Source: Octopus sinensis
Taxonomy: Eukaryota
NCBI RefSeq assembly: GCF_006345805.1
Contig: NC_042998.1
Coordinates: 16,926,001 to 16,990,000 of the forward strand
Direction: 5' to 3'
DNA length: 64,000 bases
Shown here piece after piece: positions 1 to 64,000 of the stretch. The translations under genes and the position numbers were made by a program. Under the pieces are notes generated by a model. The model searched no databases. It saw nothing but the letters and a program-made list of their open reading frames with translations, and had not been told where the DNA came from. The first letter of the stretch is position 1. Each line of letters starts with the position of its first letter.

Positions 1-589
1 GCCTAAACTGTGGGCAATAAATATGTATTCGTACTTCATGTTTCATGGTTTGTCTAGGATTGTAGACAAATTTGACTAGAAAATATAAAATTAGGCTACA
101 CATTACCTGAAAAATATATTCAGAAAATATACTGAGAAAATGATAAACAAAATAATTAGAGAAAGCAACGCACTTGTAACAGATTAATTGTCCAGACGAT
201 GGTGTATCGTCTAGCGACAGATTAAATCTAATGCTTTTATCGGAGTAATGGCATTATACTAATACAGGAGGATGCACGAACAAGTAGCTCGGGTTCCGTT
301 GCACTACGTAAATAGTAAAATATGTTACCATACATGAAAAGCACGTAGTGTTTCGTTTACAAAAGTCACTATGTTATTTCGACCGCTTGTAACTGATGAA
401 CAAAGATGGTACGCTAGTTGTCCGTTCGCTACGTTATACTCACTGCATCCGCACCACATTGGTTGATTATAAGCAAGCATTTAGTGAACTGCTCAGGCCT
501 TGTCTTCAACATCGCGTATTTGATAGCGGCAAAGTGTAAAAAATGTTGAAGCATATACTATAAATGTTTTTGTTAAGCAAAGGTGAAAT

Positions 590-894
590 ATTTTTGAAGT
601 CAAGTGTCCGGGTAAAAGCTCACCGGAAAAGAGAACGACACAAATGCCGGTTGAGAAATGGCACACTACGGGGTCAGGACACAACACTCCAAAACAAAAA
701 CATGCGACATTTCCAACGCCGGTAGTTAAAGAAGTCAACAAGTAAATTGGCGCAGCGGTCTCACAGAAGCAGGCTGCCATGCTAACGTGTGTTGAAAAGT
801 CTAAAGGTGAAGGTTTTTCCAGCAGTTGTAAATTTATTTCTGTATTTATTCTATGCTACGGAACCCGGGGTATGTTAACGTGAACCACCCTGTA
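590..894 (+). mobile_element. Possible highly decayed Tc1/mariner 3' remnant ending in a TIR-like end
   Basis: Ends in GAACCACCCTGTA (886-894 = reverse complement of TACAGGGTG, a Tc1-type terminus also seen at 3906). Upstream translation gives only weak C-terminal similarity (CVEKSKGEGF..QQL*). Left boundary uncertain. Confidence 0.3.
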
Positions 895-2496
895 CTTTGG
901 ATAATTTATCTCCTTTTGTTCATCCAATAATTACCTATCTAAAGAATTTAACAGAAATCCATGAAGCACATTACCGCTTTATTTTACACACATGCATACA
1001 CATATATATATCTGTGTGTGTTTGTGTGTGTGTATTCATGCATGTGCCTATGTGTGTGGAAGTGTATGTGTGTAAGTTGCAACGCGCTGTATTAAAACAA
1101 AATTTGTATTTAAATTACATTTGCAACGTGTTTTCAAACGGACAGAAATGAAAGAGGGAGCTGGCGACATCGAATGCCATATACAATGATGCATTTCCAA
1201 ATCTTACTGTTTACCCTTTATAGCTTCCTGGGGACTTCGGTATTTCTAAGTGTGCCAGATAACGCTTATCTTTTGCTTAGGTATACAACAGTCTTAGAAG
1301 ACTTTTGAGATCCCAACGTTTTAAAATTCTGGAAACATGATTATTCAAGTCTACTATTGACACAAACTTCCGAAGCTGGCTGCGAGAGGGGCATTGTGGT
1401 CAAGAATAGATTGAGGTGAATAACAATTAGAAGGCTGTAACTAAATATTTCAAGTGCGTATTTGCTTCTCTGATATTTAACTACAACAGTGTTTCCTTCT
1501 GTTTCATTATTATCACATGACATTCATTTTATTAATTCTTCTAACGCTAACATTGATTATATCTAACATTTCTCTATCCCGTCTCCACACTAGAAAATAA
1601 AGAATATACACATGTATATGAACTTGTAAACCCATATATACACATATATACATATATCTATACATATATAAGAAGAGAAGTTTCCTTCTATCGCAATGTT
1701 ATCCAATGCGAATATAAATTATGAAATTACAACACTGGCATTTATTTACATCAATATCGCAGTTTTTGCTCCCTTTTGACTTTACTGTATTTCTCATATA
1801 ATCCCCGCCCCACAGACACACATTGGAACTCTTCTTATCATCGACATAGTAACATCTTCCCTATCGCCGCTACCACATATATTATTATCTTACAATTGCT
1901 GTTGCTATCATGCTAATTACATTTGTGACGTTGATACATGTTATTTTACAGCTTACTACAGCTATCTTCCATTTATATTTTGCTTCGCTTTTTCCTTTTA
2001 TTTTTTTTTTACATCAACGATAGCCCCAATGTAAAACTGCATCATGATTACAAGTGCTGCAAGATAAAAACAGCATATACATCAAGAGTAAACAAAATGG
2101 AAAATAAAGATTAATATACAAGGTCCCTTGAAAGCAACAACAGAATAGTAGTATTAGCCAAGTCTAGTAATCAATGCCCACAGGCCTCACTGGCGTTGTA
2201 ACTGCAGCAGCAAGTAAATGATAACATTCAAATATTCATCATCCAATGCGCAGTTGCGATTATGCTGCAAGGAGGTTCGATAAATATTGAACGGAACCAC
2301 TGCAATAACAATTCTCAATATATGAATAAGATACATTTTGTACGATTTCACCCTGTAATAGATCATAACCTCATGCATTTCTTCAACGATTTTTCTAGAA
2401 TTTAACATGCGTTGAATCAATTTCTTTCTTTAGAATATTTTAAACACGGAAGAGGCCAATAGAGCCACTGAAATGTTCAATGTATTACATGTTTAC

Positions 2497-2562
<66 letters not shown>

Positions 2563-2568
2563 TGCAAG

Positions 2569-2606
<38 letters not shown>

Positions 2607-2617
2607 TAAATGTCTCC

Positions 2618-2652
<35 letters not shown>

Positions 2653-2716
2653 CATACGTTTGTGTGTATCGTGTAGGAGGAAGAATATGCGTATTTCTGC
2701 AATCTTGTATGTTATG

Positions 2717-3287
2717 TACAGAGTGGAGCAGAGAGAACGGACGTTTTTGAAATGGCTATTTTGAAATTGCTATTAGTCAGCCCCAGTGGGAGGAATATAT
2801 GTCCGACAGGTACACTACGGCCGGAGTTGACTTAGCATTTTTTTCAGGTGAAGCCATTGCACTGTCGACGCTAGAGCATAACGTGTTTACCTACAACACT
2901 TACGTGTCAGAAAAGTTTTGTTAGGGAGTCCGACTCGCTCTGCTTGGAGGCATTTCTACTGAACTGTGTGTCGGTAATCAATGAGTAAGGCGTATTTTGC
3001 ATGAAGACCTGCATTTTCACCCGTACAAATTGGTCATTGGGCAAAAGTTAAATCCATGAGACTATGCATAGAGCAATGCAGGAGAGAGTGCAGCCCAAAT
3101 TCCAAGAACGCTTTCAGAAATGCATTAATGAAACCGGATACAACATGAGCGATTGTGTTATCTACGCTTGATTTTGACAAATGGTAATTCGATACGTACA
3201 CACTGACGTCAATAAAATTTGTTTGCAGCTAAAGTTAATGATTTTGCGAATTTTTCAAAAATGACCGTTCTCTTTGACCCACCTTAT
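2717..3287 (+). mobile_element. Internally deleted Tc1/mariner derivative (MITE-like) with degenerate TIRs
   Basis: Left end TACAGAGTGGAGCAGAGAGAACGGACGTTTTTGAA and right end TTCAAAAATGACCGTTCTCTTTGACCCACCTTAT are imperfect inverted repeats. Internal remnant QERVQPKFQERFQKCINETGYNM resembles a Tc1/mariner C-terminus. Confidence 0.6.
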
Positions 3288-3469
3288 GCATATGTATGCA
3301 TATAATTTATTTATGTTCATCAACATATAACATTGCATGTGTGTATATGCCTATATAAATACGTATAATTTATATGCATATGTATGTATGTGTATATGTG
3401 TATGTGTGTATATGTATATATATATATATATATTTAAATTATGTGTATAAGCAATGTAACTATGTTTTT

Positions 3470-3673
3470 TTTTTACTTGTTTCAGTCATTTGACTGCGGC
3501 CATGCTGGAGCACCGCCTTTAGTCGAGCAAATCGACCCCGGGACTTATTCTTTGTAAGCCCAGCACTTTATTCTATTGGTCTCTTTTGCCGAACCGCTAA
3601 TTGACGGGGACGGAAACACACCAGCATCGGTTGTCAAGCAATGCTAGGGTGACAAACATATACACAAACACAT

Positions 3674-3704
<31 letters not shown>

Positions 3705-3869
3705 CATATATACGACAGGCTTCTTTCAGTTTCCGTCTACCAAATCCACTCACAAGGCATTGGTCGGCCCTGGGCTATAGCACAAGACGCTTGCCCAAGA
3801 TGCCACGCAGTGGGACTGAACCCGGAACCATGTGGTTGGTTAGCAAGCTACTTACCACAGTCACTCCTG
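3470..3869 (-). mobile_element. tRNA-derived SINE, family A (near full length)
   Basis: Minus strand reads CAGGAGTGACTGTGGTAAG...GGTTCAGTCCCACTGCGTGGCATCTTGGGCAAG (A/B-box-like head, CORE-like CTTGGGCAAG), with an internal (TA)/(CA) tract. Near-identical copies at 22728, 31130 and 57113. Confidence 0.9.
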
Positions 3870-3905
3870 TTCTGTATATATACAGCCACTCCAGTTCTGT
3901 ATATA

Positions 3906-5040
3906 TACAGGGTGCGTAAGTCATTTGAGGACATACCATTTCGGGGTCATTGCTGCATTATTTGCTAACTCTGTATAATCTTCGTTTCAGAAAATAATAC
4001 TAAACAAATGAAGAGGTATGGCGTTGCTGTGGTTATAGAGGCTGAGTATAACGATTTAGAAATATCTCGATCTTTAAAAGTTGCCAGATCTTTCGTCTAC
4101 AAAATTTGTAAGGAGTTAGAGACTGAAGATGGAAACGTATCGCCATTATCAAAACGTAAAAAAGTATTTTGAACTCTCTGAAATCATTAGAACACCTGAA
4201 TGTATCCAGCAAGTTCAACACACCATTGATTACAATCCCAGAAAAATCCATAGGGTCAATTGAAAAAGATTTCCATGGGTCAGAAGAACAGGCAGAAATT
4301 TTGCCCACGACGACGTCAGATATATGTCTAATATAATGAGGAAAGGTCAATTTGTCAGAAAAAGCAAAAGAAAATCATTATATAAGATCTAAGTGATCTA
4401 AGCAAATTGAAAAGTGCAGCAGAAGATTATATTTGGCGTTTCTCAAACAAGAAAGACTTTAACCATGATCAAAATATTAACAGAAGAAATGAGACATGGT
4501 TATGTGCAGACCCTTCTGAAGTTCCAAGTGTTATGCATACATAGACAATTTTCTCCATCTGTCATGGTTCATGGGTTGTCAGCAATGAAGGACATGTGAT
4601 GTCTCCATACTTCTTTCCACAAGGCCTTAGATTTAACTCTGCCACCTACAAGGATGTCCTGGAAACTATCTAGACAGTCTATGCAATTGGAGGCACTATG
4701 TGTTTCAGTAAGACTCTACACTATGACACATGTCTCTGGTAACACAGGAACGGATGATTGAAAATGTTCATGATCCCATAATTCCTAAATTTTGCCCTCC
4801 TAATTCTCTAGATTTCAATCCATTGGACTATAACATGTGGAGGGTTGTTGAGATAGAGAGGTCAATGAACGCGCCCAGCGCACCAATAATTCTTTAAAAG
4901 CTGCCATAATCAGAGTAATGTCCAAAATGAACCAGAACCACTTGATTCGAGCATATAGATGCTTTACATCTGATATAGAAGCAGTTGTAGAAGCTGAAGG
5001 TGATTTCATTGAATAACATTATAGAAAAGAAGGTTTATTT
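3906..5040 (+). mobile_element. Decayed Tc1/mariner-superfamily transposon
   Basis: Starts TACAGGGTG. Frameshifted transposase remnants: WRFSNKKDFNHDQNINRRNETWLCADPSEVPSVMHT, and CPPNSLDFNPLDYNMW (WPPxSPDLNPLDY motif). Multiple stops. Confidence 0.85.
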
Positions 5041-6084
5041 TTATGCGTCTAATATAATTACCAGAATTTATGCAACTGAGGTTTGCTATTATTCTTCCAC
5101 GACTTCTTACATAAAACAAAACTGTGCTTTTATCGTTTAACCCAACTTATTAACGCAGAAATAGAAAATTATACGTGATCTACATCTCGTGAGCGCCCTT
5201 TCTTTCATTTGAAATATTTTCAATACGACATTATATAGCCTTCCGTATGATGTTGGAACTAGAAGGTTGCTATTTTATTTCAAAACATTTGCTACACTTT
5301 ATTTGAAGAGCGTATCTAAATGTTACAAAAACATTTGCAAATCATAAAAAAATCATAAGGAATGTTTTATTTTGTTGCGGAGAATAGAGGCGGTAAACTA
5401 CGTTGTGTAATGATGCTATCAATCCAATCAAACTTTGTAAAAATGCCTGTAAATTGAATTTAAATTATTTTAATCCTTGAATATAATGTTTCAATCCTTC
5501 CTTTTTACAAGATATATATTGCCTTGACATCACATACACATATAAACACATATGCACGTACACGCGCGCGTGCGCACGCAGGCACACACAGATACTAGGA
5601 GACACAGAAAAAATTCTGGATTTAAGTGTATTTGGAGAGAGCTAGTTGGAAACCCAAACTTCTCAGTTCTTTTACAGGACTTAGAAAAACTGTAGGACCA
5701 CTGCAATGAGTGGGTGAATTTGAGAGGGAGAATAATTAGCTGCACGCCCTGTTTTTTTTTTAAACCCAAATCAGGAGGTTTTCAACATCCTCTCCTATGT
5801 GTGTGTTAGTATGCATGCAGAATGATGTAAACGGGAATAGGTTTATAACTATATAATCATAATCCTGTATTGAAAAACTGTCTTTTTAAACTTATGAAAC
5901 TCCAGCGATTGTGTTAACAATAGGAACGATATTCTTCATGCCGTCATTTTACAAAATTCATATCTGCGGAAATAACGGATAAACTAATGGATACCTCATA
6001 ATGCATTCCAGCGTTGATTTTTCAAATGTTTGATATATTGTAGACACTGGTTATATTTCGTGTGAAACTTGTCCATACTTACAT

Positions 6085-6535
6085 TCTAAGTTCAAATTCA
6101 ACGAGATCGATTTTGTGTTCGCCCTTTCGCGACTGATAAATTAAGTACCGGCTGAGTACTGAGTTGACATAATTCAACTTACACGCTCCTCAAAAGTGCT
6201 GACCGTAACCAAATTTGGAACAAATGTTTAGAATGAAGTTCGACTTCGCCTTTTATCATCTCTTGGGCGATAGAATAAGTACCAGTCGAACACTGGAATA
6301 TATATTTCTTTATTGCCCACAAATGGCTAAACATAGAAGGTACAAACAAGGACAGACAAACGGATTAAGTCGATTACATCGACCCCAGTGCGTAACTGGT
6401 ATTTAATTTATCGACTCCGAAAGGATGAAAGATAAAGTCGACCTCGGCGGAATTTGAACTCAGAATGTACCGGCAGCCGAAATACCACAAAGCATTTCGC
6501 CCGGCGTGCTAACGTCTCTGCCAGCTCGCCGCCTT
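6085..6535. mobile_element. SINE family D cluster (two partial + copies followed by a - copy)
   Basis: The minus copy has head GGCGGCGAGCTGGCAGAGACGTTAGC...GAGTTCAAATTCC and body CTTTCATCCTTTCGGAGTCGATAAA. Same family at 17160-17745 and 42150-42330. Degenerate plus-strand pieces at about 6085-6300. Confidence 0.8.
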
Positions 6536-8134
6536 ATTGGAATATATGTCGTGCATTTAGCCCCCTCCTGAAATTGTTGGTTTTGAGCAAAAATTTGAAA
6601 TCTATATTAAGTTTGAAGTTAATTACCACCTTTTTGTTTCTGTTTTTTCTTTCTAAATGTGCTTGCTCATTCAATCGCCAGTTGTCTCAAACTCTTTTAC
6701 TAAACCATCTTATTTTTACCAATTTGATAAATAGCGCAAGATCATACCTTGGCCAGAATACTCTTTTCACGACGCTGTTTGTGACTTTTATCATAATATA
6801 TCTATATTTATATCTATCAATCTGTTAATATGTATGGAGAGACATGCAACTAAACGTAGAGAGACATCACCACAGAGAATATAATTGTATTGTTACATGT
6901 TTTACATAAGGCGAGAATGATTTCCTTTAGAGTAAACTGCAGCAAAGTTTCCTTTATTAAAAATATGCCACTAAACTAAACTTTACACACACACACACAC
7001 ACACACACATACACACACACACATAAACCCATAACATGTGAGGAGGTATAACTGTTGAATATATATTCTTAACCACTTGTTATTTTTAGGGTTACTGCCG
7101 TTTCGCATCCTTTATCATCTAATAATGTTTTCGGTGTATAATAAACTACATCTTTGCTCCAATATTCATCCTATGCTTTATATATTCACAATAAATGCAG
7201 ATAAAAAAGGTTAGCTAATCAGATCATCAGGACACCTTGGTTATATCAGTGATTCAACTCTACCTAAACGTACAAAATTTTCCTTTTATACGCAATGAAC
7301 GGATGACCGATACGACACGAAATTAGACTCGGGTGGTCATTACAAAATAAGATGTAAATGATAAATATGTTTCGCGTCACATCAATTAAAATGGTTTATG
7401 GAATTAACCATCCTTAATGTAAATAAAAACAAGATAGAGACAGAAGAGGTACTATCGTAGTTAAATTTAATTAAAAGCGTAGAATGTGTTCAGAAATACA
7501 TATAAAAATATGATAAATTTAATATAATAGTATAAAGAATATTAGAAATATAATAAATTAGATGTAATACAAAAATATAACAATTAACATATGGAAAAAT
7601 AACAATTGGTTAAATAAAACATATTCACGTTTCACGCCTTCTGACATTTGAATTTCGTTTTTTTTTTTGGGGTCCTGGTAAGATAATTTCATGGATTCGG
7701 TGAAATGGATTTCAGCTGCATAGAACTCCGCATTATACTCCTTACTGCATTCCTGTGTGGTATGATACCCGGGTCCATTAGAGGAGTTTTCGCTAATAGT
7801 CACAGGATCCTATGAATCTATACAAATATATACAACAAATATATTTTTTTTATTGCTTCTAACCTTACAGCAGTTAAGAACAACCATACCTTAGTCAGTC
7901 AGTGGAAGGACCTCACTACCTCATATGTTCTTAACATTTAAATCCACATCTTTGTCGGTATATCTACCTTCTCAATAATGCTGCCACTTGATATGAACAT
8001 TTTTGTATTAATGGAAAATCTGATGAGTACTCAGCATCTTAAATCTATTGTAACACTTACAATATTTAATAAAATGATGTAGTACGAAACGATCGTACCA
8101 AATTACCAGAGTCGTTCTTGTTGCTTATTTTGAT

Positions 8135-8202
<68 letters not shown>

Positions 8203-9271
8203 CATGTATATATATGTATGTAAATATATTTACATGTATATATATATATATATATGTACATGTTGTGTAACATTTAACTTTAAAAGGAATATTGGGATAA
8301 GTAATATCTTTTATTGTCTTACAGTTAATTATCCGCATATTTCTACATACTGTACCTCATTTAACTACCTATATCATCACAAAATATTTATTGTTACTCC
8401 ATTTTATTTCGTATTTGTGCAACGAGAGCGAAATTGTAAGAAAATGCAACTATAAAATAATCATTTAAGATATTAAAAATAAAATAGGTCATGCGGAGAA
8501 TTAATGAAAAATTATTTTAATCGATATTGCCTATTTTCCTTCCCCTTATAGTGCATGTAATGAAAGTGGTTTCACAAACCTTTTGCTTATAGAAAAAAGA
8601 TTAAAAACACATTTTTTAAAAAAACATCAATCATATTGGCTTGTTTATTACTTTGTAAAAATTATCAGTGTTTCACAAAGGAATTAAAATATTCACTTAA
8701 TTATCCTGTGTGTGTTATATCTTACATACACTCCCATAGACATATTGTCTTTAATCCTCAATATTTCGATGTTAAAAGATGATAGATGTCTACGTTACCT
8801 AGAAGAACGTGAAATAAATCCCGTCTTAGAAGTATAAAAAATGCAATGAATTACAGATGGAATTATACACTGCAGCGTGTATACACAAATTATACACAGC
8901 ATACTGAAAGGAATCACTATTAATGTAAAATGAGGAAGGATTTTCTATATAATATAGCAAGTCATGAAGCAGCATGTCTTATGCTAGATATGATGGGATA
9001 AAACGCTAACATGGTATTGATACGAATCCCCATATAAGATTTAACTTACAATATGACGCTGACAGGCGCATGAACTAGGCAATTCTACGGAATATATAGA
9101 ACATTTTGTATCTAGTTTTTAGAAATTTAAAATTAATTAAATTCTTTTTCATCTGATTTAAAGTGCGTTCAGCAATGGATTTTTATATGACATTTTACTA
9201 TTCAATTGCTTGGACTTCTCCTTTATGCAGATATGTTGGTATGTATGTATGTATATATGTATGTATGTATG

Positions 9272-9344
<73 letters not shown>

Positions 9345-9719
9345 TGATGGCTTTTTGACAAAATAATGCGGCAGTCCAAGGAAAGGGGAGAATGTTACTG
9401 TCATGTAGACCCAAGAAACATCGTTTCTAGTTGACTATGCGACACAAGCGTTCTGTGTCCTTAGGTTATCATATATGGGGAGATAACCTCCTCCACCAAT
9501 CAAGCCAGCACTTATAAACTAGTTTAAGGGTTATTGCACTTCATCAGTCTAGCCTTGCTAGATGTTTCTGCCAATCTGTTGTTAAAAACTTAAAGAATTT
9601 CAAGTGAAATACATTCACTGAACAACAGAAATAGAAATATTACAGTTCTAAATCTCTCAGAGATAAAAAAAAAAACATATATATAATATCAGAGAATAAA
9701 TTTATATATCAAAGAATGC

Positions 9720-10765
9720 TTAAAATAAACCTTCTTTTTTCGACAGCTGCTTCTATTTGAGATCTAAATAAACTGCTCGAATCAAGTGGTCCTGGTTCAT
9801 TTTGGACATACTCTGATTATGGCAGCTTTCAAAGGTTTTTTGGCATTATGGGCGTGTTCATTGACATCTGTCTCAACAACGCTCTACATATAATAGCCTA
9901 ATGGGTTGAGATCTGGGGAATTAGGAGGCCAAATGTTAGGGGTTATATGATCATGAAAATGTCCTGCCATCCTTTCCTGTGTTGCCAGAACCATGTGTGA
10001 TAGTGCAAGTGTTAATGGCCTACCACTGTATACACATATGGGCGCCCACTGTATACACTCTCTAGACAGGGGTTAGCAATTGATTCCAGGACCTCATTAT
10101 TAGCGACAGATTTAACTCTAAGACATTGTGGAAAGATGTAAGGAGGCATCACATGTACATTGCTGATAAGCCATAAATCATGACAGCTGGATAACACTTG
10201 GAATTTCCGAAGCGTATGCACATAACGTCTCTCTTTTCTTCTGTCAACTTTTTGATCATAGTCAAAGTCTTTCTCGTTGCATTTATCTTCTGCTGCATTT
10301 TTAAGTTTGCTTAAAAATCTTTTAGATCTTGTGCAGTGATTTTCATTTCCTTTTTCTGAAAAATTGACCTTTCTTCATTATATTAGACATATATCAGACG
10401 TCGTCACGGACAACATTTCTCACTGTTCCTTCTGAACCATGGAGATCTTTTGCAATTAACCTCATGGATTTTTCTGGGATTGTAATCAATGTTCTGTTGA
10501 ACCTGCCGGATAAATTCAGGTGTTCTGATTAGTTTAGAGAGTTTAGAGTGTTTTTTTTAATGTTTTGATACTGGCGATATGTTTCCATCATCAATATCTA
10601 ACTCCTTACGAACTTTGTAGACGAAAGATCAGGCAACTTTTTAAAAATCGGGATATTTCTAATTCGCTGTACTCAACCTTTACAATTACAACAGCATGCC
10701 TCCTAATAATACTGTGGGTCTGCCATTATTATTTTCTCAAACAAAGATTATACAGATTTAACAAA
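9720..10765 (-). mobile_element. Decayed Tc1/mariner transposon, same family as 3906-5040, opposite orientation
   Basis: Minus strand gives HVMPPYIFPQ...EVLESIANP...GRPYV and WPPNSPDLNPLGYY. The 5' and 3' regions align by eye with 3970-5040. Confidence 0.85.
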
Positions 10766-10848
10766 TAATGAAGCAATTACACGAAAATAACATTCCTCAA
10801 ATACCACACGCACACGTTATCTCTCTCTCTCTCTCTCTCCCTATATAT

Positions 10849-10898
<50 letters not shown>

Positions 10899-10916
10899 CA
10901 CACATATATATATATG

Positions 10917-10969
<53 letters not shown>

Positions 10970-11904
10970 AATATATATATATATATAAACATATTTATGC
11001 ATACATGTACATTTATATGCGTGTGAATTTGTCTGTGTGTGTGTTTGCATTTAGTCAGAAGATTATAAAAGTATAGATTCTGAATGTATGCTGACGTCAT
11101 TGGATACCAACATACAAGACAACCTTTGACTTATGTCTTTACCCCACGCACTCTCAAGATTTGTCAAAATTACTATACCATCCAAGAGCGGGGAAACAAT
11201 GCTATTGATTTAGCGATATTGCTATTAAACATAAAGTAATGTATAATATATCAAACATAATCCCTAGATATGTGCAATGGCTTTATGTCTATATACGCTG
11301 AGGAAACAAATGTACACATGAATATATTTTGTATACTTAGGCTTGCATCCGCGTGTATATATATATATATATATAATTTCAACAATTGAAATTCGCCTTG
11401 AATGGTCCCTTTGCATACTGAACACTTGGTGAAATTGATTAATAATTAATTAATTTTGCCCTCAATTGTTGAAATTATAATTAATCTCCCTCTGATTAAT
11501 GCTTCGGATTTTACCGAAATAAGCATAGTGTTTGATGATTTTAACCCACGCTGGTGGAAAGGGGAGAACAGAGATTCTTCGCTTGCTTATTTTGAATTTG
11601 TTGGCACTGTTAGTTGGGAGCAGATCTTCGAAAGGGTATGTTCTTATTTTCAGTGTTTCCAAATCCAAACCAAGGAATTTCTGAGCCGATGATAGAAATG
11701 TTGTTTTGACTAATCTTGAAACGTACGTTCTCGAATAACCTTAGCATTTGATTTTTCGATGTCCTTACCCCCAAACTTTTGTGAGTTGAATTAAGCAAAC
11801 ACTATATATGAGAGAGATTTTCTTTAAGTATTAGAAATAGCCTTAAAAAAGTTTTTTAGCTGCTATTTCTAATGAGTTCAGTATGCGGCAAAGTAATTTA
11901 TTTT

Positions 11905-12417
<513 letters not shown>

Positions 12418-12909
12418 TTATGTAAAATGTTATAGTATAAAAATTAAAGAAAATTATATATGTATGCAAAATAGTATATAAATTTAAATAAAAGGAATGG
12501 TATTTAATTAAGTAAGGGAAGAATTATATAAATGATGGATAAGTTAGTAAAATAAATATTAGTCGACCGTTGTAGATTAATCATTTTCATTATCTTGCTA
12601 GTAGATCCAGTTCTGGAAATCTATGGATTCGTACCGTTCACATAATATTGTGTCACTTTTTAAAACAGCTATAGAAAAAGTTTGAAAAATCTCACCGTTA
12701 TGATATGCTTCTTAAAAGGCTTACATGTGAACCTTTAGTCGTCAATATATAAAATGCTTTTTGCATCTGCCATTTCTTTTAGAGCTTTAAAGTTTATAAT
12801 TTATTTGTACTGTTTTTATTTAAAAATCTTTCAACCTCATTATATTATACCGATAAAATATTTATACATCCATAATTCTCCAAGTTCTTCGTTTCCATCT
12901 TTATATCTC

Positions 12910-13277
12910 TTACATGTTTCAGTCATTAGAATGCGGCCACACAGGGGTATTTTTAATTTTTTTTGTTAAACGAATTTAATATTTTTGAAAGCCCGGTGCT
13001 TATTCCATCAGGTTGGTTTAGCGAACCGCTACGTAAATGTGGAGTATACATACTAACACGTGTTGTGAATCAATGGTGGGAGACAAACACAGTCACAAAG
13101 CCACACACATTTATATACGAGTGACTCCTTTCAGTTTCCGTCTATCAACTTTATTGATTTTGAAGGCTTTGGTCTTCCCGAAGCTATGATAGAAGATATT
13201 TGCCCAAGGTGCTAGTCGTAAGACAAGCCGGTACCATGTGTATGAGAAACAAACTTAATACCATACAGCCACGACTG
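12910..13277 (-). mobile_element. Degenerate SINE family A copy
   Basis: Diverged match to family A: GTTTCAGTCATT..GCGGCCA, TTCAGTTTCCGTCTATCAA, TTGCCCAAGGTGC, CCATACAGCCAC. Confidence 0.75.
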
Positions 13278-13764
13278 TAGATATATGTATGCGTGTAGTT
13301 TATATACGTGAATGTGTATTTATTATTCAGCATATTTGGAGTGCATATCAATACATCTTTCAATCATAAGAAAAATCGACCAAGTCTTATTAAGTCACAC
13401 TTGTTATATTACATTGTGTCATGTATATTAAATACGGTGGAAGTATATATGAAGAATGCAGGAGAAATTTTTAGACGATGGGGACTATTGTGCATACATA
13501 GCTACACACACTAACACGCGCACATATACGCTCGTGCGCGCACACACACACGGGCGCTTAGTGAACAGGCGTTGGCTATGGTCGCTCAAAAAGTTATATA
13601 AAAAGTTATATTGCTTTGGCAATGTAAGAAACTTATCAGATCCCCGTTACGGAGTACATACTCACCTTGCTAGTTGAAGTAAGAATAGACTCTTGAGACA
13701 CTGAAAAGAAATTCCTCAAGGTGACAACGCCTTCTAAAACATACGGAGTTAACAACGGGAAAAA

Positions 13765-15231
13765 AATGGTTTATTCAATCGCCAGAAAAGGTCGCCAGAA
13801 AAGGTCACAGAAAATGAGATAGCAACCATTCAATGGTATATGCCAACACACACCGATGGAGAAATTAAAGCCAATACGCCGGATATAGTTGCCAGAGATC
13901 ATCAACAAAAGATGCTTTCTAATCGATTTATTAATACTAACACATGACAACATTTCTCTAAAATAAATAGAGAATCTTTCAAAATACAAAGACCTGAAAA
14001 TAGAGGTACCTTGAATGTGGATTATAAAAAAAAAACAGAAGAATTCCTATCATAGTAGGTGCATTAGGTATGATATTTCCCGAATATGAGGTTGGTACCG
14101 CACTGAAAAGTGACTGAATGGAATAAATTCCAATCAGTTAATACGTGGGCGTTAGCATCACTTCGGTATGGAGAGGGAATTATAAAATTGCAAAAGAGAG
14201 AAATGAAGAAAATGGATATCAAGACCAGAAAAATGTTGAAAATACACGGAGCGATTTCAACCTATGTGATACCGATAGGCAGTACTTGTCCAGAAGAAAG
14301 GGTAGGAGAGGTTTGGTCATTTGCCAGGACATTGTTGAATCTCGTGAAGGGGCACGGCCTTTCAAAACTGAAAATTATATAACTAAAGAAAAATTTAAAG
14401 AAGAAATGAACAAACAAAAATAGGAGAAAAAGCAGAGAAAAAATGTACGGCCAGTTTGCAAGAGATGTGAACGACAATACACATAGAGATGATCGGTGGT
14501 TATGGATGAGGAGGTGTGACCTGAAGATAGAGACAGAAGCACTCATATGCGCAGTTCAGGTGCAAGCGTGAAGGACCAATTATACGAAGTTTAGAATCGA
14601 CAGCGCTACCGATAGTGACTAATGCAGAATGTGTTGTGAGAGGGTTGAAATAGTATGGCACATCGTTAGAGAATGCCCAAAATTAGCACAACACGAAAAG
14701 AAACGTAGCCATGAACATGTATCAAGAATTATCCATTGAGAATTCTGTGGAAATCGTGGCCTACAAAGAGTAAATACGTGGTATGAACAAACCCCGGAAG
14801 GTATCACCGAAAATGAGAACTACAATATCTTGTGGGATATAATGATATAATGATCCAGTGCAATCACCTGATCAGTCATAGGAAACTGGAAATTGTTGTG
14901 GTGACTTGAAAAGATTATCGACATAGCATACCTCGGTGACAACATGAACAATGTCAAAGTAGAAAAAATAAGCAACTACGACGGTTTAAAGTGGGAAATA
15001 CAAAGATTGTGGTCAATGAAGAAAGTATACATGGTACCAATAGTAATTGGTACAGAACTATCTACATGGTTGAAAACGATTGGTGCAAGTTTGAAGGTAG
15101 AACACGTATGAAAATCAGCGTTGCTTGGAACTGCAAGAATTCTTAGCAGTGTTCTTGAAGCATGACCAGTAAACGATTGTCACCTTAGTCTGCTGGCTGT
15201 GGACAGCTGACACTTTCCATCATTCCATCAT
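13765..15231 (+). mobile_element. R4/Dong-like non-LTR retrotransposon remnants with a restriction-like endonuclease (RLE fragment, then RT C-terminus, CCHC and RLE)
   Basis: Frameshifted translations: KVTENEIATIQWYMPTHTDGEIKANTPDIVARD (RLE PD motif); VNTWALASLRYGEGIIKL..KKMDIKTRKML..DRQYLSRRKGRRGL (RT thumb); CRMCCERVEIVWHIVREC (CCHC); ENENYNILWD..WEIQRLWSMKK..KSALLGTARIL. Ends at a (TAA)n tract. Clade assignment is from motif memory. Confidence 0.85.
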
Positions 15232-15248
15232 ATAATAATGAAAATAAC

Positions 15249-15326
<78 letters not shown>
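15232..15326 (+). repeat. (TAA)n tract at the 3' end of the R4-like LINE
   Basis: About 30 TAA units directly after the element's 3' UTR. Confidence 0.95.
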
Positions 15327-15344
15327 TCGAGGAAATTCATGAAG

Positions 15345-15545
15345 TGCAACAGAAGCACTCATATGCGCAGTTTAGGTGCAAGCGTGAAGGACCAATTACA
15401 TGAAGTTTGGAATCGACAGCGCTACCGATATTGACAAATGCAGAATGTGTTGTGAGAGGGTTGAAACAGTATGGCACATCGTTAGAGAATGCCCGAAATT
15501 AGCACAACACGAATACAAACGTCGCCATGACAATGTATCAAATTC
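15345..15545 (+). mobile_element. Second R4-like fragment (CCHC region), closely similar to about 14533-14725
   Basis: ACAGAAGCACTCATATGCGCAG...CRMCCERVETVWHIVRECPKLAQHEYKRRH, followed by (GAT)n. Confidence 0.85.
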
Positions 15546-17159
15546 AAGAACCCAAAGCAACGATGGTGATGATGATGATGATGATGATGATGTTTTGGAG
15601 GAGGAGGATAATGTTTATTATATTGAGAGAATTGAAAGACATTTATATTGTAATTGTAGCAGAATTTGTGCCATTTTTATTTCATAATAATCGTAGAGAA
15701 CGAGATTATATCCGCGAGCGATTGACTACAATAAAAGAAGTACTTTAGCAAACACAATATTCTATATCTACTTGTTCACAACACTGGCAATCAATAGGAA
15801 GTTATTAAATAACTTTCAAGGTCTAAATGCGAATTTAGAGCTTTAGCAGAAGGGAAGGCTGTAAAATGCTGCGTTAAAATATATAAACAGAACGTAGAGG
15901 TGCAAACGTACAATATATAATTGAACGTTGAGAAGCAGACTTGTCTTACTTGCTCTCATAACGTAAAATTACTCATAGTTACTTGAATATATTCAGTCTA
16001 ATTTGTTGTTGCGATCCACTTACATTAAAACATGGACAATCAGTTTCATATATGCAACGCAAAATGTTGACATTGTCTGCGTTTTCTTTTTTTTTTTTTG
16101 CTGATTAATTAAAAGCATACATATATAAGTTGGTTACTGCATAAATTGTGTCTGAAATTCAAAATCCATACTAATGTAATAAATATTAGACTAAACATAA
16201 TTATAAATAAAACAGTTACACAACATCTACTGAGACAATATGCGAAATGAGAAAGAGAAAACATACGGTAATACACAAATGAATAAAAAATAAACTGTAA
16301 ATGAATTGCGAAGAAGCACATTAATCACTTCCACAAAAGAGCAACAGAAAATATAATTAACTGAAACAGACGAATCAATAATTTTATGTTGTTTCATCAT
16401 AACAAATTATAATCATATATAGATGACCTATCAGATGACACGAACAAAATAAAGAACTGAGAAATCCAAATAATCACAGATGCAAAGAAGAACTGTCATT
16501 GCGATAAAATTAGTTGCACATCAATGAAAAAAAAATTAAAACTTCTTAGACGCTAATGAAGTTCTTTAAAAGGTGATTAAGAATGCGGTACATAGTTACA
16601 TCTTACTTAAGTTATTATCTATGAATGTATGACTATATGGAAAATTACAATTTACTAAAAAACTTATGTGGTCTCTGTTGCTGGAAGAAGGATAATTGGT
16701 TAAATAAAATCAAAAATGAAATGTAGAAATTTATCACCATTTTCCAGGAGATACTAGTATGTGAGTCTACACTGAAACAAAATACGAATTAAACGTATAT
16801 CCACGAAGTATATACAATATGATTATAAAGGGAATTTTGTCTAAAATATACTATTACTGTTTGGAAAACTTAAAGGAACGCGATCAAGATTTTCTGATTT
16901 TAAAATTGGTAGTAGTGATGCAGAAACGTAAATGTTTTATTGATTGAGAGTGAGGATAGTGTGTCATGAGATGCAGCTCGGTGGCTATCGTTAGAATAGG
17001 GATGTAAAATAGAAGATTACAAGATTTCTACGCCCAACAGTGTCGTTTCTTCTATATTTCCCAACTTTGTTTATGTACTGGTTTTCCATTCGTGTTAGCA
17101 TTTGTATTTTCGATGATGTCATAATTTTGTGCTGATTTCATATTGGACACACAATTCAC

Positions 17160-17745
17160 ATACCTTTTCTACTCTAGGCACAAGGCCCAACATTTTTGGG
17201 GAGGGAGCCAGTCGATTACATCGACCTCAGTTCGCAACTGGTACTTAATTTATCGACCCCAAAAGGATGAAAGGCAAAGTCCACCACGGCGGAATTTGAG
17301 CTCAAAACGTACCGGCAGACGAAATACTTATTTCTTTACTACCCACAAGCAGCTAAACCCAGAGAGGACAAACAAGGACAGACAAACGGATTAAGTCGAT
17401 TATATCGACTCCAGTGCGTAATTGGTACTTAGTTAATCGACCGCGAAAGGATGAAAGGCAAAGTCGACCTCTGTGCAATTTGAACTCAGAACGTACCGGC
17501 AGACGAAATACCTGTTTCTTTACTACCCACAAGGGGCTAAACACAGAGAGGACAAGCAAGGACAGACAAATGGATAATGTCGATTACATCGACCGCAGAG
17601 CGTAACTGGTACTTATTTAATCGACCCCGAAAGGATGAAAGACAAAGTCGACCTCGGCGGAATTTGAACTCGGAACTTAGCGGCAGATGAAATACTGCTA
17701 ATCATTTCGCCCGGCGTGCTAACGATTCTGCCAGTTCGCCGCCTT
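17160..17745 (-). mobile_element. SINE family D with a tandemly reiterated 184-bp body
   Basis: GTCGATTA(C/T)ATCGAC occurs at 17211, 17395 and 17579 (period 184). There is a single tRNA-like head at the 17745 end. Confidence 0.9.
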
Positions 17746-17759
17746 CACACAATGTACGT

Positions 17760-17935
17760 ATTGAAGGTAGAACGATTTGTCGTTTGAGTACTGGACTCAT
17801 GTTTATAAGATTGTGGTTTCGAATCATGGTCCAAGCGACGTGTTATGTTCTTGAGTAAAATAGTTAACTTAACCTTGTTCCAGCACAATCAGCTGGGAAA
17901 AAGGAGTATTTCTGACATCCCGTCCAGTGCTGGGT
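17760..17935 (+). mobile_element. Degenerate SINE family B fragment
   Basis: TAAGATTGTGGTTTCGAATCATGG...GTTCTTGAGTAAAA...CCCGTCCAG matches the copy at 36561. Confidence 0.65.
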
Positions 17936-17958
17936 AGGTTTATAGCATAGAAATATAT

Positions 17959-17992
<34 letters not shown>

Positions 17993-17994
17993 TG

Positions 17995-19650
17995 AAAAAA
18001 CAAGTAAAAAATAGAAAATGCTAAAATAATTTTATAGTGAACATTTCAGTACCGGTTTCGGTCATTTTGAGACCTTTTCAACTGTAACGATTAAATAATT
18101 AAATTTAGAAAAATTAGAAGAAAAGTTTTTTTAAAAGAATATTTCTATAGTAGTGTTCAGATTTAAGTGGCATTCTGCCTTTCTCTGACTCCCTTGTTTG
18201 CACTTGTGTGTTCGAGGTAGTTGTGAGCTCTTGGTAGGGTAGTAGAGAGAAGGCTGGTGAGGAAAGGGGGGTGGGAGAATCTGGGAGTGCCCTGATGGTC
18301 GTATTTTGAATGGTCAGTGGCGGCTGGCAGTCTCAGTTCAATTCAGGAGAATATTTATATTGACAGGCTTCTTTATAGAATTAGCGTAGGTGTTATACTA
18401 AAAAACATTAGTGACAAACTTAAGGGGTAGGGGTGGAGAAGAAGAAGAAGAAAAGAAGAAGAAGGAGAAGGAGAAGGAGAAGATGACGATGATGGTGATG
18501 GTGGTGATGATTATGACGACGATGATGATGATAACGATGATGATGAAGAAGAAGAAGAAGAAGAAGGAGGAGAAGGAGAAGATGGTGGTGATGATGGTGG
18601 CGATGATGATGATGCCGATGATGATGATAACGATGATGATGAAGAAGAAGAGAAGAAGAAGAAGAAGAAAAAACAGAGAAGGGAGAATATGAATGTAAAT
18701 ATAGCTATGAAGGGGCTGATTAGTAATGGATTCTATTGAGTGTAGTATTTGTGTGTGTATATATATTTTTTTCTTTTATTCTAAAGTTGAGGTATATTAA
18801 TTGTTTGTCGTAGACCCGTTAAGAAGTGGCTTGTATTTTGTAATAAAGAGATTTTCTTTACTTATTCGTTGTCTGGGGGTTGTATCGTCCCTAAATTGGT
18901 AGAGGGGGAAAATTCTGAAGTTTGGTGTTTTTTTGTTGGCGCAAGTATCTATGTGTTGGCCAAAAGCTATTTTTCTGTTTTGGGGAATTTTTATCTGGGA
19001 TCTGTGCAGGGCCATTCGTTTACGCAAACCATTTTTTGTTTGGCCTATGTACTGCTCTTGACACCCGGAGCAGGTTAGTGAGTATATTAGGTTCTCCGAA
19101 GCACATGTGAAGTTGCTTTTCACTGTAAAACGTTGTCCCTGTTTGAAGGAGAACTCAGAACCCTCGATTAGATAGTCGCATATCCCGCAATTGGGTCTTC
19201 CACATTTTTTTACTGTCGGCTTCTGTGTTGAAGAGTGAATTCGGGCTTGTGTAAGGAGACTTTTCATGGATCTAGGCTGTCTTTTGCTTTTTATGATCGT
19301 GTGTGTTTGGAGGATTGTGTTCATTCTGTGGTCTTTTTTAGGAGGGGTATGTTGTGGAGGATGGTGTCGAAGGCTTCGTTATTGAGAGGGTTGTGTGTGG
19401 AGATGTATGGTAAGGCTTTTGGTTGTAAGTTTTTCTTTGATTTGGGATGTCTCAGTTCCTTGATGTTAAGTTGAAGGGCACGTTGAATGCATTTGTCAAT
19501 AAGTGAAGGTGGATAGTTCCTGGTGATTAGGGTATCTTTTAGTTCTTGTAGTCGTGTGTCTCTGGTGTTTGCGTTAGAGACTATAGTGCATATCCTTTTT
19601 GCTAGATTGAAGGGGATATTCATCCTGGTGTGTCTGGGGTGGCATGAATA
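17995..19650 (-). mobile_element. Penelope-like retroelement, 5'-truncated (RT thumb/linker, GIY-YIG endonuclease, 3' UTR with hammerhead)
   Basis: Minus ORFs: CHPRHTRMNIPFNLAKRICTIVS...LPYISTHNP (19321-19650) and KCGRPNCGIC...ENLIYSLTCSGCQEQYIGQT...LRKRMALH...KENLFITKYKPLLN (18797-19324). One in-frame stop between them. A GAA/GAT tract (18437-18672) lies in the 3' UTR. Confidence 0.93.
18044..18087 (-). ncRNA. Minimal type I hammerhead ribozyme, U3-A8 core variant
   Basis: Minus: TTACAG-TTGAAAA-GGTC(TCAAAAT)GACC-GAAA-CCGG-TA^CTGAAA. Stem I CAG/CTG, 4-bp stem II, palindromic ACCGGT stem III, GUA cleavage triplet. Lies 3' of a Penelope ORF. Confidence 0.7.
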
Positions 19651-20152
19651 TATATATATACGGACGTATGACTGAATATGATACAGGAAATGACTTTATC
19701 ATTTTAATTATGTGAGATTAATTCTGAATAAGATAATTGATATATATTTTTTAGCCTCATATAGTTATATATTCTTCATTTCATAATTATTTCTAGATGA
19801 ATTATTAGTTTTCCATACGTTAAGGTAGTTAACCCTAACGAATATATAATTTTACACGGATATTCATCTGAACAAGTTAGTTTAGTATGGCTAAGAAAAT
19901 GGGCACGAAGCAGTTTGGAAAATATCGATAAATATCATACATGATTCTTTTTCAGAACTCTCGTAAAATTTGCATCCTTGTTGTAGGCCTGCACATAATA
20001 AAGCAATGTGCTACAAATTGATTATTGACAGCATTTACAATAGACGGAAAAATAATCTAATAAAAGGGACTAATCTGAGTCTTTAATATACTTAGATATT
20101 CAATAGAGCATGGAGCACCATTGATGTGGCAAGATAGCACGTGTAATAACAC

Positions 20153-20199
20153 TGATGATGATGATGCTGATGATGATGATGATGATGATGATGGGGGGT

Positions 20200-20288
<89 letters not shown>

Positions 20289-20322
20289 GGTGATGATGAT
20301 GATGAGGTGATGATGATGATGG

Positions 20323-20380
<58 letters not shown>

Positions 20381-20480
20381 GGTGATGACGATGATGGTGA
20401 TGATGATGATGATGATGATGAGGATGATGGTGATGATGATGATTATGATGATGATGGTGATGATGATAATGATGCTGATT

Positions 20481-20513
<33 letters not shown>

Positions 20514-20559
20514 GTGATGATGATGGTGATGATGATGACGATGATGATGGTGATGATGA

Positions 20560-20590
<31 letters not shown>

Positions 20591-20612
20591 GATGATGATG
20601 GTGATGATGATA

Positions 20613-20663
<51 letters not shown>

Positions 20664-20711
20664 ATGATGATGATGGTGATGATGATAATGATGATGATTA
20701 TCATGATGATT

Positions 20712-20757
<46 letters not shown>

Positions 20758-20789
20758 CGATGATGATGGTGATGATGATAATGATGATG

Positions 20790-20822
<33 letters not shown>

Positions 20823-20882
20823 ATGATGATGATGGTGATGATGATAATGATGATGATTATGATGATGATTATGATGATGATG

Positions 20883-20913
<31 letters not shown>

Positions 20914-20925
20914 CGATGATGATGG

Positions 20926-20972
<47 letters not shown>
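20153..20972. repeat. ~820-bp interrupted (GAT)n microsatellite
   Basis: Directly visible; source of the poly-D/M and poly-H/I/S ORFs. Confidence 0.98.
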
Positions 20973-22394
20973 TGATGAAAAGGGGGAAGGAATAGGATAT
21001 TGATGATGACAAGGAAAAGAAGGGGAGAAATAGGAGATTCTGACACCTTTGAAATAAATGGCTATATAAAAGATGAAGAAAATGACATGCCAAATTAATA
21101 ATTCCGGCTGTTTCATTTATGTCTCATCATTCTTTTTTTTATGCATTTGTTTCTAGAAGAGCACGTTATTAAATCAATTCACTTAGCATCAATTTCAGTT
21201 ATATTCCAATAAAATGTTATCTTAAAATATTAACGGTAATACGGTCAAATCAAATATTCACTAACCATTTATTTTTAAAGAATCGATGGATATTCTAGGA
21301 AAATTCTGAACAGCAATGCAGCGTCATTCTCGCGTCAGTTTTGTGATAAAATATCGAATTTTTTAAGATCAATCTCTCCTTTCATTTATTTTTTTTTTTT
21401 GTACTATATACCAGAAAAAGAAACATAATTATATTCGAGGTTGTAGTTATTGCCTAATAAAATCTTCCAATTTTGAAGGGCATCTGATTATTACGAAAAA
21501 CGCCATGGGTTTTGAACTAGCGTTAAAAATGACTGTACAAATATATCACGATTGAAGAAAAGAGAAATTATCATACAAACCGCGTGACAGCAATTAATAC
21601 TAAAGTACATTCGAACTCTAGTTTTGATATGAAGAAATGGTTTTACATTTCTACATTCATCACCTTCTTTTTAGAACTCCATCTACATTCATGTATATCC
21701 TGCCTCCAGTCAGTCTTTAAAGAGAATTTATCTATGGGATTCCGCTTCATTTATATATTTACCAATACGTTACATAGGGTATAACCACTAATAGAATTAA
21801 ACTGGAGATTCCGTTGAACTTTTTATTGGAATATTATAAGTTATCATATCAAATGGCGGTGCCCCAGCATGGCCACAGCTCGTGAGGTGAAACTAGATAA
21901 AATGATAAAATGAAAACTAAAATAATACCAAATATTTACACGCGTTTCAGTAGCATATGCTATTACATTATGGAAATTATCATTGATAGGTGATTGTACA
22001 ATCAACTAAGAACGCCAGTATTTCAGAAAATAGTAATTTGTTCTATTCTTTAACGAATCAGCAGTTATATTCCCCTCACGTTCCTACATACATACATAGA
22101 CACATACATACATACATACATACATACATACATACATACATACATACATACATACATACATACATACATTTATACATACCTATGTGGAAGCCAGCTGCTC
22201 AGCGGATGTCAACAGGGCTAAATATCAGCGTGAAAGAAAATACCTACGCTGAACTATTGAGAAATGTGTACTTACTCTATCCAGATTACTAGTTCACTTT
22301 CATAACTGTGATTACTGGGAGACTGGGATATGTAGCACACTGCCTAAATACCAATGTAGAAAAATTAGGATTCTCAAAATCAGAGAGGAGAAAT

Positions 22395-22473
22395 CTGATT
22401 CGAAGACCAAAGACTGATTCGAAGACCAAAGACTGATTCGAAGACCAAAGACTGATTCGAAGACCAAAGACTG
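22395..22473 (+). repeat. Perfect 19-bp tandem repeat x4 (CTGATTCGAAGACCAAAGA)
   Basis: Units start at 22395, 22414, 22433 and 22452. Confidence 0.97.
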
Positions 22474-22727
22474 TTTGTAGTGGTTCGCTACGACTGGAAC
22501 CAAAAATTTTGACCTGGAAGATCGTGACCGTTCCGGCAGGCCTACGTTCCTTCATAATGAACGAGTCGAAACTTTAATAAGAAAAAATTAAACTATGTCA
22601 CTCACTGTTTGGCATCGCAGATATTCTCCACGTATCTCAAGTGAGCGTTATAAAGCATTTAAGAGACGTTGTTATGTGAATCGCCATGATGTTCGTATAC
22701 CACATAAATTAAAATAAAAAAATAAAT

Positions 22728-23130
22728 AGGCGCAGGAGTGGCTGTATAGTAAGTAGCTTGCTAATCAACCACATGGTTCCGGGTTCAGTCCCACTGCGTG
22801 GCATCTTGGGCAAGTGTCTTGTGCTATAGCCCCGGGCCGACCAATGCCTTGTGAGTGGATTTGGTAGACGGAAACTGAAAGAAGCCTGTCGTATATATGT
22901 ATATATATGTATGTGTGTGTGTTTGTGTTCTGCGTTTGTCCCCCTAGCATTGCTTGACAACCGATGCTGGTGTGTTTACGTCCCCGTCACTTAGCGGTTC
23001 GGCAAAAGAGACCGATAGAATAAGTACTGGGCTTACGAAGAATAAGTCCCGGGGTCGATTTGCTCGACTAAAGGCGGTGCTCAAGCATGGCCGCAGTCAA
23101 ATGACTGAAACAAGTAAAAGAGTAAAAGAG
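22728..23130 (+). mobile_element. SINE family A, full length, inserted in the mariner remnant
   Basis: GGCGCAGGAGTGGCTGTATAGTAAG...GGTTCAGTCCC head; ends GACTGAAACAAGTAAAAGAGTAAAAGAG. Confidence 0.92.
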
Positions 23131-23555
23131 AGAGAGAGCGCTTTTCCATTTATGTTTCTCTGCTCAGACGAAACAAAAATGATCATGAGTGATGACAAAC
23201 GTATTATTTACAATATAAAATAAAAATGGTCCTCGGGAAAACGCGATGAACCGCCTTCGATCTCTCCAAAAGCTGCTCTGTAACCGAAGAAGGAGATCGT
23301 CTGTATCTGGTGGAATTAGAAGTGTATTGTGTATTATGAGCTAATTTCACAAGATCAGACGTTAAATTCAAAGTATTATTATTCCCAATTAGACCGATTA
23401 CTGGAGACAATTGATGATCAGAATTGGACAATCGAGATGATATCGTCTTACATGAGGACAACATTATACTGCACATTACTTTGAAGACCAGGCAGAAATT
23501 GATGCAGCAACCGTACTCACCTGACACATTAATACATGCATACATACATATATAT

Positions 23556-23606
<51 letters not shown>

Positions 23607-23699
23607 TGTATGCGTACATACATACATGCATACATACATACATGCATGCATACATACATGCATACATACATACATACATACATACATACATACATACAT

Positions 23700-24340
23700 A
23701 GGAGAACACTCAGGCTAAATGTGAAAACAGAAAGGCATACAAATATCCCATTTATATTAAATCACACTCCTAGACTTCACAATTCCCTAAACTCAGCCAA
23801 ACAATGCCGCCCAATTCTATATCAATCACCAAATCTCCAACGAATAATTAAAAGATCACAAATTATCAACAGTCAATTACAACCACCCTAATTCAAGTGA
23901 TTTCTAACAAAGGCGACATTCACATTTGAAAAAGACACGTTACAAGTAACCAATTATGGAGACCTCCATATGGGACATGCTAATTAATTAAGCAAAAGAC
24001 AGCCAAAAGATTCAAGAAAGTGGATGAATTAAAAGTGAATTGCAAACATGAATCGGAAAACACAAAACCCTCATCTGCTACATTACATGCTCACAACGCA
24101 ATGAAAACTACATTGGGGAGACAAGAAAGATACTGACCTGTCGTGTAAATGTGCATAAATAAAAAATTAGGGATTCATCATTTAAGAATGTCCTATGCAG
24201 TGAACATCAAGATATCAGTGCCAGTAGGTAGAAGTATTGTATTAGATATATACTAATCCTTGTCCAGAGAGGTTAGGCTGTAAAGACAAACAGAGAACGG
24301 ATATATAAAGCAGATTCGGACCTACAAGCTGGATAGTAAG
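23700..24340 (+). mobile_element. Decayed Penelope-like linker plus GIY-YIG remnant
   Basis: TNIPFILNHTPRL...PILYQSPNLQRIIKRSQIINSQLQPP, then LICYITCSQRNENYIGETR...RVNVHK..IRD; homologous to the ORF at 18797-19623. Confidence 0.8.
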
Positions 24341-24933
24341 GTGGAACTAATAAAGCGATTGTAAAAAGATAAAAGAAGTCCAATGTAGTAGTTGGTCAAT
24401 TTTACAAAAGGGGTAGGGAGACACGGGGCTGGCTTGGACTTATTAATGTTAGAAATAGATGCCATACTAGCAAACGAAATATTCAAGATTTGAAATTTAA
24501 TAAGATTTGAAGTTAATAAGTAATATAAACACGGAAAGTAAAATGATAAAGAATAGATATGGAAACAAAAATTAAAGTAAAACAATGTTAAAATTTGAAT
24601 TTATGTTCAATGTATCTGTAGTGTTAATGAAGAAATGTTTCCCATGCGACCTGTGGAAGAACTTGAAGGACGAAGAGAAGCTGTGTATAAGGGTGAAGGC
24701 GCCGTGGTCTTTATTTAGTGACGGGGTAGGATTATTTATGTGGAAGTACCAAATAAATACCGAAATGCTTGCAGTTTTATGCTTAAAACTGTGGCTATGT
24801 GTTACACCTTCCCGAATATCGTAGGATTTGTTTAGGGAAAGTTGTGCATGATAACTTTTAGCTTGGCACATTAACTACAACCTTCCTTTTAAAAACAACT
24901 TATGATTTTATACGCAATCTCTCTCACTTAGTT

Positions 24934-24966
<33 letters not shown>

Positions 24967-27380
24967 CTTTAAAAAATCTGAATAAGATGCCTGTTGGGAC
25001 TGTAACCAGGTATGTTTGACAAAGAAAAAGTTCAATCATATCCTCAAAAAGATAATTTCGTCATTTGTTTTCCTCTCACAAAACTCTGTTAAACACTATG
25101 GCACGTTGGTGACAACCTTGGTACAAATTTACTTGCACACTTTGATGCTTTTGTCAAAATGTGTCCTTTCATTCAGAGAAACATTTGGTTAGTTTTCGAC
25201 AATATTTCGTTTGAATATGTACGTGTAACTGTACTAATTTTGGCGTTCCTATCAAATATGTGTTACGTGTAGTTTCATGAAATGTAATTTTACAAAGGTT
25301 TAGCACTTTACTTTCTGTAATAATCTTTTACATTTTTTTTCTTTTGAAAGTAGTTTTACATCGTTCATTGTAATTTGAATTGGGGTGATCTCTACAGAAT
25401 ACAATTTGATATTAACAGGCAAAATAAAGAACAATTATTTTTAAATCCTCACGTTGCCTTTCACCGGCACACAATAATTATTCCAAATTATTCAATAGCA
25501 GCCCCTATTTTAAATACTATACAAAATGTAAATTAGCTCCTTTAGTTACTCATAAAATTTCCTCGTAATTTTCAGCGTCCAATTTTTAAGTCGAGAGACA
25601 CTTGAAATGTTACAAGCAAATTATAATACATTTAAAAAAGGTACGAGGAATTAATTAATTTTAACTCGAAAACTCTAAGGACATAAATAAAAATTAACAT
25701 CAAAATTAAGAAATAGAATTCTGTCTAATGCTGACCTTCTATTCAATTGTATGACTAATAGTCTAATTGTAACTTTCGAAATAAACATTCCGTCCGTAGC
25801 ATATTCTTTAAAAGTTGGAATTTACGCAAGCATGTTAAGTAATATATTGGATATGCAAGAATCGCCGTTCGCTATGTTTTTACAAAAATAAAACATAAGT
25901 TTTAAGCACATTTTTATAGGCAATCAATATTTTTTTCATCTGTCAACATTCGCATTTTAAAAAGCACGTTCTTTTTTCATGCATTTGCAACAAATTGCAA
26001 TTGAAAATCCATTCTGTGAGTTTAGTCTCGTTCCATATGGGATACAAAGAAGGATAGTGTTGACGTAATATTGAATATGTGGACAACATTTCAATAACGC
26101 CAGTTGGTCAGCAAGAGCGAGGTTCATTTTTAACCGAAATATGGTCGATATCTAGATGTAAAAAATCACTTCTGACACACGTTCTTTTACAATATCCTCT
26201 CCATATACAGCACATATCGTCTTGTAAGTTTCGTCTACATTGATATTTATTATAAAAGTGCAATTGTATTTTCCCTCGACTGTCAAGTCATCTGAAGCAA
26301 AAATAAATCAAACTTTCGTTGCAAGTTCGCAACTATGTTGAAATGCCAAGTATCTAAGGAGCACGTATCCACAACGAAGATACTGAAGCAAGCTGCTTAT
26401 TAAAGAGCATATACATGTATCTGTGCATATAGATATATATATGTGTGTGTTTGTGTGTGTATTATATAATCAATTAATCAATTACTACAATATAATGAAC
26501 AGTGGAGAATTATACATGTCCAAAATGCCTTTATTAAATATTTTCCTTATATTCCTTTGTGACCTGCGACCCGTATTTCTGAGGAAAAGTGGCCTAGTGT
26601 CATTTGATATAGCAATTATGTGCATTAAGTTGATTTATGTTAAAACAATTGCAATATGCATTCTTCTAAAGGTTGCCAATCCTCTACAAATTTATTGAAG
26701 GCCTTAACCTTACAGGTGGTTGAAGCGGACTGAAAATATATACATGAGATATGCGAAGTGAGAGTACATTCCTGCTGAGGGGACAAAAGTATCAGGGTGA
26801 AGTACAATAGAGAGAGCAATGAAATATGATAAGTTAAGAGTTCGTCTTTTACTTCAACGTAGAATGAGCTTTTCAGGGAATAGGTCACTTTATTACACTT
26901 AGGCGAAAGAACCTTAAGGACATCAGGACGTACCCAAACCACTGACGTTATGGTAAGTATATTATATGAGATAAATGGACATAATTAAAAGAAATTGAAA
27001 AGAAAGAAAACATTAATATTGTTTCACTCGGGTAATTTAACCAGATCATAGCAAAATAGTTTTATGCTATGAATATTAGAATCCACTATTAATGGAAAAT
27101 AATAAAGATAAACCCCGAAATCTAACTGGGAGTTCATTCTAGCAGTTCGAGCTAATATACATTAAAATTTATAGGGATTGAAGTATGAAGAAAATACTTT
27201 AATAAAATATTTTGAAGAAATTCAATTCTTCGTTGTCTATTAAGACTTCTTGATTATACACTTTCTATACTACATGAAATTCAATGAAGCGAACTCAGGA
27301 CATATCTATCGAGTGAAGTACAGTTTAATTGTTCATCCCAAATATGTTTGAACTCGGTTAGCCGAATTGGATACAAACAA

Positions 27381-27457
<77 letters not shown>

Positions 27458-27494
27458 TGTGTGTCTATATATAAATATATATATATACACATAT

Positions 27495-27856
27495 CGTGGC
27501 ACCCCTTCTGTTACAACGACCAGGGTTCCGGGCAACGGAATAGTCTGCTAGGGAAATTAACGTGTAAGTGGTTGAGCACGCCACAACACGTGTACACTTA
27601 ACGTTATTCTCGGGGGGATTCAGTGTGACACAGCGTATGGCAAGTCTGGTCCTTTGAAATACAGGTACAACAGAAAGAGGAAGAAAGAGTGTGAGAGAGT
27701 TGTGGTGAAAGAGTACAACAGGGTTCACCACCACCCTCTGCCGGACCCTCGTGGAGATTTAGGTGTTTTCGCTCAATAAACACGCATAACGCCCGCTCTG
27801 GGAATCGAAACCGCGATCCCACGACCACCAGTCAGCTGCCCTAACCACTGGGCCAT
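27495..27856 (-). mobile_element. tRNA-derived SINE, family C
   Basis: Minus head TGGCCCAGTGGTTAGGGCAGCTGAC...GGTTTCGATTCCC (A and B boxes), then body TTATTGAGCGAAAACACCTAAA. Confidence 0.8.
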
Positions 27857-27959
27857 TGCACCACCACATACACGCACAGATTCACACACATACATACATG
27901 AGTGATAACAACTTACTCGAAGAAACCGCTCTTAGTCTCCATCACGGCCACAAAACGAC

Positions 27960-28330
27960 TCCACTAGCGGATGCATGCATTGTTCATTGTTTTCCTGGGG
28001 TTTATTTTCGAAAATCTTCTTCATCATGCTCACCACCTTGACCTTTGTAGTGCAGACTGAGTGGTTGATGTCGTTCTCTACTGTTCCTTCCACTCAATAA
28101 TCCATAGGATTACAATCGGGGGAATCTGGACGCCAGAAATTGGAGCAGAAGCCGACTATAACTTTTGATAGTTTCCAGAGGTAGGGCAAGAGGGCGAAAC
28201 CTCCCGCCACGTATATAGCCATCCAACAGGAACAATTTCTAACCAGCGTCGACCACTGTCTCCAGGCACTTCAAGTAGCTGTCTAACTGGAACCTATTGT
28301 CCTGTTTCTCAGCTTACGGTTCTTTTGACT
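27960..28330 (-). mobile_element. Tc1/mariner transposase fragment
   Basis: Minus translation NFWRPDSPDCNPMDY (WPPxSPDxNPxDY motif). Confidence 0.65.
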
Positions 28331-31129
28331 TTAAGTAATTTTGAAACTAGATCTTATAGATTCATAAAAGACTTAAATATTTTGCATAATTTATGAAATT
28401 TCAGCAAATCGCTGCTTCTGTATCAACGCAGCATGTCAAAAATGATGCTAATTTTAAAATTTTGAATGTGACAATATAAAAGAGTTTTGCAGGATGAATA
28501 GCATATAAAGAGATATCAATGGATAAGTACTACATTTCAACTAATTGCAAATATCTGTCAACAATATTTGGAGTTAGTATGGAAAGTATAAAAGAATGAT
28601 GACATCAGTCATAAAGCCATTAAAATAAGATGAAAAGTATAGATTTCGCGTCGGAAAAATATATCACATCGTATTTATATGTAACTATATATGATGTCAT
28701 TTAGCTGGCCTATGGATTAAGAGTTATAAGTACTACTTCATCACTTTTTGTAAATAAGTACATCGGTTATTATAATAACAGTGAAATAAAAAAAATGCAT
28801 CAAGCTTTCCCAATTGACATTTTGAGGAGAATGCATTTTGATGGTTGGGTAATAAAATATAAAATTTGAAAATGAAACTTCAAAATATTGGAAACTTTTT
28901 TTCAGAAAATGGAAATATAAAATAACAAATTGCGGTTTTGAACATTAATATTTTTAAAATATTTCCCTTTCATTTCACATGAAAATATTCAAAGCCAAAT
29001 TTTAAAAATGAATATTGATTATTTTTCCAAAATAAATTCTTCCCTTTGAGGGGAAATTATCTTTTATATCAAAGGGAAGGCGGGGGAATACAAAGCTGTT
29101 ATATCATCCTTCTCAATTCCAGACTCAAGCATTCAATTAATATAAAGGTGGCTCTCGATTAAATTAAAAACAATCATTTCCATCCTTTGGGAAATTCTTA
29201 GAAAATAGTGCAGAAAATTTGCAATGGTTAAATCATTGTTCATTTTAAATGGAAATTTCTGACAATAGCTAATTAAGTGAATGCATTGATTGTGCCAGGT
29301 GGAAGGGAAATGAAACGTATGTGGGTATGTTAGTAGTATCATTTAAGTTAACAATGATTTCGAACTTTTGCTATTAGATAAATGAAGAAAAAAATATAAA
29401 TAAGATCATAATGTTAATGTTTTGATATTTCCATGCTTGATGTCAACAACTAAATACATGATGCAAATTTCATCTCCGATAATATGCAGAGACACCTTTA
29501 CATCTAGTATTAGAACAACGTCATTGGTTCACATGATTAAATTCATATTAAAAATACTGACGAATAACATTTATTTTTAAAATGGAGATTTAAGATCGCA
29601 ACTTAGTTTTGTAATCCACCTAAAGATATATCACAGTTTAAATTGTTATTTTAATAAGGTATTTTGAATCGGTATAATATCATCGCATTTCAAAACGAGT
29701 GTTTATTTATATCATGTATACCATATCTACATATTTAATAAAGTTTTGTTGCGTCGATATGGAACACTTTGTACGTGGTCAATATATTAGTTTCAGAATG
29801 CTGCATATTTCCAAAGTTAAGTGTTTTCTTGTACACAATTGTTGATAGTCGGCGGCTTGGGGACGTAGAGAAGATGGAATTACTTGTAGCGTTACAATTT
29901 ATTTTAATGATTTAGTTGTGTGGAAACCATCGCTATCTTCAATTATTATTATCTGTATTATTTAGATTCTTAACGAGTCAATAATTCTGTGCAGATCTAT
30001 TTATGTTTATTTGGACTATGTGAAAGTTAGGACATGTTCAGGTTAATATTCCTTATTTTGGGATAACTTATCATAAAAAGAATTCAAATTCTGAGTTGAT
30101 AGAAATGTCATTGTAAACGAGGTTTCCTTCATTTTTAGTTTATTTGCTTCCCACTGTTAGATACTTAGCAAATCATATTCACGATTTCAACCTTTAAATC
30201 TACATTTTGTTTTTGCACTTTTGTGAATACTTTCGCTGAAAATAAGATGCTCAGAAGGGTTAATCACATCATGATTTGAGCTAATCAATACGTTTCTTCG
30301 TATTTTACTGTTTTAACGTTGTATTCCCCATATTTCCTGTTGAACAGAGCTGTTACTCAGGGGGAGTTTCAGACTGAGTTACGATCAATATGCTCTAAAC
30401 TGGACGCATAAGTATATCCAAGGTTCAAATGTAAAGGAATTAATGCCTAATGATATTTAGTATTTAAACATATTATATAATCAGAGGTCTGTCACCGCAA
30501 TGGGTGTAGCTACATACGTATCTAATACGCAACACGCAACATACGTGATCAGACCTGAAGAAACGATTATATCATATCCCTTGATTGAGCTTTCCCCTTC
30601 ATTTTTATGAGTTGTTGCCCATATTTTTGCTTGCATTGTCTTTCAATACATTATCTACCTTTAATACATTTATTTAGTTTATATTTGTTAATTTAAAATC
30701 TAGCACTATTCAAACTATGTCACGTTCTTTTCTCATTCCTTCCGTTTATATTAGGTTTCGGACACTTCTTTTCTTCACTATCGACCTTTACTTTTCTACT
30801 TTTACAAGCGCAACACTAAGTCTTCAAACCATTAGTTTTCTACATTTTTTGTTTGCATCTTTTTCTTCTTCCAATAGATTTGTTGCCCTATCCATTTTTT
30901 TCCGTTAACGTATCCGTCTTTTTTCTGTTACCGTATCCATCTTTGTTCCACATAATCAGTAGCTCCGCTAAGGCTTCACAGAAATATTCAGGACACAGCA
31001 GCAACTAACATACAAAGCAACATTCATTAAACAACAGAAACTTGTTGCAATGATCCTTTCTAGAAAATAATAAGTATTAATTTCTGAATGAAACTATTCT
31101 AATACGGGAATAATTCCTTCAAGTAAACA

Positions 31130-31540
31130 ACGCAGGAGTGGCTGTGTGGTAAGTAGCTTGCTTACCAACCACATGGTTCTGGGTTCAGTCCCACTGCGTG
31201 GCACCTTGGGCAAGTGTCTTCTACTATAGCCTCAGGCCGACCAAAGCCTTGTGAGTGGATTTGGTAGACGGAAACTGAAAGAAGCCTGTCGTATATATGT
31301 ATATATATATATACATGTATGTGTGTACATGTGTCTGTGTTTGTCCCCTTAGCATTGCTTGACAACCGATGCTGGTGTGTTTATGTCCCCGTCACTTAGC
31401 GGTTCGGCAAAAAGAACCCGATAGAATAAGTACTGGGCTTACAAAAGAATAAGTCCCGGGGTCGAGTTGCTCGATTAAAGGCGGTGCTCCAGCATGGCCG
31501 CAGTCAAATGACTGAAGCAAGTAAAAGAGTAAAAAGAGTA
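31130..31540 (+). mobile_element. SINE family A, full length
   Basis: Near-identical to 22728-23130. Confidence 0.92.
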
Positions 31541-32713
31541 ACGTGTTCTACGGCATTTTTAGATAATCATATACTCTGAAGGAAATTGTATTTTTTTTTA
31601 AAGGACAATGACAGGTTTGTAGCGAACAGTCTGGCTAAAATTAATACATTATGCTTGAAACATTTGCTGTATTAACTGAATTACACACACTCATGATGTC
31701 TAATTAATGAGAGCTGGTAGAAACATTTCATATTCCTGAAAGAGCTGTATTATGTCACCAAAAGAATAATGAACTGGCAGTGAAACTATTATTTTATTAA
31801 AAGTGTGTGCATAGTGTTTTATAGTTTCACATTTACATAAACGACGATTAGACGAGAGTAACAATCTTTTGTTCCTTCATGCAGAAATGTAATCCCGTAT
31901 ATTATAAATTCAAAGCATATTATTGATATTGTAGCTGTTGCATGGTAAGTTAACTCCAGATCATATTGATAGTTAGCGATTAACTTTAAAAAAGTCGCTT
32001 GTGTTTATTGAAAGTGTGCGTTTGTGGTCAGATAAACCAACTTATCGGCTGTGTTTATTCCAGCAGAATGTTAATCGGTTGCGGAATAGTAATTATAAAG
32101 AGGAAACATTAAGTAGCATATGGACGTATGCACACTTGACAAAGAAGAGTGAGACCATGCACATATTACAATGTGTGTTTGAAAGTGAAACGATGTTGTT
32201 TCATCTAGAATCGAATGTAAAAGCATAGTATCTGATCTGCATGAGTCAAATAAGTTGCCTTTCATGGCATTGTTCGCTTAATTGTAGAATGCATAGAATA
32301 ACGATAATTTCTGTTACACAACATTATAGACTTTATATGAAACCCTTCCCTAGAGTAGCATAGACATATGATGAAATTCCTTTCAACAATAATGTAAACA
32401 TACAATATAAACCTGCCGCAAGATACATCGATATTTTTCAATGATGGCCGTCCTTATGTTAGCAGTGCACTCTTTCAAGTTACTTTACTGGCAGCTATCT
32501 ATTTGTTTTAATGCATACCTAATATATTTGTTGAGTGATATCTGGACAATGAGTCCCAATCTCCGTAATACTGAGTATGTAGATACATAAATCTATAAAA
32601 AAAATATGCGGCCCCTCAGACTGTAATGTGATTGATTGAAACATTTTACACGTTATATATGTGTGTGTATGTGTGTATATATTTATGTATGTATATATAT
32701 GTATGTGTATGTA

Positions 32714-32825
<112 letters not shown>

Positions 32826-32998
32826 TGTGTGTGCGTGTATACCCATATATAAGTATATAACTACATATTTTTCTCACTCCGTTTCTCTTTCAACCTCTCT
32901 CCATTTTCCCTCTCAATCCTTTTACCGATCGGCAAGATAATACACCTGCTTGTTGTTCCCTTACTTGTATTCGTCCATTGTTTCCTGTGAATTTGAAC

Positions 32999-33058
<60 letters not shown>

Positions 33059-34647
33059 AAAAGAATGAAATTGCAGTTTACATTGTTATAATATATTTCA
33101 AATGAAAGTATTGTTGTTCTCGGCCGGTTTCGCTTTCGTTAATCATGACATTAAAATTATTGTGATTTCATATTTTGTGAAGAAGATTCTAGTCTATGTT
33201 CTTGGGTGAGAGTTTGTGAATGATCCAACAAGGAGAAAATCTAAGCGGAGATCATCGATGATAGTTATTACGCGAGGAAGGGGAGGTAATTGCTAATTTT
33301 GGGTGTGGCACATACAAAAATAAACATACAAAAACTTATGAGCTAAAATACTGAGATGAATTATGTAGAGTGATTGATACGAGATCATGAATGAAAATAT
33401 ATATACACAGATAAAAGTTGTTTATGTGTTCATATTTAGGCGTTTTCTAAATTTTTTAATAAATAAATTTTCTTTATTTAAATTTTTGTTGTACATAAAG
33501 TGTTTCTTTGTTGTGGTAGATGGGAGAACTGAAAATTAGTTGGAGATTCCCTGTACATCTCTCTGTGTATTCATTCACAGGTATCTGACTATAACTTTTG
33601 AAACGGCTCTGTTTCTTATGTAGTGTTGTTCTCCGCCTAAGTGACATAGTTGTCTGTAGTATAAGACCAATTTTACTTGTGCATCTGCGAATTTAATAAT
33701 AACTTGTTCAGGTTGTGGGCGCGTGTGTGTGCATGTATGTGTGTGTATGAGTAGCAGTGTATTTGTCTGTTTGCCTGCCACCACAGCTTGAGAAGCAGTG
33801 TTGGTGTGTTTATGTGCCCGTGAATTAACTGTTCCTCAAACAAGACTGATAGAATATGTACAAGGCTTTAAAAGCAATTAATAAACTCTTTGATCTATTC
33901 ATTCGACTAAAATTTCCTCAATTCACTGCCTCGTCACAAACCTCACGTGTGCTTATGCTCACATTTTTACGGATGCTTGTATGAGCGAGTGTACTTGCAC
34001 TGTGCAGATTACTCGAGGGTGTTTATACCTCCATATCTGTTAACGGTTATTTTAAATACTTTTCTCTCTGAATTGCGTGTTTGTTTTTCTTTTTTCGATC
34101 GTATATATAAATGAAGATATTTCCTCAGTCTGGTTGCTTCTCTTTCTACAAAACGGAAAGTTACATTGCAGAACAGTCATTTTAAATATTTGGATTTATA
34201 TATTTATCACCCGACGGGATACATGTGCACCACCGGATGCTCCGGAGCTTGTTGAGTGCCCCCATCCCCACCCCATGAGGAATCGATGCTAGATGTGTCG
34301 AAATGATTGTCCTGATTAATAATAAATTCTCCTATTTTCCATCTATCATCTTACATTTGTCATATAAACATAAATTTCAATAACACTAGTGTTTCATTCA
34401 GATGAGAATTTGTGTATTTTTTCGATAAACTGAGAAACGTCTTTCTATATTTCACGGTAGGCGACCAGGGTTGCCTGGCATGCGAATAAGAGTACAAGAG
34501 TTAATGAATGGAGTAGATAAGATCCGGACTACATATCTTCCTTGTGTTAACAAGTACCTCCTTGCGGTAATGTAAACTTTCATTCAATCAAGACACCTAC
34601 GGACTGACGAGTATTCTGTGATATACATATATATACACACATACACA

Positions 34648-34690
<43 letters not shown>

Positions 34691-36560
34691 GGAGGTCTCC
34701 CATACAGCCAGAAACGTAGATACAGTAGTATATACGCTCACACGCATAAACGCATAATTATATATGTGCGAGATTATGTTTATCTATACGTAAGTTGCTT
34801 TTGTGTGTGTGTTTGTGTGTGTGTGTTTTTGTGTGCGTGTGTGTGTGTGTAGACTCAATAGAAGTAGAATATTCAATATCACGTTATTGACGAGACTAGC
34901 GGATGCTGTTATACATTGCTGTTTACACTGCGCTTTGGGTGATGCCATCCGGTTTATACCTTATTCTCTCACCTGATGAGAATATTCCGTCGCACACTAA
35001 TTTACAGATAAACTGATAGGATCAGTGTAAAATTATGCCTTTTGCTTGAGAGCACAACGCGCAACCCTGTTTGGGAATCGAACCTATAGTATATCGGGTC
35101 AATCGTGACTGCAACGTTCTAACCATTAGGCCATGCGCCTTTGTGTATTCAATATCTGTCAAAATATTTTCTTTGGCATAACTCATATACTTATTGGATC
35201 AATGTTTCAATAGAGCGTTGTCACTTTGCTTTCTGAATTACATTAACGCCGGAATGAGATAGAAATTACATTATTTAAATGCCAAACCGAGAATGTTGCC
35301 TGCATATTAGAATACTACATGGCGGAAACTGGATCGTACATTACATTAATTAACTTAGTTATTCTTTATTCAAATTTTACATAAAACCAACACGTATTTT
35401 GTCCTTTTGTCCTTTCTGACTTCATTAGAATAGATACGAAAACCATCAAATGAGTTAATTGCAAACGTAGAATTTCGAAACAATCATCTATATACAAATT
35501 ATTTGCGATGTGTATGCTTGACTTGCCATTGTAATCATAATTAGTAATTGCACGTGAAGTCGTAGAAATTTGACTGACATTTAAGCAACTGTTACCTCAT
35601 TAAATATTTTTTATATTTATGTAGCAAAACAATTGCTCATATATTCTATGCATGTATTACGTACAAATATTCCCATAATAATAAGTTAACTTAACGAAAG
35701 AAAGGGTTTATTTCAAGCTCATATTCATATCCCTTGAATTATGCAGGTAAATATTTAGATAAATCTGCTGCACCTATATGTATAAATATAAAATTTATGC
35801 TTCAGATACTTCCATGTCACTCCATTACATCAGTGCAATTTTCTTCACTTTATATATAAATCCCTATATTTGGTAACGTTTCCAAACTGCAAACAATCAA
35901 TATATTTAATTCCATCTATTAATGATTACGATGGTTCAGGACGAATTTGTAGCATATTGTGGACATAAATTAAATCATTTCTTGCAAAATGTTATTGAAT
36001 AATCGAAAATTCTTAAACCTTTTGGGTAAATGCCTGAAAACCTTTTGTTCAATATTCACCCTGATTGAACTGACTGATTCAATAGACTAAATATTTTGAA
36101 AGAAATTGTCGATCCCTTTTCCAAATTATTTCTCAGAAATTATTAAGACACACAAATATTTAATACGAACTGAAAGAACTAGTAACGGTTTCAAATTTTG
36201 GTAAAAGACCGAAAGACTTGCGATAAAGATATGTCGATTACACCGATACCAGTACTCCACTGCTATTTATTTTATTCGACCTCATCGAATTTGAACAAAG
36301 AACGTAACGTAAACAATTATTAAAGTGAATGATAAATTCCATTGCTGCATTATTTTTCTGCTTTTATTATCTACTTTTGATTGTGCTCAAACTATTTTTG
36401 CTGCTGAGTTGTAGCTTAATATTTCTGATGTAGGAATGTCTAGCACAAAACTCATTTATATCACATGAAAAATTCTAGAATGCCAAATTCAAGTTTTCTC
36501 AAAATCACTTTCGAAATATTCAGAACTATCGCGCGTATATATATATACATATATATACAT

Positions 36561-36815
36561 GTGGTGGCATGTGGTTTAGTGGTTAGGGTGTCAGCATCAT
36601 GATCGTAAGATTGTGGTTTCCATCCCTGGACCGGGCGACGCATTGTGTCCTTGAGCAAAACACTTCATTTCACGTTACTCCAGTCCATTTAGCTGGCAAT
36701 AATAAGTAACGCTACGATGGACTGGCGTCCCGTCCAGCTGGGGAACATATACGGCATTGAAACCGGGAACCCGGGCCCATGAGTCTGGCTAGGCTTTAAA
36801 AGGCCGCATTTATTT
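36561..36815 (+). mobile_element. tRNA-derived SINE, family B
   Basis: GTGGCATGTGGTTTAGTGGTTAGGG...GGTTTCCATCCC..GTGTCCTTGAGCAAAACACTT. Related pieces at 17760, 35040-35140 (-) and 43841. Confidence 0.85.
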
Positions 36816-36907
<92 letters not shown>

Positions 36908-37494
36908 ATGTGCGTGTAAAAGTAGAACAACTATCACACAGAACATATCGTAATATCTGCGTATGAGAGAATTCTATGTAATGTCTGCTATGGAACAAGG
37001 AGAAACGAAGACGTCTCTGATTTTTTTATCTATTGCTCTATATTACGGACACTCAACTTCTAAGTTGTATAAAATCATTGAAATGTTTTTGCATTTATGA
37101 AAAATGAGAGCGGCAAAATTTTGGTTTTTATAAGGACATGAATATTTTCTACAAAGAGTTAGACACTTAGCGTAAGTTCAAGAAATAGGTAAATATACTT
37201 TTGCTTTTACTTTTAATCAAGAGGTTTTTCATATTATTAAATGGAGCTTATAACTACACAACACACAAAATTAACCACTGATTTAATGCATTGTTTGCAC
37301 AGGAAAACGCTTAGTAATGATATATATTTTAGTACTTTTGTTATATTACAGGATATGGTATTTTTCTGCCGTATATATCTGGGTACAATCGAATAACGTC
37401 TTCAGCTTGCTGAACCAGAATAGATTACTTGTGATATTAATTTTCTTAAACATCTTCACAGAATGACCTCAGACACACAAACACTCACACACAT

Positions 37495-37525
<31 letters not shown>

Positions 37526-37631
37526 ATATGACGTGCTTCATTCAGTTTCCGTCTACCAAGGACACTTGCCCAAAATGCCACGCAGTGGGACTGAACCCTG
37601 AACCAAGCTTCTTACCTCAGGGTCACTCCTG

Positions 37632-37676
<45 letters not shown>

Positions 37677-37729
37677 TTCAATATGGGTAGAAATATAGGA
37701 CAAACAGAAGTTTGAAAATGCACAGGGAA

Positions 37730-39200
37730 TAGTTAAAATATGTATTATTATTAGTTTAAAAGTTTTAACCTGTTTCACAGTTTACACTCATTTTCGATAA
37801 GTTGAAATAGAAAGATGTGGCGTATGTCGCGGCTGTCTTCTGACTTGTGTCTGAAGCTTGCCTCCCTATTCTTATTGGGAGTTTCGTGGCTCAGATTAGT
37901 ATACGTTTTGAATAGAGGATCGTCCCATTAGTGGAACTGAGAATATTTGCCTCCATAAGTTGAGACTAAACGGTTGACTGAAAATGTCCAAATAATAAAT
38001 GCTCTGAATGTTTTCTGTCAAGTGTTTATAGAGAATGAACACGTGATTGGAGTTTAGAACCTTTTGTACTTACCCCGCAACGATCGTGCGTTAGTGTCAG
38101 GTGACAGTATACTTAGCGCTTAAAAAGAAACCTGGTACGGTTGAATGAACATATTTCGTTACAATCAAGGCACTCCCATTTTAATCTGTCTGGTGTGAGT
38201 GTATAAAGGAGTCGCTTGTATGTGGTCCAGTGATTAACATTTAGGTTGTTAGTGGCAGAATGAGCTTTGTGTGTGAATATTTATATTTGTATGTACTCGG
38301 TTAATGTTTGTTAAGATTCGGTTCGTACACTTGTATGAAAGTATTTCCTTTGTTTATCCGTGTTCCATCAGTGGTATTCACTGAAAATAGGTAGAGTAGG
38401 AAGAGCTGGAATTTGGAAGACTTTGTTTTTGCACATATGTCTATTTGTTCACTCAATGCAATCTGTCTAGGACTAGGGTCTCGCATTTGTTGTCGGTGAA
38501 TGGTCAGCCGATTTTTTAAAGCAAGCTTTGCTCGACATATGTAATCATCATTACATCGCTAATATTTGATAGCGTATATTAAATTCCTTGAAGAACAGGT
38601 AAAGTGATTTTTTAAGGTAAAAATCTGTCTTGATTTGAATTTGTATGTTGTATGTTGTCTCTTCCATAATGTTGACCACACTTTTTCACTGTTGGTGGAG
38701 GAATTGTTAAACTTAATTTTGTACTTGTGAGAAATGTTTTAAGGGAATTTGATTGTCTTTTACTTTTGATTATTTTGTGTACTTCGAAAGATTGCTTCAT
38801 TTTGGGCGTTTCTTTTAGTATTGTGATACTCTCGTGGATAACATTACAAACCTCTGTTTCTCGGGTTGTGTGTTGTAATAAAGGGTAGAATATTAGATGT
38901 ATCTGGAGAGGTTTTCGTCGGTTTTAGTTCTTAGGTATTTATTGCTTTGGCATATTCTATACCGTTATCTGTTAATATTAATGAATATCGTATTTTAAGT
39001 AGTATTGGTTTTAGTTCCTGAAGTCTTTCATTGCGCATCTCCGGTTTTAGACAAATGTGTAGATTCTTCTTGCTAGATTAAAGGGAATGTTCTACTTTGT
39101 TCGTTTGGGATGGAATGACGAGAACAGAAAGTATTGTTTAGAATCTGCTTGTTTGTAGAGAATGTGTTGCAATGTTTTTATCGCATTTGTTGATTAGTAT
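37730..39200 (-). mobile_element. Decayed Penelope-like retroelement
   Basis: Minus: HILYKQADSKQYFLFSSFHPKRTK*NIPFNLARRI; HKIIKSKRQSNSLK...TVKKCG; SRNLIYAIK..CNDDYI..RLTIHRQQMRDP. Parallels the element at 17995-19650. Confidence 0.87.
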
Positions 39201-39344
39201 ATCCAAGAATAGTTGTTGAGTCACATTTATTCACTCACTTTTGATAAGACTATAATATTGTTATGTTACAAATATGCTACAAAAATAGAAATTAATGTGT
39301 AATTTTTTCTATATTCGTAATTTGTTTTTACAATAATGAAAGCT

Positions 39345-40686
39345 GCCACCAAAGAAAAGATGTAATCTCTCCAGAAACAATTGTAAAACAAGGGGGATTG
39401 TAGTAAACCGAAGGCGAGGGTATCGAGAGTGAAAGGAGATGGGACTTTCTCAATATCAGCAAGCGCATGCTTCAGCGCGACAAATAGAGTCTGAAGAGAG
39501 AAGGGAGATAAAACTTTCACAAAATCAGCAAATACATGCGGCGGCACGACAGCTGGAGTCTCAATACAGACGGAAGATGAGACCTTCTCAAGATCAGCAA
39601 ACGTATGTTGCAGCACATCAAATGGAGTCTCAAGAGAGAATTGAAGTGAAACTTTCCTAAGATCAGCAATGGCCTGCTGCAGCACGTCAGACGGATGAAA
39701 CCTTCCCAAAATTTCCAGTTGAAACTAATGGCATGTGCAGCTCAGTCGGTAAGGTAAGATTTCCATCACTACCAGCTCCTCCTCAACCTTTTATAGATCT
39801 TCTGGATGGCATTTCCATCAAGTGAAAGGATTTTATGAACAACGAGCGGTATCGCCCGGCGTTGCTCGGGTTTCTAAGGGAAATAACTATATAAGCATTT
39901 TTAGAGATGAAAGTATAATAGCCATCTCAATATGGCTAACCACATAGGGGGCGGTGTTACTGTAGCTTTTTACGTTCTGAGATTTAATAATAAATTATTA
40001 GAGAGTTACTTCCCTTATATATGCCAAAAATGCATTAAAAAATGGGAAAAATTTATGGTAATTCTTTTTAAATCGTAGACTCATCGTAGACACGCGCTAA
40101 TACCCAGGAGGGCTCGATATGAATCACGACTATAAGATACCCGGTTTTGGTTAAACTGCACCGCAAAATGTGGGAGTAGTTAGGAATCTAAATCGTAGGA
40201 GACAGACAGCACACAACCTCTCTTTTATATATAAATATATTAGACAATGCAATTCTGCTTTTAAAACGAAATCGTTTGATGCATCTAAGGAGATAGTTAA
40301 ACATGGATTTACGCCAAGCTTCAAATTTCAAGGGCAAGTCTATCACCTCATTGCTTTCCTGTTACCCACAAATGAACAACTACATTTTCTCTAAATGTAC
40401 AACAATGTGTCGTGTTAGACGCAGCGCCGACTGCTGCAAAGGAGAGTATATCCAATCACAGCTTTTCAGTGCATTTAAAAATCACATAGCCGCTCACCCC
40501 CAATTTCCATGACCGGTTGGAGCCTGGAATATGCTAAACAGAGGCATGACATGTCGCTATCTCTAACTAGCAAATCATTTACTCCACAAAAGTTTTGTCG
40601 TCAATGCTGCACGTTCCCGTATCACCTATTTCAAAATATACACTATGTCAATTTTATTCTGAGCAGCGCCGGGTATCTCTGCTAGT
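39345..40686 (+). mobile_element. Internally deleted Helitron (RepHel N-terminal remnant plus 3' terminus)
   Basis: PPKKRCNLSR; repetitive QQ/RE segment; ETNGMCSSVGKVRFPSLPAPPQP; IRQCNSAF..SFDA..GFTPSFKFQGQVYHL. 3' end GAGCAGCGCCGGGTATCTCTGCTAGT with a CTAG terminus at 40682-40685. Confidence 0.85.
39843..40238 (-). mobile_element. Non-autonomous Helitron-type element nested in the Helitron ORF
   Basis: Reverse complement of the family at 62516-62780, with an extra internal segment. Removing it rejoins ...DFMNN|IRQCNSAF. Confidence 0.8.
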
Positions 40687-40688
40687 AC

Positions 40689-40737
<49 letters not shown>

Positions 40738-40836
40738 TGTGTGTGTGTGTGTACGCGTGTGTGTGTAATTGTTGTTTAGCTTGTCCGCCTTTGCATCGTC
40801 TGTCCGAATGTTTTATTGTCTTCTATTGCGTTTGTG

Positions 40837-40907
<71 letters not shown>

Positions 40908-40979
40908 TATATACACACATACATGTACATGCCTACATATATATGTATATATATACATGCATATATGGGTACAGGACGT

Positions 40980-41280
40980 CAAAAAAACGTGTGAACAAAA
41001 TGAGAAACGAGAACAAAAAACAAAAGCTTGGAAAACGAACTTCTGTTCGAACAATGAAAGAAACAAATAGAGCTATGAGACGAGACAGCAACATAAAGAA
41101 CATTCTGTTCATCAGTTTTCTCCTGTTCTATCTACTCCGTGTCCCGAATGTAGAGACAAGACACGACTTCGTTAAAACAGTCCTTCGTGCAAAGCAAATT
41201 GAATAAAATTTGGGATATTTTGTGGAGGCTTAAAGTAGTAATAAAAACAGGACAGTAAGAACAAAACAGTAAAAACAAGC
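40980..41280. repeat. Unclassified dispersed repeat (family E), related to 44720-44960
   Basis: Shared motifs: AAC(G/A)AGAAACGA, GGAAA(A)CG(A/G)ACTT, TTCATCAG, ACACGACT(T)CGT, CCTTC(G/C)TGC(A/G)AAG, TAAAATT. Confidence 0.6.
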
Positions 41281-42149
41281 GGTGATTGATCTTAAGCCAT
41301 AACAAGGTGAAGTGGTGAACGCTGGAAAAACGAGTTTTGGGAAGATACAGGGAAAAGCACGTCTTGTCTTTAGAAAGTAAGTGGAAGAAAGAAAGATAGT
41401 TAGCCGTTGGTCTCATGTGAACAACGTGAGAGTCAAGTGATAGGGAGAGAGAGGGAACGCTGAAGGGGAGATTAGAATTAGAGAAAGGGTGGGAGAGAAA
41501 AATAGAAATGAAGAAGTACAAGATGAGGAAATATATATATCGGGTGGGTTGTATAGAGTATTTGAAGTGACGTAAGGCTATTGAATAGTAAGGAAAAGGA
41601 AGCAGTAAGAATTTTGGGTAATACTTTGTCAGCGCTTTCATTCATACATGAAGATTTTTCAGAATAAATTTTAGATACTTCCTTGGTATTTATACATATG
41701 GAAAGGAGGACAGCTGAAAGAGTAAAGAGGAAGCGAGGAAGCGAGAAAGGGGGGAGAGAGAGACTGTGTATTACTTTTGGTGGTGCGGCCCGTGAACAGG
41801 TGGCTAATGACATTTCAAGATGTCAATTTTGGTTTTTTTAAAGAAAGGGCGAAAAAAGACAGGAAGGAACATGGGAGGGAAAGAAAAAGAAAAAGAAGAA
41901 AATGAAAGTGATGAAGGAGTAAGACAGAGAGATGGGCTTCTTTTCAATTGTATTGAATTTATGTGATCACTATTACGATTCAAGATGCCTATTTTTATTT
42001 AGTTATTGATTTTGTATGCATGTTACTTCCTATATTTCTCTTTCTGTTTATTCCTGTCTCTCTCTCTCTCTTCCTTTCTCTCTCTCTCTCAAAACCTTTT
42101 ATTGAATCCTTTCCTTTTTTACTACGAGCACAAAATCTGAATTTCTGGT

Positions 42150-42330
42150 GGAGGAACAGAGTCGATTACGTCGATCAAAGTGATATATTGGTACTTAATT
42201 TATCGACCCCGAAAGGCTAAAAGGCAAAGTCAACCTCACCAGAAGTTTGAACTCCCAACGTAAAAATCCGATCGAAATGCTGCTAAGCATTTGGTCCGGT
42301 ATCCTAATGATTCTGCCAGCTTGCTGCTTA
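42150..42330 (-). mobile_element. SINE family D, degenerate
   Basis: GTCGATTACGTCGA..GGTACTTAATTTATCGACCCCGAAAGG..GGCAAAGTCAACCTC..TTTGAACTC..GATTCTGCCAGC. Confidence 0.8.
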
Positions 42331-43840
42331 TATTGAATTGTAAGTAAATTGTATTGAGTTACACTATCGCATGCACATCAATATTACATATCGTTTACTG
42401 GCGTGTGAGTTTGCTGCGCCAAAATTATAGATGATAATACAAAGTAGGAGTAAGATAAATAGTTTTATAACTTTATATATCGAAATAATAGAATGTTGGT
42501 CACTTATTTATCATCTCAATACATTGTAACCCATAATTTGATGTGCTTTAAAATCCTATGAAAAATATTTTTCACGTGAAATTCGTGTCATTTTAGAAGA
42601 TAATATATCTTTTTTATTGTTTTTCAATTATAGAATTTATATGAGGCCTTGGAGATGTTTATAGAGAACACTTCTATTATTTATGTTCAAAGCTGACAGG
42701 TTGTATGATATCTTTAATGGATTATCGTAATTTTAAATTAAAGTCATTACTTTCCATCTCAGTTTGACAAAGCTTTTCTATATTTAGTAGAATTCTTTAG
42801 AAACAGTTAAAAGCTCCTTATATGACATTACTTCATAAATTGTGTCTAATCTAATGATTACGTTTGTTCACTTTTTGTAAGTGATGGGCGTTGAACTACT
42901 CTTTTTTTTAAACCATTCATTTGTTTATAGGTTAATGGGCGCAAACGTGTTACCTAAGTGCATGAATCAGTCATAAGGAATATGACCTATATTCAGATTA
43001 ATTATGCTACTCAAAATTAGGATCATATATATTTAAGAGCTGCATCACACGTCACAAAATATACTTTGTGTGACTGAACTGTCCATTCACGGAAGGAGCA
43101 AAATACTATCAGAGAAACAGCAGCAAAATAGAAGATATAACAATAAAGCTTGACTTACAGGTTTTCCAAACATTTTATTCGCGGTAACCATCTGCGGTAG
43201 GAATGATTTAACATTTGCTCACTTAATTAACAATCAATAGAAATGATATATATCGCTTTGAGTTAAGGAAAATTTTATTCTTATCTGAATGGGACAAAAA
43301 CAACGTTTTCAATATACCTGCACTTTAGCAAATTTTCTTTCTCGCAAAAGCGGTTGTTTCATTCACAATATCCGACTATCCTGTCGTTCTATATGTAATT
43401 TCTTTTTCCTCTTTCTTTTCTCCTGCATAAGACGTGCTTCCATTTCAGATGCTTTCATCGTAACATTTTTATATGTCAATGAGTGTATTTGCTATTAAAG
43501 CTAACGATACCATTTCTTATTCTACTGCGTTTTTAGCATGTATTGTTGTAGGGTGAAATGGCAATTTACAACGTATTTGACCATGATTTATCATAACAGG
43601 ACCCCGTAATCACTGTAAATCAGCCAAAGAGCACATGCGTGAGCGTGTTTGCGTTTCTAAAACATTCGTTTCAAGTAATTTTTAGTGTTTGTTATGAAAT
43701 ACACATACAATGAAATAGCAAATACAATCTCCATTTTTTAAACTAATACTGTTTTCTACGCTTCTAAACTAAATAGTTCCCATCGTGATTGAACTACAGT
43801 CTTCATCACCTTCCTCTTGAAATATTAGTATCATTATTGT

Positions 43841-44120
43841 GAGGAAGCAAGGCCTAGTGTTTCGAGTCTTGCACGCATGATCGTGAGATTGTCGCTTTAA
43901 ATCCTAAACCGGTTGATGCGGAGTCATCTTGCGTAATACACTGCAGCTGAAGAGCTTCTGCTGTCGCAGCGACACCTGACGTGTTGTACATTTTACAATT
44001 GTTCGGGAAACATCGATTTCATGAGGCGAGTTAGCTAACGTACGGCACAAACATTTGATCACTATATACAAATAATATCTGCAGGTCATTCGGCAAAAGC
44101 TGAAGGCTCATACCTTCTTC

Positions 44121-44161
<41 letters not shown>

Positions 44162-44179
44162 TTTATTACTACTACCACA

Positions 44180-44264
<85 letters not shown>

Positions 44265-44267
44265 TTA
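43841..44267 (+). mobile_element. SINE family B-like copy followed by an (ATT)n(ACT)n tract
   Basis: Head GAGGAAGCAAGGCCTAGTG..CATGATCGTGAGATTGTCG; trinucleotide tract at about 44123-44267. Confidence 0.6.
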
Positions 44268-44557
44268 TCTTTGTGTAGATATTTGTACCTAAATTATTTT
44301 CGCCACACTTAGCCTGCAAATATATGTTACGGTACATATATATTCTTTCATTTTTTAATTTGTTTCAGTCATGTGGCAGATGCTATACTGGAGCTCCGCG
44401 TTTAGACGAGCAAATCGATCTCAGGACTTATAGTTTGTAAGCTCAGTACTAATTCTATCGGTCTCTTTGCCGAAACGCTAGGTTACGGTGAAGTAAACAC
44501 ACCAACATCGGTTGTCAAGCGATGGTGGGTGGAGAAATAGATATACAATTACATATC

Positions 44558-44614
<57 letters not shown>

Positions 44615-44989
44615 TATATAAATTAAAAAATAAAATATATGCATACATACGTACATATATGTACGCACCTACATCTACATGTATATATGCATGCATATAT
44701 AAATATATATATGTGAGTAAAGGACACCACAAATAAACGTAGAACTCAACGAGAAACGAAAACGTAAAAACAAACGTGGAAACGGACTTTTTTTAACAAG
44801 ACAAACAACAAAAGGAAAATTCCCCTTCATCAGCTGTCCCTAGTTCGACTCTATGCGTGTTTCGAAGGTAAGGACAGAACACGACTCGTCGAACTAGCCC
44901 TTCCTGCGAAAGAATTAAATAAAATTCCTTTGCAGAGGGGTAAAAACAAGGAAAGAAAAAAATATGACAAAAACAGGACGTATATACAC

Positions 44990-46727
44990 ACACAAAAGAG
45001 AGTCAAATATACGTGCGTGTGTATATGTGTGTGTGTGTGGGGGGGGGGGGCGAGCGTATGTTCCTTATGCATTCCAAAGCGAATTGCCGATTTTGACGTA
45101 TGGGGTATCAAAAGATTCAGTAGGCTTTTGGCTACCAACTAAACTATATTTTCATTCATATATTCGCATTACAAAAGTTTATTGTTATTTTTCGTTTAGT
45201 CAATCTATCGTAAACGACAATTTATATCACCAGCACAACGTCGATGACGTCACAATTTCAATATGAGTGTGTTCGCGCGTTCGTTACCTACGTTTGGCCG
45301 ATGGCTCACAAGTATATGTGTACGATGGTGTATGTGGTTGTCAGTATACATACATTTTTGTGCCGACTGACACACAGGGACAGCGATAGGTTTAAGGTAT
45401 GCGTTAATGTATGTGTGTGTTTGCGTGTGTGTGTGTTTGTGTGTATGTGTCTTTGTTTATACATGTAACTTTTTTTGGAAGTTTCTTGGACTTTAAACGA
45501 ACAACAACGTTCATTTTCAAGTACTACAAACATGGAGACTTGTCTGATTTCTCACCACTCACAATACTCGCAAATATTTCTGAAATAAATATTATTCTGG
45601 TTTGTATAACAAATTCCGAAAGTTGGCGAAGAAGAAAGCCTCAACGGCTCTTTCAATATAATTGCAGAAATTTTATTCCACTCCTAACCAGTTTCAATAT
45701 GATTTTTAAGAGTCCTTCCAAGCTTCTTCACCACCGAGTATCTGCATCGAAAAATCTTTTTCGGGCGTTAGTCAGTATATATGCTACAGCCTATAACGTT
45801 ACACACTTAAAAATATATATAGTAATGTCAAATTAATTTATATCTTGCTACATACATCATTCAGCAAATATTTTAAATTAACGTTCACAAAAACAGCAAC
45901 TTCCTTTCTATATACTTTGTTCACCGTTCGTTTCAAAATTATAAAATAAATTATTTTTGTATGAAAAATTGAATTATACCTTCTGAATTTTCTTGGACTT
46001 TAACTCTCTTCGCCAATATATACAATCTTGAATTTTATAACATTTAGTACATATTCCAAATAAATGCTGACTTTCTGCTCCTATATTGACTACATTTAAA
46101 AACATTTGATAAATTGGTGACATTACATTTTGTTATAGCATAACTATGCCACAGAAAGTATTTTTTTGTTTCTATATTGACTACATTTCGTTTCGCTTGA
46201 ACTTCGTGTAGGCACGTTGTGCTGTTTTCAAAATTATCAATTCTATGAGTGTGTATGTGTGGGTGTGTATGTGTGTGTGTGTGTGCGTGTGTGTGTGTGT
46301 TTCTGCGTTCCTTACATGTAGAACTGTATGTATTAAAATAAGGCACAGCCAAGAAAATTGCATTAAAAGACCTCCACTTTTCTACATGTTATGAGGAAAT
46401 ACCGTAACACACACACACGCACTCACTCTCTCTCACACACGCACTCACTCTCTCTCTCTCTCTCACACAAATACACCCCCACACCCACACCCAAAGGATT
46501 ATGCATATGTGTTTATGGGTGAAGGTAAAGACTACGTACGCCCTATTTTTAGGGTGAGGGTTAGGCCGAAAACTGGTGATGTGCGTATTTTTGTCCTCCG
46601 CTATGTACATGTATATGGAAGATAATGTGTGTGAGAGAGAGGGAGAGAGGAAGAGAGAGCGTGCGTGCCACTTATACATGCAAAGAAAATCATACATCAC
46701 AATACTCACTTTCACTCAATCAGTCTT

Positions 46728-46778
<51 letters not shown>

Positions 46779-47883
46779 TTCCATTTCATATACACGTACA
46801 TCTTACACTTTCTACTCTACTTTTACTTTCTCTCCTCACTTCAAAGCAAATGTTACCTTTTCACTTTATCCTATCTTTCAATTTCTGATCTCTTCGAAGC
46901 ATACAGAAATTAAAACAATTTACGGAAATTAACGAACCATTATATGATCCCAGAAATATCGAGTTGACAACTTTGCTTCTTCAAACGAAAGAATGCCAGT
47001 AAATAACATCCTTTGATACACATACACACAATCTACGTTAAACCTTTGTGAGAATTATGTCATTTCTTGCAGTCTGCAGGCACACATTACAGCTAAATCC
47101 AATTGAAATGATCTTTTTCAATTGTATAATTTGCGATTGTAATGGGTGTATTTGAAAACCTGATCTACGATATAAACGTAAAAAGAAGTTTACCTAGAAA
47201 TCCTGTCCTCTATCTCTTCTTTCTAGCATGTCCGAGGTGACATTTCCGTCCCCCACTTATTATTTTTTTTTCCTAAATTTCTTCCGATTCCTATGTTTGC
47301 GATACAGGAGATTAGAATTTCACCAACATAACGCGGTCTCAAGATTTTAATTGTCTCCCTCTCCACACCATATTCATTTTTTACATGAAGAAAAACCAGA
47401 GAGTACGAGTCGTGAAGAATTTTACCTATCAACATATCTAGGCGAATGGTTGGTGAGGTGGGGGAAGGGGTTTTGTGTGTTTCTTTAAGAAAAATTAAAT
47501 CATGAAAAATATATATATTTACATATTTCCCAAATTCGTAATCCCTATTTTTTTCTACGTAGATAAAAAAAAAAAATTTCAAAAGTTACAAATTAAGAAA
47601 TTGCGGTGGGATAGGAGGAAATTAAAATATTGAAAACGTGATTTCTGGACAAAATCAAATTAACCCACTTTTATACGATGAAACAAGGTGTTCCTTCTGA
47701 TCTTTTCTGATTCTTCTTAAGAACAGAAAGCACTTTCATGCAAATTGCACCCTCGCTTTTCACTATTAAACAAACAATAACTTCCACTATTCCATGAACT
47801 ATATATCAGCTGTGCATATTCTTTCCATAGACGATGTGCTTGTAAGTCTTAACACCCGGGCAACGCCAGGATGAACTGCTAGT
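44990..47883 (+). mobile_element. Possible long non-autonomous Helitron-type element (5' part related to about 55760-56150)
   Basis: 45050-45270 aligns with 55800-56010 (GTTCCTTAT.CATTCC..GTTGCCGATTTTGA..CTACCAACTAAACT). Helitron-like 3' end CCCGGGCAACGCCAGGATGAACTGCTAGT at 47856-47883. Continuity between the two ends is inferred. Confidence 0.45.
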
Positions 47884-48966
47884 ATATATATATATATATA
47901 CGACGGACTTCTTTCTGTTTCCATCTACCAAATTCACTCGCAAGGCTTTGGTTGGCCCGATGCTATAGTACGAGACGCTTGCCTAAGCTGCCATGCTGCG
48001 GGACTGAAACGGGAACCATGTGGTTGGGAAGCAAGCTTCTTACCACACAGCCACTCCGGCGGCTATATTTGTGTGTGTGTAGGTTTAAGTGTACAACAGG
48101 TAGAGGACGGTACTCAACACACTTGATAGGAGTTACATACTTATGAATTGTTTGAGTCAAACCGTCATTAAATAATATATACACATAGATAAACATACAT
48201 ACAGGCACACACATATACAGAGGCAGAGAGATTAACAGCGCGAGTGAGACTGAGATAGAGAGAGAAAGACTTTGAATTTCAGCTTTTGTGGTAAAACTGC
48301 CATGGGAATTAATTGCTTCGAGTAGAAGTGCTTTTCGTGATGAGGTTTAAAAGTCAATGACATTGAATCTAGTGAACTTTTAAAATATTTGTCTAGTGCA
48401 TTGTTTAAACAGGCATTGATGGAACTACTGTTCTTTCATAAAGTAAGTTTGTTTTTTCGTCTAATGATGTCTATACTGATTAAATCAAAATCAATTTCCT
48501 GGAATTTACCATTTCGCATTTGGCGCTTCTAAGTAGGTGTGACTATATGGTCATTCAATCTTATGCATGCTGTCGTAAATCTATTCTTCTATTCTTTTGT
48601 ATTTGATATATTTTGTATTCGGATTGTTCTGATTGTATTTTATATTAAATTATATATATGGGCATTCCATTTTGGTTTAGTTATTCTGTCATAGAGTTTT
48701 GGTAGGTAAGCATGTAGCGATCTCGTATTTCAATAGTTTTGGCTTTACAGAAGGTATTTCTTTTATAGATTTCAAATCTTACATTCTATATCAAGTTGGT
48801 GATATTTGGTTTGAATATATCCAGATCTTTGAGCTTCAGTGTGCAACGATGTTTTCGTTGTTCGATAGTGTTCCATGTTCATTTGGTTTCTCTATTCCAG
48901 GGTAGTTCACGACCTGTTGCAAACAATTCCAAACACCATACATATGCACACACAAACACCAATCTA

Positions 48967-48997
<31 letters not shown>

Positions 48998-49064
48998 CAT
49001 ATATACATATATATATATATATATATACGTGAGAGAGAGAGAGAGAGAGAGGAAAAAATATATA

Positions 49065-49106
<42 letters not shown>

Positions 49107-49183
49107 TATATATAGGTACATATATATATACATACATATGTATATATATATATATACATATGTATATATATATGTATACATAC

Positions 49184-49248
<65 letters not shown>

Positions 49249-49288
49249 GTGTGTATATATATACATATATATATATATGTATATATAT

Positions 49289-50196
49289 GGATTGAGCATC
49301 GACATCAAGAAGACTCACTTGCTCTACCAACCTCCTCCCAATGCCTGTGTTGACAACCCGCCATCGATTCGACTCGAAGGAATTCCACTGGAAAATGTGA
49401 ACCATTTCTGTTACCTTGGGAGCCATCTGTCAGCAAAGTAGACCTCAGCAATGAAATCTAACACCGTCTGAAGTGTTCAGGAACAGCTTTCGGCAAGTTT
49501 CGAACAAGAGTTTTTGCTGATCGGGACATCCGAACCGAAACCAGACTCATGGTGTACAGGGCAGTCATTATTCCAAACCTCCTTTACGCATCCGAAACCT
49601 GGACCCCGTATAGTCACGACCTCAAAGCGCTCGAGAAATTTCACAAACGCTGTCTTCGGAAGATCCTTAACATCAGCTGGGAAGACAAAAGAACAAACGT
49701 CAGTGTGCTACAAGAAGCAAAAATGACCAGCATCGAAGCCTATGTCATCAAAGGCCAACTAAGATGGAGCGGTCACGTGGTTAGAATGACTGACGAACGA
49801 CTTCCCAAACAGATCTTCTACTCCCAACTCAAAGACGGCAAGCGTACAAAAGGAGGCCAGAAGAAACGCTACAAGGACTCCCTGAAAACGAACCTCAAAA
49901 AGTGTGACATCGACTTCATTAACTGGGAGGAAACGGCAAAAAACAGACCACTCTGGAAAACCACCATCCATGAGGGAACGGCGACTTTCGAGTCGAAAAG
50001 GTCTGCAGAGCTGGAGGAGAAAAGACGACGACGGAAGGAGCGCCAACAACAACCACGTGTGACTTTCCCATCCGGCACTAGATGTCCGCACTGCGACCGA
50101 TCTTTTCAAGCAAGAATTGGTCTTATCGGTCACCCACGGACTCACCAGTAAATTTGCGCGAAGACAATCACCCTCGACCTTGAGGGATTGCCATCA
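49289..50196 (+). mobile_element. 5'-truncated RTE-clade (BovB-like) LINE with a C-terminal C2H2 finger
   Basis: [21 protein letters not shown]; MVYRAVIIPNLLYASETW..FHKRCLRKILNISWED..LRWSGHVVRM..RLPKQIFYSQL..GGQKKRYKD; CPHCDRSFQARIGLIGHPRTH. Short 3' UTR with a CCCTCGACCTTGAGGG stem-loop; flanked by (TA)n. Confidence 0.95.
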
Positions 50197-50285
50197 TATA
50201 TATATATATGTGATGATGACAAACGCCTTCATATGTATATATATATATATATATGAGACAAACACCCCCGGCTGCCGGAACTTCA

Positions 50286-50331
50286 TCTAGGAACACCGTG
50301 TTTCAGGATCGTTGTCCTTCATCGGCCTAGA
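50286..50331 (-). ncRNA. Minimal type I hammerhead-like ribozyme (inverted copy, GUU triplet)
   Basis: Minus: TCTAGG-CCGATGA-AGGA(CAACGA)TCCT-GAAA-CACGGTG-TT^CCTAGA. Confidence 0.7.
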
Positions 50332-50522
50332 GTAGCAGACAACGGTCAGCCGGTGATATTTGCCTCGACTTCGTAATTGTATATATTTATATTCAGTGAA
50401 GTTTATTCACTGATTATCAAAAGAGAGATTTAGAAATTCAATATTTCTTATTTTGATAATCAATGAATAAACTTCACTGAATATAGATATATACAATTAC
50501 GAAGTCGAGGCAAATATCACCA

Positions 50523-52304
50523 CCCTCTTTTTTTTTGGTTATTCTGGTGTGTTTATTTCGAGTTGGAGTTATTCTGGTGTGTTTGTTTCGAGTGCGTCAT
50601 TGTGAAGAGGTTGTGAGTTCGAGTTCGTTGGAGGACGTGCAAAAGTTTTTTTTTCTTTGGAGATTCTTGAAAATGCAAGAGCAGACTTATGCGAGAGCAG
50701 CAGGCAGAGGCCTGGTTGCCAGTGAACTGGAAATGGAAGAAGTGGTGGTCGAACAGAAAACTCTAGAGAAGTATTTCGACAGTTTAAAGAGGGAGGGTGA
50801 CTGCGTGAGAGTCACACCGTCCGAGGAGGAAGAAAGCAACGCGGAGAAGCGTATGATAACGTACAGGACATGGTGTGTGGCGTCGAAAAAAGTTGAAGTA
50901 GCAGAAACGGAAGAAGTAGAAAAGTGTCTGAAGGAAATTGAGGGTGAACCCACATTTTTCAAGAGAGGAAGGAAATATGCCACAGTGGTAGTATATTTTT
51001 AAACAGAAAATGAAGCAAAAAAGAATGCAACAAGAATTTTGAAAACGGATAAGTGGACTTTACTACCAAGTTACTGCGGAAGGAGGGCAGTGAGGATGAG
51101 AATTAGCAGAATTTCGCCCGAATTTAATATGGAGAGGTTGTTGGCGGCAGTGGTTTTCAACTGCAAGGATAGTGTGGAGGTGTTGAAGGTGGAGAAGTCA
51201 ACAGAGGTTAAGTGGTGGGGATATACGGTGCAGGTTCTGGCACATATAACCGTGCGAGACCTGTACAACATCCCGGAGGAGTTGGTCTACCCTGATGAGA
51301 CACGGCTTAGAGTCGTGGTAGAGGGAAGACTCCCAGTCTGCTATAATTATAAAGTGAGGGGCCACATGAAGGATGTGTGCCCGCTGGAGAAGACGAAGGC
51401 ACCGGAGGCTGTAATAGAGGAGTGTAAAGATGCGTGTGTGGAGGAGGGAGAAGTGCAGGAGGAAGCGAAAGCAGAGGAGGCACAAACGGAGGAGCAGCTA
51501 AATGAGGATACGGAAGAAGAACGAGCAAGTGCAGAGGAGGAAAGAACAGAAGATAGGAAGAGAACAAGGGTGGAATCACCACCGAAAGTTCTAAAAAAGA
51601 AAAAAATCAAAAGCAAGATAACAGAAGAAAAAGAAGAGAGAACACGCAAAGAACAGGAAGTAAAAGAGAAGGCGAGAGAGCAGCCAAGGACAGAGTTTGA
51701 CCAAGAATGGGAGACAAGAGTGAAAGAGCAGTTGGAAGCGTGTAAAAAGGGAAGAAGGCCTGCAGGAAAAAACCTGAAAGTAGTTGTGATGTATATCAAG
51801 AATACAGAAGTGGAAAAGAGACTTGCAGGTAGGAAAGGGTTGGTCAGGGTGAAGTTGAACCCAAAACTGTATGGTGACGATGTAAAAGGCGCAGTTATAG
51901 AAAAAAACATTCACAAAATTAAAAAAGATATTTAATGCTATTTATATAACGCATTATGTACGGTATGACAATTTACCAAATGTAATAGACCAAATGGACT
52001 TAATAGAATATATGACGGACGAACGTCCAATATAAAAGAATTAGAATATATGTAATGTTAAAAAGTAAAATTGTTAATTGTAAAATTGTAAAATGTAAAA
52101 TTGTATTTTGAACTGGAATATATGTAATTGTGAAATGTACAATTGTATTTTAAACGGAACTGCGAGTTGGGGGTTCGTAAGCCGTTCCATCTCATTATAT
52201 ATAATTCATCTTTATTTCATATTTTATTTTTACTTTATGTACCCCACGTCCCGTCTTGTAATGTCCCGTCTGAATTAGGGCCATCGTGCCCATAATAAAG
52301 ATAT
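50523..52304 (+). mobile_element. ORF1-only (RT-less) L1/Tx1-like retroelement, unit 1
   Basis: ~150-nt 5' UTR, single long ORF, ~250-nt 3' UTR ending GGGCCATCGTGCCCATAATAAAGATAT. Bounded by AATATCACCA (50513-50522 and 52305-52314). Confidence 0.75.
50673..52055 (+). pseudogene. ORF1p-like CCHC zinc-knuckle protein, copy 1 (in-frame TAA at 51000-51002; frameshift near 51900)
   Basis: Track ORFs 50535-51002 and 51039-51935 are in the same frame. MQEQTYARAA...RMRISRISPE...IPEELVYPDETRLRVVVEGRLPVCYNYKVRGHMKDVCP, followed by an E/K-rich region. Confidence 0.8.
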
Positions 52305-52321
52305 AATATCACCAGCCGACC

Positions 52322-54059
52322 TATTTTTTGGTGGGAGTCGTTATTCTGGTGTGTTTGTTTTGAGTGCGTCATTGTGAAGAGGTTGTGAGTTCGAGTTCGT
52401 TGCTGGAGGACGTGGTGAATTTTATTTGGAGATTTTGAAAATGCAAGACCAGACGTATGCGAGAGCAGCAGGCAGAGGCCTGGTTGCCAGTGAACTAGAA
52501 ATGGAAGAAGTGGTAGTCGAGAAGAAGACTTTAGAAAAATATTTCGACAGTTTGAAGAGGGAGGGTGACTGCGTGAGAGTCACACCGTCCGAAGAAGAAG
52601 AAAACAACGCGGAGAAACGTATGATAACATACAGGACATGGCGTGTGGCGTCAAGAAAAATAGAAGTAGCAGAGACGGAAGAAATAGAGAAATGTCTTCA
52701 AGGAATTGAGGGTGAACCTACCTTTTTCAACAGAGGAAGAAAGTATGCCACAGTGGTGGTACACTTTAAAAATGAAAATGAAGCAAGAATGAATGCAACA
52801 AAAATTCTGAAATCTGAAAGGTGGACTTTATTACCTAGTTACTGCGGAAAGAGGGCAGTCAGAATAAGAATTAGTAGGATTTCGCCCGAACTTAACATGG
52901 AGAGGATATTAGCGGCAGTAGTTTTCAACTGCGAGGAAAGTGTGGAGGTGGTGAAGGTGGAAGAGTCAACAGAAGTTAAGTGTTGGGGATATGCGGTACA
53001 GGTTCTGGCACATATAACCGTGCCAGACCTATACAACATCCCGGAGGAGTTGGTCTTCCCTGATGAGACACGGCTTAAAGTCGTGGTAGAGGGATGACCT
53101 CCAGTTTCTTATAATTGCAAATTAAGAGGCCACATGAAGGATGTGTGCCCGCTGGAGAAAACGATAACACCGCAGGCTGTAACGAAGGAGTGGAAAGATA
53201 CCTGTGTGGAGGAGGGGGAAGTGCAGGAGGAAACGAAAGCAGTGGAGAGGCAAACGAAGGAGCAGCTAATTGAGGATGTGGAAGAAGAACGTGCAAGTGC
53301 AGAGGATGAAAGAACAGAATATAGGAAGAGAACAAGGGTGGAATCACCACCGAATGTTCTAAAAAAGAAAGAAATCAAAAGCAAGATAACAGAAGAAAAA
53401 GAAGAGAGAACGTGCAAAGAAAAGGACGAACAGACAAAGACAGAGGTAAACCTAGAATGGAGAAAAAAAGTGAGAGAACAGTTGGATGCTTGTAAAAAGG
53501 GAAAAAGACCTGTAGGAAAATACCTGAAAGTATTCGTGTTGTACGTGAAAGACACAGAAGTGGAAAAAAGACTTGCAGGTAGGAAAGGATTGATTAGGGT
53601 TAAATTACACCCAAAACTGCATGATGACGATGTGAAAGGGGTAGTTGTAGATAAAGGAACATTTACTGAATTGAAAAGTATGTTTGATCAGGTTTATTTA
53701 ACGTATTATGTATGTTATGACAATTTGCCAAATGTGATAGACCAGATGGAATTAACAAAGTACATTACGGACGAACGTCCAACAGAACTGGAATTTATGT
53801 AATTGTAAAATTGTAACATTGTAAATTGTAAAATGTAAAATTGTATTTTGAACTGGAATATATGTAATTGTAAAATTGTAAAATGTAAAATTGTATTTTA
53901 AACGGAATTGCGAGTTGGGGGGGTTCGTAAGCCGTTCCATCTAACTCATTACACATAATCCATCTTTATTTCATATTTTATTTTTTACTTTATGTACCCC
54001 ATGTCCCGTCTTGTAATGTCCCCTCTGCATTCGGGCCATCGTGCCCATAATAAAGATAT
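52322..54059 (+). mobile_element. ORF1-only (RT-less) L1/Tx1-like retroelement, unit 2
   Basis: Colinear, diverged paralogue of unit 1 (ATG-to-ATG period 1768 bp) with the same 3' end. Bounded by AATATCACCAGCCGACC (52305-52321) and AATATCACCAGCTGACC (54060-54076). Confidence 0.75.
52441..53802 (+). pseudogene. ORF1p-like CCHC zinc-knuckle protein, copy 2 (453 codons; single in-frame TGA at 53095-53097)
   Basis: Track ORFs 52426-53097 and 53134-53802 are in the same frame. The TGA aligns with AGA in copy 1. Knuckle SYNCKLRGHMKDVC at 53107-53148. Confidence 0.82.
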
Positions 54060-54088
54060 AATATCACCAGCTGACCGGTGTCTGCTAC

Positions 54089-54134
54089 TCTAGGCCGATG
54101 AAGGACAACGATCCTGAAACACGGTGTCCCTAGA
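54089..54134 (+). ncRNA. Minimal type I hammerhead-like ribozyme (U4C core variant, GUC triplet, predicted cut after 54128)
   Basis: TCTAGG-CCGATGA-AGGA(CAACGA)TCCT-GAAA-CACGGTG-TC^CCTAGA: 6-bp stem I, 4-bp stem II, near-palindromic ACAC-G-GTGT stem III. Confidence 0.72.
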
Positions 54135-54411
54135 TGCAGTTCCGGCAGCCGGGGGTGTTTGTCTCCCCTTCGTATATGTATACAAGGACACAGGGAAAAA
54201 ATGTGTCAAAGCTATCAGTAGGCGTTCGATGCTTCCTAGGGCTATACAGCGGTGGTGTACCCCCTACTGTCACGTTCTTGTTAGATTGACAGTATACACC
54301 CATTCTATCGCCCCACCACCATACATGTCTCTACGAGAGATTTAGAAATTCAATATTTCTTATTATATATATATATATATATATGTATATATGTTCATAC
54401 ACATATATATA

Positions 54412-54527
<116 letters not shown>

Positions 54528-54618
54528 ATCAATATAGCGTAGCAAAAAATTCAATAGAAATTTTTCGCCACCAGCGATCCAGTGAGAAAGAGTAAATAGT
54601 CGCAGACTATATATATAT

Positions 54619-54833
54619 AAATTCAACAATATAAGGAATGACCCTGGTAGGCCATTCGTCTCATTAGAAAGAGCAGCCATACTCAAACCGCTAAATAGTA
54701 GTAATTCAGAAATTAAAGGTAAATCTTTTTGATTTACCTTTAATTTCTGAATTACTACTATTTAGCGGTTTGAGTATGGCTGCTCTTTCTAGTGAGACGA
54801 ATGGCCTACCAGGGTTATTCCTTTATATTGTTG

Positions 54834-54837
<4 letters not shown>
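54619..54837. repeat. Foldback palindrome, ~107-bp arms, 5-nt T loop
   Basis: 54619-54725 versus 54731-54837: 2 substitutions and 1 indel. Flanked by (TA)n. Confidence 0.95.
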
Positions 54838-54886
<49 letters not shown>

Positions 54887-55269
54887 CACACATACATATA
54901 ATTATACGTACATATCCATATATGTGTGAGTGCGTGTGTGTGTATTTGAATGAAGCGTTAAGGGGTATTTGTGCGCTGCAATATCAATTTCAGTATGTTT
55001 TACACTAGCATTAAAAATTTTCGAGATCCTATTGCACTTGTGAGAAAAGCAATGCTTCTGAAGAGAAGAAATTATATGTACATTCTTTAATTTCAATACC
55101 GTCAAATCCGATTACGGGTATGATATGTGCATCAATTCATAAATGCATACATCCATACACACACTTATGTGGTAGTATACATTATACATATATACGTTTA
55201 CATACGTATGCATGTATGTATATAGATATATGCCTATATACATAGGTAGAGAGAAAGATAGGTAGATAT

Positions 55270-55323
<54 letters not shown>

Positions 55324-55369
55324 GCACACAGGCTTGTACATCATGTACCAGCGTACAAAAAGTCACACG

Positions 55370-55400
<31 letters not shown>

Positions 55401-55483
55401 CTGATATAGGATAAAAATTTTCGAAAAAATGTTTATCAATGGCCAACATATTAAAAAATACCTTTAATGGTCAAATTTCATAA

Positions 55484-55691
55484 ACAACTTATAAACAAGG
55501 GCAAAAAAATTTCTAATGCCAAATATGCTGAAATGTAGACTTATTCGTCAATAACCATATCATTTATCACTATAGGCACGTATCTCGAAAGACACGTGCC
55601 TATAGTGATAAATTATAAGGTTATTGACGAATAAATCTACATTTCAGCATATTTGGCATTAGAACTTTTTCTTTTGCCCTTCTTTATAAGT

Positions 55692-55694
<3 letters not shown>
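55484..55694. repeat. Foldback palindrome, ~100-bp arms, 12-nt spacer
   Basis: 55484-55581 versus 55594-55694: several substitutions and a 3-nt indel. Confidence 0.93.
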
Positions 55695-55773
<79 letters not shown>

Positions 55774-57112
55774 ACAATAAAAGAGAGATTGTACGTGTGA
55801 GCGTGTGTTCCTTATACATTCCCACACCGAGTTGCCGATTTTGATGTATGTGGTATCATATGATTCAGTACTATTTCCGCTACCAACTAAACTTTATTTT
55901 CATTGACATATTTCCATTACAACAATTTAAAATTATAATCTTTCCAGAACTCAACTATCTTAAGTATTTTATACGACGTCTACGACAATGACGTCACATT
56001 TTCTATATGAGCATGTACCTTAAAAGACACCCATCATTTCGACAAACACCTTCACTCGCTCATTCTATTTCTCCTTCTCTGTGTTTCTCTCTCTCTCGCA
56101 CACACACACACACACAGACGTTCATTTCATATACACGTACATACATGGTATTTTTACGGAATGACCGAGTGAAACGCAGAAAGAGGAAAAGACAGAGAGA
56201 CAAGAGAAAAAAAGAGAGACAGAAAACAAGTTTCTATAGAAGTTGAAATACGGATAGTGGCTGAGAGACAGAGGCTGGTGCTTCATGCCCTATGTATGTT
56301 CTATAGTTGAAATTGAAAGAAAGCCAGCACGAAATGGATACTGTATAGGTAAAGGTGAAAGAAAGCCGCACAAATAGAGTGACACAGCGGGAGGGAGGGG
56401 AACCCTGAGAACCCCAGAAATGAGGTCGTATCGTACAATTTTAAGGTCATTATCACTTTCCTCCCATGTTGCACGCATGCATAGAAGTAGTCATTATCTT
56501 TCTCTTTCAATTTGTCATTTTAATGTACGGAGACCATCTGATGTTAACACATTACAACTTCACTATAATTCCTTCTTTTGGAATTAAGAAAGGTATCCAA
56601 AAATAACTTCCTTTGGCACACACACATACATATACACACACACATACACACACACATACAAACACGCACGCCTACACACACACACACACACACACACGCA
56701 CGCACGCACGCACGCACAGTGAATTAAAGTTCTGTATGAATTATGTTACTTTTTGCAGCACCATTATCCTTCTAAAAGCTAGGTTCATCAAAACACTGGT
56801 TTTGGGATTAAACTTTTGAAACATGTCCTAACAAATTTTACCAAATATATACAATTTATACCGAAATCCACGACGAAACACATCGTCTTGTTTTTGTATC
56901 GCTACCAGGGATGTCGGAAGAAATTTAAGTTAAAACCTTGTACGCTCTTGTAGAAGCTCAGGGAATTGAAAATGACATATCAGAGGTGTGAACTGGCATG
57001 TTGAAATGCATGTTTACGAGTTTCTGGTTAAATTGCGGTACGATTCTGGTTAAATTGCGGTACGTTTCTGTTTTGCCATTTCTGCCAACAAAATTCAGCA
57101 ACTGGGACTTAC

Positions 57113-57298
57113 TCTTTTACTTGTTTCAGTCATTTGACTGCGGCCATGCTGGAGCACCGCCTTTAGTCGAGCAAATCGACCCCGGAACTTATTCTTTGTA
57201 AGCCCAGTACTTGTTCTATCGGTCCCTTTTGCCGAACCGCTAAGTAACGGGGACATAAACACACCAGCATCGGTTGTCAGGCAATGCTAGGGGGACAA

Positions 57299-57333
<35 letters not shown>

Positions 57334-57506
57334 CATATATACGACAGGCTTCTTTCAGTTTCCGTCTACCAAATCCACTCACAAGGCATTGGTCGGCCCG
57401 GGGCTATAGCAGAAGACACTTGCCCAAGATGCCACGCAGTGGGACTGAACCCGGAACCATGTGGTTGGTTAGCAAGCTACTTACCACACAGCCACTCCTG
57501 CGCCTA
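57113..57506 (-). mobile_element. SINE family A, full length
   Basis: Reverse complement of the 22728 and 31130 copies. Confidence 0.92.
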
Positions 57507-57539
57507 TGTAAATCTTATAAATCTTTTTAATAGACTTTA

Positions 57540-58262
57540 CTTTCTTTTGCCGAAAAGTGAACGCTTTGGCCTTTTTGCCTGTTGCTGTTGTACCAATAGG
57601 ACTGCAATGCTTGAAACAAAGTGCACGTGTAAATGTATTGCCGTTTATTGAAAAGATAGCATATACTTTTGTAAATGGAATGCTAAGACAAAATGGAAGA
57701 CGGTCAAAGCCAAAATTTTCAATACTTGAATGGAATTGTTACGAGTTCACGCTTGATGGTAAAGCACGTACAATGAATTCTATTGAAGGACGGCATAGAA
57801 GATTTAGTGTTTTAAGATCGAATTCAAATATATATAATGTTGTTGATGTTCTAAGACGTGAAGAACAAATCATCAAACAAGATTATCTCATCTTACCGTA
57901 GGAGCAAGCCCCAAGACGAAAAGTACTAAAGAAGCAAGAAGAGAGAAAATGATACTACAAGCTGTTGCCAATTAGCAGAATCGATCAATGGAAGATTACC
58001 TTCGTAGTATTGTGCATAATCAGGGTTCTTTTTAAATTTCAATTTCATTTTATTTTTATTCTAATAAATGCATAATCTAATTCAAGCTTATATATTACCC
58101 ATATTTGTAATTTATTTATAAATTGATATAATCAAACAAGTCTCGCTATAACTAACCTAAGTATCATTTTACCAAGATGTATTTAGACGAAATTGCTTTA
58201 AGGCCAAAATGTCTAAGACTAAAGTGGTTTAGACCGAAGTGTTTTATACCAAAGTGCCGCAT
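57540..58262 (+). mobile_element. MULE (Mutator-like) transposase C-terminal remnant with a TIR-like end
   Basis: NALAFLP..YTFVNG..PKFSILEWNCYE..ARTMNSIEGRHRRF (the RTNNxxEGWH motif), ..EDYLRSIVHN. Reiterated AG(A/G)CC(A/G)AA(A/G)TG-type motifs at about 58185-58255. Confidence 0.7.
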
Positions 58263-58284
58263 GCACACACACCCACACACACAC

Positions 58285-58352
<68 letters not shown>

Positions 58353-58402
58353 TATATAATAATATATATACATAATATATATATACATATATTTATACAT
58401 AC

Positions 58403-58438
<36 letters not shown>

Positions 58439-59234
58439 ATACATATATATATACATAATATTTATAATTCTGTCCAACTGTATACAAGCACATGTGTGTG
58501 CATGCATGTACATACTTATAAATTTATGAACATATGCCCCTAATTGTATTTGGCAGTTCTCAAATTGAAAAAGGCACCTATTTCCTATTTTCGGGAAAAC
58601 TATAATTCTCACAAACGCAATAGGCTCACTGCATTTATTATGCAAGTGTAAAAGATATTCAAATTCACATTCCATCTCACACATACGTTTAACACTTCAT
58701 GTATTGTCTTCAAATAGTTTAAAGTTCGTAATATTGCTCTTTTTTTACCCGAATATATGTTTTTTAATTTTTAGAAACAATGGTTTTCTTATACCAAGGT
58801 ACGTATTATTCTATTAGAGCTCATCACACCTGGCAATTATGTTTTCGCACCTCATAAACCCCCAATAATTTTCCTAAAATGCAGTTAATCTTACCAAAAA
58901 ATTTTACAGCGAAACACATATTTCATCTACGTAAACAAGCTGAAAAATAAACTAATTAAGCCCCATTATGTATTTTCTATTTTCTCTACCTGTCAGCAAT
59001 TCTCATCATTTTTGCTACTTTTCTTCATGTAATGCATTTTCTCCTGTCGTTTTTATTATCCTCAATATAATGGTTGAAGGGCTTCTTTCTTATACTGTAA
59101 GGCTCATATGCTGATATGATTCTTTCACACCAAACTGAAGTAGATGCTGCTCAAACTTTCAAAGTAACTTTCCAGTTATTGAAATTAAAATTACTGTTTG
59201 TTTGTTTTTGCATGCGTATGTGTGTGTGTGTGTG

Positions 59235-59480
59235 TGTGATAAAAAGTTTGCTGCCTAACCATATGGTTCTGGGTTCATTCCCATTGTGTGATATTTGGGC
59301 AAAAGTCTTCTACAATAGCCGCTGGCCGACCAAAGCCTTAGAAATCCGAAACTAAAAGAAGTCCGTCGTAAATATTTATATATAATTACATGTGTGTGTC
59401 TCTTTGCGTGCGTAGGTCTGTAATTGTTCCCCGACACTGCTTGATACCCGATGTTGGTGTGTTTCCATCCTCGTAAGTTA
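59235..59480 (+). mobile_element. Degenerate SINE family A copy
   Basis: AACCATATGGTTCTGGGTTCATTCCCA..TTGGGCAA..GGCCGACCAAAGCCTT..GAAACTAAAAGAAG..CCGATGTTGGTGTGTTT. Confidence 0.75.
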
Positions 59481-61720
59481 GTTCTGCGCTGACCACATGG
59501 TAAAAATAATTAATAATTTTACCCTTTATTATTATTATGACTAGTTCCTATTATACAGGTAAACTGTTACTTAATCTAAATGTAAATCCTGTGTATATGT
59601 AGATCTATGTTGTATCGAAACATATGTCGTGGTCAAGAGAGAGAGAGAGAGAGAGTTTCTATGTTTTATCTCCCATTTGTTATATGTGTGTGCATACGTG
59701 CATGTGTCTGCTCGCGCACCCCAAAATATCCGGTGTTTTCCACACAAAATATTTAGGATTTAAACTCTAACATAATGAAATCGTGTGTTTAAATTATGAA
59801 CACTTATGTCAATGAAACGCGGAGCACTTACTGAACTATTTAAATTTGCTTTAGTTGTTTATTTATTCAATGTAAAGTAATTTATTCATGTTTCTGTTCT
59901 TTATATCTGGTGTTTCGATACGGAACGTTGTAGCTAAAATCAGTGGTATCTATAAGTTCTATTGATAATCTGTAAAGATAATCATAATAAAATAATGTAA
60001 GAGCACTGCCAACCAATAGAAAATGGTACTGACTTATGAAATTAATTATAGTTCTGTAAACCCAAAGTTCATTTAAGTTATTTTTCACTATTTCACCTTA
60101 AACCCTGAATCAAATCCAAAATTGAACTCTTAGACTCTTACTAACAACTCCTATGCTTTAACTATAACCATAAAACTTAATATAAGCCAAATTATTATTC
60201 TAAAATCGTTATCCCCTTTCGAAAATCTGATAATTCTAGAAAGTATTATAAATATGGAATCATTACACAATTAAGGTACGATGTGACGGAGAAATTGAAA
60301 TAAATGTAATTGGGCTAAACCCGTAAGTAGAACGAATGTATATGCTTATCTTCCATGTTGATTGCCAGTGCCCGTAGAAATGACCAGCCGTCATCGTTGG
60401 ACTCTGCAGAATCGAACAGCGCCTGACATCTCATCGTACACTGTAATACTCTTTCATCAATTATTTGCATCATCTCTAGGATTTCATATTCGTCTCCGTC
60501 AAACCTATTTAAGAGAAGAGTATTTTAATGCTCGTCTATTGAACCGAGATATTCAATAAAAATTCGGAAATATAAATTTGCTAAGGGTACTTAGACCAAA
60601 ATTGTGCCAAATAATGCTTGGGACGCAGATGTATGAAATAATGCCTGTTGTAAATACTCTCTGATCTCCGAGCTACACATCTTGAATAACGTTACCTAGT
60701 GATACTTCGAATGAACCAAATTTTTGGCATCTTATATTCACGATCATATTCTTCCATACAGTACCCTACACCACAACACTAACTGTGGATAAGAAAGAGA
60801 ACCTAATTGAAAATAGCAACTTTGCCTTTTTTATTATATTTTCTTTTCTAATGATTGAATACTGAAGCTAACGCATTACTGAGCCAGCCTGTGCAGCTTT
60901 ATCATTAATGATATATAAGACGGTGCCTATTGATGTTTATGGATTATCACAGAAGTTTCCATCGCTATATCTCTAGCTAATATAAAAAGGTAATTCTGAA
61001 CAAATGAAAATACAAAACACACAATTAAAATAATAATAAAGTGCGATGCATTTTATCATACATGTCATTAGGTGCATTTGAAGTAAAGCTAATATCTATA
61101 AGTTTAACTTTTATATTAATACACAGAATAAAAGATGATGTCTTTATAGAGTTACTTTTCTTTTCATCATTTCATGTTACCTAAAGTTTTATAATTATCA
61201 TTAGTGTTGTACATATAAACGAATAAAAGAATACATAAAGACAAATGAATGACAAATACATTGATACACATAAACATAGGCACGATTGTACATACAAATA
61301 TAACATGCATGCATTCACATATGCATTCATAAATATATATGTAAGCGTATGATTCTTTGTGATTACCTTCTATCTATATCCTCCAGTCCTTAGCTACTTC
61401 AAACGGTAATACTCAGTACAGTAATAATGATTTCTTTTGATATTTGGTTTTCTGATGAAGTATTTCGTTTGAAAAATAAGAAAAGATATCCCACGACAAT
61501 ACCCCAACAGATGAAATATTGCAATATACTGACATTGAAAATATTGGTAAATGCTACGTGGAAATTTAAACACAGTAGATATTTAGAATTAATTATGGAT
61601 ATATACATATATATATATAACCGAAGAGAGATAACCGAAGAGATGTCGTGGATTCCCACTTCGGCATCTGAAACTCAGAGTTTTATCTTGACTATCGAGT
61701 AATGTAACATATTATTGTAT

Positions 61721-61754
<34 letters not shown>

Positions 61755-62515
61755 CATATTTTGCTTATGTTGTGCATAATTACTTACATTCGAATCGAAT
61801 ATGGATGAAAATTTTAAGATTTCGACAAATTACATTTTCTAACACTTTCAAACACATACACACACTGATACATACAAATAAACACACACACACACACACA
61901 TACGTTCACACGCAGAAGTATATATTATCTCACGCTCACACGCGCGCACACAATCACGCACACACATACGTAAATTCATACATAAATACATATATATATA
62001 TATATGTGTGTGTGCGTGCGCGCGCAGTATGTTTATGTGAGGGGTGGTGGCTTAAATCTTTGATTAGGGAACAGAAGTTATCTCTTTCTTACGTTCCCTT
62101 GTCATTACTCCCTGGCGCACATTTCTTCGCCTAACGTTTTATTCTAATGCATATATGTACTTACTTCTAAGAGGTGATAAGTATCGGTATTCTTCTGCTA
62201 TATATATGTGTGTGTGTATACATGTAAAGAGAAATAGAGAGAGAGAGGGAGAAAAGTGAGAAGGAGAGAGAAGGCGAGAGAGGGAGATAAGTGAACTTTA
62301 AGTCAGTTAAAATATGATTGTAACCTATTTTAACTGCAGTCATCACAGAGAAAATTTCTCTCGTATGGTATAAATGTGTTGGAACAACTTAAGTCACCAG
62401 TGCTATACGCTGTCGGATTTATAAATGGAAAATACTGAAGAGAGGCAACTCTGGACAGACTTAATTACAGATAGAGAGTTACATGCATACATACATACAT
62501 ATATACATACATACA

Positions 62516-62780
62516 TCTTTATATATAAAAGTCAAGTTGAGTGTCTGTCTCTTACGATTTTGCGGTGCAGTTTAACCAAAAGCGGGTATCTTATAGTCGT
62601 GATTCATATCGAGCCCTTCTGAGCGCATCTACGATGATTCTACGATTGAAAAAAAAATTACCATAATTTTTCCCATTTTTAATGCATTTTTTGGCTATTA
62701 TATAAGGGAAGTAACTCTCTAAAAATGCTTATATAGTTATTTCCCTTACAAACCCGAGCAACGCCGGGAGATACTGCTAG
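62516..62780 (+). mobile_element. Short non-autonomous Helitron-type element
   Basis: 5' TCTTTATATATAAAAG; 3' CCCGAGCAACGCCGGGAGATACTGCTAG (subterminal hairpin plus CTAG). Confidence 0.8.
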
Positions 62781-63787
62781 ATTATATATAAAATTAAAGT
62801 CGTGGCACATGAAATTGAAGAACGCCACAAGTGAGAATTAGAAATTGTGTCACAAATCAACATGATTTGTGCCATACTTTACAAGGAAGCATGGTTGAAG
62901 GGAACTTCACTGGCGTTTTGTAATCTACAAATCGAATGGTTGCGAAATTGGCGTTATATCAAAATAAATACAAAATTATGGATTATATGGTGTTGAAGCA
63001 AGGTTTGATTAAGTGATTTTTATTTATAACATCATACACGCAGTTACGTAAGATGCGTGACGTCTATGAGAGTATGTAATGCATTGCATTTCGGTTCTCA
63101 CATCCTAAAATGACACCATAACGCAAGCCAATTGTCGATACGCCGTTAGAGTTACAAGTCCAAAAACATATGAATATCCAAAGCAATGAATACAAATGGT
63201 AAAATATGGAAGTGAGCAAGAGTATAATTGTTCAATCAGAATTTTAGGTAATTCAATTAGTGTGTCAGTGAAATTGGCAACAAAAATTGTGAGTGAGACG
63301 TTAGACAAGTTGTGAGTGACCAAATGTAATTGAGTAGAGCAAAGATCATATGAACAGATGAAAGTCCAATGGCATATCTTAACAGTGTTTTTCAACCTAA
63401 CGACTTCACATGAAACGAGAGACTAATAAGGAGAATCCATTTTCAACAAATATTGGCGCCACATAACTAACCTGATTCCGTCAATGCTTTGAATTAAGCA
63501 TTTGCATATCTACATGAAAGGATATGTGCTACATATTTTCTATTCTTCAAGCTATTTGTGCGTATTTCTCACCTATTGCAATCGTGGCTTTCAATACATA
63601 AACATATCGTTTTCATCCGTACCAACCAGTTATCAAGTTCACAAAGAATAAATATTATATACTAGCAAATAATAAATTAAGGAAGACAATAAGCCAACAC
63701 GTAAGCTGTAGCACACACACACACACACACGTATATGTATATATATATATATATATATATACTTTATAATTAGAGTTCAGCAACGAT

Positions 63788-63994
63788 GTGCTTCACCACA
63801 TACCGAAGTTTAGAAATAGCAGTCAAAAAATCTTACCTATTCCTTCTACTTTAAAAGGGGCTCCCAGAAAACCAAAGTACTTGTAAACAATCCTTTTGTC
63901 TGCGTGAATTGTTTTCAAGTACTTTGGTTTTTCTGGGAGCCCCTTTTGAAGTAGAAGGAATAGCTGAGATTTTTTGACTGCTATGTGGTAAGCA
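63788..63994. repeat. Foldback palindrome, ~75-bp core arms plus 13-bp outer arms
   Basis: 63817-63891 versus 63908-63983. Outer TGCTT(C)ACCACATA / TATGTGGTAAGCA pairing with a ~16-nt one-sided bulge. Confidence 0.92.
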
Positions 63995-64000
63995 AATCTT

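What the first reader, a model, noticed from the sequence alone, without database searches (positions are those of the whole stretch)
50513..54076. Candidate new system: tandem, site-specific, ORF1-only zinc-knuckle retroelements parasitising a hammerhead-ribozyme element
Seen: two colinear units (50523-52304, 52322-54059), each with a 5' UTR, one ~450-codon ORF and a 3' UTR ending AATAAAGATAT. Neither has an RT, endonuclease or transposase motif. The host sequence AATATCACCAGCYGACC is repeated at the junctions (10 nt at 50513, 17 nt at 52305 and 54060), and the uninterrupted site survives in the inverted host copy (GAGGCA-AATATCACCGGCTGACC on the minus strand at about 50344-50366). The protein has TYARAA near its N-terminus, an IPEELxxPDETRLxVVVEG-x-PxCx2Cx4Hx4C knuckle and an E/K-rich tail. 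Established: L1/Tx1 ORF1p carries RRM and CCHC modules; Tx1-clade LINEs insert sequence-specifically into other repeats, make ~10-20-bp TSDs and can pile up in tandem; ORF1-only HAL1 elements are known in mammals. Inference: this is a non-autonomous HAL1-like family mobilised by a site-specific Tx1-type RT whose target lies about 20 nt upstream of a hammerhead. That would make it a parasite of a parasite, a combination I do not know to be described.
Basis: partly seen in the sequence, partly recalled or inferred. Interest (0 to 1): 0.88.

Follow-up and report, generated by a model that had tools for sequence, protein, structure and literature searches.

The report
ORF1-only LINEs targeting a hammerhead repeat
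Two dead copies of a retrotransposon that keeps only its RNA-binding gene and has lost its reverse transcriptase sit side by side at the same spot, just upstream of a hammerhead-ribozyme motif in a small octopus repeat; this joins two known themes rather than being a new kind of system.

Summary
Two colinear units (50523-52304, 52322-54059; 85% identical) each carry a 5'UTR, one ORF and a 3'UTR. They are bracketed by 10-, 17- and 17-nt copies of AATATCACCAGCYGACC. Removing them restores a host sequence 96% identical to its uninterrupted inverted arm.

- **The ORF is a LINE ORF1p.** It has two RRM folds, a CCHC knuckle and a conserved C-terminal domain. Homologues are octopod. In O. vulgaris, O. 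sinensis and Argonauta they precede an APE+RT+zf-RVT ORF2 that best matches human L1 ORF2p.
- **The insertions are independent.** dN/dS between the units is 0.25, so they came from diverged, selected masters, not from local duplication.
- **The pattern recurs.** Two related ORF1-only units in O. vulgaris occupy the homologous zone of the same repeat. Another, in O. sinensis, sits in a SINE with a 19-nt TSD.
- **A 3' hairpin is shared.** It covaries across ORF1-only and autonomous elements.
- **The host is a hammerhead repeat.** It is about 366 nt long and (TA)n-associated. Its three helices covary. The window copies carry a U4C core change, and Rfam reports no hammerhead.

Verdict: a new variant of known kinds (HAL1, HeT-A, Tx1L in Tx1D). 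Tx1-clade membership is untested and no matching autonomous partner was found.

The parts
50255..50343 (-). Inverted arm of the host repeat carrying the hammerhead-like motif (segment H)
   Evidence: 96% identical to 54060-54165 as a reverse complement. Hit by model R1 at 50278-50338.
50344..50360 (-). Uninterrupted (empty) target site AATATCACCGGCTGACC in the inverted arm
50361..50512 (.). Palindromic centre of the host dimer: reverse-complemented P, the 30-nt C segment (50423-50452), then P in direct orientation, ending in GAGGCA
   Evidence: Palindrome 50352-50521 is 91% complementary. The C segment recurs exactly at 54335-54364 (D14).
50513..50522 (+). 10-nt target-site duplication, AATATCACCA, upstream of unit 1
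50523..52304 (+). Unit 1, an ORF1-only LINE derivative. 5'UTR 50523-50672 with a duplicated 30-mer. ORF 50673-51935 with an in-frame TAA at 51000. Knuckle 51339-51380 (CxxY). 3'UTR 51936-52304.
52278..52304 (+). 3'-terminal hairpin GGGC-CATCGT-GCCC plus the ATAATAAAGATAT tail of unit 1; putative RT-recognition element
   Evidence: Covariation across 7 elements, including autonomous ones.
52305..52321 (+). 17-nt target copy, AATATCACCAGCCGACC, between the units
52322..54059 (+). Unit 2, an ORF1-only LINE derivative. 5'UTR 52322-52440. ORF 52441-53802 with an in-frame TGA at 53095. Knuckle 53107-53148 (SxxC). 3'UTR 53803-54059, with hairpin at 54033-54046.
54060..54076 (+). 17-nt target copy, AATATCACCAGCTGACC, downstream of unit 2
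54077..54165 (+). Host segment H, a type-I hammerhead-like motif. Helix I 54089-54094 with 54129-54134. Core CCGAUGA 54095-54101. Helix II 54102-54105 with 54112-54115. GAAA 54116-54119. Helix III 54119-54121 with 54125-54127. Predicted cleavage after C54128.
   Evidence: Read from the sequence. 94% of pair cells form standard pairs, and 4 pairs show compensatory changes across 4 host copies. No Rfam hit.
54166..54364 (+). Rest of the host monomer: segment M (54166-54334) and terminal C (54335-54364), abutting (TA)n
   Evidence: Homologous to the host sequence upstream of the L010 unit. 97% identical to L010 2004-2144.

Best explanation
Units 1 and 2 are dead copies of a non-autonomous retrotransposon family that descends from an octopod L1-superfamily (L1/Tx1-type) LINE. 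The family keeps the 5'UTR, ORF1 and 3'UTR but has no ORF2. ORF1 encodes two RRM folds, a CCHC knuckle, a charged linker and a conserved C-terminal domain.

**Shown**
- The two units were inserted separately. Both used the same bottom-strand nick (top strand ...GAGGCA^AATATC...). The second nick lay 10 or 17 nt downstream, giving the TSDs.
- The host is a ~366-nt hammerhead-bearing repeat. It lies in a (TA)n tract as an inverted dimer. The other arm keeps the empty site.
- ORF1 was under purifying selection while the two source lineages diverged.

**Inferred**
- The element RNA is bound in cis by its own ORF1p.
- It is reverse-transcribed in trans by the ORF2p of an autonomous relative. That ORF2p recognises the conserved 3' hairpin plus AAUAAAGA tail, and its endonuclease is specific for the stretch just 5' of the hammerhead.
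- The host repeat is a retrozyme-like element, probably mobilised by Penelope-like elements.
For: - **ORF1p identity.** 367 representative homologues were found, and every one that carries a source name is octopod. The AlphaFold model has pLDDT 90.5, and its best PDB matches are all tandem-RRM proteins. The family profile hits CCHC knuckles.
- **Autonomous relatives.** Homologous ORF1 precedes an ORF2 with Exo_endo_phos, RVT_1 and zf-RVT in O. vulgaris L003. The same arrangement occurs in O. sinensis L002 and Argonauta L013. The best PDB match is human L1 ORF2p at 2e-71, against R2 at 1e-24.
- **No ORF2.** None is found in the window, L001, L010 or L012.
- **Independent insertions.** dN/dS is 0.25 (bootstrap 0.18-0.35) with dS 0.37.
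- **TSDs and empty site.**
- **Same target zone elsewhere.** L001 has the 15-nt repeat TGCTGGGTTCGKCTA flanking the unit, followed by the homologous hammerhead. L010 has the same 5' junction...GCTACTC|.
- **Another target.** The L012 unit sits in a SINE with a ~19-nt TSD.
- **Shared 3' hairpin.** 93% of cells are paired and 3 of 4 pairs are compensatory across ORF1-only and autonomous elements.
- **Host as its own repeat family.** There is a solo uninterrupted copy at window 9340-9665 and a 97%-identical fragment dimer in L010. The hammerhead helices covary.
- **PLE hallmarks in the literature.** (TA)n preference, inverted 5'-truncated copies and HHRs are described for PLEs (PMC8557442). Animal retrozymes are proposed to be PLE derivatives (10.64898/2026.07.22.740005).
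Against: - No autonomous LINE was found that shares more than the terminal ~45-nt motif with these units, or that sits at this target. All three autonomous elements seen fall in the other ORF1 clade.
- The sample is small: four insertion events at three loci. The loci were reached through ORF1 homology, so they are biased towards occupied sites.
- The nick positions differ by about 12 nt between the window subfamily and the L001/L010 subfamily.
- Tx1-versus-L1 placement of the RT is untested.
- Rfam finds no hammerhead, and the window copies carry a core substitution.
- Mobilisation in trans and cis-binding by ORF1p are inferred, not shown.
Confidence: 0.78

Rival explanations
1. A single insertion was duplicated in place, for example by unequal crossing-over on the 17-mer. 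The two copies then decayed neutrally.
For: The units are adjacent, in the same orientation and separated by exactly one target copy.
Against: - dN/dS is 0.25 with dS 0.37. Most of the divergence therefore accumulated under purifying selection on the ORF, which does not fit two pseudogenes decaying in place.
- The units differ by 15%, while the host arms differ by only 4%.
- The 5' ends differ: unit 1 has a 30-mer duplication and a different leader.
- The upstream duplication is 10 nt, not 17.
Confidence: 0.04
2. The ORF unit and the hammerhead repeat form one composite element. A Penelope-like RT moves them as a block, so the apparent site specificity is only co-inheritance.
For: - In all three group-B loci the unit lies inside an inverted dimer of the host in (TA)n, which is a PLE-style insertion.
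- Unit subfamily and host subfamily have diverged in parallel between the window and L001/L010.
Against: - The other arm of the same dimer holds the uninterrupted site.
- Solo and fragmentary host copies exist without any unit.
- Short direct repeats bracket the unit itself, not the composite.
- Two units diverged under selection share one host copy.
- The 3' hairpin is shared with APE/RT LINEs that are not in this host.
- A related ORF1-only unit sits in a SINE.
Confidence: 0.08
3. There is no self-propagating ORF1-only family. Each copy is a one-off internal deletion or template-switch product of a full-length LINE, made at the time of insertion.
For: - Internally deleted LINE copies are common (own knowledge).
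- On the ORF1 tree, ORF1-only L012 nests beside autonomous L003, so ORF2 loss has happened more than once.
Against: - Units 1 and 2 share the same ORF1-stop-to-3'UTR arrangement yet are 15% diverged, with a selected ORF.
- L001 and L010 show the same architecture.
- None of the group-B loci examined has ORF2.
Confidence: 0.07
4. The ORFs are host genes or domesticated ORF1 genes, comparable to L1TD1 or ZCCHC3, duplicated in tandem.
For: dN/dS is below 1. Several database homologues are annotated as ordinary proteins.
Against: - Both copies carry an in-frame stop and a broken knuckle.
- They have LINE-type UTRs, a LINE 3' hairpin and TSDs.
- They sit inside a repeat.
- The family has hundreds of diverged members, some of them fused to unrelated gene models.
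Confidence: 0.02

Closest known systems
HAL1 (half-L1) of mammals
   Same: A non-autonomous LINE derivative that keeps the 5'UTR, ORF1 and 3'UTR but lacks ORF2, and depends on a related ORF2p. HAL1 arose several times (PMC5753468, citing Bao and Jurka 2010). Here too, ORF2 loss appears at least twice on the ORF1 tree.
   Different: - HAL1 comes from mammalian L1, whose ORF1p has a coiled coil, an RRM and a CTD, and it inserts without sequence specificity.
- These elements have a two-RRM plus CCHC ORF1p, no poly(A) tail, a 3' hairpin and a defined target.
- They occur in cephalopods.
HeT-A, the Drosophila telomeric retrotransposon (own knowledge)
   Same: A LINE that encodes only a Gag/ORF1-type protein, relies on an RT supplied in trans, inserts at one kind of site and piles up head to tail. 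Its ORF stays under selection.
   Different: - HeT-A belongs to the jockey clade.
- It adds to chromosome ends without an endonuclease target or TSD, and it serves a host function.
- These units use internal target sites with 10-19-nt TSDs inside another repeat.
Tx1L in Tx1D (Xenopus) and other target-specific Tx1-group LINEs: Keno, Mutsu, Kibi, Koshi (own knowledge; PMC5753468 mentions sequence-specific Tx1 elements)
   Same: An APE-type L1-superfamily LINE with an RRM+CCHC ORF1p that inserts at a fixed sequence inside another repeat or a microsatellite, often several times in tandem. The octopus relatives show this behaviour: (ATT)n on both sides in L002, a SINE in L012, and a tandem array in L003.
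   Different: - Those elements are autonomous.
- Placement of the octopus RT in the Tx1 clade was not tested.
- A hammerhead repeat has not, to my knowledge, been reported as a target.
Animal non-LTR retrozymes and Penelope-like-element pLTRs (the host, not the units)
   Same: A repeat of a few hundred nt carrying a type-I hammerhead with a very short helix III. In the O. vulgaris copies the helix III loop is the palindrome ACUAGU. It also shows terminal redundancy, inverted truncated copies and (TA)n association (PMC7229834, PMC8557442, 10.64898/2026.07.22.740005).
   Different: - No long tandem arrays were seen in the DNA held here.
- The core is mutated in three of five copies.
- No Rfam hit, and no PLE RT was linked to the repeat.
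R2 and other LINEs with HDV-like ribozymes (own knowledge)
   Same: A site-specific LINE physically coupled to a self-cleaving ribozyme that could process a co-transcript.
   Different: - In those elements the ribozyme belongs to the LINE and lies at its 5' end.
- Here the ribozyme belongs to the target and lies 3' of the insert, about 69 nt from the unit's end to the predicted cleavage site.
- No functional link has been shown.

Membership tests
LINE ORF1p with RRM and CCHC modules ('type I' ORF1p of Khazina and Weichenrieder, own knowledge) | RRM fold | tested here: met
   The AlphaFold model of unit 2 residues 1-218 has pLDDT 90.5 and two beta-alpha-beta-beta-alpha-beta modules. The top 50 Foldseek PDB matches are almost all RRM proteins, mostly with tandem RRMs, such as Prp24, raver1, SFPQ/NONO, UP1 and HuC. 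E-values are modest, around 1e-3.
LINE ORF1p with RRM and CCHC modules ('type I' ORF1p of Khazina and Weichenrieder, own knowledge) | CCHC zinc knuckle after the RRM | tested here: met
   The family profile hits ZCCHC8 and retroviral NC knuckles. Pfam zf-CCHC matches relatives P0002 and P0037 (P0037 at 18.5 bits is below the 20.8-bit cut-off). In the window each copy has lost one Cys, a different one in each, so Pfam finds nothing there.
LINE ORF1p with RRM and CCHC modules ('type I' ORF1p of Khazina and Weichenrieder, own knowledge) | Encoded directly upstream of an APE/RT ORF2 in autonomous elements | tested here: met
   Seen in L003 (intact ORF1 plus a 1132-aa ORF2), L002 and L013.
HAL1-like ORF1-only non-autonomous LINE | LINE 5'UTR, ORF1 and 3'UTR present, ORF2 absent | tested here: met
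   Pfam and tblastn find no APE or RT in the units or within 5 kb in L001, L010 and L012. Units 1 and 2 share the same ORF-to-3'UTR arrangement.
HAL1-like ORF1-only non-autonomous LINE | Amplifies as a lineage of its own, with ORF1 under selection | tested here: met
   dN/dS between units 1 and 2 is 0.25, bootstrap 0.18-0.35. This rests on one pair only. Copy number in the genome was not measured.
HAL1-like ORF1-only non-autonomous LINE | 3' end shared with an autonomous partner | tested here: inconclusive
   The terminal hairpin plus AATAAAGA is conserved and covaries with autonomous L002, L003 and L013. No partner with a closely matching 3'UTR was found.
HAL1-like ORF1-only non-autonomous LINE | Descent from mammalian L1 (membership in HAL1 proper) | tested here: not met
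   All named homologues are octopod, and the ORF1p architecture differs. This is an analogue of HAL1, not a member.
Tx1 clade of target-specific LINEs | APE + RT + zf-RVT ORF2 of the L1 superfamily | tested here: met
   Shown for the autonomous relatives only: Pfam and human L1 ORF2p at 2e-71.
Tx1 clade of target-specific LINEs | Insertion at a fixed sequence in a repetitive target | tested here: met
   - Four events at three loci fall within a ~25-nt zone of one repeat family.
- Relatives lie in (ATT)n and in a SINE.
- The sample is small and selected through ORF1.
Tx1 clade of target-specific LINEs | RT groups with Tx1 rather than L1 in a phylogeny | not tested
   No reference Tx1 or L1 RT set was available. 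Database hits carried no informative names. The octopus repeat literature lists 'L1-Tx1' families only as a RepeatMasker class (PMC13282606, PMC8967140).
Type-I hammerhead ribozyme (host repeat) | Conserved core CUGANGA ... GAAA ... UH | tested here: inconclusive
   - Both window arms have CCGAUGA...GAAAC...GUC, which is a U4C change.
- The L010 copy is canonical: CUGAAGA...GAAAC...GUC.
- L001 has UUGAUAA.
- The solo copy has CUGAUGA but has lost G12 and C17.
Type-I hammerhead ribozyme (host repeat) | Three helices around the core, kept by compensatory changes | tested here: met
   94% of cells are paired, against 24-44% when partners are slid. Four pairs change on both sides across 4 copies. 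Few sequences, two of them near-identical.
Type-I hammerhead ribozyme (host repeat) | Recognised by the curated Rfam hammerhead models | tested here: not met
   No hammerhead match at gathering score or at E<=10, even on 131-181-nt slices.
Type-I hammerhead ribozyme (host repeat) | Self-cleavage | not testable with these tools
   Needs an in vitro transcription and cleavage assay.

The most novel reading that the evidence does not exclude
The link to the hammerhead may be functional rather than just a landing site. Group-B ORF1-only elements would then form an old ORF2-less clade. They would be co-transcribed with, or read through into, the host retrozyme. The ribozyme, about 69 nt past the unit's end, would trim the transcript. 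The trimmed 3' tail would be host-derived and complementary to other host copies. That tail would guide target-primed reverse transcription back to the same site. This would be a three-way dependency between an L1/Tx1-type ORF2 donor, an ORF1-only rider and a Penelope-type ribozyme repeat.
Probability: 0.1. Interest if true: 0.85.

Novelty: new variant of a known kind. Interest (0 to 1): 0.55.

Why it matters
It extends ORF1-only LINE parasitism beyond mammalian HAL1 and Drosophila HeT-A to a cephalopod L1/Tx1-type lineage. In this lineage the ORF1 gene stays under purifying selection without its own RT. Across five ORF1-only units at four loci, in at least two Octopus species, ORF2 is absent. 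That makes octopus a natural system for asking what ORF1p contributes in cis when ORF2p comes in trans.

It also documents a target choice not reported in the literature I could search: the stretch immediately 5' of a hammerhead in a retrozyme-like repeat. That choice links two retroelement classes, APE-type LINEs and Penelope-dependent ribozyme repeats.

In practical terms, these units are currently annotated as ordinary 'uncharacterized' or 'CCHC-type domain' proteins, and some are fused into host gene models.

Tried and rejected
- **Word-indexed protein search.** Two searches, one with the whole ORF and one with the N-terminal alignment, found nothing. The exhaustive profile search later found 367 relatives. 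The first was probably swamped by the E/K tail. The reason for the second failure is unclear.
- **Translation containing a stop codon.** I used an alignment of two stop-free window pieces instead.
- **Rfam.** At gathering score, and at E<=10 on the region and on short slices, it gave no hammerhead. It gave only spurious miRNA hits on (TA)n and hairpins.
- **Metagenome scan.** The 3'-end pattern returned four chance matches in bacterial contigs.
- **Exact-product look-ups.** P0037, P0007 and the window's own 222-aa ORF were not on record.
- **L004 and L011.** These were uninformative: fragments in one, and an assembly gap right after ORF1 in the other.
- **ORF2 homologue search.** It gave no clade-informative names, so Tx1 versus L1 stays open.
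- **Covariance model of the host hammerhead.** Over 186 kb it found only its five training copies plus one weak unrelated hit.
- **Hammerhead at the L003 junctions.** I considered whether the CTGATAAGG...CGAAAC stretch between tandem L003 LINEs is a hammerhead. I rejected this because helix II does not pair and the stretch varies between the tandem copies.
- **Host centre versus L003 5'UTR.** A 19/20-nt match between the host's palindromic centre and the L003 5'UTR was noted but not explained.

Full report
**1. What is in the window**

- Two colinear units, 50523-52304 and 52322-54059, align end to end at 85% identity.
- Each unit has a short 5'UTR, one long reading frame and a ~260-370-nt 3'UTR. 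The 3'UTR contains (TTGTAAAAT)-like short repeats and ends in GGGCCATCGTGCCCATAATAAAGATAT.
- Unit 1's frame (50673-51935) has one internal TAA at 51000. It stops early because of a small indel near 51897.
- Unit 2's frame (52441-53802) has one internal TGA at 53095.
- The CCHC knuckle is broken at a different cysteine in each copy. The ancestral sequence therefore had CX2CX4HX4C.
- The 17-mer AATATCACCRGCYGACC occurs three times in 64 kb, against 0.03 expected by chance. Its first 10 nt precede unit 1.
- I deleted both units and the two extra target copies in silico. The result aligns without gaps to the reverse complement of 50255-50437, with 6 mismatches over the ~166 nt of host sequence.

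This is the signature of insertion with target-site duplication into a pre-existing sequence whose other copy stayed empty.

**2. What the ORF is**

Pfam sees nothing in the damaged window ORFs. Two word-indexed searches also failed.
- An exhaustive profile search with the N-terminal 246 positions found 367 representative proteins, 103 of them below 1e-10.
- Every hit that carries a name comes from Octopus bimaculoides, O. sinensis, O. vulgaris or Argonauta hians. The window is therefore almost certainly octopod.
- A 141-nt piece of the host repeat is 97% identical to O. vulgaris DNA, which points to that species or a close relative.
- The family shares five features: an N-terminal (T/S)YAxAA, two RNP-like modules, IPExL...VVVEGRxPxCxxCxxxGHxxxxC, a charged low-complexity linker and a conserved C-terminal block (RVKL...LKxxFxxDVG).
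- An AlphaFold model of unit 2 residues 1-218 is confident (pLDDT 90.5). Its best PDB neighbours are nearly all RRM proteins, most with tandem RRMs.
- The family profile hits CCHC knuckles in PDB and Pfam.

**3. The ORF is a LINE ORF1**
- In O. vulgaris locus L003 the homologous ORF1 is followed, with a short overlap, by an intact 1132-aa ORF2. That ORF2 carries Exo_endo_phos, RVT_1 and zf-RVT domains.
- This ORF2 matches human L1 ORF2p over residues 3-868 at 2e-71. The R2 proteins score 1e-24.
- The same ORF1+ORF2 layout occurs in O. sinensis (L002, decayed) and in Argonauta hians (L013, with a 16-nt TSD).
- These are L1-superfamily LINEs. Octopus repeat surveys list 'L1-Tx1' families (PMC13282606, PMC8967140).
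- I could not place the RT in Tx1 rather than L1, because no reference set or informative names were available.
- Target-specific behaviour is evident in the relatives. L002 has (ATT)n on both sides. L003 is a head-to-tail array of at least three copies with a period of 5278 nt.

**4. ORF1-only is a family trait, not an accident of this locus**
- No ORF2-like sequence exists in the window.
- None follows the ORF1 homologues in O. vulgaris L001 and L010 or in O. sinensis L012. In each of these, ORF1 runs into a short 3'UTR and the element ends.
- Between units 1 and 2, dS is 0.37 and dN is 0.093. This gives dN/dS of 0.25, with a bootstrap interval of 0.18-0.35.
- Two pseudogenes made by local duplication would drift towards dN/dS of 1. 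Most of the 15% divergence therefore arose in active lineages whose ORF1 was under selection. The two units are separate insertions of diverged family members.
- Both units have the same ORF1-to-3'UTR arrangement, so that divergence happened in lineages that already lacked ORF2.
- On an ORF1 tree, the window units, L001 and L010 fall in one major group. Every member of that group with known architecture is ORF1-only.
- The three autonomous elements fall in the other group. ORF1-only L012 falls there too, next to the L003 clade with 93/92 support.
- ORF2 loss has therefore probably happened at least twice, as is reported for mammalian HAL1 (PMC5753468).

**5. The 3' end is shared with the autonomous elements**
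- The last ~45 nt are recognisably homologous in all elements: GTCCCCTCT...hairpin...AATAAAGA.
- A 4-bp hairpin sits just before the A-rich tail. It reads GGGC/GCCC in the window, AGGC/GCCU in L001, GCC/GGC in L002 and (G)CCC/GGG(U) in L003.
- It is paired in 93% of cells, against 18-50% in slid controls. Three of its four pairs show compensatory changes.
- I infer that this is the element recognised by the family's RT. That would let ORF1-only RNAs use an ORF2p supplied in trans.
- No poly(A) tail is present.

**6. Site specificity**
- In the window both units have the identical 3' junction, ...AAAGATAT|AATATCACC. This means the same bottom-strand nick. The second nick lies 10 or 17 nt away.
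- In L001, whose ORF1p is 30% identical to ours, the unit is bracketed by TGCTGGGTTCGKCTA. A sequence homologous to the window's host follows it: CTACTCTA...GAUAA...CUGAAAC...GUC...UAGAUG.
- L010 belongs to the same subfamily as L001 and has the same 5' junction...GCTACTC|. Its 3' part, together with the adjacent host segment, has been deleted.
- Aligned on the host, the nicks of the two subfamilies lie about 12 nt apart. All fall within the ~25 nt that precede and enter helix I of the hammerhead.
- L012, from the other ORF1 group, lies in a tRNA-type SINE with a ~19-nt duplication, CAGAAAYGTTAGCACGCCG.
- The family as a whole therefore behaves like target-specific L1/Tx1-type LINEs, with different subfamilies using different repeats.
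- The caveat is sample size. There are four events at three loci for the hammerhead target, and all loci were reached through ORF1 homology.

**7. The host**

- Comparison with L010 and with other copies gives a ~366-nt monomer in this order:
  - C, 30 nt: GAGAGATTTAGAAATTCAATATTTCTTATT
  - P, ~60 nt
  - T, the 17-nt target
  - H, ~89 nt, the hammerhead
  - M, ~170 nt
  - C again, abutting (TA)n
- The window holds one such unit (50423-50522 plus 54060-54364). An inverted P-T-H copy (50255-50422) is joined to it at C.
- A solo, uninterrupted copy of another subfamily lies at 9340-9665 on the minus strand.
- An inverted dimer of M-C fragments, 97% identical to the window's, lies in L010.
- Variable 5' truncation, inverted partial copies, (TA)n flanks and a hammerhead are the published hallmarks of Penelope-like elements and their pLTRs (PMC8557442). 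Animal retrozymes are proposed to be their non-autonomous derivatives (10.64898/2026.07.22.740005; PMC7229834).
- I therefore read the host as a retrozyme-like, probably PLE-mobilised repeat. This is an inference, because no PLE RT was linked to it.

**8. Is it a hammerhead?**

By hand, the window sequence fits a type-I hammerhead.
- Helix I is UCUAGG/CCUAGA. Helix II is AGGA/UCCU. Helix III is ACA/UGU.
- GAAA and GUC are in place, and the core reads CCGAUGA. Ten of eleven core positions match, the exception being U4C.
- The L010 copy has the canonical CUGAAGA...GAAAC...GUC.
- L001 and L010 have a 2-bp helix III whose sequence, ACUAGU, is a palindrome. This is the arrangement described for dimer-acting retrozyme and PLE hammerheads.
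- Across four copies, 94% of pair cells form standard pairs, against 24-44% when partners are slid. Four pairs change on both sides.
- Against this, Rfam never reports a hammerhead, even at E<=10 on 131-181-nt slices. Three of the five copies have core substitutions.
- The host family is hammerhead-derived. Whether the window copies cleave is unknown.
- The 17-nt target pairs with the sequence just 3' of the hammerhead, enclosing it in a stem.

**9. Comparison with what is known, and verdict**

The parts are known individually:
- ORF1-only LINE derivatives: HAL1.
- A site-specific, gag-only LINE that forms tandem arrays and borrows its RT: Drosophila HeT-A.
- An L1-superfamily LINE that inserts at one site of another transposon: Tx1L in Tx1D.

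The last two rest on my own knowledge. I found no description of two things:
- an ORF1-only lineage of this type in a mollusc, with ORF1 under selection across a deep clade;
- a hammerhead or retrozyme-like repeat as its target.

I rate it a new variant of known kinds and of moderate interest. The more exciting reading, that the ribozyme is used by the rider, is not excluded but has no direct support.

Noticed in passing
window 9340-9665 (minus strand): A solo, uninterrupted copy of a third subfamily of the hammerhead host repeat, in the order C-P-H-M. Its core is CUGAUGA but G12 and C17 are lost. It is flanked by (TC)n(TA)n.
   Followed up: partly
window about 49290-50190 (+), ORF 49549-50151: A 5'-truncated LINE of a different family. 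Its RT C-terminal region ends in a C2H2 finger (...CPHCDRSFQARIGLIGHPRTHQ). It lies between two (TA)n tracts immediately left of the host repeat.
   Followed up: no
window 54608-54848: A 118-nt inverted repeat, 91% complementary, with a 5-nt spacer. It is a MITE-like hairpin and produces spurious plant-miRNA hits in Rfam.
   Followed up: no
L003 (O. vulgaris OX597840.1) 1-13026: A head-to-tail array of at least three copies of an L1-superfamily LINE, with a period of 5278 nt. The first copy has an intact ORF1 and a 1132-aa ORF2, so the family may still be active.
   Followed up: partly
L012 (O. sinensis CM016880.1) 4461-6047: An ORF1-only unit of the other ORF1 clade, inserted in a tRNA-type octopus SINE with a ~19-nt duplication, CAGAAAYGTTAGCACGCCG.
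   Followed up: partly
window 50453-50472 and L003 5734-5753: A 19/20-nt match (TTTTGAKAATCAATGAATAA) between the palindromic centre of the host repeat and the start of the L003 LINE 5'UTR, in opposite orientation. Unexplained; it may be chance in AT-rich sequence.
   Followed up: no
window 50255-54364; L001 7626-9722; L010 4520-6780: All three host copies that carry an ORF1-only unit are inverted dimers of the host with the insert in one arm only. Whether the endonuclease prefers such structures is unknown, because the loci were selected through ORF1.
   Followed up: no
P0013, P0051, P0080 (database proteins): Some annotated octopus gene models fuse this ORF1 to unrelated domains (LDL-receptor-type cysteine repeats, a metalloprotease-like domain with cysteine-rich repeats, or a long unrelated C-terminal region, judged by eye). 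The repeat is therefore contaminating gene predictions.
   Followed up: no
L002 16909-16962 (minus strand): A weak hit (E 0.0014) of the host-hammerhead covariance model in an unrelated repeat: GUGAUG-UUGAUAA-GCCA...UGGU-GAAAU...CAUCAC.
   Followed up: no
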